Assembly (NCBI GenBank): GCA_051530055.1
Contig: CM121341.1
Location: 9,526,784 to 9,590,783, forward strand
Origin: Neoechinorhynchus agilis
Taxonomy: Eukaryota; Animalia; Acanthocephala
Reading direction: 5' to 3'
Length of the DNA stretch: 64,000 nucleotides
The notes under the pieces were generated by a model. The model saw only the letters and a list, made by a program, of their open reading frames with translations, was not told where the DNA came from and ran no database searches. The translations under genes and the position numbers were made by a program. This document shows positions 1-64,000 of this stretch, piece after piece. Numbering within the stretch: the first letter of the stretch is position 1; every line of letters starts with the position of its first letter.

Positions 1-287
1 TGCTGTAGTCTTTTTTTAATAAACAATCTTTAACACAATTATCAAATACATTTGCAGAAGTTGGTACTCGTCCAGGGTTAATTCGATAGTTTGAATCAGT
101 GGAATATTAGAGGAAATGCACCTGAGTTTCTATGAATTATAGAGCGTATCTTGAGGAGAACCGTTTGGCAGAATCTCGCTGATTGGTGTTTGCAAGCACG
201 ATAATATGTTTGGAATGATGGTTTGTTTGATCTAGATGATTCAAACCAAAAAACATCGCACTACTTCGAATGTTACGAAAACCTTGA

Positions 288-509
288 AAAGATATCCAAT
301 TTACGACGCGATTTCAGCAAAGACGTGCAGTGTTGTGTGCGCTTGCAAACCTACTGATTCGGAGCAAAACGTTTTTTGAAATTATGAACTGTTTCCGGCA
401 TTGTCTATGCCTACAATGCGCTCGTTCGTGGTTTGAGGAGGAAGATAAATATAGTTGCCCAATTTGTCGACGAATCCCGGATTCCATATTCCACAGAGGC
501 ATTGCATGA
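288..509 (+). pseudogene. RING-finger-like coding segment (partial or frameshifted)
   Basis: Frame 384-509 reads MNCFRHCLCLQCARSWFEEEDKYSCPICRR, i.e. C-x2-H-x2-C-x2-C-x12-C-x2-C, the last six ligands of a C3HC4 RING. The first Cys pair is not in this frame. Neighbouring frames look coding, so indels or an unrecognised intron are likely. Confidence 0.4.
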
Positions 510-1081
510 TACCGTTGTGGCAAGTCAAAAAGTTGAAAATAAAATAGATGAAGAAGCCTTGGAGGTGATAAAAGCTGCCATGGCTAAAAGTAAATACGTT
601 TAATTGCAATCGGATGTTCCAAAGTTAGACAAATTTTTTGCGATGAGCGAAATCCCTTCGTTCCCTCTATTTCGGAACTTCTTCTGATTGGTGTATAAGT
701 TGAGTGTTTAGCGTCAAGTAGCGCAAAATCAGAATTTTTGTCCTATCTGAATCAAAATAAAAAGTTTGAAAACGTTGACGATATTCTAATACCAACTTAT
801 GGTAACAGTTTTGAAAAAGTTAAACTTGGATGTTTAAATGTTGAGCAGGTTGACGCAATCTTATCATAAGTTTGGGAAGGACATTCAGCACATTGCGGCA
901 AAACCGGACACATTTTAAATCGTATCTCACTTGCCCGAAAAACAATTCGATTTCTCAATGTCTTACGCTCGTAATTTGATTTATACAATTTAAAGAGCGC
1001 GTTTTGTCGACAACAACGCAATAAAATGTTTAACCATCGATCACGTTATTGCACTAAAAAGTATTTAAATCGATTAGTAAA

Positions 1082-2011
1082 TTCGCCTTTCGTCACATTT
1101 GAAAAATGTTGTTTTATATTGATTTATATTTTTATATATCGATTAGTGACATAAGGAATTGTTAGTAAACATATTGGTGTGTGTGGTGCCGAGACTGGCG
1201 GTTGTGACTTAATAAAAACCAGTTATTGAAATCCATGGAGAACACAACAATTGGCGACGAGAGTAAAGCGGATATGGCAAAAGAATTGATGCAGATGTAA
1301 AGGGAAGAACAATCACGGAAGCTTTTCTTGAATCGTATGAGGGGAGTCAACCGATAGCGAAGAAAATTCTAAAGGAAAAGTTTTGTCTTGACCAAGACTT
1401 TGTGGTGGCATTTGAAGAATGGTGCCAGCAGACAGGCGCTAACCATGTTCCCGTGAATGGCCTCAGACAGTCGATCTGAGACAGACCTCTCGCCGCGAGA
1501 GCTTACAGCTCTCTACTTTCACGACAAACGAGACCGTGTCGCCCGAAATCATCAACCAAAGACGGGAGACCAAGTCTTTAGGACTGCGATCATCGTTACC
1601 TCATCAGTGGAAGAGCTCCCACAGATGCCAGGGGAACAGTCTCCAACCACGCCCCGATTATGCCAGTGCGTTCTTTATCAGAAATAACGCTTCGTGAGCC
1701 GAGAGAGCGCTCACCCTATCGCACAGGAACGAAAGTTTCGGTATGATACGGCCGATCTCAGCTTCCACATTTGAATCAAAGATGCAACTACCCAGGAGCT
1801 GAGTTGCTCTGGAGTCACGAGTTTCAGACCTGGAGCTACGGCCTCGAACCCATACATCAGATCCTTGACTTTGGAGGTGTCCTCGATATTAAATACTAGG
1901 CGCTCACACTTTCCAGCATTAAGATCAACGCCCAATGTCGCAGTCTTCGTTATCAGCGTCTCCAAATCGCTCAGTACAACGGAGGGATCACCTCCGAGCG
2001 CAGCGTCATCC
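1082..2011. repeat. About 930-bp direct repeat, copy 1 (copy 2 at 11958-12887)
   Basis: Near-identical to 11958-12887 at a constant offset of 10876; the ORF pairs 1162/12038 and 1457/12333 confirm it. Scattered substitutions show the copies are distinct. Confidence 0.95.
1250..1655 (+). mobile_element. CRE-clade non-LTR retrotransposon fragment (post-RT region), inverted relative to the adjacent RT fragment
   Basis: Translates AFLESYEGSQPIAKKIL..FCLDQDFVVAFEEWCQQTG..VPVNGLRQSI*DRPLAARAYSSLLS. This aligns with the + strand CRE copy at 4260-4480 (AFLRSFE..FRLSDEFLVAVHKWWENTG..VPVNGLKQSIWDKPSVARAHSSLIS). Confidence 0.75.
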
Positions 2012-2505
2012 GAGTACCAAGCGTTGATGCTGGAATGGAGAGAATGCGCTATGGATTTACTGTTAGGGAGAATGCGATTGGACCGCGAGGATCTCGTTGC
2101 TGTACTCCTCTTTCGGACCAAATGAGATGGTCTTCGAAAAGCAAAGGAGTCGCCGTCCCGTAGGCATTGAGAAAATACTGGAAGGCTTCTGGTGCTTGAT
2201 CCCTAATAGCGCAGAACATACTTTCTCCATTGAGAGAGTTAAAGGCGTTCCGAAAATCACACTGAAGAATCACGCACTGCTCTGAGCTTCTCGTAGCAAA
2301 GTTTCGGAACGAGTGGACAATAGCTTCCGCCCTGCAGGATGTGCAGCTGGACTGGGCGAAGTTGTTGCCCGATTTTCTCTGTGATACGTTTACAGAGAAT
2401 TTTTCCTGCGAGTCGGCGTATCGTCGAAGATACGGCGATGGGACGGATCCGACCGAGGGATGAGCTGACGGACAGCGTTGCCCTCCTCTGATTCCTTTTT
2501 AGATA
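1660..2505 (-). mobile_element. CRE-clade non-LTR retrotransposon, decayed reverse transcriptase
   Basis: RT motifs occur across frames: RPIAVSSTIRRL, DFRNAFNSL, GVQQRDPRGP, WYSDD, LNAGKCE, then FLCDRVSALSAHEALFLIKN. This motif set is typical of CRE/Cnl1-type RLE elements. Confidence 0.85.
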
Positions 2506-2516
2506 ACCGAAGAAAA

Positions 2517-2555
2517 GCTTCCTGACGAAGACGCAAGGCGTCGAAAATTTGAAGT
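2517..2555 (+). ncRNA. Minimal type I hammerhead ribozyme motif
   Basis: GCTTC-CTGACGA-A-GACGC-AAG-GCGTC-GAAA-ATT-T-GAAGT. It has the full core, a 5-bp helix II, a loop-less palindromic helix III (AAUU) and helix I GCUUC/GAAGU, followed by AAATAAATAAAA. Confidence 0.75.
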
Positions 2556-3334
2556 AAGAAATAAATAAAACACCCATTTTTCGTTCGATAATAAATCTGG
2601 AATAAAACATGAGGGTGTTGGGAAAAGAGGCTTTCCATAATATGCTGTAGGGATAATCAATTAAGCGGATGGAGTTATTCGATTTCCTCTGAGCTTTTAA
2701 AATCACAACCTTGGCGCCATTGTAGAACGTTCAACAAATTTAAAATATCTGCAGTACGAACATAAAAGCCCACGGATAATTAACAAATGGCGCTTCCCAT
2801 TAAATTTATTCTTTTCAATCCGAATATCCTTCCTTTTGTCTACACCTTTAAGATATTTGTCCAACTTACAAATTCATTTATTTCCCACGCCCTTACCTAT
2901 CACTCGTTTGTAAGGATTTATCCTTGATTTAATGAGTCTAGGTGAATTCGGCACTTCCTCCCAAAAAACGTAATTTCACTATCCGGTTCAAAAAACCCTA
3001 ACTGTAGAGCTCCTTATCAATGTTTTCATTAGATGTTTGGTGTTAGTACAACGCTCGTAATCCCAATTCATTTAATCTGCTTTTGCGCGACACGAAAAGA
3101 AGCTGACTAAAGTCCCAACCTCAGAAACTCTCCTACAAAAAATAACCACCAATTCACCCACTCGACCGGATATTCTCACCTGAACGGACCCGTAATCTCC
3201 TCCAAATTCAACAAACACCACATTCATTTATCCTATCAGAAATCGTGCCTCAAGCCGAAACGAAGGGCCTTTCGTCGATGATGAGCTATTCACTCCAATT
3301 AACAATCTAATAAATAACAGCCAATTACGTTAAG

Positions 3335-4503
3335 AAGGAGAGCGCGTATCGTCAAAACTCGCTGATGGAGATGTTCTGGGAGCTGCCCGTATTTTGTCCT
3401 CCTCTGATACATTTGCAGGTTATTCGCCCTCCACACTTCAGGGTTTAAAGTTGAAGCATCCGCAAAGTTCAACCCAACCAGAAATTCCTACATGGTCTGT
3501 CCCTCAAAGACACTCCACTTCGACAGTTGAACTGAGAATGGCCATATCTTCCTTCGCCAATGTTTCTGGCCATGGCCTCGATGGGCTTCGTCCTCAGCAC
3601 CTAAAGGATATGATGTCGTTCTCAGTTGGAGATGCAAGCAACTCCCTTGCTACCCATCCTTGTCGACTAGTCGACCTTTTCATCGAAGAAAATTTACATC
3701 CGCGGGCAATTGAGTTATTTTTTGGCGCATATTTGTGCGCTTTGAACAAAAAGACTGGTGGGATTCGTCCGCAGATAAAATCCTTTACAAGCGTATTGCA
3801 GAAGGGATAGGGCAGCAACTTCGAATGGAGGGAAATGCGAACTGTTGGTTATAAACATCGAAGACGAGTCAGCGCGGAGCGAAATCGTCAAAGGTTTTAG
3901 AAATCTGGCACCCACTTTAGAATTGATCACTCTATACCGGCTGAGTCTTCTAGGAAGTTTTTGATTCAAATGTGGAAAATGAAATCGACCATCTACTCCG
4001 AACATCACGATGCTATGCGATAGAGTCCATGAACTTTCGTCACAGGAGGCTCTATTTCTGATCAAGAATACCCTCTTCATCCCGAAACTACTTTATAAAC
4101 TGCGCACGGCTTCCTTCGTCAAGCACGTCGATAAGTTAAAGAAGCTCGATGACATTGTGAAGGCGTGTCTCGAGCACATTTTAAATATCCAGCTATCACA
4201 CGAGGCCTGGCGACAAGCTTGTATCGTCCGGTGGTTTGGGTATTCTAAAAGCAGTAGATGTGTCGTTGCCCGCGTTTTTACGATCATTCGAACTGGGTTG
4301 AAATCTGGTAAAACGTATATTGGGACCCATGTTCCGTTTATCGGACGAATTTCTAGTAGCTGTCCATAAATGGTGGGAGAATACGGGTTATTACCAAGTT
4401 CCTGTGAATGGCCTAAAGCAGTCCATCTGGGATAAACCTTCAGTCGCCCGAGCTCATAGTTCTCTAATTTCAGACTCGCGCGACGAGGTAGACCGGGCTT
4501 GTC
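3335..4503 (+). mobile_element. CRE-clade non-LTR retrotransposon copy with the RT catalytic core deleted
   Basis: Reads KLADGDVLGAARILSSSDTFA..LKLKHP, GLDGLRPQHLKD, FFGAYLCALNKKTGGIRP, then jumps from GQQLR to GKCELL (no DF.NAFN, GVQQG or YxDD). It continues EALFLIKNTLFIPKLLY and QSIWDKP..DEVDRA. Confidence 0.85.
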
Positions 4504-4961
4504 CTTAATGAAGACGAGAATGAGTTTTCAGCGAGAGGAGAATGATACGAACATTACATCGAAAAACAACCCGAAACCCACCGCCAATCAGAAAATATTC
4601 TTGGAATCAAAATTCATCAATGAAGCAACTCTGAACAAATTACAACATCGTATAAGAAGATGCAAGACCCATTGGGTGTCAATATATTCTAAAGCAGCAA
4701 CGGAGTTGGCGGGTATATTCAAAAAGAAACCAAAACAAGAGGATAAAAATTATAATCTATAAAGTACAATGCAGACAATGCCGAAAATATTATGTTGGAC
4801 AAACAAGCAAAGGGCTAAAAAAGCGTATTGACCAGCATAAATATTGTGTGCGCAGAGCAGATATGTCATCCGCCATCAGCAATCATGTTGTAAAAACGAA
4901 TCATGAAATCGGATTTGAGGATGCTCATCAGATCATGATCGAGAGTGACTAGAAAAGGAGG

Positions 4962-5160
4962 GTACTTTGGGGAAACGAATTTACGCAGCGACTGGAGAGC
5001 CAAGATCGAGGTCGTTCTTGGCACAAAAAATAAGCATTGCGGTGCAGCGGGGCAATGCGGCTAGCATTTTGGCCGGCAACGATGAATAGGAGCGTTGAAG
5101 AAACTATAAATTATGTATGCTTGCTTAAAAATTAAAATAAATGAGTTTAAAGATTAAAAA
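4962..5160 (+). mobile_element. 5'-truncated CRE 3' end inserted into the Penelope remnant
   Basis: LGKRIYAATGEPRSRSFLAQKISIAVQRGNAASILAG* is the conserved CRE C-terminus. An AT-rich tail ending in an A run follows. Confidence 0.8.
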
Positions 5161-5339
5161 AATCAAAGAGGCGGTAATGATAAACAACAACTGTATGGAG
5201 GGGAATGTCCCAAGCTGGAAGCTGAAGATTCCATACAAACTAAGACCTGCTCAGGGGGTGACAGATCACCCGCGGACCTAACAACCCCGGGCACCCGAGT
5301 TCTGCCCAAGCCACACTCACCACGTACTATTCTAGATAC

Positions 5340-5369
5340 CTGAAGAGGTCTGGATGCAGACGAAAATTC
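5340..5369 (+). ncRNA. Minimal hammerhead ribozyme motif at the Penelope 3' end
   Basis: CTGAAGA-G-GTCTG-GATG-CAGAC-GAAA-ATT-C, followed by AATAAA. The core, helix II and palindromic helix III are intact, but helix I pairing is poor. Confidence 0.6.
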
Positions 5370-5737
5370 CTACAAATAAATCAGTCATCGGGGAGGTTAA
5401 TAAGGTTGCAACTATGAATAAACAATTTTACAAGGAGAAATTTGTATTGATGAAAAATAACGTGACTGCATGATAAAAATACTATTGAAAATCAATGTTT
5501 TTACTTTTTAGATTGAAAATGATAAAAAATGTACAATTTTTAGTGAAGAATATTTAAAGTAAGGAGCGATGTCATAATGGTGGTATATTTAGATCGATTC
5601 AATGATTTTTCACGGGTATTATGCGAATCGTAAAATCCGACGTCTAAAACCTACAAAAAGGATTTTGGCTTAAAAAAATTGCAAATAAACGTCTGCAATC
5701 CGTTAAAAAAAGCCTGGATCATATTAGTCCTGGGAAC

Positions 5738-6770
5738 TCAAAGTACAGAATGTAGCTTTAAAGCATTGCGAAGAATTGTACCAAATCTTTCACAAAACGC
5801 GACATTCTCATAAGAATAAATGATCGAAATAAGTTGATTTATTGCCTTTAGCTTGACGTTATGATTTGGATGTACAACGGCTACGGCATACCGAGAAATC
5901 CTTCTATAACCCAACGATGGAATGGGGTGTACCACATTTACGGCATCCCGAGAAATCCTTCGTTTCAAAGAATCCCCCCATCCCGACGAAGGATTGGGAT
6001 GCCCACGAATACGGCATCCTGAGAAATCCGTAGTTATATTTGTCGCTCCTTTGAAACTTTCAAAGCTTAGGTTGATTTTAATAAATTGATGAAAACTTGT
6101 CATAGCGACCACGTTCTTCTTTTCTTCGGAAATTACCCTTCTTTTTTGTGAAGCTTTTACCGCAGATTTTAAATCGGTTTTTCCTATATTTGCTTCCTCC
6201 GTGGTTAACATTTTACCACTCTATTTGCTGCCAAAGAAAACAGCATGTTTTCTAGATTGTCCAATCGGAATAAAGTCCTCCATTTTCTTAAATAATTTAT
6301 CGACATGACCCCTGTTTCTTATAATTTCCGGATTTTTTCGATCGCTTTCAATGTTTCCATCCAAATTATAGTTTCGAACATCATTTCTCGAAATTTTTCC
6401 TTGAATCATCAAAATCAATATTCTCGTAAACATCGCGTGTTTGGAGACGGCGTATTTTTCATCGATAATAATTTCAAACCGGCAACAGAGGTCTTTGGTA
6501 ATCGATTTGATTTCATTGGACGGGTTTGAGGACCTTTTTTAGCATTCGACAGATTATTTGCCATCTCGAACAGAATATTGATTAGTCCGAATTCTATTAC
6601 TTCATTCGGATTCGTCTTGCACGATAACATCTCGGATAAAACGCCATTGGTCAGTTCAACGCTCTTAGCCTTTCGCTGATTGTCTAATAGACGAAGAAGT
6701 CTTTGTTGAAGGGCTAAGAATTCGGAACGTTTGGATTGACATTCTCGTTTTTGTGTGTAGCTGGTTTTCG
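5738..6770 (-). CDS. Unassigned coding-like region (possible lineage-specific multi-exon gene)
   Basis: Three closely spaced same-strand ORFs (6415-6630 with the frame open upstream to about 6770, 6221-6433, 5738-6211) have protein-like composition. No family recognised. Confidence 0.2.
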
Positions 6771-8243
6771 TGTCTATTAAACGGCTGCTCGCTTAGGGTT
6801 GCCGAATTTGAACGAAGTCAAATCGACCGTTGTTATAACGTTTTGGAATTAAAAACTATTGAATAATATTAACGCACGGAGGGTGTTTATCGCTCTCTCT
6901 AATCAAAATAGCAACAAGTAAGCAAATACTCACAAAGAAAAGTCAAAAATGAATGTTTTAGCTAACGTTTTGAGTAGATTCTATGAAAGCTTCTGAGCAA
7001 TTTCTTTTTGTATTTAATTTTTTCATTTTCATACTCATTATTTACATTGCTTGGCTTTAGGTTTTCGAATCCCTAGGATTTTTACATAATTATTGCATGT
7101 TAATAAAATTTTTTAATAAGTCGTCAAGGATTTAAATTGTAGAAAAGTTGAAAGGTTCAGCATTTTTATAATTCAGCAGAACAACTTTACAAACTTTTAG
7201 CTTAAATGTTCTTCGAAAGTGATTTTGCATTCTGAATTACCCGTGGTTTAAATCTTTCTTACATAAAAGAGATCTACATTTATTCTTGCAAAAGCTCTCG
7301 TGCTTTATTGCAAACGGAGGAGTGTTCAAGTCGGCGACAGACTGTCTTATTTTGAACGATTCACTTCTTGGTGTCCTGCATCGATGTGCGAAATGCTCCC
7401 TGTTAGACAGAAAGCACGGAATTCTGTATACTTCGTATATCGGGTGCCTCTTCTTTAAAATGTATCCGAGGAAACGAATTCCCGTTTTTTTGCTTCATAA
7501 CTCGAAGATACCGGAAATCTTACAGAACACGTTAATTCTAATCAATCAAATGGAGAAATTAAATTTTAAAAAACATCGTGGGATCTATTAAACATTCCGT
7601 CGTTGAAGTGTTATTTTTAGAAAAATTGGCTACTAAAAGCGTCCAATTTTCCGAAACTTTTAAGAAAAGCAAATTGCTTCGCAAGAAGATGCACGATTGG
7701 CATCGAAACATAAAGAAACTAATAAATTGAATGAACAAGTTGAATCTACTCAAAAGTTAGAAGTTAATGAAGATTGCATTGTTGATTATCCGTCAACTGT
7801 ATTTGAAAAGAACTAATCAAGTCGTTCAAAAGTAGGCGAACTGATTCAATCAATTGCGGCTAATTGATTGCGATCAATTACGAACACTTCTATTTAGGAA
7901 GTTCTTCAAGATGTACAAAAGGCGTCTAAGCAAAATTTAAGCGCCCTGTCAATTTTTGAACCTGAACGGAATTCGACTGTTAAAGTTCCACTAAACTTGT
8001 CCGGAGCAGACCAAAACGAATTATAGAAGCAATAGGGGATAATTCTGACCAATTAAGTGAGAATATTAAGAAAATTGCTTTTCTAGAAAATGGTCAAATT
8101 GTGTCGCATGAAGATTGTCATGGGAGCCTGCAAACGATCGATGCGCGATTATCACACCCACGCAATCAATCAATGCGCAATAAAATCAATTAATAGCGCT
8201 TTTTTTTGGTTTAACGAACAGGAGCTGACTACCGATCAGAAAA

Positions 8244-11200
8244 ATGTGTGCGAAACAAGCTGTTGCGGTGAAGGGTGGCGAACGGCCACCCAATGCTCTG
8301 AGAATTCCCGTGTCTCCGGACATTCGGAGTCAACTTCTCAGCGATCAAAACAGTAAGCACTTCGTCGAGGTGCCTTCAAAAAGATGGCCCAATACGATAA
8401 GAATCGAAGCAAATCCAATACAACCCAGAGAAGAGCTACACAGACGTTATCTGGCTCCGTGGCTCAAATCCTTTAAGGATGATATCCATCGTATTTCATC
8501 CATCAGCTATTTCGGAGGAATATTGAAAATCAGGTTTATAGCAGCGGATTTTATGAAGGCTTTTCTGGCTTTCACGCGGATCGTTTCTGGGCTCTCTCCA
8601 GATATTGATGATGCAGATAAGATAGCGTTCGAGGAAAAATTCGGAGTCAAATTGCTCTTTTTCCTGAAGTCATCAAGAACGGGGAAGTTTATTCCCAAAG
8701 CTATTGTTAAAGCTGCGGTCGAACGGAGGGACGCACTATGCACTGAGCGATCCTTCTTCCAATCCATGGAGGTTAAATTTACTTCCAACGAGATTTCGCG
8801 TTACGACGACTATTACTTTCCTCGGTGCAGTTGGGTGCCAATGTTGGGGACATTGGGAGCAGAAGTGCCCGTCCAAGGTCACGCGATGCGCTTTTTGTGG
8901 CCAAGACCACCACAGTACCAAATGTGACAAAAAGAAAAGGCACTGCTCAAACTGCGATCGAGATGGACATTGTGCGTTCTCGAAGAATTGTAAAACATTT
9001 AAGGAATATGTTGTGTGGGCGAGACTGCTTGATTCCAAGGGAAATAATTCATCCGACAAGTTGGAATACGACAAAGGACAAACCCATAAGAGGATCTGCA
9101 ACAACCAATACAACCATAGAAACATACCCAAGGCAACAACTGGGCACATCCAAAGATGTTAATAATCTACGAACGACTTATGATGACACCTTGGAAAAGA
9201 AGTTGGCTGATTTCTCCGCTAAAATCCTCGACATGGTCGATCTACGAATCACCGCGGCCATTCAGGGTCTTGAGAGGAGACTGTCTGCCCAGTTAAACGG
9301 TCTCATCGAAACTCTCTCGACAAAATTCAAAGATATTCAGATCGTGAAAGGGGTAGCTCCAGCACCCTGCAAACGCAGTCGAGCACTGGTTTCAAGTCGC
9401 AACGGTGTAGACGATGTGGATATGTGCGAGGCCGAGGAGTTCGTGAGCAACATCATAAGCGACTGACGGGGTCCAAAATCTCATCAAGGGTAGGTCTCAA
9501 TGGAATTGAGAATTGCGCAGTGGAACGCAGGCGGGCTTCTGGGTATTCCTGGCCTTTTGTCTGAAGCACAGAGAAGTAATATTACTTTTATCCAAGAAAC
9601 TAAGTCGCTGTACTCTCTTAACAACCTCCCGAATAGTTTTAATATTTTATCTAATGAATATTCTTTATTTTGTACAAAACCCCTTTTAAACTACTCTCAA
9701 GGTTTATTATCTATTTTTAAAACTTGCCTCCAACCAACTCTAATTTCCGAGTTTACTTCCCCAGATTTGTCTTACGCTTTATTTTCAATACGTTTCTTGG
9801 GGAGGAAATTGCTCTTAGGGAATTTCTATATTAAACCTAGGAAAATACACCTCACTCATAATAAAGATCTTATAAAAAATGTATTAGCATCCGGAATTGA
9901 CTTTTGCTTCGGAGATTTCAACGACCCTTCTCCCAAATGGATAAAGGCCCTTTTACGTTCGGATGATACCCACGACCTTATTGTCCCTGTGGACCCCACG
10001 TTTACGGACGGCAGGTCTCATTCTTTTCTAGATTTGTGTCTTGCTCGAATTAACTCATTCGTTAAACCCAAACTGGTTTCTCAATCATCAATTTTCCGTA
10101 TTGCTTGACACGATATCTTAGTGTGGGATTTAAGACAAAATATTCTGTTGAGCCGTAGATTTAAGTTTAGTGCTCTTAACATCAACATCTTTACGCTGCC
10201 ATAAATTTGGCTTTCACTTTTGGCGCTTTTGATCAGCTCAAGGACTTAAATGAATTTGTGGTCACAGCTGTTGACTCGATTTTAACAACGGCCACGAGAA
10301 GTATCGGGTCGAAAATGCAGAAACCAAAAGTACTCTTCCTGTATTGCAGGCAACTTTTTATGGCTAAGGCAATCGATGATCGGGAGTCGATTAAGTTTTG
10401 GTCCTCTTTATACTGGCCCTGTAGAACTCGATTTCAAAGAGATTGCGACAGTAAGCGAATTAGCCATTTTATGCCTTATTCCTCTCCTTGGTGGCATGTC
10501 GTTGCACCAAAAAGATTTTGTCCCTGGAAAAGGGCCGCATCGAGTTGGATTAAAACCTCGGGGTGGGGCAATGTTATTAGCGCTCTTTGCATTGAACATT
10601 GTAATGGAGCAAGTAATGTCCCGGTCTTCAATAATTTTATTCAAATTAAGCCTCGTCGTTTTGATTTATGCCGGAATGATTTTATCATTTGGTGGGGTTC
10701 AAGAAATCTTACATCCAACAATGGTTCTTCCCCTGTTTCAAACCCATCAACGTTCTCAATCAATCAAATATCACTTCCTTCGCTGAGAACATGTTGGCAG
10801 CATCCCCTGATGAATGGTCTCAGATAAACATAGCGAAAAGAATATTTCTCTGTAAAAAAAGGTAGGGCTGTTTCTTCACCTAGTGATGTGAGACCTTTCT
10901 CCATTCAGAATTCGTTTGTTTCCATATACGAGCGAGTTTTGGCCAAAATTATAATGGATTTTTCTTTTAAACATCACCCAATTGATGAGCGCTGTCATGG
11001 TTTCCTCCCAGGGAAATATGTTCATACTGCAATTGCTCAAATAATAGATAACCTTTTTAGTCACCCCAAGTCAACAAACATTCTTATCTCTTTCGATATT
11101 TCTAAAGCTTTTGATAATATTGACATTGCTTTTATGGTGAATATTTTAAAAAAAATTTGTTTTCCTTTTAATATAATTGCTAGGGTGAACAACGTCCTGA

Positions 11201-11955
11201 AATGTAAACGATTTTTCTTTGCAGATGACCCATCAAGGTCTATATTCCATCAATCCAAAGGGGCTCCTCAAGGCTCACCTTTATCACCCATACTTTTTTG
11301 CTTGGCAACTCGATTTATGATTAAAAATTGTAAGATTTGTCGTAGCGTCACTATGTACGCCGATGACTTACTGTAGTTATCAAAGAGTTAAATTATTTGA
11401 GAGCACGTGCGAAACTGGCTGCCGTGCTGAACTTTTTAAAATCCCACCTACCTCAAATGGGTCTCTCTTTGAATCAAGACGAAATTTTTAATCAAATCTA
11501 AATCTCGAGTGGGCAAGAAGCACATCCGGGATTATATCAAGGATTTCTTTTGGGTTAGATTTCGACCCTGCTTATAAGAAGCTTGATATTTTAGGTTATA
11601 CTTTCACTAATAACCCCTCGCCCGCCTCCGATATACACAAGATGGAAAAACTTTTAAAGACAGCCAGAGTTAAGGCGAAACGTGCCGCTCGTATTGGGCT
11701 TAGCGCCAAGATATGCAAAGTAATATGGTGATCTTGGGCTATTTCAGGCCTAGTTTTTTATTCAAGAGTAAGGCCTCAAGAACAACGCCTGCCGAGACTA
11801 CCCTTCGAGTGGATTTCCTCAGCAGACTGGGCCAACAAATCCATGCAGTCGACCGGATTGTGACCTCAAAAAAACGGATGCTTAACTATAGAATGTTGCT
11901 TTGGTTATTCAGCGGCAGTGTTCGATCCATGGTTTGCCTTTGACGAATAAAAAAA
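8244..11955 (+). mobile_element. Near-full-length decayed APE-type non-LTR retrotransposon (Jockey/I/R1-like ORF1 with three zinc knuckles)
   Basis: ORF1 (about 8244-9466) has CSWCQCWGHWEQKC, CAFCGQDHHSTKC and CSNCDRDGHCAFSKNC. ORF2 from 9500 has APE motifs (QWN, QET, GDFN, TFTDG, LDL) and RT motifs (RPFS, FDISKAFD, GAPQGSPLSP, YADD). It has many frameshifts and ends AATAAAAAAA. No RNase H seen. Confidence 0.9.
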
Positions 11956-11957
11956 TT

Positions 11958-12887
11958 TTCGCCTTTCGTCACATTTGAAAAATGTTGTTTTATATTGATT
12001 TATATTTTTATATATCGATTAGTGACATAAAGAATTGTTAGTAAACATATTGGTGTGTGTGGTGCCGAGACTGGCGGTTGTGACTTAATAAAAACCAGTT
12101 ATTGAAATCCATGGAGAACACAACAATTGGCGACGAGAGTAAAGCGGATATGGCAAAAGAATTGCTGCAGATGCCAAGGGAAGAGCAATCACGGAAGCTT
12201 TTCTTGAATCGTATGAGGGGAGTCAACCGATAGCGAAGAAAATTCTAAAGGAAAAGTTTTGTCTTGACCAAGACTTTGTGGTGGCATTTGAAGAACGGTG
12301 CCAGCGGACAGGCGCTAACCATGTTCCCGTGAATGGCCTCAGACAGTCGATCTGAGACAGACCTCTCGCCGCGAGAGCTTACAGCTCTCTACTTTCACGA
12401 CAAACGACACCGTGTCGCCCGAAAGCATCAACCAAAGACGGGAGACCAAGTCTTTAGGACTGCGATCATCGTTACCTCATCAGTGGAAGAGCTCCCACAG
12501 ATGCCAGGGGAACAGTCTCCAACCACGCCCCGATTATGCCAGTGCGTTCTTTATCAGAAATAACGCTTCGTGAGCCGAGAGAGCGCTCAGCCTATCGCAC
12601 AGGAACGAAAGTTTCGGTATGATACGGCCGATCTCAGCTTCCACATTTGAATCAAAGACGCAACTACCCAGGAGCTGAGTTGCTCTGGAGTCACGAGTTT
12701 CAGACCTGGAGCTACGGCCTCGAACCCATACATCAGATCCTTGACTTTGGAGGTGTCCTCGATATTAAATACTAGGCGCTCACACTTTCCAGCATTAAGA
12801 TCAACGCCCAATCTCGCAGTCTGCCTAACCAGCGTCTCCAAATCGTTCAGTACAACGGAGGGATCACCTCCGAGCGCAGCGTCATCC
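11958..12887. repeat. About 930-bp direct repeat, copy 2 (contains the same inverted CRE mosaic)
   Basis: Matches 1082-2011. It starts immediately after the LINE A-rich tail and is truncated in the RT at the YxDD motif. Confidence 0.95.
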
Positions 12888-14114
12888 AAGTCAGTGGCAT
12901 TCATTCGATCTGAATTCGCGGATGATTTTTGCTCTAATCTTTTACGCTGGACACTTGGAAATTCAAAATGCCCGGTTCGCCTATATCACAAGAGAACCCC
13001 GACTATCACGGGCATCTTTAAAAGAAAGGCTTAGAAAAATACTAGCTCGGATCTAGTATACCGCGCATAAATTGACAAAAGAGCTGTTCAAAAAATTTCA
13101 AAGAGAGGAATTGGAAATGATCAATTACAAAATCGTGCTCCACCACCTGATGATATGAACATCGCAGATTTCTTTAAAAAGTCGTTTGAGAGTATTAATC
13201 ACGACCTCGGAATAAGTGAGGATGGTCAAGCTCCACAGGTCGAGCTAAGAAGAGTTCCAGGATTATAGAGCAAGCGTGTGTGTGTGGTAATCTCAATCAG
13301 ATCAGAGTTGAACGGGTAGTTTTAACTGCGATTGACCTAATCGGTATTGTAAGTATTGAAACTTTAGGTCAAACGATCGGTGATTTAAGGGACTTCTATC
13401 ATTCAAGTACTGACCCAGTCAGTTGTTTCTGCGTTCAAGGATCCCGAAACAGCTTTATAGATAATCATTAGGCTAATCTCTCACTATTTAAAACAGGTCT
13501 TAGATTATAATCCTTAGACATTGTTCCCAGTACCTCGTTCTGGATGTTTGGCATTGCCTGTCTTTTCTCAGTATCTAAAATTTCTATCCGCTTTTCTGAC
13601 TACAGTGTCCATGAGTTGTTCGGCTACATCATCATCTCCGTCTAAAGCGTTTTCTGCTAAGTTGTATAAGGGAGATGAAAGTGATTGAACTTTTTCTCTT
13701 TTGAAAAATTATTATGCTTTTTTAATCGATTGCACAAGTATTCCGCTCCTTTGTATTCTCAGGGAATTAAATTTCGAACTTTAAACGCGAGTCGCATTAT
13801 TTTTAAATTGATCCTATCTAAAATTGCAGTCATCTATTGATTGTCTATAATCTGCATTCTGGAAAATTGTTCAGTGACCAAGAACGCTTCTTAAGAAAAT
13901 TAAACTATGGTGGTTGTGGTTTCAAACAGGTATTAAGCTTTACACTTAATGTATTCAAAACGTTCAATTTGCTACCCTATTGAACGTAAAGGCATGATAT
14001 TTTAGACTGTAATTTTAATTTAACAGTCTTCCACAATCAACCATCGTTATTATGACTTTTATTAAAAAAGTCTAAGCCCCATGCTGACATATACAGCTTT
14101 GAATTATATAAAAT

Positions 14115-14669
14115 CTACGGTTTTTCATTTTTCTCCGAAGTAGCCTCTTGTGCAGGTCCCATCGCCATTCGCTCCCTTGCACATTTGGCCATGTATTCAT
14201 CCAATTGTTTGTCGAGGAACTCCAATGTCACTCGAGGACGTTTTCTGATCGGAAAATTGTTTCGTTCCCGTAACTCTCTTTTTTGAAATCGCTTCCTTCT
14301 ATTGAATTCTGGCGACCACGGTCTTGTTTCACGCTCTTGGCGATTGTCCTGTCTTGTTTCCTGCCAGTAATTTCGATATCTTTGATAATTTCGGTTGTGT
14401 GATGATGGTCGATAATTAGAATTTCGATTGGCTCTCCATTGAGGTTCATAACAACTACTTTCATTATCTTGCCGTCGCTGGCTAACATTTCGTGAGTGCC
14501 ATGTTGAATGATCGCCTCGACGCTCGAAAACTGGCATTTGATTTCGGTCTCTGTTTCGTGTTTGGTGATATTTTGTTGATTGTTGATGAGTTTCGATTCG
14601 ATTTGAACGTGGCCAAGACTGTTTTGATCTCTTGAAGAATGGTGAGTGATCACTGATCCGTCGTTGCAT
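14115..14669 (-). CDS. Arg/Gln-rich putative RNA-binding protein with C-terminal FoP/CHTOP-type motif
   Basis: 184-aa single ORF, low-complexity R/Q/N-rich, containing TLEFLDKQLDEYM, which matches the LDxxLDxYM motif of CHTOP/FoP, ALYREF and UIF proteins. Confidence 0.6.
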   Translation of the reverse strand: MQRRISDHSPFFKRSKQSWPRSNRIETHQQSTKYHQTRNRDRNQMPVFERRGDHSTWHSRNVSQRRQDNESSCYEPQWRANRNSNYRPSSHNRNYQRYRNYWQETRQDNRQERETRPWSPEFNRRKRFQKRELRERNNFPIRKRPRVTLEFLDKQLDEYMAKCARERMAMGPAQEATSEKNEKP

Positions 14670-15568
14670 CTCTCCTTAAGTTGTAAAATGTCGCAATTGA
14701 AGGAGATACGATCGTGTGTTTCTTCGAACTGTTAATAAATAGTAAACCGAAGCTGTTGATAAACTTATTTGTTAGTGTTAGGCCCGCTTCTCACGTTACC
14801 ACGTGAACATTTCTATTGGTAGCTGTCTAATAAATATTATGCCTCTTAATTACTGTTAAATAGAGATCATCAGAATATTTGGAATCTTATTTAGTGGCGT
14901 TTAGTATTTGTTACTGATTTATTGAAAACCTTTGCTTTGTAGCCGCCCAAATAAAAATAACATCCAAAAATGAAATGACCGATATACTCGCAGTAGCAAA
15001 CACCTAGCGAAAAGTTCATTAAAGCGATTCTCCACCATTTCAAAAGGCATCAAATTATGTTTCATTGCAAAAATTCTTAACCGTGTTAGCAACATTCTAT
15101 TTATTAAGTGTATAATTCTAACAAAAAGGTTATATTCAGTTTTCATGTTCCCGTATAAGCCTCTTCACAAGACTTTCTCCGGCGGGATCTCTTCCTTTCC
15201 CGAATACTCCTTTGAAAAGGAATTCCTTGTTCCTAATCCTCATAACAACGTTTCTAATCTTGAAATGTTGTACGTCCCATTTCATATATTTTGGTTCCGC
15301 TGCGCGAGAGATAACAGAATAAATGGTAAAATACATTCCGATCTCTCCCAATTGAAAAAATATAAACTGAGGAAAATATTGTGAAGTTCAGTAGCCAATC
15401 ACGTAGAGCACTTTAATACTTCTTGATCGCCAAATTTTATCTTATTAAATTAAAAGTTGTTGAATTCAAGGAACCTAAAAAGTGCGCATCCGTCTAAAGA
15501 AGGTCTTTTTCTGTGACCTGAAGAAGTCCAATGAGACGGATGAATTATTGGGAATTAATGAATATTCA

Positions 15569-15764
15569 TTCGAGTTTGGCGATGTTGGTCATTTATTTTA
15601 AAATATTTCGTAAACTTGTTTTGCTTACCTCTTCAGTTATATTGTTTGCAAGTCGTCGTAAGCATTATGAAATATTTTAAAATAAATGATGAACACCATC
15701 AACAATCCGGGGGAAAAACATCGCCAAATTCGAATCAAATTCACCCCGACGACAATTCTCTATG
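15569..15764 (-). mobile_element. Fold-back element with central hammerhead motif, copy 1
   Basis: Reverse complement of 61122-61341, with an identical core of about 95 nt and the same inversion junction. One arm carries an internal deletion. Confidence 0.8.
15598..15639 (-). ncRNA. Minimal type I hammerhead ribozyme motif
   Basis: Minus strand TAA-CTGAAGA-G-GTAAGC-AAAACAA-GTTTAC-GAAA-TAT-T-TTA, identical to the motif at 61248-61288. Confidence 0.7.
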
Positions 15765-16127
15765 CAAGGATTGTCCAAAAGAATAGCACAACACAAACAG
15801 GCGTGCAGGAGGTTTGATGGTTCCTCAGCGATCCCCAATCATCCGAAAAACACCATGTGGACATCGGACATGGGCATCAATAATACAGCCTGAGGCTAAT
15901 TTACGAAGGAGATTGGCAATGGAGGCAATTTACATCACAGGGAATGTAACCATGGAGGATAACGAAGCAAATCATACGCTTGTACTTCCGAAAATTCAGG
16001 ACAAAACAAAACGTTAGATCACGCGAACCCGCGGATCTACGCCTACAGTCCAATTCTAACTTTAGCTTAATTTGTAGATATAATTGAAGAGGTATGCAAA
16101 ACAAAATATTTTAAATAAATGATCAAA
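15762..16127 (+). mobile_element. Penelope-like element 3' remnant (GIY-YIG C-terminal half + decayed hammerhead)
   Basis: LSKRIAQHKQACRRFDGSSAIPNH and GH..ASIIQPEANLRRRLAMEAIYITGNVTMEDN are homologous to the 4749-5210 remnant. The 3' end TTGAAGAGGTATGCAAAACAA-AATATTTTAAATAAATGATCAA equals the fold-back hammerhead with an 8-nt deletion. Confidence 0.75.
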
Positions 16128-17236
16128 CATTAATCTCTGTTCTTCTCACCACCAACCAAAATAAATCATCTTATCTAATCTACGATGACCGGAATCTTAT
16201 ATCGATTTAACATTAAACACCAATTTTCACTGATAGAGTTTGGTGAATGTGGAAATTGAGTGTTTCTCCGAGGGCGATTCCTTCTTATTCCTTATATCGA
16301 CTATTATTTAAGCATTCTTATGAGTGGCTTAGCCGGTAGTCTTTTTTGTTAGAAATGTCGATATGTGAGGTACCGGGAGAGAATGTGATTGGAATTATTG
16401 TTTACAAGTCAACATCCGCGGTAAATGATTATTTCAATTAAAAACATTTCTGCTAGCCTCGTCGGGTTCATCATCAGTTTGTTTATTAGATACACGACCG
16501 AATGGACACACAGTCCACCGCGATTTCAGTCTGGGAAATCGCTGGTCTGCGCTCAATTCCCGAAGACGTTAATAAATTCTCAGGACTTTTATTTAAACTT
16601 TTCACAATTTCACAACGAACATACAAAAACTGATAAGCGATTATCGGATCACTGAGACCCAGAAAAGATCTATTCTTCAGAAGTTGGAGTCGTCTTGATC
16701 ATAATCCTTCCCTTATAAAAAATATTGCGATATTTAAAAAAGGAGGAGCCTCATCAGTAATCTGAAAAGATTTTGTTTTGTGTGTTTCGAGGACGTAAAA
16801 TCACCATATTTTACCAACAAAAATTCTTAATTTCATAGAATTTGTCATACGTCGTCGATTGATCTTTGTTATCTCTCAGAAAAAGTAACTTCTTTTATGA
16901 GAACGTTCAATTTATTCGCCGATTAACGCATTTTGGTTTCAAAAAAGAACGGGATCTCGATAACGCTCTTTTTTATCCAGATAATGGCATTTTAATTAAT
17001 ATATGAAATCATTCACACCACCGTTCTCGATCACTCAGCTGCCGCCGTCCTGGTAGTCCACGTGGATTGCGAACGTCCACAGAAACAATAAAGAAAATAT
17101 CTCCAGGGATGATCAAGTTTGAATTGTAAAGAAGTTGTTCATGAATATATTAATTTCACGTTGGATAATTCCAACATTCTACCAAGAATTGTCTTTTTTT
17201 GCTGTAGATTGAAAATAATCCCGGTCATAAAATTAA

Positions 17237-18097
17237 AAAAGCTTTCTTGTATTTTTCTCCGAAACCAATGACTGAGGAGACCGGTTATTTTCATCAAAAG
17301 TATTTAATAAGCCCTTTCCAACATGAGACAAAACTCCCAACGTTATTTGGACGGATTGTCGATCTGGCAATCCCAGACAGAGATCCCGCACCTTCCGGAA
17401 AATGACCACAGGCAGTCGGCCTGGTACCTTCCCCTCATAAAGAAGATTCACAAATCCTTTAATGATCTTCTCGACGAGGTTTCCCAAGTTCGTCTTGCGG
17501 CGTACACTACAAAGGAATCGAAGCCTGGCTACCCGACTATCGGAACTCTTCTAGAGGATTCTACGTTAAGAGTCGCAGTTTCTTTAAGATTGGGCCAGTG
17601 TCGCTGCGGCTCTATAGTTGACGCTAATGGCAGACAAATGTCCAGAGGGAGATTTCCAAGACACTCAGAATTGAACTCAATTTTGAGCAGAGCCCTAGAT
17701 TCCGTTCACGTGCCCAATATTCTAGAGCCGAGTAAATTGTGCCGCCTAGACCACGGTTTTTCCATGGCGGGAGGGAAAACCGCTTTTATTGGAAGCGACC
17801 CAGTAATTAAAAAGAGCCCTGGAGGTTCAGCGGTCGTAGCTGAGGAACGAAAGCGTTCAAAATATAAAGAGCTCCTAAGGAGTTACCATTTCGTCCCTTT
17901 TGCCGTGGAAACGTATGGAGCCTTGGGACCGTCAGCGCTCACTCTTCTCGACGAAGGACGAAAAGGATGACGGGGGAACCGCGCTCGAGGAATTTCCCCT
18001 CTTAACGAATCGCGATACAGCGAGGGAACGCTGCCGGTGCACTGGCAACGTCGGGATGTTTACAGGAATGAAAATCGAAATAGTTTTACCAAAAAAA
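17237..18097 (+). mobile_element. CRE-clade 3' fragment (CCHC/RLE region), internally deleted
   Basis: LRVAVSLRLG, CRCGSIVDANG, GRFPRHSELN, AEERKRSKY..FVPFAVETYGALGP, then TGEPRS..IAIQRGNAA and an A run. The RPDG catalytic segment is missing. Confidence 0.85.
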
Positions 18098-18654
18098 AGC
18101 CGAAGGATTTTCTCTGTCGATGATGAAGTTGTGTAGCTATGGTGCAAAACGAACTTTTATTGCAAAAATTCATAACTTTTTCCTCAATAAATAGAAACCG
18201 ACGAAAGATTGCATAAATGGAAAAGTCGAATCGTAGTGATGCGAAATTTAATCCGGCCGATTAAAATCACAAAAATTAAAATCCAAAGAAGCGTAAATCA
18301 CGCGATTCACAAAATTATCATTTTTTCAATTATTACCGCTGTCGCGGATCCAAAAATTTCGCAATTGCTCCCTCTTTGCGACCCACTCCACGGAAATCTT
18401 TAGTAAAAGGCGAAAGATTTATGCGAGATTGAAGTGGGCCAGGAGCCGATGCTCGAAAAACGAGATTCTGGGTGTTTTACCCCTAACTTCTTTCAAAGTA
18501 CGCAACCGCTTAGTAGCCCTCGTCACAGGAATGAAAGACACTACGTAAATGCGTTTAGTCGTTGATGCAAGTTAAAGGTGGTGTACCTTTTAGTTTTAAC
18601 AGTTAATAATGACCAGAACAATCTTTCACTTTTTGTTAATTCGGAGTTTTTGAA

Positions 18655-19610
18655 GCGTTTGATTAAAATATGATAGAAAATCGATGAAGAAATTACGATG
18701 CTCAACAAACATTCCACAAAATCACGGCTCTTTCTCTTTACCGAAATGATCAACTTTCGTTTGATTAAAATATGATAGAAAATCGATGAAGAAATTACGA
18801 TGCTCAACAAACATTCCACAAAATCACGGCTCTTTCTCTTTACCGAAATGATCAACTTTCGTTTGATTAAAATATGATAGAAAATCGATGAAGAAATTAC
18901 GATGCTCAACAAACATTCCACAAAATCACGGCTCTTTCTCTTTACCGAAATGATCAACTTTCGTTTGATTAAAATATGATAGAAAATCGATGAAGAAATT
19001 ACGATGCTCAACAAACATTCCACAAAATCACGGCTCTTTCTCTTTACCGAAATGATCAACTTTCGTTTGATTAAAATATGATAGAAAATCGATGAAGAAA
19101 TTACGATGCTCAACAAACATTCCACAAAATCACGGCTCTTTCTCTTTACCGAAATGATCAACTTTCGTTTGATTAAAATATGATAGAAAATCGATGAAGA
19201 AATTACGATGCTCAACAAACATTCCACAAAATCACGGCTCTTTCTCTTTACCGAAATGATCAACTTTCGATTGATTGATTAAAATATGATAGAAAATCGA
19301 TGAAGAAATTACGATGCTCAACAAACATTCCACAAAATCACGGCTCTTTCTCTTTACCGAAATGATCAACTTTCGATTGATTGATTAAAATATGATAGAA
19401 AATCGATGAAGAAATTACGATGCTCAACAAACATTCCACAAAATCACGGCTCTTTCTCTTTACCGAAATGATCAACTTTCGATTGATTGATTAAAATATG
19501 ATAGAAAATCGATGAAGAAATTACGATGCTCAACAAACATTCCACAAAATCACGGCTCTTTTTCTTTACCGAAATGATCAACTTTCGATTGATTAAAATA
19601 TGATGGAAAA
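18655..19610. repeat. Tandem array A, 102-bp unit (three units 106 bp), about 9.5 copies
   Basis: The anchor GATTAAAATATGATAG recurs at 18661, 18763, 18865, 18967, 19069, 19171, 19277, 19383, 19489 and 19591. An eroded extra copy lies at 19762-19805. Confidence 0.97.
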
Positions 19611-19815
19611 TCGAAACGTTCCACGACGAAATATTACCAAATGATGGTCAATTTGATTTTCAGCGTAGATTACTTCAAAAATTAAAATCGATGCTTTAAT
19701 TGCGGTATCTTTTGGAAGAAACTCACGATCCGGTTAAAAAATTTATTCAAGAAGCAGCATAGAATCACGGCTCTTTTTGTTGACCGTAATGATCAACTTT
19801 AGATTCGAATTTTAT

Positions 19816-21050
19816 CTAAAAAGTTTTTATATATACACAATTGTTAAAGGTTCTGATTACCTTTTTCATTGTAAAACATTCTGGAGGAAACAAATCCTTT
19901 ATGACTTCGACGTGCTCTTCGTTCAACTCATTTTTGCTCCATTGTTCGAATGCCTCTTTTGGATTCTCGGACAACATTTGAAGGAATTGCATTTTCCTTC
20001 CGATTCTGTTCACTTCGCTAACCTGGAGCTCATTACAGCTCCTCTGTCTCGCGTCTTCACATACGTTAGCCTTTGAAGATGCGATCAGAGTTCGGTATTT
20101 GCCAATGATTGGATTATCCACACAGATTTCGATATCCTTCACTGTGACACAGGTGTTCAATCCAATTTCAAACGTTGGATCGCCTTCGATGTATGGTGGT
20201 GTATCGATTGAATTCGTTGGACGGATGAACGCATTTCGCCGTTGAGCCGAATGCTTGATACAAACGGGTTCTGCGACTTGCAATTGAGCTTTCATCAAAT
20301 CAAACATACAATCGACCCTGACTAATGTATATCCAGGAAACAATTCTTTTAAACAATCGTCCATCTCGATGACTCCACCTAAATCATGGTTTCTCATTAG
20401 GTCATTCGTCTTAACGTAGGAAAAGAACGCATCCAGGAGTTCTTGTCTTGTGTAAAGCCGAGGATCAGTGCCGCCAGGGACCGTTTCCAGCAAAGACAGG
20501 AGACAGCTGAGTGCTGGAGATGCTCGGTAGAGACCTTCTGTACTGTGAAGTTCGATCGATATCTCCATTGTAGTATCGTGACATGTTGAAGGAAGGAAAG
20601 CTATCACGCCATGTGGATCCAATGTGCCCCCGTGCCGGTCCCACAATCGACGATTGTGCGGCAAACTGGTGGCACAGCGGACACTGATTGATGAACAGTA
20701 TTTCAAAAAGTTGTGGTCGAAAGTCTTTACTGGTCGTAAAGATTTGCTGAGAATTTTACCTTCGATTCGAAGCTCCCAATGAGGCAAACTCCGAATTGGT
20801 TCGTCATTTAAGTCAGGTCTTCTTTTCGCGAAACAAAAGATACATTGAAAATATGGAACCTTTGTCCCGTTTTCCAGAACAAGTCAAATTGTATTATTCT
20901 TTTATCTGTCTTTATTCAAGAAGGGTTATTGTCCAGGACAAAGAGAAAAATCCTTATTTTCGAACTTTGGTCGTCTTAAGCTCAGGAATTGTGTTTGTAA
21001 GTTCGTAGCTATAAGACGGCGAAAGCTTGGGGATAAAGATTTTTATCGTT
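19816..21050 (-). CDS. SMARCD1: SMARCD/BAF60-like SWIB-domain protein (main exon 19816-20787; upstream exon approximate)
   Basis: PHWELRIEGKIL resembles SWELRVEGRLL. SWIB helices (ASPALSCLL, TRQELLDAFFSYVKTNDL, MDDCLKELF) and FLQMLSENPKEAFEQW are present. An upstream piece SLRRPKFEIRIFL resembles ALKRP..KLRIFI. Highly diverged, so the specific paralog is not resolved. Confidence 0.6.
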
Positions 21051-21081
21051 AAAATAAAGTGTCCATTTTGAGGCTCGAAAA

Positions 21082-21919
21082 TCAAGTAGTAAAGGAAACG
21101 TCAATGCTTTCATGTTCTAGCACAGAATCAGTCTTACACTGTGGGCTGAACAATAAAACATTTAAAAATATAAATAGACTTTTGGGATGTATTCTTATAT
21201 AGCCACCGAGAAAAACTTTTCTAAATTCATTGCTGTAAGAAAAGATACATAAATTAAATATTGTTGCCTGAGCTGTTAAGAAATGATTTATTAAGTGAAC
21301 GGACTCATGCTTTTCCAACAAAGATAAATTAGGGTTTCGTTCCGCCCACGACGTTTTCGAAGATCCTCTAAAATGCAATCCTGAGCGATTCAAGCGTTGG
21401 ATCTGAAAGGACAAAAGTCTAATTTTTTGTCGAAATTAGAGTATTTAACTTTACAATCCGAGGTATTCCTATGATATGTCACAAATCCTACAAGACTGTA
21501 CGGCATAAAAGATTTTCTATGGAGTCTATTACGGGATTTTTTAGGTCATGGATAAAATTCCTGATTTTTCCTAAAAGCTTTTTCGTCGGATTAAAGCAGA
21601 CCAGACGTTCCACGAGCTTGTCCAGTCCGACTCCAAAGGTGTAATGTCTAGAAATCACAAAAATCCTCATAAAATAATGGACCAATGACGGCATTTCGAT
21701 GTCCATTTCCAATCGTGTCAATCGCGAACTTACAAGATCATTCATCGCTACATTGGCCTCATAGAGTTTTTCATACATCTCGCACTTCATTTTAAAATTT
21801 TCACCGGCTTCCTTGACAAACTCGGCTATTTGTTCTTCTTTTCTAATAAAATTCGGAATGGATGCTAACGATTGTTCGTCGTCGTCCATAGAAATGTCTT
21901 GGTCATCGCTCTCGGTCAT
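21082..21919 (-). CDS. Second SMARCD/BAF60-like N-terminal coding region (paralog or duplicated domain)
   Basis: MYEKLYEANVAMNDLVSSRLTRLEMDIEMP..MRIFVIS resembles [37 protein letters not shown]. The next exon begins SFQIQR (compare GFQVKR). Confidence 0.4.
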
Positions 21920-22334
21920 TTGCTTTCGTATGAAATTTTTGAAATGTAGAGAAATCCGGTTCGTGCGTTAACGAAATGCGCTATCAGTTTTAACAAAATC
22001 ATCATCGATTTTTTGATGGTTTACATCGGGTTTTTGTTTATTTGAAAACATCCGTGAATAACCCGTTAATGACCGTATCCAATCGTGTCCAAAGTCTCAA
22101 CTTTTTTCTTTGGGATTTTTTGTCATTCTAAAGTCCCCAATTTTAGTTTCAAAGAAATATAATCCATTCATTTCATTGTAAAACATATAGAGAAATACTC
22201 AATTGCGACTTCATTTGGTTTGCTTGTATTTCCAAAAGAGACATTCTCCATATAATCGCGACAATTTCTATGTGATTCTTTCTTTTTTAAGTTCCCTTTG
22301 GCGTCGAGACGCTCGGTTCGTTTAGTACTGCGAT

Positions 22335-22460
22335 ACAAGACCTGGTCAATCGATTGTCCAAGAGGTTGAGACGAATCACTGGCGATCCGACATCAGGAGC
22401 ATTCCTGCAACCGGGGAACTTTTGCATCCGTCCTTTCGAACGTAACACCAGGGCGGCAGC
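22335..22460 (-). mobile_element. tRNA-derived SINE-like element, copy 1
   Basis: Head GCTGCCGCCCTGGTGTTACG (A-box-like), then GGATCGCCA (B-box-like) and body GGAATGCTCCTGAT..GACAATCGATTGACCAGGT shared with 28225-28332 and 58194-58310. Confidence 0.5.
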
Positions 22461-22959
22461 TTTGAGTGATCCAGATCGGTGGTATGAATGATTTAACTTG
22501 AATTCACTCTTGGAGATTATTAGAAATTTCTCAAATAGGAAGCTCTTATTTTATAACGGTGTTAAGGTTTTTCCATTGTTTTCGCCATTTAAGTTTACAT
22601 TGAACATTTCGCTTTGTGAGAAAGTAGATGTCGTTCCTAATTGAATCTTGCCCTTTGGATCAAAGTTAATCCGTAGTCGCTTTTCATTTAAGCGAAGGTT
22701 ATCGAATTATTCTAGTCGGATTCGGTATGCAACATTTCCACGATGTTCAATCAGGTTTTCTGGTCAAATTGAAATTCGCACATCATCTCCGCGAATCTTC
22801 TTTCCTGAATACTGAGCTTTTGACAATTTTAGGTGCGAAGACACATTTGAAAAAAGTCCAATGTGAAGGACGAAATAATAATTTATTTTAAACCATTTTT
22901 CTTTAGTTCGCCTTGAACAAAAACGTTTTATGAAAATCACCTTTACAATTTAAGATGCT

Positions 22960-24910
22960 TTATTTTTAAATTTATACTTGGGACGGGGCTGTTGTAATGA
23001 TAAAGAAAAATCTTTATTTCCTAACTTTTGCCGTTCGAAGGCTTTTTGAGGAATTGTAATTTTTCATTGCCGCATTATTGATCAAGTTTTAGGTTTTTAA
23101 ATTTATACTTGGGAAGGGGCTGTTGTAATGATAAAGAAAAATCTTTGCAATCATATCATTAATAACTAATGACTAATGGAGATTTCATAATAATAAAGAA
23201 GTCTTTAGCCGGTATTATTCTCACCGCCATTTAAATTTTTTTCCGAACTTTTGCCGTTCGAAGGCTTCTTGAGGAATTGTAATTTTTCACTGCCGCATTA
23301 TTGATCAAGTTTTAGGTTTTTAAATTTATACTTGAACGAGGGCAGAATAAATAATGACTAATGAAGATTTCAGAATGATAAAGAAGTCTTTAACCGGTAT
23401 TATTCTCACCGCCATTTAAATTTTTTTCGAACTTTTGCCGTTCGAAGGCTTCTTGAGGAATTGTAATTTTTCACTGCCGCATTATTGATCAAGTTTTAGG
23501 TTTTTAAATTTATACTTGGGAAGGGGCTGTTGTAATGATAAAGAAAAATCTTTGCAATCATATCAGGAATAAATAATGACTAATGGAGATTTCATAATAA
23601 TAAAGAAGTCTTTAACCGGTATTATTCTCACCGCCATTTAAATTTTTTTTCGAACTTTTGCCGTTCGAAGGCTTCTTGAGGAATTGTAATTTTTCACTGC
23701 CGCATTATTGATCAAGTTTTAGGTTTTTAAATTTATACTTGGGAAGGGGCTGTTGTAATGATAAAGAAAAATCTTTGCAATCATATCAGGAATAAATAAT
23801 GACTAATGGAGATTTCATAATAATAAAGAAGTCTTTAGCCGGTATTATTCTCACCGCCATTTAAATTTTTTTTCGAACTTTTGCCGTTCGAAGGCTTCTT
23901 GAGGAATTGTAATTTTTCACTGCCGCATTATTGATCAAGTTTTAGGTTTTTAAATTTATACTTGGGAAGGGGCTGTTGTAATGATAAAGAAAAATCTTTG
24001 CAATCATATCAGGAATAAATAATGACTAATGGAGATTTCATAATAATAAAGAAGTCTTTAACCGGTATTATTCTCACCGCCATTTAAATTTTTTTCGAAC
24101 TTTTGCCGTTCGAAGGCTTCTTGAGGAATTGTAATTTTTCACTGCCGCATTATTGATCAAGTTTTAGGTTTTTAAATTTATACTTGAAAGAGGGCAGAAT
24201 AAATAATGACTAATGAAGATTTCAGAATGATAAAGAAGTCTTTAACCGGTATTATTCTCACCGCCATTTAAATTTTTTTCGAACTTTTGCCGTTCGAAGG
24301 CTTTTTGAGGAATTGTAATTTTTCACTGCCGCATTATTGATCAAGTTTTAGGTTTTTAAATTTATACTTGAAAGAGGGCAGAATAAATAATGACTAATGA
24401 AGATTTCAGAATGATAAAGAAGTCTTTAACCGGTATTATTCTCACCGCCATTTAAATTTTTTTCGAACTTTTGCCGTTCGAAGGCTTTTTGAGGAATTGT
24501 AATTTTTCACTGCCGCATTATTGATCAAGTTTTAGGTTTTTAAATTTATACTTGGGAAGGGGCTGTTGTAATGATAAAGAAAAATCTTTGCAATCATATC
24601 AGGAATAAATAATGACTAATGGAGATTTCATAATAATAAAGAAGTCTTTAACCGGTATTATTCTCACCGCCATTTAAATTTTTTTCCGAACTTTTGCCGT
24701 TCGAAGGCTTTTTGAGGAATTGTAATTTTTCACTGCCGCATTATTGATCAAGTTTTAGGTTTTTAAATTTATACTTGAAAGGGGCAGAATAAATAATGAC
24801 TAATGGGGATTTCAGAATGATAAAGAAGTCTTTAGCCGGTATTATTCTCACCGCCATTTAAATTTTTTTCCGAACTTTTGCCGTTCGAAGGCTTTTTGAG
24901 GAATTGTTTG
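22960..24910. repeat. Tandem array B, dimorphic 223/184-bp units, about 10 copies
   Basis: CCGTTCGAAG anchor spacings are 223, 184, 223, 223, 222, 184, 184, 223, 184. Confidence 0.97.
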
Positions 24911-24947
24911 TAATTTTTCAGGTAATATTTCACAATATTAATTTAAG

Positions 24948-25346
24948 ATGCCTTCCGGAAGACGGAACCGCGTAGTTTACTCAAATCCGGATGCCCCAAA
25001 GTTCATTAAAGAATTCAAAGAACGCAGTGGTTATGTAGAACCAAGCACCATCGATGATAAAGTAAGTTGAAACATCGTGTGTAATATTAGTAAAACCGAA
25101 TATTTTTAGCTTCCAACTGAAATGACTGATGACGATTGTCTACCTGAACGCCAAGACGAACTTCCACAGGTTGTATTTAGTGATCCCGACATCATTAAGG
25201 AGTTAAAAGAGCACAATACAAAGACTATTAATGATCGACCTGTGTTCAATATTCCTTTATCAATGAACACTAAGACTGTATCGGGAAAAAAGGAAAGAAT
25301 AAAAATGCACTTGCTATCATTCGCCGACGATGAACAACAAGATTGA
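24948..25346 (+). CDS. KIAA1143: KIAA1143/DUF4604 homolog, two exons (24948-25061, 25110-25346)
   Basis: MPSGRRNRVVYSNPDAPKFIKEFKERSGYVEPSTIDDK, then a 48-nt GT-AG phase-0 intron, then DELPQVV..LLSFADDE. All three family motifs are present. Confidence 0.85.
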
Positions 25347-26413
25347 CCGAGTCTATGAAAAATGTCTTTGATGTGCTTTAATGGCAAATCTGCAATCCAT
25401 ATTGTATTTCATTGCTTGACGTTGGTTCTCATGGACAAGTGACTATCTGTATCACTTTACTTTTAGACCTAATGATTATTGGCTTAATGTGGGCGCCTTA
25501 CTCTAACGTCAACAAAGTAGAAATAACGAAATGTTGATGTGTGAAAAGGAAGGTCAGGGGTATATGATTAAAGAATTATTGTTTAGAAGTCTTCAACCCG
25601 TAAATGTTTAAGTTGTTAAATGGTTACTCTGCCCTCACACCTGGGACATTTTAATCTATAATTTTGGTGAACACACTCCCGGTCATAACCTATTTGATTT
25701 TTATTTATAGGGGAAATATTTCAAAGGAGGTAACCTCGCCACATCAGTCATTGCTTGTAAGTTTTCTATTAAAATCAAATAGGTTGTGACCGGGCGTGTG
25801 CTCACCAAAATTATACTTTGTCTAACCCGAAGGATTTTCTCTGTTGATGATTTTAATCGATGTTGGCGGTTGAGATTTGCCAAATCACGAATATATCATC
25901 TACATATCTTTTGTAGAAAACCGGTTAAATCGCACCACACAAACAAAATCTCTAGGATAATTAAGAACAGCGGTATGCCGATAAAATGAAAATTTTATTC
26001 TCAACCTTTTATGCTGATAGGAAACCTCATTTGCTGGAGAACACAATAAATTTCGACGCTTAGTTAAAGAAGTTTTCTTAATCAAAGAACAGAAACCGGA
26101 GATGAATGACCAACGAGGCTACAAACTCTGTCTTTATGGCTTACAGAATGTAACAATTTAATCAACCATAAGCGCGTACTCGACGAGGCTCAAAACTTTT
26201 TTAATCAAAAAAGATTATTTACAATGTGAAGACTTCTAAACAATAAGTCTAATAAACAAACGAGTTTTGCGATCTTTTTGGTTGCAAGCTTAGATTACGG
26301 GCAATGCGCCACCTTCTCCTATTTCTTTTTGCTTGAATTTTAGCTACACAAAACTTATCGTACTCTTCAATTCCCACCAATGATTTTCGTGTTCTCTTCT
26401 AGACATTCCGAGA

Positions 26414-29192
26414 ATGAAACAAACAAAACTGGAACAATACTTTGGATTCTCAAAGCGTAACAATGTGGATATTGTAGCGGAACAGTCCTCAAAGATTATT
26501 AAGATGGAATCTTCATCCGTAGACGACGCCCATAACTTAATGTTGGGATCTTTCAAATATTGTATAGATTGCATTGACAGTGACGTCTAACTAATCTTTC
26601 TAAGTCTTTAGTGTAGAAAGATTGGTAGTAGAACAAGTTCTTACTAAGCATCGTTCAATCCTCGCCGAAAATGTGTTCAAAATTGCCCAAGAGTATCATA
26701 CAATGCCCGAAAATTCAAAGCTTGTATTCCTGAGATTATTAACACGCCGTGCTCAGTTAATTCGGCGAGATAAAATAAAATATTTGACTGACATGGAAAC
26801 TACAAAATCTTTAGAGGATTTACTTGATCGAAAATTGATTTCCTCTTCAATCGAGAAGATTAATCGTTCACTTTTAAACAGCATGAGTTTATCTGAACTT
26901 CAGATGCTTGCGAAGCGGTACGACGCAATGGAAAGACGGGTGGCAAAAACGAAGAAATCCATAATAGAGTCCATCATTCGATTGATAAATAAGAGATCAT
27001 CCTTTTTAGACCCTTCTCGCTTGGAAGATAAGATTAAGAAGTGGCTAATGGAGAATCGAATGCAAACATTCTCAATAGGAAACGACATTCGTATTCAATT
27101 TTCTACTATTTTGATTTGCGCAAATCCTTCACTAATTAAAGGATTCCTTTGCTCCCAACAACTTAAAGATCACTTATGTTCTCAATTGCTTCAAAGAAGG
27201 TTCAATTCAATTTCAAATACATCATTTTGTAGGCACACTCTTGAGAATTATCCGTTTAAGTGTCCGGACGACTTAGCGTGTTGTGTTAGAAGTGTGGAAT
27301 TCGCGTTTTGTGTAGCGAAACTTCAAATGGATAAGCAAGACGTCGAGGTTGTAAGAATTATCACCGAAGATTTGAGCTATTGGAAGAACGTTATTTCACA
27401 ATTGAACACTGGTTCTAAGGTAAAATACACTGGCGCATATATTGCATCCAAATCGTTGATTCACGGGATTGAGAGTTTTGAAAGGATGAAGAAGTACGGG
27501 GAGGCCTGTGACATTTTGAGGTTTCTAATTGAAACGAATTTAGTAAGGAAACGTCTAGGAAGATTATGGCACCGATTATGTCTCAATGAGCACGTTCATC
27601 TGAAACAGGATCTAAATAAGGTTGAAGAAATGATAAAAACTGCATTAGAACACGAAGGAGTTGTTCTGGGTGATCGATTATTGCTCAGATATCGATTGGA
27701 TCGACTTCACAAATGCGAAGTGAAAGACATGCTAAGTGAGAAGGTTCACACGGTGCTTATTGAAGCTCCCGTTTCAACTAAAACAGGGACTGCCAATCCA
27801 AATCAGCGGACTAGTCAGGAATTGCGGAATGTGTTTATAAACCATGACAATCTTAAGGGTGCCATTTCTTACTCTCGAGTTGAACAATTTGCTCTATGGA
27901 CGTCGAGTCTTATAACCATATTTTTTCTAATGGAGCTTTTAACGAATAGATATAAAGACTTAATGGAGGATCTTTCTTGAAACCTTACCTATAACAGATT
28001 ACGTCCGATGAAGCTTTTTTACCCGCCAGGTTTTATATTCCCCTCTAAGCTTGGGTTTTTTGATTTAAGTGTATCTTGTGTAGCTCGTCCGCGATCTTTT
28101 CGTTTATATCAATCACCTGAAAGATTCACGCGAAATCAACTATAACCTGCTTGATCGACTTTTGGAGAAACGGGATTTTAGAGAAAATCATTGCCATTTC
28201 TGGGCGAATCACTTTGCTGGGCCCAAAGGGATGCAAAAGCTCCTTCCCATCGGAGAGACAGAATTATTTTTGCAAAAAGAATGCTCCTAGTCTCGGTTCG
28301 CCAGTTTGGACAATCGATTGATCAGGTTCTGCGGATTTGGTCTTTTTGCGATGCAGCGATGATAAATGAAATATTACTCTGGACCAAATTTGGCGTATTA
28401 TTAAAGCAGGCATTGCTGAAATAAAAAATGAGGAATTAAATTCCGGTTAACGTTCGTTATTTATCTTGCCATCAAAAGCCGAGCGATTCCAAAAATTTGA
28501 CTATATTAATTTGGTTAGTCATTTTCTTTAGAAAAAAATAAGATTCTTTGATAAAACTCGGCGCGATCGAATATTACATCAAAAATGGATATACTGGTGG
28601 CATTCACGCAGAAGGACAAATTCTTTGTCTTTTATTTGGTCTGTATTTCATTGACATCATCTATGCTGATCTGTCGCCATCTATGTTCTTCGATCACCTT
28701 CAACTAATTCCAATGGATTTCGGAACTATGGATTTCGTAACAAACAGACAAGATCTTATTGATCGAAGATTATCACTCTTTGGTATTTCATCAAACCATG
28801 ATTGGCTCTGTGTCTTCAAGGAAAACATTCAAAAGTACAGAGAAACGAAATGCGGTTTTATAGATTGGGACCTTTTGGATGACGACAAATCGCTTCAGAT
28901 CGACGAAATCCTTGATTGTTTTCAAGGACCTCAACTGAAACAAGTTTTTCAGCACATTTTATTTCATGAGATGCATTGCTTTAGTGGAGTACCTGATTTG
29001 CTTCTTTGGGATAAATGTGAAAAACGGGTGAAGTTCGTCGAAGTGAAAGGACCTGGAGACAAATTATCCGCTAACCAAATCGCATGGATGGAGGTTCTTA
29101 TGGACGCTGGTGTTGAATGCGAAGTTCTTAGAGTAAACACAAAAACAAAGTCTATAAGAACGAAAAAATCGAATGATGGTTTTTCTATTTAA
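26414..29192 (+). CDS. FAN1: Fanconi-associated nuclease 1 (VRR-NUC), at least three exons
   Basis: KLVFLRLLTRR..KIKY, EACDILRFLI, RLGRLWHRL..HVHLK, GYTGGIHAEG, SGVPDLLLWD and FVEVKGPGDKLSANQIAW (PD-E-x-K nuclease). The first exon from ATG 26414 is not in the ORF track. Internal splice sites are approximate. Confidence 0.9.
28225..28332 (+). mobile_element. tRNA-derived SINE-like element, copy 2 (in FAN1 intron)
   Basis: GATGCAAAAG..GAATGCTCCTAGTCTCGGTTCGCCAGT..GGACAATCGATTGATCAGGT matches the other two copies and keeps the B-box GGTTCG. Confidence 0.45.
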
Positions 29193-29330
29193 ATAGGAGA
29201 ACTGTTTTTTATATTTGATCAGAACATTTTTAGATTGTTATTTAACTTTGGCTATTTACGCGGTTGATACATTTTCTATTTCTGAGTCCTGCAAAACACG
29301 TAAAATTGTCTAAGTGTTTTATTCCCACCT

Positions 29331-30280
29331 GAAGAAGGAGCAAAAAATCCGAGTGGTTCAAAATACATTTGTTTTAACCGATTAACTTGCTAAAAGACAA
29401 TCGAAAAAAGAAAACAAGCGGCTGAGAAATCAGTCGGCAATCCGATAAACTGATCACGATGCAGTCGGGAGAGAAAAACCCATTTTCGTCGACACGAAGA
29501 AGGAGCAAAAAATCCGAGTGGTTCAAAATACATTTGTTTTAACCGATTAACTTGCTAAAAGACAATCGAAAAAAGAAAACAAGCGGCTGAGAAATCAGTC
29601 GGCAATCCGATAAACTGATCACGATGCAGTCGGGAGAGAAAAACCCATTTTCGTCGACACGAAGAAGGAGCAAAAAATCCGAGTGGTTCAAAATACATTT
29701 GTTTTAACCGATTAACTTGCTAAAAGACAATCGAAAAAAGAAAACAAGCGGCTGAGAAATCAGTCGGCAATCCGATAAACTGATCACGATGCAGTCGGGA
29801 GAGAAAAACCCATTTTCGTCGACACGAAGAAGGAGCAAAAAATCCGAGTGGTTCAAAATACATTTGTTTTAACCGATTAACTTGCTAAAAGACAATCGAA
29901 AAAAGAAAACAAGCGGCTGAGAAATCAGTCGGCAATCCGATAAACTGATCACGATGCAGTCGGGAGAGAAAAACCCATTTTCGTCGACACGAAGAAGGAG
30001 CAAAAATTCTGAGTGGTTCAAAATACATTTGTTTTAGCCGATTAACTTGCTGAAGGACAATCGAAAAAAGAAAACAAGCGGTTGAGAAATCAGTCGGCAA
30101 TCCGATAAACTGATCACGATGCAGTCGGGAGAGAAAAACCCATTTTCGTCGACATGAAGAAGGAGCAAAAAATCCGAGTGGTTCAAAATACATTTGTTTT
30201 AACCGATTAACTTGCTGAAGGACAATCGAAAAAAGAAAACAAGTAGTTGAGAAATCAATCGACAATAAGCGAACTGATCA
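29331..30280. repeat. Tandem array C, 165-bp unit, about 5.8 copies
   Basis: GAAGAAGGAGC recurs at 29331, 29496, 29661, 29826, 29991 and 30156. Confidence 0.97.
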
Positions 30281-30840
30281 TTGTAATCCTTTTCTCGATT
30301 TACAGATCAAAGCGGTAACTAATTTGTAACAAAACTGATTTGGGCTTTTTGTTCGCTTCGTAGAATTTCATTTAGCAAGTAATTTTTATGCAATTAGAGC
30401 CAATAGGAGTTTTTATTTTGAATCGCTATGCCTGATCACGTGGATCGTAAATCGAAATTTAAATTTCAAACCAAAGAATGTCATTCGAGTAAGAAAATCT
30501 CGCAAAAAGACTGGAATTTTTGAAATCAAAGCGACTATCGCTTAACAGAGCTTAGCAAGAGCGTTTATCTATAAACTTCGTAGGTGTGGGAAATCATTCA
30601 ATTTAAAGAATTGGCCAGTTGAGGTTACGTTGACAATAAAATCGCACGGCAAAGGAATTTTAAGTGTATGAAACAGCAATTTTCAGCTAAAATAAAGGCA
30701 GTAGAATATTAAATTCAGATCGTAAATCGTAGATTAGTCCTGTGTTAAGTTTACTCCTGCACTCTTAGTTGAAAATAAAACGATCACATTGTTTTTTTTG
30801 AAGATTACAAAAAATCAGGTTTGTTTCAATAGGAAGGTGA

Positions 30841-33800
30841 TTATTGAAAGCGAGTTGATTTTTTAACTGACTCAATTTGCTTTCTAAAATTTTCGTTTAG
30901 CAAATCTAAACCACATATCAGGCATTGATCGTTGCGTGCTAAGCAACTCTCATGATATAAATGCCTACAGAGGGGAAAGAGGATAGTACCACGATCCACC
31001 TGCTCATGACACTTTGAACATCTCATTTGATCACCGATGCTAAATTCAGCCGCCAAACGTATCCCACTTCTATTTTCGCTCAGTGAGTCAATGTTCCTCA
31101 AGCGATCTTTGGCCTCTTCCAGTTTAGCGTTTTCGATTTTTATCATCTCATTGCATTTACTCAATCCGAACTTCATGAGACTGACGATGAAGTGCTCAAG
31201 CTTTAAATTGGGGAAATTGTTACTGATCATGATTAGAACCGATTTTATGCTGTCCACGTTCATTGACGCCATCATGTTGGTTCCATCGGTTTCATTGCAT
31301 TCCGCCGTTAGACGTTTATTAAGCAAATCTATCATGTCATCTTTTATCATCTTTTCCACTAAAACAAATTAAAAAACATAACAAAAAAAGAAATACTCAC
31401 AAACTGATGCCCAGAGTTCGGCCGGTAAATCCTCTGATCTGCTAATCAACATATTCAAGGCCTTGGTTGCATCGAACTATACATGTTGTTCAATTATTAG
31501 TTTCGCGACTTCTAACGAAATTATTATTCTCGGAAATTGCAACTTGACCTATTTCTTTAACCTTCATTTCTATATTTCGTCGTAAAAAATATTCTTGAAC
31601 TTTTATATTGTCATTTAATTCGCTTCTACAAACATACGGAAAATTAAACGAAATAAAAAAATTTAGAATTTTTAACAAAAATTAAACACGCTAAATGTAA
31701 CTATTTTTTGCTGTAAAAACGTCTGAATAGCTTTACATTGATTTTTTTACTTTTCTAAATTAAATTAATTTGTTAGAAAGCTCTGAAATTTTCGACGGAC
31801 GAGTATTTCAGCGTCGAAATAAAGCGTTGAGTCGAACTAAAATTAAACTGTAATTTCTTGTGTTTGGACATAAACGCTGAAGGAAACGCAAATTTACAAT
31901 TCCAGTTATGCACAAAAAAAGCTTAAAAAATAAAAGCCTTACTTGCATTCAAAAACACACTTAAAGAGACGACTAAAAATAAGGATTTTGCCGTAACCAA
32001 CAGACCGGCTAAGCAATTAATTTAAACAAAAAATCCCTGATTTAATTCCACGTTGGACAATTCCGACATTCTATAAAGATTGGTCATTGTTTGCCGATGT
32101 GAAATATCGGGGAAATAAATCATCGGTGAATTTTTGAATCCGAGGGGTGGCAAAACTAAGAAAAAGAAAGCATCTTTTCCCCCTGAAGATAATCAAGACA
32201 TAAAACGGTTATTTTCTTTTGGTAGTTTTGAAACCCCGGATTAAAGATTCGACCTGAAATATCGGGGAAATAAATCACCGGTGAATTTTTGAATCCTGGG
32301 TGAGGTGTGGCAAAACTAAGAAAAAGAAAGTATCTTTTTCCCCTGAAGATAATAATCCAAGACAACAATCTGAAACATTTAACCAACCCATTTCTCACCT
32401 GATGCATCGTCACAATCGCTTTCTTCATCATTCCCAAATCCATGTAGACTTTATTCCAGAGATTTCTCAAAAAAAATCCACAGAAAAATGTCTGGATCAC
32501 AGAGCTCATTATGAAGATTATGATCGGACAGCAATCGGATTAAAAGCAATCGATTGCAGAAACTCGTTTTCTATAATTCGCACCTTCACTAACGACTAAA
32601 TTGAATACAATACTTACGAATTTTTGTAGGTAAGCTTCGATGCGATTCGGACGATGTTTCACATAAAGTGCCAAAAGAAGGTTATGGACGTCTTCTAGAG
32701 GCTCATTCAGTTCATAAATACAGAACTCCAAATAGTCGATCAGTGCATTGATGATATGGGCGTTAGAATGCTTTTGTCTCAATGTCAATACGATTAATCG
32801 AGGTAGGACTTGACGGATGTCGAAGAATGGACCCATGTCTCGCCAAGAAGTCAGGATGGATTCGTAGTCGTGGGGAAGGAGGGTGCAGGCGTATTTGTAA
32901 TGGAGTCGGGAATCGGCCTTTTCATTTACGACTAAAATTCATCGATAAAAGCTTTCTACATTACCTGATCGCATAAGATTTGAGTCGCTGATTGGAGATC
33001 CGATTTACAAATAAGAAGGTTTATAGCACTGTCGAAATCTAAAGCATTCGGTTGTAGTCATAAGAAGTTTCGATTCTTAGCTTAAGATTTAAAAGCTCTA
33101 AAATACGGTTAAATTCCTATGGAAATACCTTACTGGTAGACGACTTGAAAGCGGATTGATATATAAAAACAACAAAAACACGTTTTATTTGTTACTTTTC
33201 AATTTCTAGATTTTATTTTAAGCCATAAGATCGTTCACACCACCGCCTTTGCGGATTACTAAGCTACCGCCCTGGTGTAACGGTCAACCTCCATTATGTT
33301 TAAAAAAGGGTATAAATTCAATATTGGCCTCTAATAATAACGCATCACGATAAGACGACTCTTGTATGGCCCAAAAAATAAATTTATCGAATCTTATATT
33401 TCAGCGTACAATCTTGTGTCTTTATCAGTTTTCTTCTCTATACGGCAAGAATTTCGCTCCTCGAGATTTATTTACACGCAGCTCTCGAGGAGAACAAAAA
33501 ACTCGCCGTATTTGGAGAAAATGAATTGAACCCCTCGAAGGAAAAACTCGATCGTATCAAGGTTATTCAATCAACAAACAACTTTTTGATAAACGCGTAC
33601 AAGATTGTGTGCCAAAAAATTTAGAAATTATAAGTACGGACATTATTGTTGTGAAAAGGTTTCAATAAATGCTTTGTCTCACCTCCATTCGCTTTTGAGT
33701 ACTCAATTGCAACTTCATCCAAGTCATTTCGGACAAGTATTTCCAGAATAGAAGAATAATGTCTCTTTTTGATTTCCTAAATGTTCTAATAAATAGAAGC

Positions 33801-36800
33801 AGAAACCGAATTTCCGCTACTTTATGATGCTCATCGTAGATTAGAAAACGTCTAAGGTCTTTGAGCAGATCCGTAGTTCGATCTGCTTGAACTTCGTCAA
33901 CAATTTCAGCGACCATCGATTTAACGCTATGTACCATTAAAACATCGGCTACTTCCACGGACGTCTTTTACAATAAATTTTTTATTAGTAAATGAATACG
34001 AGAACTCTCACCTTCATTTTCTCAATAAGAAATAAGTTAAGGAATTTCAAGGACTTGAGACTTAGCAGTTTGCGGTAAATCTCTCCGATCTATGGAAACG
34101 CATAGAATTTTCAAAAAAAAGGTAACCAACGAACATTGGTCAATTTGTAACACTGAGCGTATAATTTTACACTTTCCTCTATTCTATTTTAACGAAATTC
34201 TGAGCTTAAAATACCTTTAAGGAAAGCAATACCTGCCATCTTTAAAGAGGTGATCGGCTTTCCGTTTTAAGCAATAATTCAATCTTTCTTCATTGTCCTA
34301 AAAGTGTACTTCAGATCTTAAAAAACCATTTACGAGAAGACAGACCTCACATGCATTTATAGCCTCATCGAATAAGTTTTGATCAAGAAGTTCCCTATAA
34401 ACGTATTTGCACTCATCAATGATTTTAAATCGATATACGCTAGTCTGCGAATGCGCCCACAGTACACCTTTGATTACGTCTTTTACTAAGCCTCGTGGAT
34501 GTGGCTACAATAACGTCTTGAGGCTATTAGACAAATGGAAAATAACCTCATCGATATAGTATCTTTGGATGCACTTTTGAGCGATCAGATCAATGATGAA
34601 CACTGTTCCCTCGGAGTTCAACACAACACAGTGGTATTGCGTTAAGGCGCATTTGACCAAACTTTCCGGCTTGCAATCCTCAGGATATCTAGTCAAATCT
34701 TTTTTAAATAATCCAATAAAGTCTTTTTAAACAAACTTCACTATCTTTCCATTCAACATCCGAATGTCATCGCCTTCTTCGTCCAAGCTAATTGATGCAG
34801 CATATAATCCGAATCCTTCGAATTAAAAAGCAACAAAAAATTTAACCGGGAAATTTCACCTGCCATCCAAACAAGACGTGTATCACCGTGTGATTGCAAT
34901 ACATTGATCCTTCCGTTTAAGAAACTCTCAGGAAATTCCTTGAAATTACTTATTACTGTAAATGAAGGGTTTTAGAAGATTAAAAATGACACAGCAAGTA
35001 CCTTCGGTTTTATATCGATCGAACAGCTTTGAGAGCTCGAAATCAGCGTCAATCATCGTAGAAGACAGTACAAATCTATACAGTCGTCTAAATACCAGAG
35101 AAACATAACGTATTATTAAAAATTTGATCAAGAAAAAGAGTTGGAGAGATGTATGGTGATCACGAAATGGCTCATGATGCTTCCTCGCGAAATACTTCGA
35201 TCTTGCAACTATTAAAGATTTATCTCAAAAGGGGCCAAAGAGATAATATTTTAAATCGAGCCAAAATACCCCTTTAAAACATTATTTAGCAATAAGAAAG
35301 GCCTTGCAAATTGGTGATTTTCGATCTAAAGGGCATTGGATAGAACCAAAATAATCTCGAAATGAACCTTTGTTTATCATAAAAACTGTTTACTGAAATA
35401 TCCCGAATTATGATCACCACAATCTTATTTCGAGAATAATTTTGTTTGCTCATTCAAAATATTATTCTCAATTGCGAATTGTTACACACTCGAGTTGAGG
35501 CCTTGAAGATTCGCAATGAAGATTTCAATAATAAAACTCGAATGTGTTACAATTCGCCATTGAGAATACACATCCATTCGAAGGAACAATCGAATAGAAC
35601 TAAAATATTCTCGAAATGAACTTTTGTTTATCATAAAATTTGTTTACTGAAATATCCCGAATAATGATCACCACAATCTTATTTCGAGAATAATTTTGTT
35701 TGCCCATTCAAAATATTATTCTCAATGGCGAATTGTTTCGAACTCGAGCTGAGGCCTTGAAAATTCGCAATGAAGAGTTTAATAATAAAACTCGAGCAGT
35801 GTAACAATTCGCCATTGAGAATACACATCCATTCGAAGGAACAATTGAATAGAATCAAAATATTCTCGAAATGAACTTCTGTTTATCATAAAATTTGTTT
35901 ACTGAAATATCCCGAATTATGATCACCACAATCTTATTTCGAGAATAATTTTGTTTACTCATTCAAAATATTATTCTCAATGGCGAATTGTTACACACTC
36001 GAGCTGAGGCCTTGAAAATTCGCAATGAAGAGTTATAATAAAACTCGAGCAGTGTAACAATTCGCCATTGAGAATACACATCCATTCGAAGGAACAATTG
36101 AATAGAATTAAAATATTCTCGAAATGAACTTCTGTTTATCATAAAATTTGTTTACTGAAATATCCCGAATTATGATCACCACAATCTTATTTCGAGAATA
36201 ATTTTGTTTGCTCATTCAAAATATTATTCTCAATGGCGAATTGTTACACACTCGAGCTGAGGCCTTGAAGATTCGCAATGAAGAGTTCAATAATAAAACT
36301 CGAGCAGTGTAACAATTCGCCATTGAGAATACACATCCATTCGAAGGAACAATTGAATAGAATTAAAATATTCTCGAAATGAACTTTTGTTTATCATAAA
36401 ATTTGTTTACTGAAATATCCCGAATTATGATCACCACAATCTTATTTCGAGAATAATTTTGTTTACTCATTCAAAATATTATTCTCAATGGCGAATTGTT
36501 ACACACTCGAGCTGAGGCCTTGAAAATTCGCAATGAAGAGTTCAATAATAAAACTCGAGCAGTGTAACAATTCGCCATTGAGAATACACATCCATTCGAA
36601 GGAACAATTGAATAGAATTAAAATATTATCGAAATGAACTTTTGTTTATCATAAAATTTGTTTACTGAAATATCCCGAATTATGATCACCACAATCTTAT
36701 TTCGAGAATAATTTTGTTTACTCATTCAAAATATTATTCTCAATGGCGAATTGTTACACACTCGAGCTGAGGCCTTGAAGATTCGCAATGAAGATTTCAA

Positions 36801-39034
36801 TAATAAAACTCGAGCAGTGTAACAATTCGCCATTGAGAATACACATCCATTCGAAGGAACAATTGAATAGAATTAAAATATTCTCGAAATGAACTTTTGT
36901 TTATCATAAAATTTGTTTACTGAAATATCCCGAATTATGATCACCACAATCTTATTTCGAGAATAATTTTGTTTGCTCATTCAAAATATTATTCTCAATG
37001 GCGAATTGTTACACACTCGAGCTGAGGCCTTGAAGATTCGCAATGAAGAGTTCAATAATAAAACTCGAAGTGTTACAATTCGCCATTGAGAATACACATC
37101 CATTCGAAGGAACAATTGAATAGAATTAAAATATTATCGAAATGAACTTTTGTTTATCATAAAATTTGTTTACTGAAATATCCCGAATTATGATCACCAC
37201 AATCTTATTTCGAGAATAATTTTGTTTACTCATTCAAAATATTATTCTCAATGGCGAATTGTTACACACTCGAGCTGAGGCCTTGAAAATTCGCAATGAA
37301 GATTTCAATAATAAAACTCGAGCAGTGTAACAATTCGCCATTGAGAATACACATCCATTCGAAGGAACAATTGAATAAAAATATTATCGAAATGAACTTT
37401 TGTTTATCATAAAATTTGTTTACTGAAATATCCCGAATTATGATCACCACAATCTTATTTCGAGAATAATTTTGTTTACTCATTCAAAATATTATTCTCA
37501 ATGGCGAATTGTTACACACTCGAGCTGAGGCCTTGAAGATTCGCAATGAAGATTTCAATAATAAAACTCGAGCAGTGTAACAATTCGCCATTGAGAATAC
37601 ACATCCATTCGAAGGAACAATTGAATAGAATTTAAATATTCTCGAAATGAACTTTTGTTTATCATAAAATTTGTATACTGAAATATCCCGAATTATGATC
37701 ACCACAATCTTATTTCGAGAATAATTTTGTTTACTCATTCAAAATATTATTCTCAATGGTGAATTGTTACACACTCGAGCTGAGGCCTTGAAGATTCGCA
37801 ATGAAGAGTTTAATAATAAAACTCGAGCAGTGTAACAATTCGCCATTGAGAATACACATCCATTCGAAGGAACAATTGAATAGAACAAGAATATTCGTTA
37901 AAAGCCACTGTTCACCAAAAAGCTCCCCCCTAACTGATAAAATTTTATTGCAATCGTTCATACCTCGAAGTGAGTGCAAGAATGCACACGGCACCGTTTA
38001 GATTGAACGTTTGAATGTCCAAAAATCCGCTACAGTCATCTGATGCGATGTCTTGCGCTCGATAAAGCTAGATTTCTTTAGTACTTCAAAAGTATCAATG
38101 AGAAACAAACTTCTTTTGCAACGAATTTAGGCCGTTTGGAACACAAACATTTGAACCCATAAATCGTGCCTAGTTTGAGTAAGGAAACGATTTATGGTAA
38201 ATAAAGAAACCGTATTGAGTTCCAATGACACATCCAACGTTTTCTTTGCAAGTAACAAATCCCACACAGGTTGGTAGAGCTATCTAATCAAAGGTTTGTT
38301 TTCAAATGTTCACGGCCGTGCAATTGAACCATTGGCATTTCCGTTATGTGAGGTCCGAAATGATTATGAGGTTGAGAGTAACAGACCCGCCGTCTTTGTT
38401 TAGACTGATCATCGTATACGATCAGTGCCACATGAACTCCATCGGTTGAGCAGTAGCATGACTTGGCGACCATTGCACTCGGTACGAGGTATTCTATAAT
38501 CGGATCCAAAATACAATCGAATTAGAAATCAAAGAACTTTATTTTTCTTTTCAAAATTTCACTACTGATTTATTTCACCTTAGATAATTCCGACATTCTA
38601 CTAAGATTGGTCATTGTAAATTAATCTAATCGACTAGATGTGTGAATTTAAATCAGAGGAGTGACAAAAAAACCACAACAAGAACTATCTTTTTCTCCGA
38701 AAACAATCGAATTAGAAATCATAGAACCTTCGATTTGATCGTTTTTCGATAGATTACGATAGTATAAACTACGGCCATTGAGCACCATGTACACGTGGTT
38801 GTTCGCAACAACCATATCGTCGATTTGGCGATCGGATCTAATGAAATGCGGCCGAGAAACAAAATCCTCCCACTTACCTAAACTTGACTTTTTGTATAGT
38901 GAATATCTTTTCATCTTCTTCAACCAAATCTTCCTAAAATTCGTTTAAGCGTGAATAAGAGAAAACATATTATGGCCACTTACCTCCCAAAACGGATTCG
39001 ACGAATGACATAATTTATCAATTTGATTGGACAT
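30841..39034 (-). CDS. VPS18: Vacuolar protein sorting 18 (Pep3/deep orange), multi-exon
   Basis: Exon 1 MSNQIDKL..FWE joins EDLVEEDEKIFTIQKVKF(R)SDRQIDDMVVANN via GT-AG introns. Further matches: LTQYHCVVL, VKDVIKGVLWAHSQTSVYRF..FDEAINAC, FDIRQVLPRL..AIDYLEFC-like..VHNLLLALY and a C-terminal RING-H2 (CSKC..LCRHLYHESC..CLICG). Confidence 0.88.
35340..37890. repeat. Tandem array D, about 255-bp unit, about 10 copies, inside a VPS18 intron
   Basis: AATACACATCC anchor spacings are 250-255. Each unit has two internal inverted repeats. Confidence 0.97.
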
Positions 39035-39104
39035 GTCTGGAACGGAGTTTAAAAGCAATCATTTCTTCAAAAAAAGAATGCATTTGTTACTTTTGTGTAT
39101 TTAT

Positions 39105-40420
39105 TAACCGTTTTGAAGATTTAACTGTTAATGCCCTATTTTTATGGCCTAAAAATTAAAGAAATTTATTAAGTCCGATTTTTTCCGGACGCCAATGTTG
39201 TGCCTCCGGAATATCGAATTTAATAAATTCCTTTAATTTTCCGTCGTAAAAAAAGGTCATTAAACCGTTTCGAAGATTTAACTCTTAATGTCCTATTTTT
39301 ATGGCCTAAAAAATTAAAGAAATTTATTAAGTCCGATTTTTTTCGGAAGTCAATGTTGTGCCTCCGATATATCGAATTCAATAAATTCCTTTAATTTTCA
39401 GTCGTAAAAAAAGGTCATTAAACCGTTTCGAAGATATAACTCTTAGTGTGCAATTTTTATGGCTCCGATTTTTTTCGGAAGCCAATATTGTGCCCCCGGA
39501 ATATCGAATTCAATAAATTCCTTTAATTTTCCGTCGTAAAAAAGGTCATTAAACCGTTTCGAAGATTTAACTCTTAGTGCCCTATTTTTATGGCCTAAAA
39601 AAATTAAAAAATTTTATTTAGTCCGATTTTTTCCGGAAGCCATCGAATTCAATAAATTCCTTTAATTTTCCGTCGTAAAAAAGTTCATTAAACCGTTTCG
39701 AAGATTTAACTCTTAATGCCCTATTTTTATGGCCTAAAAAATTAAAGAAATTTATTAAGTCCGATTTTTTTCGGAAGTCAATGTTGTGCCCCCGGAATAT
39801 CGAATTCAATAAATTCCTTTAATTTTCCGTCGTAAAAAAGTTCATTAAACCGTTTCGAAGATTTAACTCTTAATGCCCTATTTTTATGGCCTAAAAAATT
39901 AAAGAAATTTATTAAGTCCGATTTTTTTCGGAAGTCAATGTTGTGCCCCCGGAATATCGAATTCAATAAATTCCTTTAATTTTCCGTCGTAAAAAAGTTC
40001 ATTAAACCGTTTCGAAGATTTAACTCTTAATGCCCTATTTTTATGGCCTAAAAAATTAAAGAAATTTATTAAGTCCGATTTTTTTCGGAAGTCAATGTTG
40101 TGCCCCCGGAATATCGAATTCAATAAATTCCTTTAATTTTCCGTCGTAAAAAAGTTCATTAAACCGTTTCGAAGATTTAACTCTTAATGCCCTATTTTTA
40201 TGGCCTAAAAAATTAAAAAAATTTATTAAGTCCGATTTTTTCCGGAAGCCAATGTTGTGCCCCCGGAATACCGAATTCAATAAATTCCTTTAATTTTCAG
40301 CCGTAAAAAAAGGTCATTAAACCGTTTCGAAGATTTAACTCTTAGTGCCCTATTTTCCCCCCTTTTTTTCGGACGCCAATATTGTGCCCCCGGAATATCG
40401 AATTCAATAAATTCCTTTAA
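39105..40420. repeat. Tandem array E, 157-bp unit, about 8 copies with eroded edges
   Basis: Identical spurious ORFs at 39778, 39935 and 40092 give the period. Each unit has the inverted pair AATAAATTCCTTTAATTTT / AAAATTAAAGAAATTTATT. Confidence 0.95.
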
Positions 40421-41149
40421 TCTTCAGACCAATTTCTGTAAAACAACAAAAGGATTTTCCTTTATAACGTTTGTTTATTTTAACCCAAACCACGGAAGAA
40501 TCACAAACGTCACCATTTTGAACAAGATTGTGACGTCATATCAGTTAGCAACTTGGAAGATGTATCGACTCCGTCTTCTCGGACCGAGAGTGGAAATAAC
40601 GGAAGTGTTCTGTATTTAGGCGTTTATTCAACAAAAAAACCGCGAACTAACAATCTAGCAAATGGACGGGTGCACGTACACGATCAGTATATGTGTAATG
40701 CGCACTGTCGTCGTCACATTCACCATCACAGGGAGACGAAGGCACCGGTGGTGAATGTTTCGTTAGAGACGGTCTTTATATTTTTACTGTCGTTTGTTTG
40801 ATGATGCGTATTAAATACTTGTAAAAAAACTTCTTTGTTTTATGGCGAAAAAATTAAAGTGATTTTAATTTAAAATCCGAAATTTCGGTACATTGTTTTC
40901 GAAGAAAAATTCGAGTAATTACTCCATCATTTCAGTTTCTTCGCCATAAAACAGAAGATTGATTGGTTGTCGAAATGCTCCGGAAATATCTCTATATGAA
41001 CAGTTTAATTTTCAAACACAAAAATCTTCAGTTTACTGCGATAAGATTGAGAGGCGTTTTGATTGTCTGTTGAAAATTTTATAATGGCATTCAGTGGTGA
41101 GTGGGAGAAAATCAACGGTTCAAATTTTAGACGCTCTTCTCCGTGAAAC

Positions 41150-43010
41150 ATTTCAAGACGACGGATTAGCGATTTGGATAGTTTGCAGAAGACGGGATAA
41201 CCGTAGGTGAGGGAGTCTAAAATAAAGCAGAAGTAAAATTTGTAGAGATCGGGATTTCAAGTTTGATTGAAATTGGAAACGCGGAATTCTGAGAGTGGTG
41301 ACTCGTTGGACGTTGCGGGAGAATGAAGGGATCAAAGTTTGTGATTGGTGCTGAAATCTATTATTTGTGTGTTTGAGTGGTGGGACGAACGTGAGATCAT
41401 CGACATAAAAGAAAAGTTTAGAGTAGAAGAGAAGATAGGTTTAAGGTCGTTTAAGAAAATATTAGTCACAAGAACATAGGACCCCAATGGATCCAACTAT
41501 TTTTATCCGGTAATGGAGAATAAAGATGTTTCCTATCGGAACTTTTATAACTTGGAAATTTTTGTGTAAGCCGAATTTAAACCAATTTGCATCTTTCGTG
41601 TTTCCTATGAAACCTGCTCGTTCGCGGATTTACTGTTTTAACGCAAAGATGATCGACGAATGTAAATACTAGACGGCACCTTGAGGTACGTCTTTGGTAA
41701 TCGAGGAGGTAGAACGGCAGTGAATGTATTGTTTGCGATTGTGAAGATAAGATTCGAACCAGTGGATCTGTTACAAGTTAAGACAAAGAGTGAATGGTAT
41801 ACGGAATCGAATGCTTTCGATAAGTCCAGTTGAATGAGACAGGTGATGTGAGTTAGATGTGAGGTGCCGAAAAAATTGTGCCAGAAGACGAATTGTAAAG
41901 GCAATAGTTTTTGCTTTGAAGATGAGTTTTGAAACATGCTGTTGTAATTATAAAGAAAAATCATCATTTCCGAGCAGTTCTCTCATTCAACGGCTGCTCG
42001 AGTGTCTGTGCCGCTCCCTGATTGTCGACGCTCGTATAAACCGAGACAATATCAAAACACATAACCTGGCTACCATTTAAGTCATTGCATCGCACATTCA
42101 GAGAATTAAGTAAGCCCTCTACATTTTGCCAAAATGAATTCGTTCTTTGACGCTAGGAAGTGAGATAATCGGTACGCTGGCCCACTGACTGCCGAAATAA
42201 TCGGTATGCACTTAAGCAAAGTCGCTGTTGTCGATGTTATAGGTTTTTAGCCATCAGATACATCACGGGCTCTTGCGGCTATCAACTCACGAAATAATAA
42301 CACGTTTTATTAAAGCCAAAAGAATAGAACCCATGTACCTTTGGGTCCTCATGAACACTACAGTTCTGATTTTTTTTAAATGAATGTGGCAGTTGATTTT
42401 GGAGTGTGGATTACAGGTCCGGTCGGACGGCGAAATATCCAATCAGGTTAGGAAGGTTGGTGGTTAAAAATACAAAAGGTCAAGAGGACCCATGTACCTT
42501 TGGGTCCTCATCCGTTAATATTTGAATGTGCAGTCGAGGGATGTCCGTTCGGAAGGTAATATCTGGTCGGAGGGATGTCTATTCGGGTAGGAACAATCCA
42601 GTTGGGGACGGTTCGTTGGGGTGAGGATGCGTCCGTTCGTTTGAGAATATTCGGTCGGGTTGGAAGGTCCGTTCTGGTCGGGAAGTTGATGGTTATTGTT
42701 TACAAGAGAGCTTGTGAGATTGGTCTTTCCTCAGGCCCATTTTAAGTTCTGGTATCCGAGAAGATTGGGCAGCATGAAAAAGGAGCGTAGATATAGGGAG
42801 GTGCGAGATATAGGAGGGTGAACCGAATTAGGATTATGAGTGTTGTGCTCGTGTGAGAAGGGGAGAAATTGGGGTGGTGGGGTTGAGAGGGTTTTTGATT
42901 GTTTAATGAAAACAGCATCAAGGCATTCGGTGAGAGGGGAAAGTAAGCTGTGCAAACGGATCTGCCACAGGTTGAGACCAAAATCGGAGCAGGCCCGGAG
43001 AAGGAATGAA
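41150..43010 (-). mobile_element. Decayed CR1/L2-type LINE remnant with foreign inserts
   Basis: Shows the APE tail (SDFGLNL.Q, TECLDAVF, NSVHPPI), RT motif LIQLDLSKAFDSV and an L2-like C-terminus (TTLRIPR..LKSRS..LPHLR). Heavily interrupted. Confidence 0.6.
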
Positions 43011-43014
43011 TGGT

Positions 43015-43138
43015 TGCTGTTCAACTTCTTGCTCTTCAATTTACAATCGTCCTTCCGTTCTGTCATATATTTAGCAAGATCTCACAGTAATTTCTAAATC
43101 TCATGATATCTTCAATGAAATACGAATCGGCTTTTCCC
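43015..43138. repeat. 124-bp direct repeat, copy 1 (copy 2 at 45428-45551), flanking the LRR gene
   Basis: TGCTGTTCAACTTCTTGCTC...CTTTTCCC recurs at offset 2413 with about 5 mismatches. Confidence 0.92.
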
Positions 43139-43662
43139 TCACTCTGCTTTTAAATTGCGCAAGTGCGTTTTTTCAGCTCGATTTAGATTCGCTTTAAGTT
43201 TCGGATCCTTGAAACGATTAGTAAGAACTTCCATAACCCCCTTGCCAGGAGCAAACGTCTCTCGATGTAACACCAATTTAAATCTACTTTTAAAAAATAC
43301 AGTAAACGGCTAAGATTTTAACCAACAATAGAAATAAAATGAATGGCCGTAAGGATTTTCGATACTTTGCACGGAATGTAAGAAAAAACAGGGAAGGAAA
43401 ACGAGAATGAGCAAAGCTGTGGTACATGAACATGACACCGGATTGTTATTGCATGCTCATTGATTTGGAAATCCTATGACTTTAATAACGCAATTTCGTG
43501 ATTTAAGCGCACAACTCCACAGTAAAGCGCCATTAAAATTATTGTTTGAAGATTCAACTATTTTCCTCAGAAATGTGCTGAAATATCCGAATTGATAAAT
43601 GCTTTTAATTTTTACGCCTAAACAAGCATTAAATGTATTGACATTTTTTAAATTTATGAATT

Positions 43663-44877
43663 TTAATAGTAATAATAATCAGTATCCAATACAAGACTTG
43701 TCATGGGTGCAAGAATATGATCCGGAATAGTAGACGCTGAATTTCCGCCATAGAACAGTTTTTTAATCTCGGTGAGACCTTGGAAGGTATCATTGTGTAA
43801 TTCCGAAATCGAGTTGTTTCTTAGATCAAGAACCCTTAAATTAATCAGATTCGAGAACAAATTCGATGATAACTTCTTGATGTTGTTTTGATTTAAATAA
43901 AGTTGATGTAGATTCGTCCATTTTTCAAAATCAGATCCATTTACAATACTGATATTGTTATTTGCAAGACTAAGAGCTAATATATTATCATTAGTCTGTT
44001 GGTTACCAATCGGCACTCTTTCCAATTTGCCTTCTTTAAATTGCAAAATTTTCAGCTTAGGTAAGTTTTGAAGATTGGAAACATTAAATATCGTACTATT
44101 CGATTTTATTACATTCAATTCTAACAGTTGCGGTAGGTTCAGACTTTTGATTAATTGATTAAGATCACCGTGGAAATCGATTCGAAGATATTTGAGCTGT
44201 GGTAAAGCGCGGTGATCGATTGCAACCGATGCGATTGCGTTTCCCTGCAGATCAAGAAGCATAAGGTTTTGGAAACAAGTTGCGTTGTCAATATCCAGTG
44301 AAGTTATCTTATTTTCACTCAGGATTAAGATAGAAAGCGAGCAGATCTTTTTGATTACTCCAAGACTTGACAGTTTACTAGAACGAATAGAGAGAATTTC
44401 AAGATTAGGAAGTTTTGCTCCAAATGAGTCATCCAGTTGTGCCATCTCTCCGCCAAAAATTGTTAAATCCTTGAGCTCTGGAAGCGAATTCATGAATTCC
44501 ATTTCACTTATGTTCATATTTATCAACTCAAGAATCTCAATGTTATATAACTTGTTTGTACATATCCCAGTACATATCCCATATTCCCCCGAAGGCGGAT
44601 ATCCAAGCCTTAGAATGGTAACGTTTGTTAGAATGTTCGATAGATTTGTTGGAATTTCATTGATACCAACACCTGCAATTGAAAGACTGACAATTGATTC
44701 ATTTGCTTTCGAATTTAAAGCATCAATAAGTGTAGTGGCATTGGCATTGTTTGAACCACACTGAATCGCAAAATCCACTTCGATCGAATGTATGATAGCG
44801 CATTGTTCTGACAGTCTCTCATCTCCGTAAACCAGTAGACCAAATAAAAAACTTAACACAAAGAGTTGGATACTCAT
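43663..44877 (-). CDS. Secreted/cell-surface leucine-rich-repeat protein
   Basis: 404-aa uninterrupted ORF with a hydrophobic signal peptide, an N-terminal Cys cap and repeated LxxLxLxxN units (e.g. LHQLYLNQNNI, LRVLDLRNNSI). There is no LRR-CT or TM in the ORF, so the 3' end may be incomplete. Confidence 0.85.
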   Translation of the reverse strand: MSIQLFVLSFLFGLLVYGDERLSEQCAIIHSIEVDFAIQCGSNNANATTLIDALNSKANESIVSLSIAGVGINEIPTNLSNILTNVTILRLGYPPSGEYGICTGICTNKLYNIEILELINMNISEMEFMNSLPELKDLTIFGGEMAQLDDSFGAKLPNLEILSIRSSKLSSLGVIKKICSLSILILSENKITSLDIDNATCFQNLMLLDLQGNAIASVAIDHRALPQLKYLRIDFHGDLNQLIKSLNLPQLLELNVIKSNSTIFNVSNLQNLPKLKILQFKEGKLERVPIGNQQTNDNILALSLANNNISIVNGSDFEKWTNLHQLYLNQNNIKKLSSNLFSNLINLRVLDLRNNSISELHNDTFQGLTEIKKLFYGGNSASTIPDHILAPMTSLVLDTDYYYY

Positions 44878-45427
44878 TGCAAGATTTTAGTCGAGGAATT
44901 TGAGTCTTGTTTCGCGTTTTATACCAATTTTTTTTAGAAATTTTTGACTCGTATCTCACTTCGAATTCGTTCTTAACTTTTTGAGATATGACAGATACAT
45001 GATGTCCACGTCCGTGACTATGTCTTTTCTATCTTGATTTTCTCAAAGCCTCAAAAAGTTTTAAATTGACAGTTTTAAAGTTAAAAAGAACATTTGCACA
45101 TCTTCAAAAATAATAAAACCAAATAATTTTTCATCTATTTTTGTCCACTACATTCTTATATAATTTTTCTCAGTGGTGTTAATTAAAGCTCCTAATATTT
45201 TTATTCACCTCGGGAAAATCATAAAATTAACTTGGGAAAAAGATTATAGTACTTGCATTTAAAATGCCATAAATTAAAATTTTGAACCGTAATGAATTTC
45301 TAACCTTTATTAAAGACGAATAAAGTTTTGGATTTGACTAGTGGATACATCACGGGCACCCGCAACGGTCCATGCATGAAGCCACTCATTCCTTTCAAAT
45401 CTCTTGCGGCTATCAATTCACAAAAGA

Positions 45428-45551
45428 TGCTGTTCAACTTCTTGCTCTTCAATTTACAATCGTCCTTCCGTTCTGTCATATATTTAGCAAGATCTCACAG
45501 TAATTCCTCCATCTCATGATATCTTCAATGAAATACGAATCGACTTTTCCC
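45428..45551. repeat. 124-bp direct repeat, copy 2
   Basis: Matches 43015-43138. Its upstream part 45344-45421 also matches 42257-42290. Confidence 0.92.
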
Positions 45552-45868
45552 GTGTGATCTTGTTTGTCGTTTTGGCTCTTGGTCTTAGATGCGATAAAGT
45601 GTTGGTGAAACGTCTGGGAATTAAATCAGTGATCATTAGCAAAAAGAAGCGAGAAATGAAGACAGTTTGTAATTTACCAACCCGTGTTTTTCAGCTTTTT
45701 CGATCGAGTTTAACCTTCCGATCGAATATAGAAATTCTAGTTGATAATTTCATGTTTTCGAGATTAAAACGAAGCTTTTACCTTCGTTTTAATCTCGAAT
45801 ATTAAATATTTTTAACATAAACTTTTACAGAAAATCCATGCTTGTTTGGTTTATTTACCGAAAACGAT

Positions 45869-47210
45869 TTATTTCTTATAAGATGGTTTACCAAACACCT
45901 GCCGTGTATCTTTGTGTCTCGGACGTCGTTTCTTGGAAGACCTTGTTTCCTTCTTCTTATTCATAATAGGTGATATCCTCAGCTGTCGCCCTTTAAACTT
46001 CAATTTTGGATTCAAAATAGCTAGATCCGGTCCTGCATTGGTCTAAACAAGTGCACCTTTCAATGAAGACGTCTTCTATAATGTAAAACCTTTAGAGACC
46101 TTGAAAGCAACATAAGCAAATCCCTTTCCTTCTCCGGTTATCTGATCGCGAATAACACGTACATTTTCAACTTCCTCCTTGTACTTTTTCTCAAATAGCG
46201 AATGTAGATCTTCTTCGTCCGCGTCAAATGGAACATTTCCCACAAAAACGCTCTTGTCTATTATCTTTTGACTGCGTTTCTATGAGGTTACTCTCAGAGA
46301 TGACTAGTTTAAAAAAAGGTTATTGCCTTATCTGAGGATGTTCTATCGACGCGTAAATGACGATCTTCAAACAAATGACCATTCAGCTCAAGTGCCCGGG
46401 TCACGGCTATATCAGAAGCGAACTTTATGTAGTAGATGACTGATTTGACAACATCGCTGGTACGGTCCCTTTGGGCAAGAGTTCATCGTAGGTGAGTATT
46501 GAGAAGATTCTCGATTAAAATTTTGAATTTTAGCTAAAGATTCGAATCAACTGGAATTTAGTTGCTCTCTTTTTTCATCTAGTCGCTGAAAGTGCATTGA
46601 TTTACTGAATGAATTTAACGCATTTTTCTTTTTAACGTCGTTCTACAATCAGCGATCGGAACCACTGATTCACTATAACTAATCTCTTTTACTTTGCGAG
46701 CACCACTAAAAAAATCCGGCTATGCCAATGTATAAATACTTACGTTACCAAAGCGAGCCGTTTATGGATAGTCGGTTTTTCTGGAATCTAGGCGTGAAGC
46801 ATTGGTAGTAATTGAAGGTGTTAATAAGACTCACCAATCCACGCAAACGGATGCTCTTAATTTCTCCACATGAGCTAAAAAGATTCTTAATCTCCTAAAC
46901 AGCTTACATTCATGAAACCAGTGGCACAATCACTTACTTTCTTAGTGACCGATCTAGCCACATTCCCAACAAATACTGTAAATTTATCCCTTTCATCTTC
47001 GTCTTTCCATCTCAGTTTAGCCTTCTTTTCTTTGAATGCCGTTCGTTCACGCTCTTCGGTCCTCTTGTGAGCGCTTCGTTTTGACTGTCTATTAATCTTC
47101 GGTGGTTCAGTGATCGATTCCGTTACTGCTTCATTACTGGCATTTGACCTTTTTACTCTCTCTAACCACTTTGGTATTTTCTTTTTGCCGAACATCGCAT
47201 CAATATCCAT
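45869..47210 (-). CDS. RBM34: RNA-binding protein with two RRMs (RBM34/Nop12-like), multi-exon
   Basis: RRM1 TVFVGNV..KNLFSSCGEIKSIRLRGL|IPEKPTIHKRLAL..GHLFEDRHLRVD. RRM2 SVFVGNVPFDADEEDL..VRVIRD..TGEGKGFAYV..FKGRQLRI. Short GT-AG introns are visible. Confidence 0.8.
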
Positions 47211-47408
47211 TTCTAGTCTGAAAATATGTGCATAATTTTTTATATACACATTACTAAAGCAAATGGTGAAGTGCTCCCTTTTAAAAGTTTCGAAACTCGT
47301 AAAGATTCCCGAAAAACGCTTTCAAGTGCGGCTTACGATCATTAAGTGAACCCACGAACACTTCTTTAGCTTATGGTTTCTTCTATTGGACAACAAAGTA
47401 GTCACTCA

Positions 47409-47664
47409 TCATTCTCTGAATCCAACTACTCCTACCATTGCCATCTCCTCTTCAATAACCGTCTTTCTATGTTCGTTCATCAACTCAACTAATCTCCTTG
47501 CAGCTCCTTCTACAACTTTATTGTACCGAATCTTCTCGAACTAACAAGATCCAGCACTTTGTTTGGTGATTCTGCGCCATTTTTAATTCATTCTTCATTT
47601 CTTCAAGCATAGAACGCATTTGTGCAATCTTCTTTAACTTAAATGCGGTTGAATTTAACTCCAT
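47409..47664 (-). CDS. Small two-segment coding candidate with G-protein gamma (GGL)-like pattern
   Basis: Segment 1 is MELNSTAFKLKKIAQMRSMLEEMKNELKM. Segment 2, in another frame, is FEKIRYNKVVEGAARRLVELMNEH..GFRE*. The join needs a 37-nt GC-AG intron or an indel. No CAAX seen. Confidence 0.3.
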
Positions 47665-48119
47665 TGTCTAAAATCGGTATGGAAATGAAGAAAAATTAGT
47701 CATTTTAATGCCAAGTTTCAACAGAATGGGAAAATCGTTTGCTCGCTACGTGTAGGAAAGTATATGAAATATTCGCGATTGGACATTTCACGTGTTTCCA
47801 GTGAGATGGCAGATTTCATTTCGTACACTTGGCGCTAAGAGATTTTGTTCGGAAAAGCGGATTTGGAATGGCTAAAAGAAAGTTTCAATGATACTTGGCT
47901 TTAATAGTCCTTGAAAAAGGAAGCAAATAGATACAATTTTTTTACGCCGACATTTGTGATCCTATTTCTTTTGTTTTATTTTTAATAGAAAAACCAGTTT
48001 GCTTCAGATGCTATTCTATGAGATATAATAAAACCACAACCACCACCCACGGATTCATCGCTAGAAAGCTAAGTTTCATCCTCGCCACGCATTTCAATTC
48101 ACAAACAAGGGGAATGGAC

Positions 48120-49250
48120 CTACAAAGGAGGGTTTTGATCGCTCTCCTCCTCATCGGCCAAAATCTTTGCTTGGTCTTCCTCGTTCTGTTTATTTTGTTC
48201 CACTACGGATGATTCCACAATATGGTACTCACTAAATCCTTGATTTTCGCCATTAAAATCGTCGATCTCTTGTTCGCTACTAACAGCCGCATTTTTGCTC
48301 TGAGGTTGACTGGATTTTGAAAAAGCAGTAGGGAAAACGATAGCTAAAACACTCATGTTGTCGCGTGATCCTTCGTTCAAGCATTTGTCTAGGAGATTAT
48401 GTAACGTATCACGAAGCACATGGCATTCAGAGTTTGGCGGACAATTTGAAATTCCATCCACAACGAAGGTCATGACAGCTTCATTGGAGGCTACGTCGAA
48501 AATCCCGTCGCAAGCGAGAATAACTAGCTCATCTTCACCAGTACGACGTTCAATCACTTTGATATCCGCTTCGGAGCTCACCATTTGACACCTTGGTTCC
48601 ATCTGTCGGTCTTCTTTATAATCAAAATCACCCAGAGCGCGACTGACGGCCAAAGATCCATTTACTCGCTGGAGAATCACTTGCCCACCGGCTGCAACGA
48701 TACGTCTTTTTTCGTCATCATCAACGGGTTTGTGGTCAATCGTGCTGAAAAACACGGAACCATTACGAACAAGGAATCCTCGCGAGTCCCCGAGATTGAT
48801 GAAGTACATTAGTTTTCGTGTAAGAAGACAACCGACAAAGGTCGATCCACCTCGTTCGTTCGGGTTTCCGCCTGGCGGAACTGGAGGCAAAGGAAGGTCT
48901 CGAATTTTCTCATCCAACGCGTAAATTGCATTGCGCAAAGCCTTCATTATTCCATCCGAAGACCGATCAGCACCCAATTGATCCACCTGATTTTCCAACT
49001 CATCTACGAAGTGATCGGAAGCGTATTTACTGACAGATGAACCCGCATGACCGTCTAGAATAGCGAAAAACGAATACGTAAATGGGGGGCCATTCGACGT
49101 AACGTAAGTTTTATCCCAACTTGCAATCCTAGCATCTTCCATCTCAGTACGCCACCCTTGCATTTCCGCTGTACAGAATATCGCATCTCCTTCAAACTTA
49201 CTGAACACTGACTTCTTGATTGTAACTGGCTTGTCCAGAAAGACGCCCAT
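48120..49250 (-). CDS. PPM1A: Protein phosphatase 2C (PPM1A/B-type), intronless
   Basis: The true start is probably MGVFLDKP (ATG 49250). All metal-binding motifs are present: MQGWRTEMED, DGHAG, NLGDSR, DHKP, LACDGIFDV, GSRDNMS. A versus B is not resolved. Confidence 0.92.
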   Translation of the reverse strand: MGVFLDKPVTIKKSVFSKFEGDAIFCTAEMQGWRTEMEDARIASWDKTYVTSNGPPFTYSFFAILDGHAGSSVSKYASDHFVDELENQVDQLGADRSSDGIMKALRNAIYALDEKIRDLPLPPVPPGGNPNERGGSTFVGCLLTRKLMYFINLGDSRGFLVRNGSVFFSTIDHKPVDDDEKRRIVAAGGQVILQRVNGSLAVSRALGDFDYKEDRQMEPRCQMVSSEADIKVIERRTGEDELVILACDGIFDVASNEAVMTFVVDGISNCPPNSECHVLRDTLHNLLDKCLNEGSRDNMSVLAIVFPTAFSKSSQPQSKNAAVSSEQEIDDFNGENQGFSEYHIVESSVVEQNKQNEEDQAKILADEEESDQNPPL

Positions 49251-49334
49251 CTGAAACATGCGAAAGATTAAAACCATGGGGCGGAGAGCGGAACACAGTC
49301 AAACCGGTACCCAGCCGCGGTCTCCTTGTTAACA

Positions 49335-51675
49335 ACAAACAGCAAAACAATACATCAGGCCACTAAAATTGATCGCCCTTTTAACCGACGAGATCCTTAA
49401 AAAACTCTAGAACCGATCAATCTTTAAAAAAAACTAGAAAATGACGAATTCAAAAGTGAACAAAGACCCTAAGGCGTCTGAGGAACACTCCACGCTTCAA
49501 TCTTGCCGTCCATCACAAACAATAAACAAAAAAGCCGCAGTTTCCATAGAAAATAAAAGCAGCAAAACAAAACATCAGGCCACTAAAATTGATCGCTCTT
49601 TTAACCGACGAGATCCTTAAAAACTCTAGAACCGATCAATCTTAAAAAAACTAGAAAATGACGAATTCAAAAGTGAACAAAGACCCTAAGGCGTCTGAGG
49701 AACACTCCACGCTTCAATCTTGCCGTCCATCACAAACAATAAACAAAAAAGCCGCAGTTTCCATAGAAAATAAAAGCAGCAAAACAAAACATCAGGCCAC
49801 TAAAATTGATCGCTCTTTTAACCGACGAGATCCTTAAAAAACTCTAGAACCGATCAATCTTTAAAAAAACTAGAAAATGACGAATTCAAAAGTGAACAAA
49901 GGCCCTAAGGCGTCTGAGGAACACTCCACGCTTCAATCTTGCCGTCCATCACAAACAATAAACAAAAAAGCCGCAGTTTCCATAGAAAATAAAAGCAGCA
50001 AAAAAACATCAGGCCACTAAAATTGATCGCTCTTTTAACCGACGAGATCCTTAAAAAACTCTAGAACCGATCAATCTTTAAAAAAACTAGAAAATGACGA
50101 ATTCAAAAGTGAACAAAGACCCTAAGGCGTCTGAGGAACACTCCACGCTTCAATCTTGCCGTCCATCACAAACAATAAACAAAAAAGCCGCAGTTTCCAT
50201 AGAAAATAAAAGCAGCAAAACAAAACATCAGGCCACTAAAATTGATCGCTCTTTTAACCGACGAGATCCTTAAAAAACTCTAGAACCGATCAATCTTAAA
50301 AAAACTAGAAAATGACGAATTCAAAAGTGAACAAAGACCCTAAGGCGTCTGAGGAACACTCCACGCTTCAATCTTGCCGTCCATCACAAACAATAAACAA
50401 AAAAGCCGCAGTTTCCATAGAAAATAAAAGCAGCAAAACAAAACATCAGGCCACTAAAATTGATCGCTCTTTTAACCGACGAGATCCTTAAAAAACTCTA
50501 GAACCGATCAATCTTAAAAAAACTAGAAAATGACGAATTCAAAAGTGAACAAAGACCCTAAGGCGTCTGAGGAACACTCCACGCTTCAATCTTGCCGTCC
50601 ATCACAAACAATAAACAAAAAAGCCGCAGTTTCCATAGAAAATAAAAGCAGCAAAACAAAACATCAGGCCACTAAAATTGATCGCTCTTTTAACCGACGA
50701 GATCCTTAAAAAACTCTAGAACCGATCAATCTTAAAAAAACTAGAAAATGACGAATTCAAAAGTGAACAAAGACCCTAAGGCGTCTGAGGAACACTCCAC
50801 GCTTCAATCTTGCCGTCCATCACAAACAATAAACAAAAAAGCCGCAGTTTCCATAGAAAATAAAAGCAGCAAAACAAAACATCAGGCCACTAAAATTGAT
50901 CGCTCTTTTAACCGACGAGATCCTTAAAAAACTCTAGAACCGATCAATCTTTAAAAAAACTAGAAAATGACGAATTCAAAAGTGAACAAAGACCCTAAGG
51001 CGTCTGAGGAACACTCCACGCTTCAATCTTGCCGTCCATCACAAACAATAAACAAAAAAGCCGCAGTTTCCATAGAAAATAAAAGCAGCAAAACAAAACA
51101 TCAGGCCACTAAAATTGATCGCTCTTTTAACCGACGAGATCCTTAAAAAACTCTAGAACCGATCAATCTTTAAAAAACTAGAAAATGACGAATTCAAAAG
51201 TGAACAAAGACCCTAAGGCGTCTGAGGAACACTCCACGCTTCAATCTTGCCGTCCATCACAAACAATAAACAAAAAAGCCGCAGTTTCCATAGAAAATAA
51301 AAGCAGCAAAACAAAACATCAGGCCACTAAAATTGATCGCTCTTTTAACCGACGAGATCCTTAAAAAATCTAGAACCGATCAATCTTTAAAAAAACTAGA
51401 AAATGACGAATTCAAAAGTGAACAAAGACCCTAAGGCGTCTGAGGAACACTCCACGCTTCAATCTTGCCGTCCATCACAAACAATAAACAAAAAAGCCGC
51501 AGTTTCCATAGAAAATAAAAGCAGCAAAACAAAACATCAGGCCACTAAAATTGATCGCTCTTTTAACCGACGAGATCCTTAAAAAACTCTAGAACCGATC
51601 AATCTTTAAAAAAACTAGAAAATGACGAATTCAAAAGTGAACAAAGGCCCTAAGGCGTCTGAGGAACACTCCACG
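49335..51675. repeat. Tandem array F, about 218-bp unit, about 10.7 copies
   Basis: ATCAGGCCACT anchor spacings are 217-220. Units differ mainly in A-tract length. Confidence 0.97.
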
Positions 51676-52229
51676 CCAAACGCAAAACAAGCCGAGTTCC
51701 GGACAAAGTGTTCAGAATGCTTGCATCAAGACGAGTGGGGTGCACAGTTTAAGGTTCTTCCGGTTGAGAAGCGCACGAATTGTGTAACGGGCAGATTTTG
51801 CGCGTCCAAAGATCTCTTCCGTTACTATGGAAACGACGGGACTTGAAGCGTTTTTTTTGCCATTTACGGCGGATGAATTTTAATAATTTTGTTTAGTGCA
51901 ATATTTCGGCTTTGCAAGTTTTCTACTATTTAAACTAACTGTAAAGAATCGAAATACAGAAAATAATTTACTTTTAATATCTCGTCCTCTACATAAGACC
52001 AGAATTTTTTGAACAATTGCGAAAAACCAAGTCAACGGGAAAATTAGGAATTTCTCTTTATGAAAATAAACACTTCTTTCCCTTAGTAACAAATAAATTC
52101 TGAGGAATTCCCACTTAAATGACGCAATGTTAAAATTTTCTCTCATTCGCCTTGAAAAAAAACCGTGAGGGAAGCTTAAGGTAGAATTCGTTGGTTAGAA
52201 AGTAATTTTAAAAGAAACTTTAATTACAT

Positions 52230-53475
52230 TGATGGAGAAGAGTTCGAAATTAAAATTGGCGAGATTTTGCGTCGACGATCGCTCACTTGGGCTCATAATC
52301 TTGAGAATCTTCGAAACGTATTTTTAGACTTGGTTATGAAGAGTTACAAACACTTGGCTGTTTGTTGACATTTCAATCAAAACCATTTCGTTCTTGTCAG
52401 TCTCACTCCGTTTTGGTCCTTAAATCTTAAATTCTTTAAATGTCTCTTGATGAAAAATTGCAAAGTAAAATCATCGAGAAAATCCTTCGAGATGATAGAG
52501 TTCGCGTCCCAACGGATAAAATGGATATTTTAAAAAAAAAGTTGTTTTACATCAATCTCGGAACCTTCGAAAGGCTCATTTTCTCTATATACAGCGAGTT
52601 TCTGTTCTCCTCGAGAGATTTATTAGAGAAAATTAAGAGAATTTATTGAAGTGTTTTTGGAGGCTTTATTAAGATTGCTTTTCGGGTATATTAGAATAAA
52701 TCCTTTTAAGTTTTACTCGAAATATCTCTCATTAAAATACGGAATTTTAAAAAATTAACTGAACAGTTTCACACCATCAACAATCTCATCATTAAAGTTC
52801 TTAATTTGAGCAATAAAATGTGTTAACTAGATTGGAGCTCAAATTTTAAATAGACGAACATCTACGGATTTTGAGTGGAGTGTTTTCAAAAATGAGATTC
52901 AGTTTGACAGTGTAATTATGAAGGTTTCAGTACAATAACATTTAATTATTTTAAAAAGACCAGAATATCAAATAGGTTTGCTATCCAAAAAATGATTTTT
53001 CGTTTCAAAGATTAAGAAGTATCAGTAGAGTTACCACAACTTGATCGTTTAGAAGAAAAAAACACACGATATGTCGAACTTATTGAACCTCGAAGTCGCA
53101 CAAATTCGATAGCCGCATATTTCCAAGACTTTCACAGGTTGGATGCCAAAATGATTTCTGGGTTCGTGGCAAATTTTACAATTTGTATTCGTTAGCTTGA
53201 CGACATTTCCGTCTATTGAAGAAAAAAAGTCACGGTCTGAAAAGTTAGTATTGCGGACAAAATATAACGCAGAAGATCTGAAGGGAGTTCTAAATTCTCA
53301 TCTTATCGCAAACTTTGATAACTTGACAGGCAACGTTATTGCGTTTCTGTCTCAATTTATCATCCTATCTCTTGTAAATTTAATTAAGATTTTCAAATAT
53401 TCAACATCAAAAGTTGAGAGTGATCTATGTTGGAAGGAGACTAATTATGATGATGACATTTTGAAGGCACACTGA
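52230..53475 (+). CDS. Unassigned coding-like region (possible multi-exon gene)
   Basis: Several same-strand open segments with protein-like composition (52440-52649, about 53020-53190, 53197-53475). No family recognised. Confidence 0.25.
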
Positions 53476-53482
53476 GCTTAAA

Positions 53483-53939
53483 GCTATCATCAGCATGGTA
53501 TTGAACTCCTTCCACGCCCGCTCTGATGGCAACCGACCGGATGGAAATTTTACTTGCTGTAAAGAATAGAGATTAATTCTCTTTTTTAGGTCTAAAAAAG
53601 TAGGTCAAAGACCTGAAGAAAATTGTGCGAAAAAAGAGAATTAATATCAATTTTTCTCTTATCATCAAAAAGAACACATAATTTTACTTGTGAAGAAATG
53701 GAAAATGCCTAGTCTGGGACGCCAAGTGGGTTGATTCGGTGGCAACACTTTGGTGCTGCGTCCTCGGTGAAAAAGAAGTGTCAAAATATGTCGGATTGAG
53801 ATACGAACACGATTTCGTGCCATTCGAGGCGCTTGGGGATTAGGCTATTAAACTATGGGACGAAATTGGGCCGTCGAGTAAAGGAATCGACCACCAGAGG
53901 TTAAACATAGCGAATGCAAAGCGACGGAACTCTGCCAGT
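53483..53939 (+). mobile_element. CRE-clade RLE remnant
   Basis: RSDGNRPDG (53519-53545, RLE catalytic PD), YEHDFVPFEALG and QRLNIANAKRRNSAS (decayed QRLSIAxQRGNAAS). Interrupted by AT-rich DNA. Confidence 0.65.
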
Positions 53940-54971
53940 ATTATATTTTATACTGCGAAATAATTTAAAAGTGAAAATTCTTGTTTTTTGGACGCATTCA
54001 CGAGACCTCAAAATCGGAAAAGTGAATTTAGTCCGACTGTACACTTAAACATGACACTTTCATTCTTTAAAAATAAAAGTGCTGATTATTTACGAATTCT
54101 TTAAGACTTTCTTCTATTTGCTCAATAACACTTTTATAGCATTCCTCATTTAAAAATCGATGCTTGTTGATTGGTGAACGACAGATGAAGATAAAAAGTT
54201 TTCATGTTATCTATTTTTCGCCATTTTAAAAAGAAACGCGATACCGATTTCTCCATGAATTTCTCAAATAGTATTTTCTAAAGTGAATTTTCTCTCTAGC
54301 ACTCATTTTGGATGTAAAACACGAAAAGACTCGAAATAAACTATCGTTTTCTGAGCAGCCTTAACCGTGGTTCAAATTCTCTAATCACTGAAATAGAAAT
54401 CAGATGCCGATCTCGAATCCACTCGCCAGTGCCATTCCAGATTAAACAACATTTTCGTGCGTCTCATTGATAAAATATAAATCTAGAATTTACAAATCAA
54501 TATCATAATCGACGCTTGTGACGCTTCAAAAAATAGATATTGATGTTTATCGAACAAACAAATCAATTACGACATTAAGTTCGCCAAATTCATTTTCTTC
54601 AAAATACTCTTAAGACACCTTTGAATTTGTCGATATGTGAGGTAGAGGGAAATGTGATTATTGAAATTATTGTTTACAAGTCTAAACTCGCGGTCAGTTT
54701 GTTAGTAATAAAGGAATGCTACTAACAAACTGATGATGAATCATTTTTCCAAAATCGCTCAATATCTCCCTCGTTTAGTAACCCTTATCTAAAATTTTCA
54801 TCTCAGACAATAGAATAACATTAATATATAAGGATGAGAAATCGTCAAAAAAAGTTCATATTTTTCCCTGATATCCGGACCTTTATGATCAATCAAACTA
54901 TAAATATTCATGTGTGAGCGTACAAAAACTCTTAGTCCATAGAATGTTAATTGACACAACCAGTGCTTGGT

Positions 54972-57900
54972 TCATACTACTTGAGCAAATGTACGAATCT
55001 GCGAAAGGAGCGATTGTGCACTGGGTCTTTTAGTTGGATCCACAAGCCAGCATTGACGAACGAAATCAAAAATCATTTTCGAAATCTTAGAAAATCTTCT
55101 AGTTTTTAAAGAATACTTGAAGGGCATTTGTACTTACCTCTGACAATGCTGCGATGCTCTCGTCCAGATAAGGTCGAACCATCTTTTCACATACAATGAA
55201 GCGAACTTCAGCAATCGATGGACTATCACCCAATACGTCCCCATAGGCCGGCATGTATTCTCGATCAGGTTCATCTTATATTTAAGAGAATTAGGATTAA
55301 AGAGGAAAATTTCAGCATCAATAACTCAGACAAATGCTAGAACGCATTTTCCTGTGGCGCCAATCACTTTGAAAAATGAGACAGTTCAATCAGGAGATGG
55401 TTTCTATATAATCATTTGATTTTTTTTTAATTCTAGTCAGTCCGTAACTTTTGTGTACCAAGGAAAAATTATCAGCCGTGAAACAAAAAATGGTTAACAA
55501 TTTCTAAATTCTAGCATAACGATACATTTTTGGATGTATCCAAGATTTCCTAAAAAAAAAGAATATACTTACCCTGTATTAAACGTGTACGATTTACAAC
55601 CTCCCACATGCATAGCCCAAGCGAATAAATATCCGCCGGTGGGTATGTTGAAAAGTCCATTAAATCGGCCTTCATTGAAATTAGTTCCGGTGCTAGATAG
55701 CGCATAGTTCCTAGCGGCCAATTCTGACTTCCGTCAGCGATTTCCTTCAAGCATTCATCATTGTCCACAATGGCCATACCGAAATCAGCTAAGCAAGTTG
55801 ATTTCAAAAGATCATTTCCCCAAGAGAACAATGAAATCCACTTTGTAGACAGCACGACCCAGTCAAGTCATTCATTAAAATATTGCTCGCTTTGATGTCA
55901 CAATGAGCGACTGCGAGTTTTTGATTTTTACAAGAAGGCAGATAGCTTTGTCCTCGGAGGGTACAATGCAAGTAACTCAATGCACGAGACAAAGATCGAA
56001 ATATGTTTATAGTTTGACCAATGTCTAACATTTGGTTCCGAATTGTTGTTTCTAGAGTTCCCAGTTCATGGTATTGTGTAACGATGACGTATTTGATTGA
56101 CGATTGATCGATGATTTTGTCAGCAAACAACACTTCGAGGATGTTGGGATGTTGAACAAATGGTCCGGAACATTCTTGATATGCTCGAATCTCTCGTCGC
56201 CATGAGGGTTCGCGATTTGTTTGGAATATTTTGACAGCACATTCGAGATCGTCGTTCAAATGAGCGTACCAAACGTGGCTATATCGTCCATTTGCGATCA
56301 GGTTGACTGGTTTGATGAAAGACGAGAGATTTGGAGATGAGGGTTCGCTGTCGCTAACAGGCGGCTCTTTGCCGTGCTTCCAAAATTTCCATCTTAATGG
56401 GGAAACGTATAGTCACATTCTTAACTCAGTAAATTATTAAAATGATACTCGGTACGTTTGAAATAATCACTTGAGCCAAAAATAAGGTCAAATTGTTGTT
56501 TCTTTTGATAATAAGAAAACATAATTTAACCGTTATCTTTTGGCAATCAACCACATTTAGTGTTTTCAAAAACCTAATTTGTGCTGGTTTCTTACCGTTA
56601 AAGATTTTAGCGTTGTTGCCGTTAAGGGGAATTATCGCAAAATAAGTTTTTTTCCATCGCCAAATATCACCAACAAGGATATTTCTAATATTTTATCCTT
56701 TCGCACTTCGAATTGAGTAATAAAGAGCAGCTTTTTGAAATTCTTAAATTTCAAAAGCTCCAATTCTCTTCTAATCCGAACAATATAGTTCGTTTGAAAG
56801 CGAAATTTCCGAAACTGTACCAAAGCGGACTTTATGCTCAATAATGATCAAATTGATAAGTAGTTCGGTTGTGGTAAAACCAGAGGCAAGGTTTTTCATC
56901 CCCTTTTCTTACAAATGCAATATTCATGCAAAATGATTTTCTGCTGAGTTTTTTCTCATAGATTGCTCCCAGAGAATCTCCTTAATATTAACGTATCGGA
57001 AATCGATTTCAGAATATTGGAAAAAAATCATTTTCTTATGAGTTTACTAAGACAATAAATACTGCAATGATTACTGCAAGCAACAGACGATGGAATGAAT
57101 CTTAAAAAAACCAAAACATAGAGAAAATCTTAGTAAAGCAGAAACTCTAGCTTACCCAATAACGAACAAAAATATTGCGACGATGAACGTCGATAGAATA
57201 GAAGGAACAATTATCCTGATCGGCGTCATATTTTCACTTATCAACGACATACTCGGCGCACTGTGAACACTTCCCATATAATCCCAACTTATATTTCTGT
57301 TGCAATACGATTTGTGATTACAACACCTGATCCGAGCTGTTGGACGATAATAACGATTAGGAGCTCGTTTATAGTCAAAAGCGAGACACTAAGCGAAGAA
57401 ATTTTTAAATCTATGTGCACAGAACGATACTTACTGTAAGTTTAGCCATTTGACCTTTCAGACACCCGGACGTCTTTATTAGTCTTCGTTTCCCATCAAC
57501 TACAAAGATTTCTTCACTTTTGAAACAATATCCGTTCAATTGAGAGACATTGCATGTGCCGATCGATACTTTATTGTTGTTCAGTTGGTGTTCATCGCAA
57601 GAAATCATGCCGAGAGCTTTCCTGGTAAAAGGTTCGACGTCTAATCAACCGCTTGGTGCACGCTGTCGTGATGGCGAATTGATAACGTTAAATGTTCAAT
57701 TTTAGCCCCGTCAATGGGCCATAAATTGTGATATTATTCTCGGGAATGGATGTGGAAGGAATGAATTTGAACGCCGAGAACGGGTAGCGATATCGGACAG
57801 ACTGGTTTAGTCATCTCGAAATTTGCGAGATGAGAGATAACTTGAAACGCTCGAAAGGAACCCGGGCGCATAGATAATGTAAAAACGCCAAGCGTTATTA

Positions 57901-57995
57901 TCTTCTATTCGCTCATGCGATATAACTGATTGAAACATTGATATGATGACGACCGAGAAGATTAAAAAGTTAACCATATTTAGCTGTCTTTTCAT
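54972..57995 (-). CDS. TGF-beta superfamily type II receptor Ser/Thr kinase, multi-exon
   Basis: Signal-peptide exon, Cys-rich ectodomain with cysteine box CCNHKSYCN, TM helix and no GS box. The kinase has CAVKIF, HPNIL, AHCDIK, DFG, GTMRYLAPE, ADIYSLGL..WE and CWLVDPTKRPSA. Confidence 0.88.
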
Positions 57996-58193
57996 TTTAA
58001 AAAGAATAATCATGGAAGTGTCTCAACATTCCTGTTAACGGTAATAAGTATATTTGGACTTACCTCATTTGAATCGTTTTTGCACTTTCAACTCGTCCAA
58101 TGTTTAGATTGAAATTCTAAGGCATCATCGCTTTTTAATCAACGCGAATCATTTAATTAGAGACAAAAGGTATTTGCAAACATTCACGCCACA

Positions 58194-58310
58194 GCTCCGT
58201 CGTGGTTTAATGGTCCAAAAGGTCCGATGCAAACAAGAGGAATGCTCCTGATCTAGGATCGCCAATGATTCGTCTGAGTCTCATAGACAATCGATTGAAC
58301 AGGTTCTGTG
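58194..58310 (+). mobile_element. tRNA-derived SINE-like element, copy 3
   Basis: A-box-like TGGTTTAATGG (58203-58213), B-box-like GGATCGCCA about 45 nt downstream, and the shared body. Confidence 0.5.
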
Positions 58311-58907
58311 GTACCAATGATTTTAATCAATATCCTTAAAATCTAAGGATCGATAAATGAACAAAACCATTCTTGCTAAATATTGCAATTTTTGCTTACG
58401 TTTTCCAATCTATCGTTTTCGATACATGCATTCTTTGGACAGAATTGTTTGTCGATCTAACTTCACAAATGAACTATTTTTGCAAAAGAAAAATGTGCCT
58501 CGCCACTTTAGTGAAGCAGGATAATCGCTTCGATCACGATTTTCTATCTGCACCAAAACAAAATGTTTGACGGTTATAAGTTTCATAAGTCCAAGAGTAG
58601 TTTGTCGATGAAAAATTGTAGAACACTAAAATTGACAAGATTATATTGTCAACATGAAATAATTAGCTTTTTTCTAGACGTTCAAACAAAACAGAATGCG
58701 GATGACTGAGATTTAAAAAAGGTAGGAAATGAAAATAGTAAGTATAGCAAGATTTGGTACAATGATAGAAGCAATGCGACACTCCTTACCTAAAGAAAAC
58801 TAACGCAAAATCAATTAGTTGTTGAAGCGTTTGAACGGAATAAAATCTTCGTTAATGCCAATAATCTAGTTCATAATTTTCCGAAAAGAAATTAAATCAC
58901 ATGCATT

Positions 58908-60863
58908 TCAATCATTCATGTTCTTACTAAAGAATCCATTATAATCTAACCGAGTAAGATACTGCCCTAAAGCCGTGGAAGCATCTGTACGACCGATTCC
59001 AAAATCCCGACCGTCTTGTTTCAATTTCAACATTACATTAAACATCAACTGTGAGCTCTTTTGAAACTTCGACTTTATCGCGTCAATCGATCTTTGGTAC
59101 ATGAGCTCATTTTTCGCCATTCCAGGCAATGCCTCGCAAAATTCATGGATGATATGAAGGCAGTCTTTTAAAGACGATATTATATGCTGATCGTCCGTTA
59201 CGAAACATTGGCTGTTAATGTTTCGAATGAGCGTAGAAAAGGCATCAGTGAGTTGATCCAGCTTTGATGATTGGTCGTTAGATTGGTGATCATTTAAAAA
59301 ACGATGGAACTCATGTTCAATCACATCGACGTGAATGTAATATATGAGATTCCGAACGAAATGACTCATTATTGATCGAACATAAAAGAGATTACGGCAG
59401 GAGGTTCTCGTCTGGCGTTGATGGCACTTTAAGACGTACCAACAGTCGCCTAGTTTCCGTTCTATCCCGTACAAACGTCTAATTAACAAATTAATTGAAT
59501 CGAATTCCTCACAGATGTATAAGCCGTAAGACGCTACGGAGTTAGCTCGAAACAGCATCGAGACGGGCCATTTGAACTGGATACGAATCTGAGTTTCAAC
59601 CGGTAGAGAGTTTTCTTTAAAGACGATTGACTCAATCTTCTTTTTTGTCTTAGAAAAATAGAATAATTTCTAAGGATGATCGTGACATTTTGTCTTTAAC
59701 AGAAAACTGGTTACTTTTCTGACGATATTTTGAATACTATTTCAACGCCTAAAAAAGCTGAAAAAGCTCCGAACTAGTACATTGCAAGGTTCACGATAAG
59801 ATTCCATTGTTTCAAAAATATTAGTTTTCAATCAAAAAGCTATAAACGTATTAATCGTAGGACATTAAAAATGGATATCACAATCACTTAGCCATATCAC
59901 CGAATGAGTCGAATCATCATAAGAAGTTCGCAAACGAGGTCATATCTCCTTAAGAGTCCATAATCCCTTAATACGCTCAAACTATTAAAAACCTGATTAT
60001 CCTTCACCAGAAGTTCATAAAGCTCGTTAGACTGATGATCGTATACTTGGACGATTGTCTGGGTCAGTTCCCAGTCAGTTATAGCCCTACTTTCATCTGC
60101 TAAAAGTCGATCGAACATTTGCTGGGTTTCCTTGTGCCCTTTATTTTCATGTCGTCTTAACTTTCCAATAAAAAGGACAAGACGTGCCGTTGGCGTAGTG
60201 AGTATTGTTGGAAGGCAACTCATTCGCAGGCAGCTTTCGTGCTGATCAATAAAGAACTCTAGTTTTGGATCTATGGAATTGAATGTTGAACACATCCAAC
60301 ACTTGATTTGCCTCACCAGAACTTTAAGGCACGCATTACTTAGTTTCTGAAGGTATTTGTCCTTTACCGAAATGAATTTAGTTTTGTTACCCCATTGTAA
60401 TATTCATTTCGTTCTGTAACTCATTATCGACCGACTTATCATAGTATCTATAGACAATATCGATCAAATCACCGGGACAATCGATTTTCCGTTCACATTC
60501 CTCAATCAAACTTTTAATCGTTGACAGCCAATATGCCCATTTGCGAGAAAGGATATAAAAATCGATCGGAGTGACGTTGGCATCGCTGATTGGTAGATCT
60601 AATCCTTTAACGAATTCAATGTAATCTAATAGGAAACTTTTAGAGAGACAATATGCGATCGCTTCTTGAAGCAGACTGCTATCGAGATCGAATGGCTTGT
60701 TGGCAAACGTCCTTAAATAAGCGTAATCACGGCCAAGTTCTGCGAGTTTATTGCATATTTCCATTTCGGCTTTCGTAAGAGAATCTCGAGTTTCAAAAAC
60801 CGGGGAAACTTTGCCAAGAAGTAGACAGTTGTAAAGAATGGGCGAATTCAAGAAATGAGGCAT
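58908..60863 (-). CDS. TUBGCP4: Gamma-tubulin complex component 4, multi-exon
   Basis: N-terminus AEMEICNKLAELGRDY (compare SETSVLNRLCRLGTDY), QIKCWM..EFFI, FKWPVSMLF, NLIYYIHVDVIE and terminal YLTRLDYN. The WP, VDV.E and RLDYN motifs favour GCP4 over GCP2/3. Confidence 0.8.
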
Positions 60864-60994
60864 CAATGAGCGTCTGAAATGGGAAGTCCAATACAAACTG
60901 TAATCGCGCCTATCTTTCACAATATGGTAAAATCCTAGTTAAAACAAAATTATTTTCATTTAAATGTGTAAAATATAATAATTGATATAAATTT

Positions 60995-61105
60995 AATCAT
61001 TTTCGGCCTTTGCTTAGGCCTTCTTTAGTCTATTGTTTTCGGAGGTTGTATTTTATTCCGAAAACAACCGACTGAAGAATGAATACGCGAAGGCAGAAAA
61101 TTATC
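60995..61105. repeat. Imperfect palindrome of about 110 bp made of two decayed hammerhead-like motifs
   Basis: Minus strand CTAAAGA-A-GGCC-TAAGCAAA-GGCC-GAAA (61028-61001) and plus strand CTGAAGA-A-..AAGGCA-GAAA-ATT (61072-61102), around the hairpin TGTTTTCGGA/TCCGAAAACA. Confidence 0.5.
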
Positions 61106-61121
61106 AATTAAATTATTTATA

Positions 61122-61341
61122 TCATAGAGAATTGTCGTCGGGGTGAATTTGATTCGAATTTGGCGATGAATTTCCCCCGGATTGTTGATGGTGTTGATCA
61201 TTTATTTTAAAATATTTCATAATGCTTACGACGACTTGCAAACAATATAACTGAAGAGGTAAGCAAAACAAGTTTACGAAATATTTTAAAATAAATGATC
61301 AACAACAATTTCGGGGGGGGGGAAACATCGCCAAACTCGAA
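61122..61341 (+). mobile_element. Fold-back element with central hammerhead motif, copy 2
   Basis: Inverted arms 61153-61218 and 61278-61341, with the inner 26 bp perfect, a 59-nt spacer and a 30-nt one-sided tail shared with copy 1. Confidence 0.8.
61248..61288 (+). ncRNA. Minimal type I hammerhead ribozyme motif
   Basis: TAA-CTGAAGA-G-GTAAGC-AAAACAA-GTTTAC-GAAA-TAT-T-TTA. It has a 6-bp helix II (one G-U), palindromic AUAU helix III and 3-bp helix I, then AATAAA. Confidence 0.7.
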
Positions 61342-61929
61342 ATAAATTTTTCTAATACTCACTGCGTTACAACCATTTTGACTTTAAAAAGAAGGTACTC
61401 ATATCGCATGATTAAGCTTTATAGTCTCTAAATCCATTATCGAGGAAGGCATTGAAGCAACTGGGAAAACACAACGGAATTCGGTTTGACCTTTTTTGTT
61501 ACTTATCGTGATTGTTTTTTGAACGAATTATTTTTTAAGCTAAAAAATAAGCGTGAATGGTTGCGTATTCGATAGCGATAAGAAAATAGCGATTTGGGAT
61601 CATATTCCAAGTTTAACAGAGATCTTCAGGTATTAAAAGCCACCACAAAAATCAATTTGAGGTTAAAAATAAGGATTTAACGAATCCACGAATGATGACT
61701 CTACAAGAAACTATACAAATGTTAAAATCGATTAAACTTTGCGGAAATTCTGTATTGACACCAAATCTACCATTGCTGAAAGAAAAAAGGTTCGCTAATA
61801 GTCTTCAATAAAAAGATCAGTGAGTCTATCAGCGCTTACAGAAGTGTAGGTCAAAGAATTATAAGAAAGCTGATTGCGTTTTTTGTAGCCTTTTCTCCCT
61901 TACACGACTGATTATCTTCCTCAGGCACG

Positions 61930-64000
61930 CAACCAACCGATCTTTTACATCGTAGAAGCGCATAAAATCACTTTGACTCTCAAAAACTTACGGTTATGAG
62001 TTTTGTACGAATCTGTTCGGATCCTGCCGAGAAAGAGAGTTTCCCCTTCGCTTCAACGAGGTATTTCGTCCCCTTTTTCTTTGTGAGCCATCTTCGATCG
62101 TGGATTTTGAACCTTTTGACTCACTTAAACAGGGATTAAGGCCAAAAGTCCACTTGACCACTCCTTGGTGGTAAGCGTTGATTTTCTTTAATGGTTTACG
62201 GACGAGCCGGTGTTTTTTATGGAAAATTTCTTACTTGGCTTATTTCGAACATTTTGGACACCCAACCAACCGATCTTTTACATCGTAGAAGCGCATAAAA
62301 TCACTTTGACTCTCAAAAACTTACGGTTATGAGTTTTGTAGGAATCTGTTCGGATCCTCCCGAGAAGGATAGTTCCCCTTCCCTTCAACGAGGTATTTCG
62401 TCCCCTTTTTCTTTGTGAGCCATCTTCGATCGTGGATTTTGAACCTTTTGACTCACTTAAACAGGGATTAAGGCCAAAAGTCCACTTGACCACTCCTTGG
62501 TGGTAAGCGTTGATTTTCTTTAATGGTTTACGGACGAGCCGGTGTTTTTTATGGAAAATTTCTTACTTGGCTTATTTCGAACATTTTGGACACCCAACCA
62601 ACCGATCTTTTACATCGTAGAAGCGCATAAAATCACTTTGACTCTCAAAAACTTACCCTCCCGAGAAAGAGAGTTTCCCCTTCCCTTCAACGAGGTATTT
62701 CGTCCCCTTTTTCTTTGTGAGCCATCTTCGATCGTGGATTTTGAACCTTTTGACTCACTTAAACAGGGATTAAGGCCAAAAGTCCACTTGACCACTCCTT
62801 GGTGGTAAGCGTTGATTTTCTTTAATGGTTTACGGACGAGCCGGTGTTTTATGGAAAATTTCTTACTTGGCTTATTTCGAACATTTTGGACACCCAATCA
62901 ACCGATCTTTTACATCGTAGAAGCGCATAAAATCACTTTGACTCTCAAAAACTTACGGTTATGAGTTTTGTAGGAATCTGTTCGGATCCTCCCGAGAAAG
63001 AGAGTTTCCTCTTCGCTTCAACGAGGTATTTCGTCCCCTTTTTCTTTGTGAGCCATCTTCGATCGTGGATTTTGAACCTTTTGACTCACTTAAACAGGGA
63101 TTAAGGCCAAAAGTCCACTTGACCACTCCTTGGTGGTAAGCGTTGATTTTCTTTAATGGTTTACGGACGAGCCGGTGTTTTTTATGGAAAATTTCTTACT
63201 TGGCTTATTTCGAACATTTTGGACACCCAACCAACCGATCTTTTACATCGTAGAAGCGCATAAAATCACTTTGACTCTCAAAAACTTTCCTCCCGAGAAA
63301 GAGAGTTTCCCCTTCGCTTCAACGAGGTATTTCGTCCCCTTTTTCTTTGTGAGCCATCTTCGATCGTGGATTTTGAACCTTTTGACTCACTTAAACAGGG
63401 ATTAAGGCCAAAAGTCCACTTGACCACTCCTTGGTGGTAAGCGTTGATTTTCTTTAATGGTTTACGGACGAGCCGGTGTTTTTTATGGAAAATTTCTTAC
63501 TTGGCTTATTTCGAACATTTTGGACACCCAATCAACCGATCTTTTACATCGTAGAAGCGCATAAAATCACTTTGACTCTCAAAAACTTACGGTTATGAGT
63601 TTTGTAGGAATCTGTTCGGATCCTGCCGAGAAAGAGAGTTTCCCCTTCCCTTCAACGAGGTATTTCGTCCCCTTTTTCTTTGTGAGCCATCTTCGATCGT
63701 GGATTTTGAACCTTTTGACTCACTTAAACAGGGATTAAGGCCAAAAGTCCACTTGACCACTCCTTGGTGGTAAGCGTTGATTTTCTTTAATGGTTTACGG
63801 ACGAGCCGGTGTTTTTTATGGAAAATTTCTTACTTGGCTTATTTCGAACATTTTGGACACCCAATCAACCGATCTTTTACATCGTAGAAGCGCATAAAAT
63901 CACTTTGACTCTCAAAAACTTACGGTTATGAGTTTTGTACGAATCTGTTCGGATCCTCCCGAGAAAGAGAGTTTTCTCTTCGCTTCAACGAGGTATTTCG
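61930..64000. repeat. Tandem array G, dimorphic 333/300-bp units, runs off the window end
   Basis: CAACCGATC anchor spacings are 333, 332, 300, 333, 301, 333. The short unit lacks about 32 bp. Confidence 0.97.

Follow-up and report, generated by a model that had tools for sequence, protein, structure and literature searches.

The 64-kb window analysed here, which is the whole stretch of DNA presented, reads as metazoan chromosomal DNA and contains a U5 snRNA together with FAN1-like, LRR, PP2C and gamma-tubulin-complex genes; it falls on a 19.4-Mb chromosome of assembly GCA_051530055.1. A protein search with PP2C gave matches of at most 43% identity, so that the database contains no close relative. 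Some 200 bp ahead of the gamma-tubulin-complex gene lies a short fold-back, referred to as copy B, and a second copy of it, copy A, is found elsewhere in the window in the opposite orientation. There is no ORF within the unit, which is accordingly non-coding. The parts of the two copies, including the segments assigned to Penelope-like elements (PLEs), are as follows.

61123–61341, plus strand: fold-back copy B, the whole unit of inverted half, junction and direct half; ends set by alignment with copy A
61123–61152, minus strand: one-sided tail of copy B, 30 nt, which prolongs the inverted half at its 3′ end and has no counterpart in the direct half; it occurs in both copies
61153–61222, minus strand: inverted half (left arm) of copy B, a putative 5′-truncated PLE 3′ end, 95% identical to the direct half with indels excluded
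61223–61341, plus strand: direct half of copy B, a putative PLE 3′ UTR segment with hammerhead motif, AAUAAA and a 3′ end without tail; assigned by 3′ UTR similarity
15569–15764, minus strand: fold-back copy A, the whole unit, with junction and tail as in B and a 23-bp deletion in the direct half
15735–15764, plus strand: tail of copy A, 30 nt, placed by alignment of the copies

The two copies match at 97.8% identity across 182 bp (BLAST, E = 3e-87). Beyond this match an 18-bp block follows past a 23-bp indel, the extra 23 bp being present only in the right arm of B, and altogether 4 substitutions are counted in about 195 aligned positions. The alignment shows that the similarity breaks off sharply at either end and that the flanking DNA is unrelated. 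A sequence-only reading of this stretch had described two copies in opposite orientation, and this is confirmed, with B on the plus and A on the minus strand at 98% identity; its start of the element at 61122 has to be moved, since the alignment puts the start at C61123. The same reading had reported an identical core of about 95 nt. A shared core is present, but the longest identical stretch is ~90 nt (61210–61299). By our own arithmetic a clean 90-nt run is expected with P about 0.16 at 2% divergence, and the identical core is therefore no evidence of selection or constraint. Nor is the core sequence limited to A and B, as a third, decayed homologue lies at 16078–16126. The flanking direct repeats at the exact boundaries are 2 bp only, AT for copy B and TG for copy A; they differ in sequence and are within chance, and a TSD search at the boundaries of both copies found nothing longer. 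Scanning metagenome DNA for further copies with a 26-mer gave no match, and a 19-mer gave 20 loci that are chance seeds or an unrelated coding repeat, with a hammerhead in 0/20.

Within copy B the inner arms (61189–61222 / 61274–61307) are 94% complementary and enclose 51 nt of unique spacer, while the outer arms (61146–61178 / 61316–61348) are 79% complementary; the arm layout of copy A is the same. The RNA of the whole unit is predicted to form a single long hairpin with -78 kcal/mol (z = -9.3 relative to 200 dinucleotide shuffles). The perfect complement between the arms runs for 27 nt from G61278, the first position of GAAA, and starts 4 nt earlier if one mismatch (TTAC/TTAT) is allowed. 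This agrees with the earlier description of a right arm that begins at GAAA and is perfectly complemented by the left arm. The arms also contain near-terminal 16-nt repeats, TTCGAATTTGGCGATG / CATCGCCAAACTCGAA, and a perfect 12-nt palindrome, UAUUUUAAAAUA. On the minus strand, the inverted half of copy B starts inside the hammerhead, at UUAUGAAAUA / UUAUGAAA, and for this reason CUGANGA and helix II are missing from the left arm. The direct half retains about 28 nt of 3′ UTR ahead of the hammerhead motif. The exact junction is ambiguous within 61222–61258: the spacer also aligns in sense with the UTR of the hammerhead motif at 5340, and through a 7-nt match of TGCTTAC (61223–29) to GTAAGCA (61259–65) the inverted half could reach into helix II. 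Alignment finds the same inversion junction and the same 30-nt one-sided tail in both copies, as had been claimed for them.

Minimal hammerhead motifs

The spacer and the right arm of the unit together match a type of minimal hammerhead known from PLEs, and related motifs occur elsewhere in the window.

61248–61288, plus strand: PLE-type minimal hammerhead of copy B; descriptor match and pair counts in three families
61290–61295, plus strand: AAUAAA of copy B, 5 nt past the predicted cleavage site
15599–15639, minus strand: hammerhead motif of copy A, with the same sequence as in B; CUGA begins at 15636 and H17 is at 15602
2517–2555, plus strand: third independent minimal hammerhead motif, with a helix I of 5 bp and helix II GACGC/GCGUC; descriptor match

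In copy B, helix I (61248–50 / 61286–88) consists of 3 A-U pairs only. It encloses CUGAAGA (61251–57), a bulged G (61258) and helix II, GUAAGC/GUUUAC (61259–64 / 61272–77), which has 6 bp including one G.U and is closed by a loop at 61265–71; these are followed by GAAA (61278–81), loop 3 with the sequence UA (61282–83), U16.1 at 61284 and H17, which is U61285. All catalytic boxes are present, namely C3-U4-G5-A6-N7-G8-A9, G12-A13-A14, the A15.1-U16.1 pair and H17, and all are identical in A. Helix III reads A15.1-[UA]-U16.1, with [AU] in the motifs at 2522 and 5340. The cut in copy B is predicted after U61285, or after A61283 in an alternative register without the loop. Every hammerhead-like motif in the window is followed by AAUAAA or AAUUAAA 3–15 nt downstream.

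The motifs were searched for with a descriptor coded from published traits of minimal PLE hammerheads (PMC4209133), in which pairing in helix II is required and pairing in helix I is not. It matches 4 sites in the 64-kb window: 61251 (B), 15636 on the minus strand (A), 2522 and 5340. The chance expectation, taken from 200 dinucleotide-preserving shuffles, is a mean of 0.005, and 0 for a helix II of at least 5 bp. The four matches represent three unrelated sequences, which are uaa-CUGAAGA-g-GUAAGC-aaaacaa-GUUUAC-GAAA-ua-U-U^uua for B and A, CUGAAGA-g-GUCUG-gaug-CAGAC-GAAA-au-U-C^ for the motif at 5340, and gcuuc-CUGACGA-a-GACGC-aag-GCGUC-GAAA-au-U-U^gaagu for the motif at 2522. One bulged nucleotide after A9, a palindromic loop 3 of 2 nt and AAUAAA 5–15 nt downstream are common to all three, and none of these traits is demanded by the descriptor. 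In a structure-anchored alignment of the three families, helix II is 100% paired and both sides are changed in 4/6 pairs, a covariation that is partly circular because the descriptor demanded pairing. Helix I is 73% paired, against 28–37% in slid controls (n = 3). Taken by itself, the hammerhead segment reaches -4.6 kcal/mol (z = -0.17), which is no better than shuffles.

The Rfam hammerhead models (Hammerhead_1, _3, _II, HH9 and HH10) gave no match, either over the whole window at the gathering score or at both loci at E <= 10. At E <= 10 over 2400–5500 they missed the better-formed motifs at 2522 and 5340 as well, so the negative result reflects the coverage of the models, is uninformative and is no refutation. 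The outcome with hammerhead models is thus divided: the Rfam models do not recognise the ribozyme that had been proposed, whereas the PLE-based descriptor recovers it among its few sites. As the minimal hammerheads of this genome are invisible to Rfam, they are easily overlooked in annotation. The assignment of the spacer and right arm to a PLE-type minimal hammerhead holds as a motif, as judged from sequence; the spacer had been said to hold its 5′ half, and CUGAAGA, helix II and GAAA were all found in the expected places. A type-III hammerhead, tried at 60993–61107 and 15480–15550, was rejected on the misfit of GAAA/15.1 and helix I, and both stretches are taken as decayed type-I motifs.

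Penelope-like remnants in the window

Further stretches of the window bear on the origin of the arms.

4701–5400, plus strand: reference PLE 3′ end, comprising a GIY-YIG endonuclease (EN) remnant (4701–4949), 3′ UTR, minimal hammerhead (5335–5374) and AAUAAA; recognised by Pfam, HMMER and the descriptor
15765–16130, plus strand: older 5′-truncated PLE fragment adjoining the tail of copy A; recognised by translations, BLASTP and identity to the fold-back core
15508–15560, plus strand: decayed hammerhead-like PLE 3′ end directly 5′ of copy A; score 33 against the 5340 motif region, shuffle maximum 30, 0/500
60978–61120, unstranded: older second fold-back adjoining the tail of copy B; inverted repeat 60993–61043 / 61057–61107, 78% complementary

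Some 390 nt ahead of the motif at 5340, the translation in frame +2 is IIYKVQCRQCRKYYVGQTSKGLKKRIDQHKYCVRRADMSSAISNH..., and the remnant at 4701–4949 matches Pfam GIY-YIG with 22.7 bits at a cut-off of 22.6. An exhaustive HMMER search returned 2239 homologues of this remnant. Among the long homologues tested (636–869 aa), RVT_1 is present in 10/10 and the match to the remnant lies at the C-terminus in 10/10; Pfam GIY-YIG is matched by 7/10, in six of them above the cut-off. By its domain order, reverse transcriptase (RT) with a C-terminal GIY-YIG in these proteins is the architecture of EN+ PLEs. Word-indexed protein searches with both EN remnants gave no match, exact-protein look-ups of TE ORFs from the window found no match on record, and no PLE reverse-transcriptase ORF was found within the 64-kb window.

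The second EN remnant belongs to the fragment beside the tail of copy A. It is a frameshifted GIY-YIG remnant at ~15775–16020, with E = 1e-8 to the remnant at 4701–4949 (BLASTP), and the same fragment holds the core copy at 16078–16126, which is 81% identical to the fold-back over 58 nt. The hammerhead of this core copy is dead: it reads UUGAAGA at 16084 (C3 -> U) and has lost G12 along with the 3′ strand of helix II through deletion. In local alignments, the direct half of copy B scores 42 against the 3′ UTR behind the first GIY-YIG remnant (5280–5420; shuffle maximum 36, 0/500) and 79 against 16030–16180 (shuffle maximum 45). The EN remnants and this significant 3′ UTR similarity argue that the spacer and right arm are a 5′-truncated PLE 3′ UTR in sense orientation, which bears out the Penelope connection that had been suggested. 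The left arm, read on the other strand, appears to be the same PLE 3′ end from UUAUGAAAUA on, 30 nt longer.

The older fold-back beside copy B matches itself at 71% over 146 nt and is similar to the motifs at 2522 and 5340. Its plus-strand arm carries a decayed motif, CUGAAGA...GAAAAUUA, at 61072, and its minus-strand arm another, CUAAAGA-A-GGCC...GGCC-GAAA. The presence of a second fold-back with two hammerhead-bearing arms indicates that head-to-head PLE ends recur in this genome. Dual minimal hammerheads on opposite strands have been described for PLEs, and the older fold-back agrees with them (PMC4209133). Copies A and B each lie ~20 nt 3′ of an older plus-strand remnant of hammerhead and AAUUAAU (15508–15560; 61072–61110), in opposite orientations. 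The PLE endonuclease is reported to need PLE tail sequence (PMC11167929), and landing by older PLE ends would fit this preference.

Origin and copying of the fold-back

PLE insertions often consist of an inverted, 5′-truncated copy placed head-to-head with a direct copy, with an optional tail of 30–40 bp at one end only (PMC8557442, PMC3846280, PMC11167929). Both A and B show such an inverted copy head-to-head with a direct one, matching the insertions in PMC8557442 and PMC3846280, and their 30-nt tail, which is on the inverted half only in both copies, falls within the range of PLE tails (PMC11167929). Because the published anatomy of PLE insertions covers this layout, the earlier statement that no named element has it is wrong. 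The fold-back is best described, from its sequence, as the canonical PLE insertion signature in miniature and not as a new repeat class. Our reading, to which we give a probability of about 0.75, is that each copy is a very short PLE insertion made of two 5′-truncated 3′ ends head-to-head, and that the finished fold-back was later copied.

In experiments with purified PLE protein, both DNA strands are cleaved and extended, and reverse transcription begins at two adjacent internal sites, the interval between which corresponds to the tail (PMC11167929). By analogy, the GIY-YIG endonuclease would cut both DNA strands (inferred from PMC11167929) and two cDNAs would meet head-to-head, producing outward-facing 3′ ends with the tail on one only. 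The tailed end would have started at the distal site and the tail-less end at the proximal site, and the hammerhead would be a passenger inherited from the 3′ UTR. Two-ended priming is thereby suggested as the origin of the layout.

The copying of the finished structure can be followed in the arms. Between A and B the identity is 97% for the left arms and 97.8% for the right arms. Comparing left with right arm gives the same differing positions in A as in B, with TTAT vs TTAC and AAATTCGAA vs AAACTCGAA, and the two arms also differ by several indels that are visible in B only, the right arm of A being deleted there. The shared arm-specific differences and the shared junction imply that a fold-back with already diverged arms predates the duplication, and the unrelated flanks of A and B imply that this was not a segmental duplication. 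The comparison thus indicates that the fold-back was copied as a unit and apparently re-mobilised once, a conclusion drawn from two copies (n = 2). That the inverted structure had itself been copied as a unit was already proposed in the sequence-only reading, and the junction, the tail and the arm-specific substitutions common to both copies, within unrelated flanks, uphold the proposal. Since a PLE 3′ end terminates the unit on either strand, mobilisation in trans by PLE RT/EN is the most likely route, for which the finished fold-back would have been a non-autonomous template. We lean, with some reserve at n = 2, towards retrotransposition of a fold-back transcript in trans as the most economical mechanism. 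It is rather unlikely, though conceivable, that the fold-back represents a non-autonomous family, a hairpin-shaped PLE parasite that spreads as a unit while its arm masks the hammerhead and leaves read-through transcripts uncut. In such a parasite the head-to-head pair would give each strand's transcripts a PLE 3′ end usable by the RT. If true, the unit would count as a PLE-dependent "hairpin SINE" and stand apart from tandem retrozymes.

Alternatively, A and B could be independent PLE insertions with a deterministic junction, formed by self-priming at a fixed palindrome, so that the fold-back itself never moved. Palindromes are often found at the inverted junctions of PLEs, where they have been read as self-priming (PMC3846280), and the arms do contain the perfect 12-nt palindrome UAUUUUAAAAUA. 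However, the junction is away from this palindrome, with 51 nt of unique spacer between. Arms made in one event would also start identical, whereas the two substitution sites that separate left from right arm are common to A and B, with the indels showing in B as further differences, and the neighbouring older fold-back has a different junction. Independent origin is for these reasons improbable. Still less credence can be given to a segmental or ectopic DNA duplication, such as gene conversion between two PLE nests. Older PLE 3′-end fragments are found around both copies and are possible homology patches, yet these flanking fragments are too diverged for recombination, scoring barely over shuffles and giving no BLAST match, and A and B are oppositely oriented relative to the older plus-strand motif 5′ of each (15508–15560; 61072–61110). 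The homology, moreover, stops exactly at the element edges, which also answers the earlier concern that the pair might sit inside a larger segmental duplication.

The long inverted arms with their near-terminal 16-nt repeats (TTCGAATTTGGCGATG / CATCGCCAAACTCGAA), the small size of about 200 bp and the 2-bp direct repeats AT and TG at the exact boundaries would be accounted for by a MITE or Foldback-type DNA transposon, whose arms are TIRs bound by transposase and whose movement is by cut-and-paste. We consider this very improbable, since the inverted repeat ends 30 nt short on one side, where the tail is common to both copies, and since each arm, read outward, is a sense homologue of a retroelement 3′ UTR with AAUAAA. 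Furthermore, the 2-bp repeats are not the same in the two copies and do not exceed chance, and in the window neither a transposase ORF nor a TIR-matching autonomous element was found. The DNA-transposon half of the MITE/retrozyme hybrid that had been envisaged is thus not supported, the inverted repeat not being terminal on the tail side and no fixed TSD being seen. A functional RNA device, either a switch between an active hammerhead and a self-silenced hairpin or a precursor of small RNAs, is about equally improbable, even though the left arm perfectly complements GAAA, the cleavage site and AAUAAA, the stability of the hairpin is high, and small RNAs are known to come from PLE inverted repeats in a rotifer (PMC3846280). 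PLE integration produces this geometry as a by-product. A gap of ~70 kcal/mol separates the free energy of the hairpin (-78 kcal/mol) from that of the hammerhead segment (-4.6 kcal/mol), so the hairpin wins thermodynamically and no realistic equilibrium switch is expected; in a transcript of the whole unit GAAA and the cleavage site would be locked in a 27-bp perfect duplex, and the ribozyme would be inactive in the hairpin. An identical stretch such as the core is to be expected at 2% divergence (P about 0.16), and Rfam miRNA matches are far under their gathering scores. The published PLE minimal hammerheads have low activity, and only as dimers, and cleave poorly even in that form (Cervera & de la Pena 2014, PMC4209133); PLE insertion in vitro did not need hammerhead cleavage (PMC11167929). 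A microRNA precursor was rejected as a separate candidate, the best Rfam match being plant MIR8007 with 38.6 bits vs a gathering score of 195, which is generic hairpin noise.

Relation to known elements

The genome GCA_051530055.1 appears to carry canonical EN+ PLEs with minimal hammerheads, and the fold-back is a compact example of the PLE signature of a head-to-head pair with a one-sided tail. It could help to test the two-ended priming model of PLE integration. Should it turn out to be multi-copy, the known non-autonomous PLE derivatives would gain an inverted, non-tandem type; if not, it is a matter of ordinary repeat annotation.

The closest likeness is to PLE insertions (Evgen'ev & Arkhipova 2005; Arkhipova et al. 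2013, PMC3846280; Craig et al. 2021, PMC8557442; PMC11167929), with which the unit shares the 3′ regions placed head-to-head, the 30-bp one-sided extension, the hammerhead motif in the repeated 3′ region, nesting among PLE fragments, and a TSD that is weak or absent. Unlike these insertions, the unit has no ORF or full pLTR, its halves being ~70–120 nt and the whole about 200 bp, and the finished fold-back was apparently re-copied as a unit. The motif can be compared similarly. In minimal hammerheads of PLEs the boxes are CUGANGA and GAAA, the nucleotide between A9 and 10.1 is conserved and unpaired, and G10.1 pairs with C11.1; helix II is enlarged to 6–8 bp, helix III is absent or 1–2 bp long with a small palindromic loop, and helix I has 2–5 bp (PMC4209133). 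The present motif has the catalytic boxes, the U-H cleavage dinucleotide, the unpaired nucleotide between A9 and G10.1, the G10.1-C11.1 pair, a helix II of 6 bp, a helix III of 1 bp with a 2-nt palindromic loop and a short helix I in common with them, as well as a position in the PLE 3′/pLTR region. It differs in that its helix I consists of 3 A-U pairs, its helix II includes one G.U, and its 3′ half is complementary to the inverted arm.

Among short, hammerhead-bearing non-autonomous retroposons is the Schistosoma Sm-alpha SINE-like family. More generally, hammerhead retroposons and metazoan non-LTR retrozymes are presumed to rely on PLE enzymes and to have come from pLTR sequence (Cervera & de la Pena 2020, PMC7229834; Li et al. 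2026, preprint, 10.64898/2026.07.22.740005). The unit resembles them in this presumed dependence and origin, in being non-coding, in its length of a few hundred bp and in carrying a type-I hammerhead. Retrozymes, however, form direct tandem arrays with one hammerhead per monomer and give circRNAs, whereas the unit is a single inverted pair with one hammerhead. No tandem array was found at either locus, and with a single hammerhead per unit the retrozyme label given to the element earlier is not supported.

Like MITEs and Foldback elements, the unit is small and non-coding, has long inverted arms and would give a strongly hairpin-forming transcript. Its arms, however, are retroelement 3′ ends, its repeat is non-terminal on one side, and neither a defined TSD nor, in the window, a transposase partner was seen. 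Finally, there is a parallel in L1, the 5′ inversions of which reportedly arise by twin priming, as Ostertag and Kazazian are said to have described in 2001. In both cases the two ends of the target DNA would prime cDNA and an inverted segment would be joined by microhomology. The segments in L1 come from different, non-overlapping parts of the RNA, whereas the two halves of the fold-back copy the same 3′ region, as is typical of PLEs.

Surroundings of the two fold-back copies

Both fold-back copies derived from the 3′ ends of Penelope-like elements (PLEs), copy A (15569-15764, minus strand) and copy B (61123-61341, plus strand), have older sequences beside them:

60978-61120: older fold-back adjoining copy B, with a decayed hammerhead-like motif in each arm
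15508-15560 (+): decayed hammerhead-like PLE 3′ end, directly 5′ of copy A

The arms of the older fold-back are only 71-78% alike. Since the decayed end at 15508-15560 lies directly 5′ of copy A, copies A and B each have an older PLE end next to them and are situated on its 3′ side at a distance of about 20 nt, perhaps as a sign of target preference. A gamma-tubulin-complex-protein gene has its first ORF block at 60387-60920 on the minus strand; copy B and the older fold-back lie about 60-420 bp upstream of that block, within what is likely the promoter region of the gene.

PLE remnants and further hammerhead motifs

Other traces of PLEs were identified as follows:

4701-4949 (+): GIY-YIG endonuclease remnant, 5′-truncated
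about 15775-16020 (+): GIY-YIG endonuclease remnant, 5′-truncated and frameshifted
2517-2555 (+): PLE-type minimal hammerhead motif
5335-5374 (+): PLE-type minimal hammerhead motif

[quoted passage not shown] The two hammerhead motifs differ in helix II sequence, the best helix I (5 bp) being that of the motif at 2517-2555 (CUGA start at 2522), and neither was matched by Rfam.

Arrays, other repeats and a U5 snRNA gene

The remaining features are:

23161-24907, 29331-30266, 35335-37896, 39106-40356, 49340-51676, 61926-64000: intergenic minisatellite arrays, 157-332-bp units
25657-25815: fold-back unrelated to copies A and B, 48-nt arms (92% complementary), 63-nt loop
18335-18448 (-): full-length gene for the spliceosomal U5 snRNA (77.3 bits in Rfam, against a gathering score of 40)
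8244-11950 (+): LINE-like non-LTR retrotransposon with zinc-knuckle ORF, AP-endonuclease-like ORF and RVT_1 (E = 3e-20)
1082-2015 and 11958-12891: 934-bp direct repeat, 98% identity

Unit identity in the six minisatellite arrays is 84-99%, and their density in the window is unusually high. The hammerhead descriptor, a search pattern built on published traits of PLE minimal hammerheads, gave 0 matches inside any of them, and so their reading as retrozyme arrays (direct tandem repeats with one hammerhead per monomer) was rejected by that test. The unrelated fold-back, single-copy within the window, could be a MITE. About 200 bp from the U5 gene lies a further tandem array (102 bp x 9.3, 18656-19614).

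Frameshifts interrupt the LINE-like element. The copies of the 934-bp repeat, 10.9 kb apart, enclose LINE and PLE fragments and contain RT-like ORF pieces on the minus strand; possible readings are an LTR-like pair and a single transposable element present twice.
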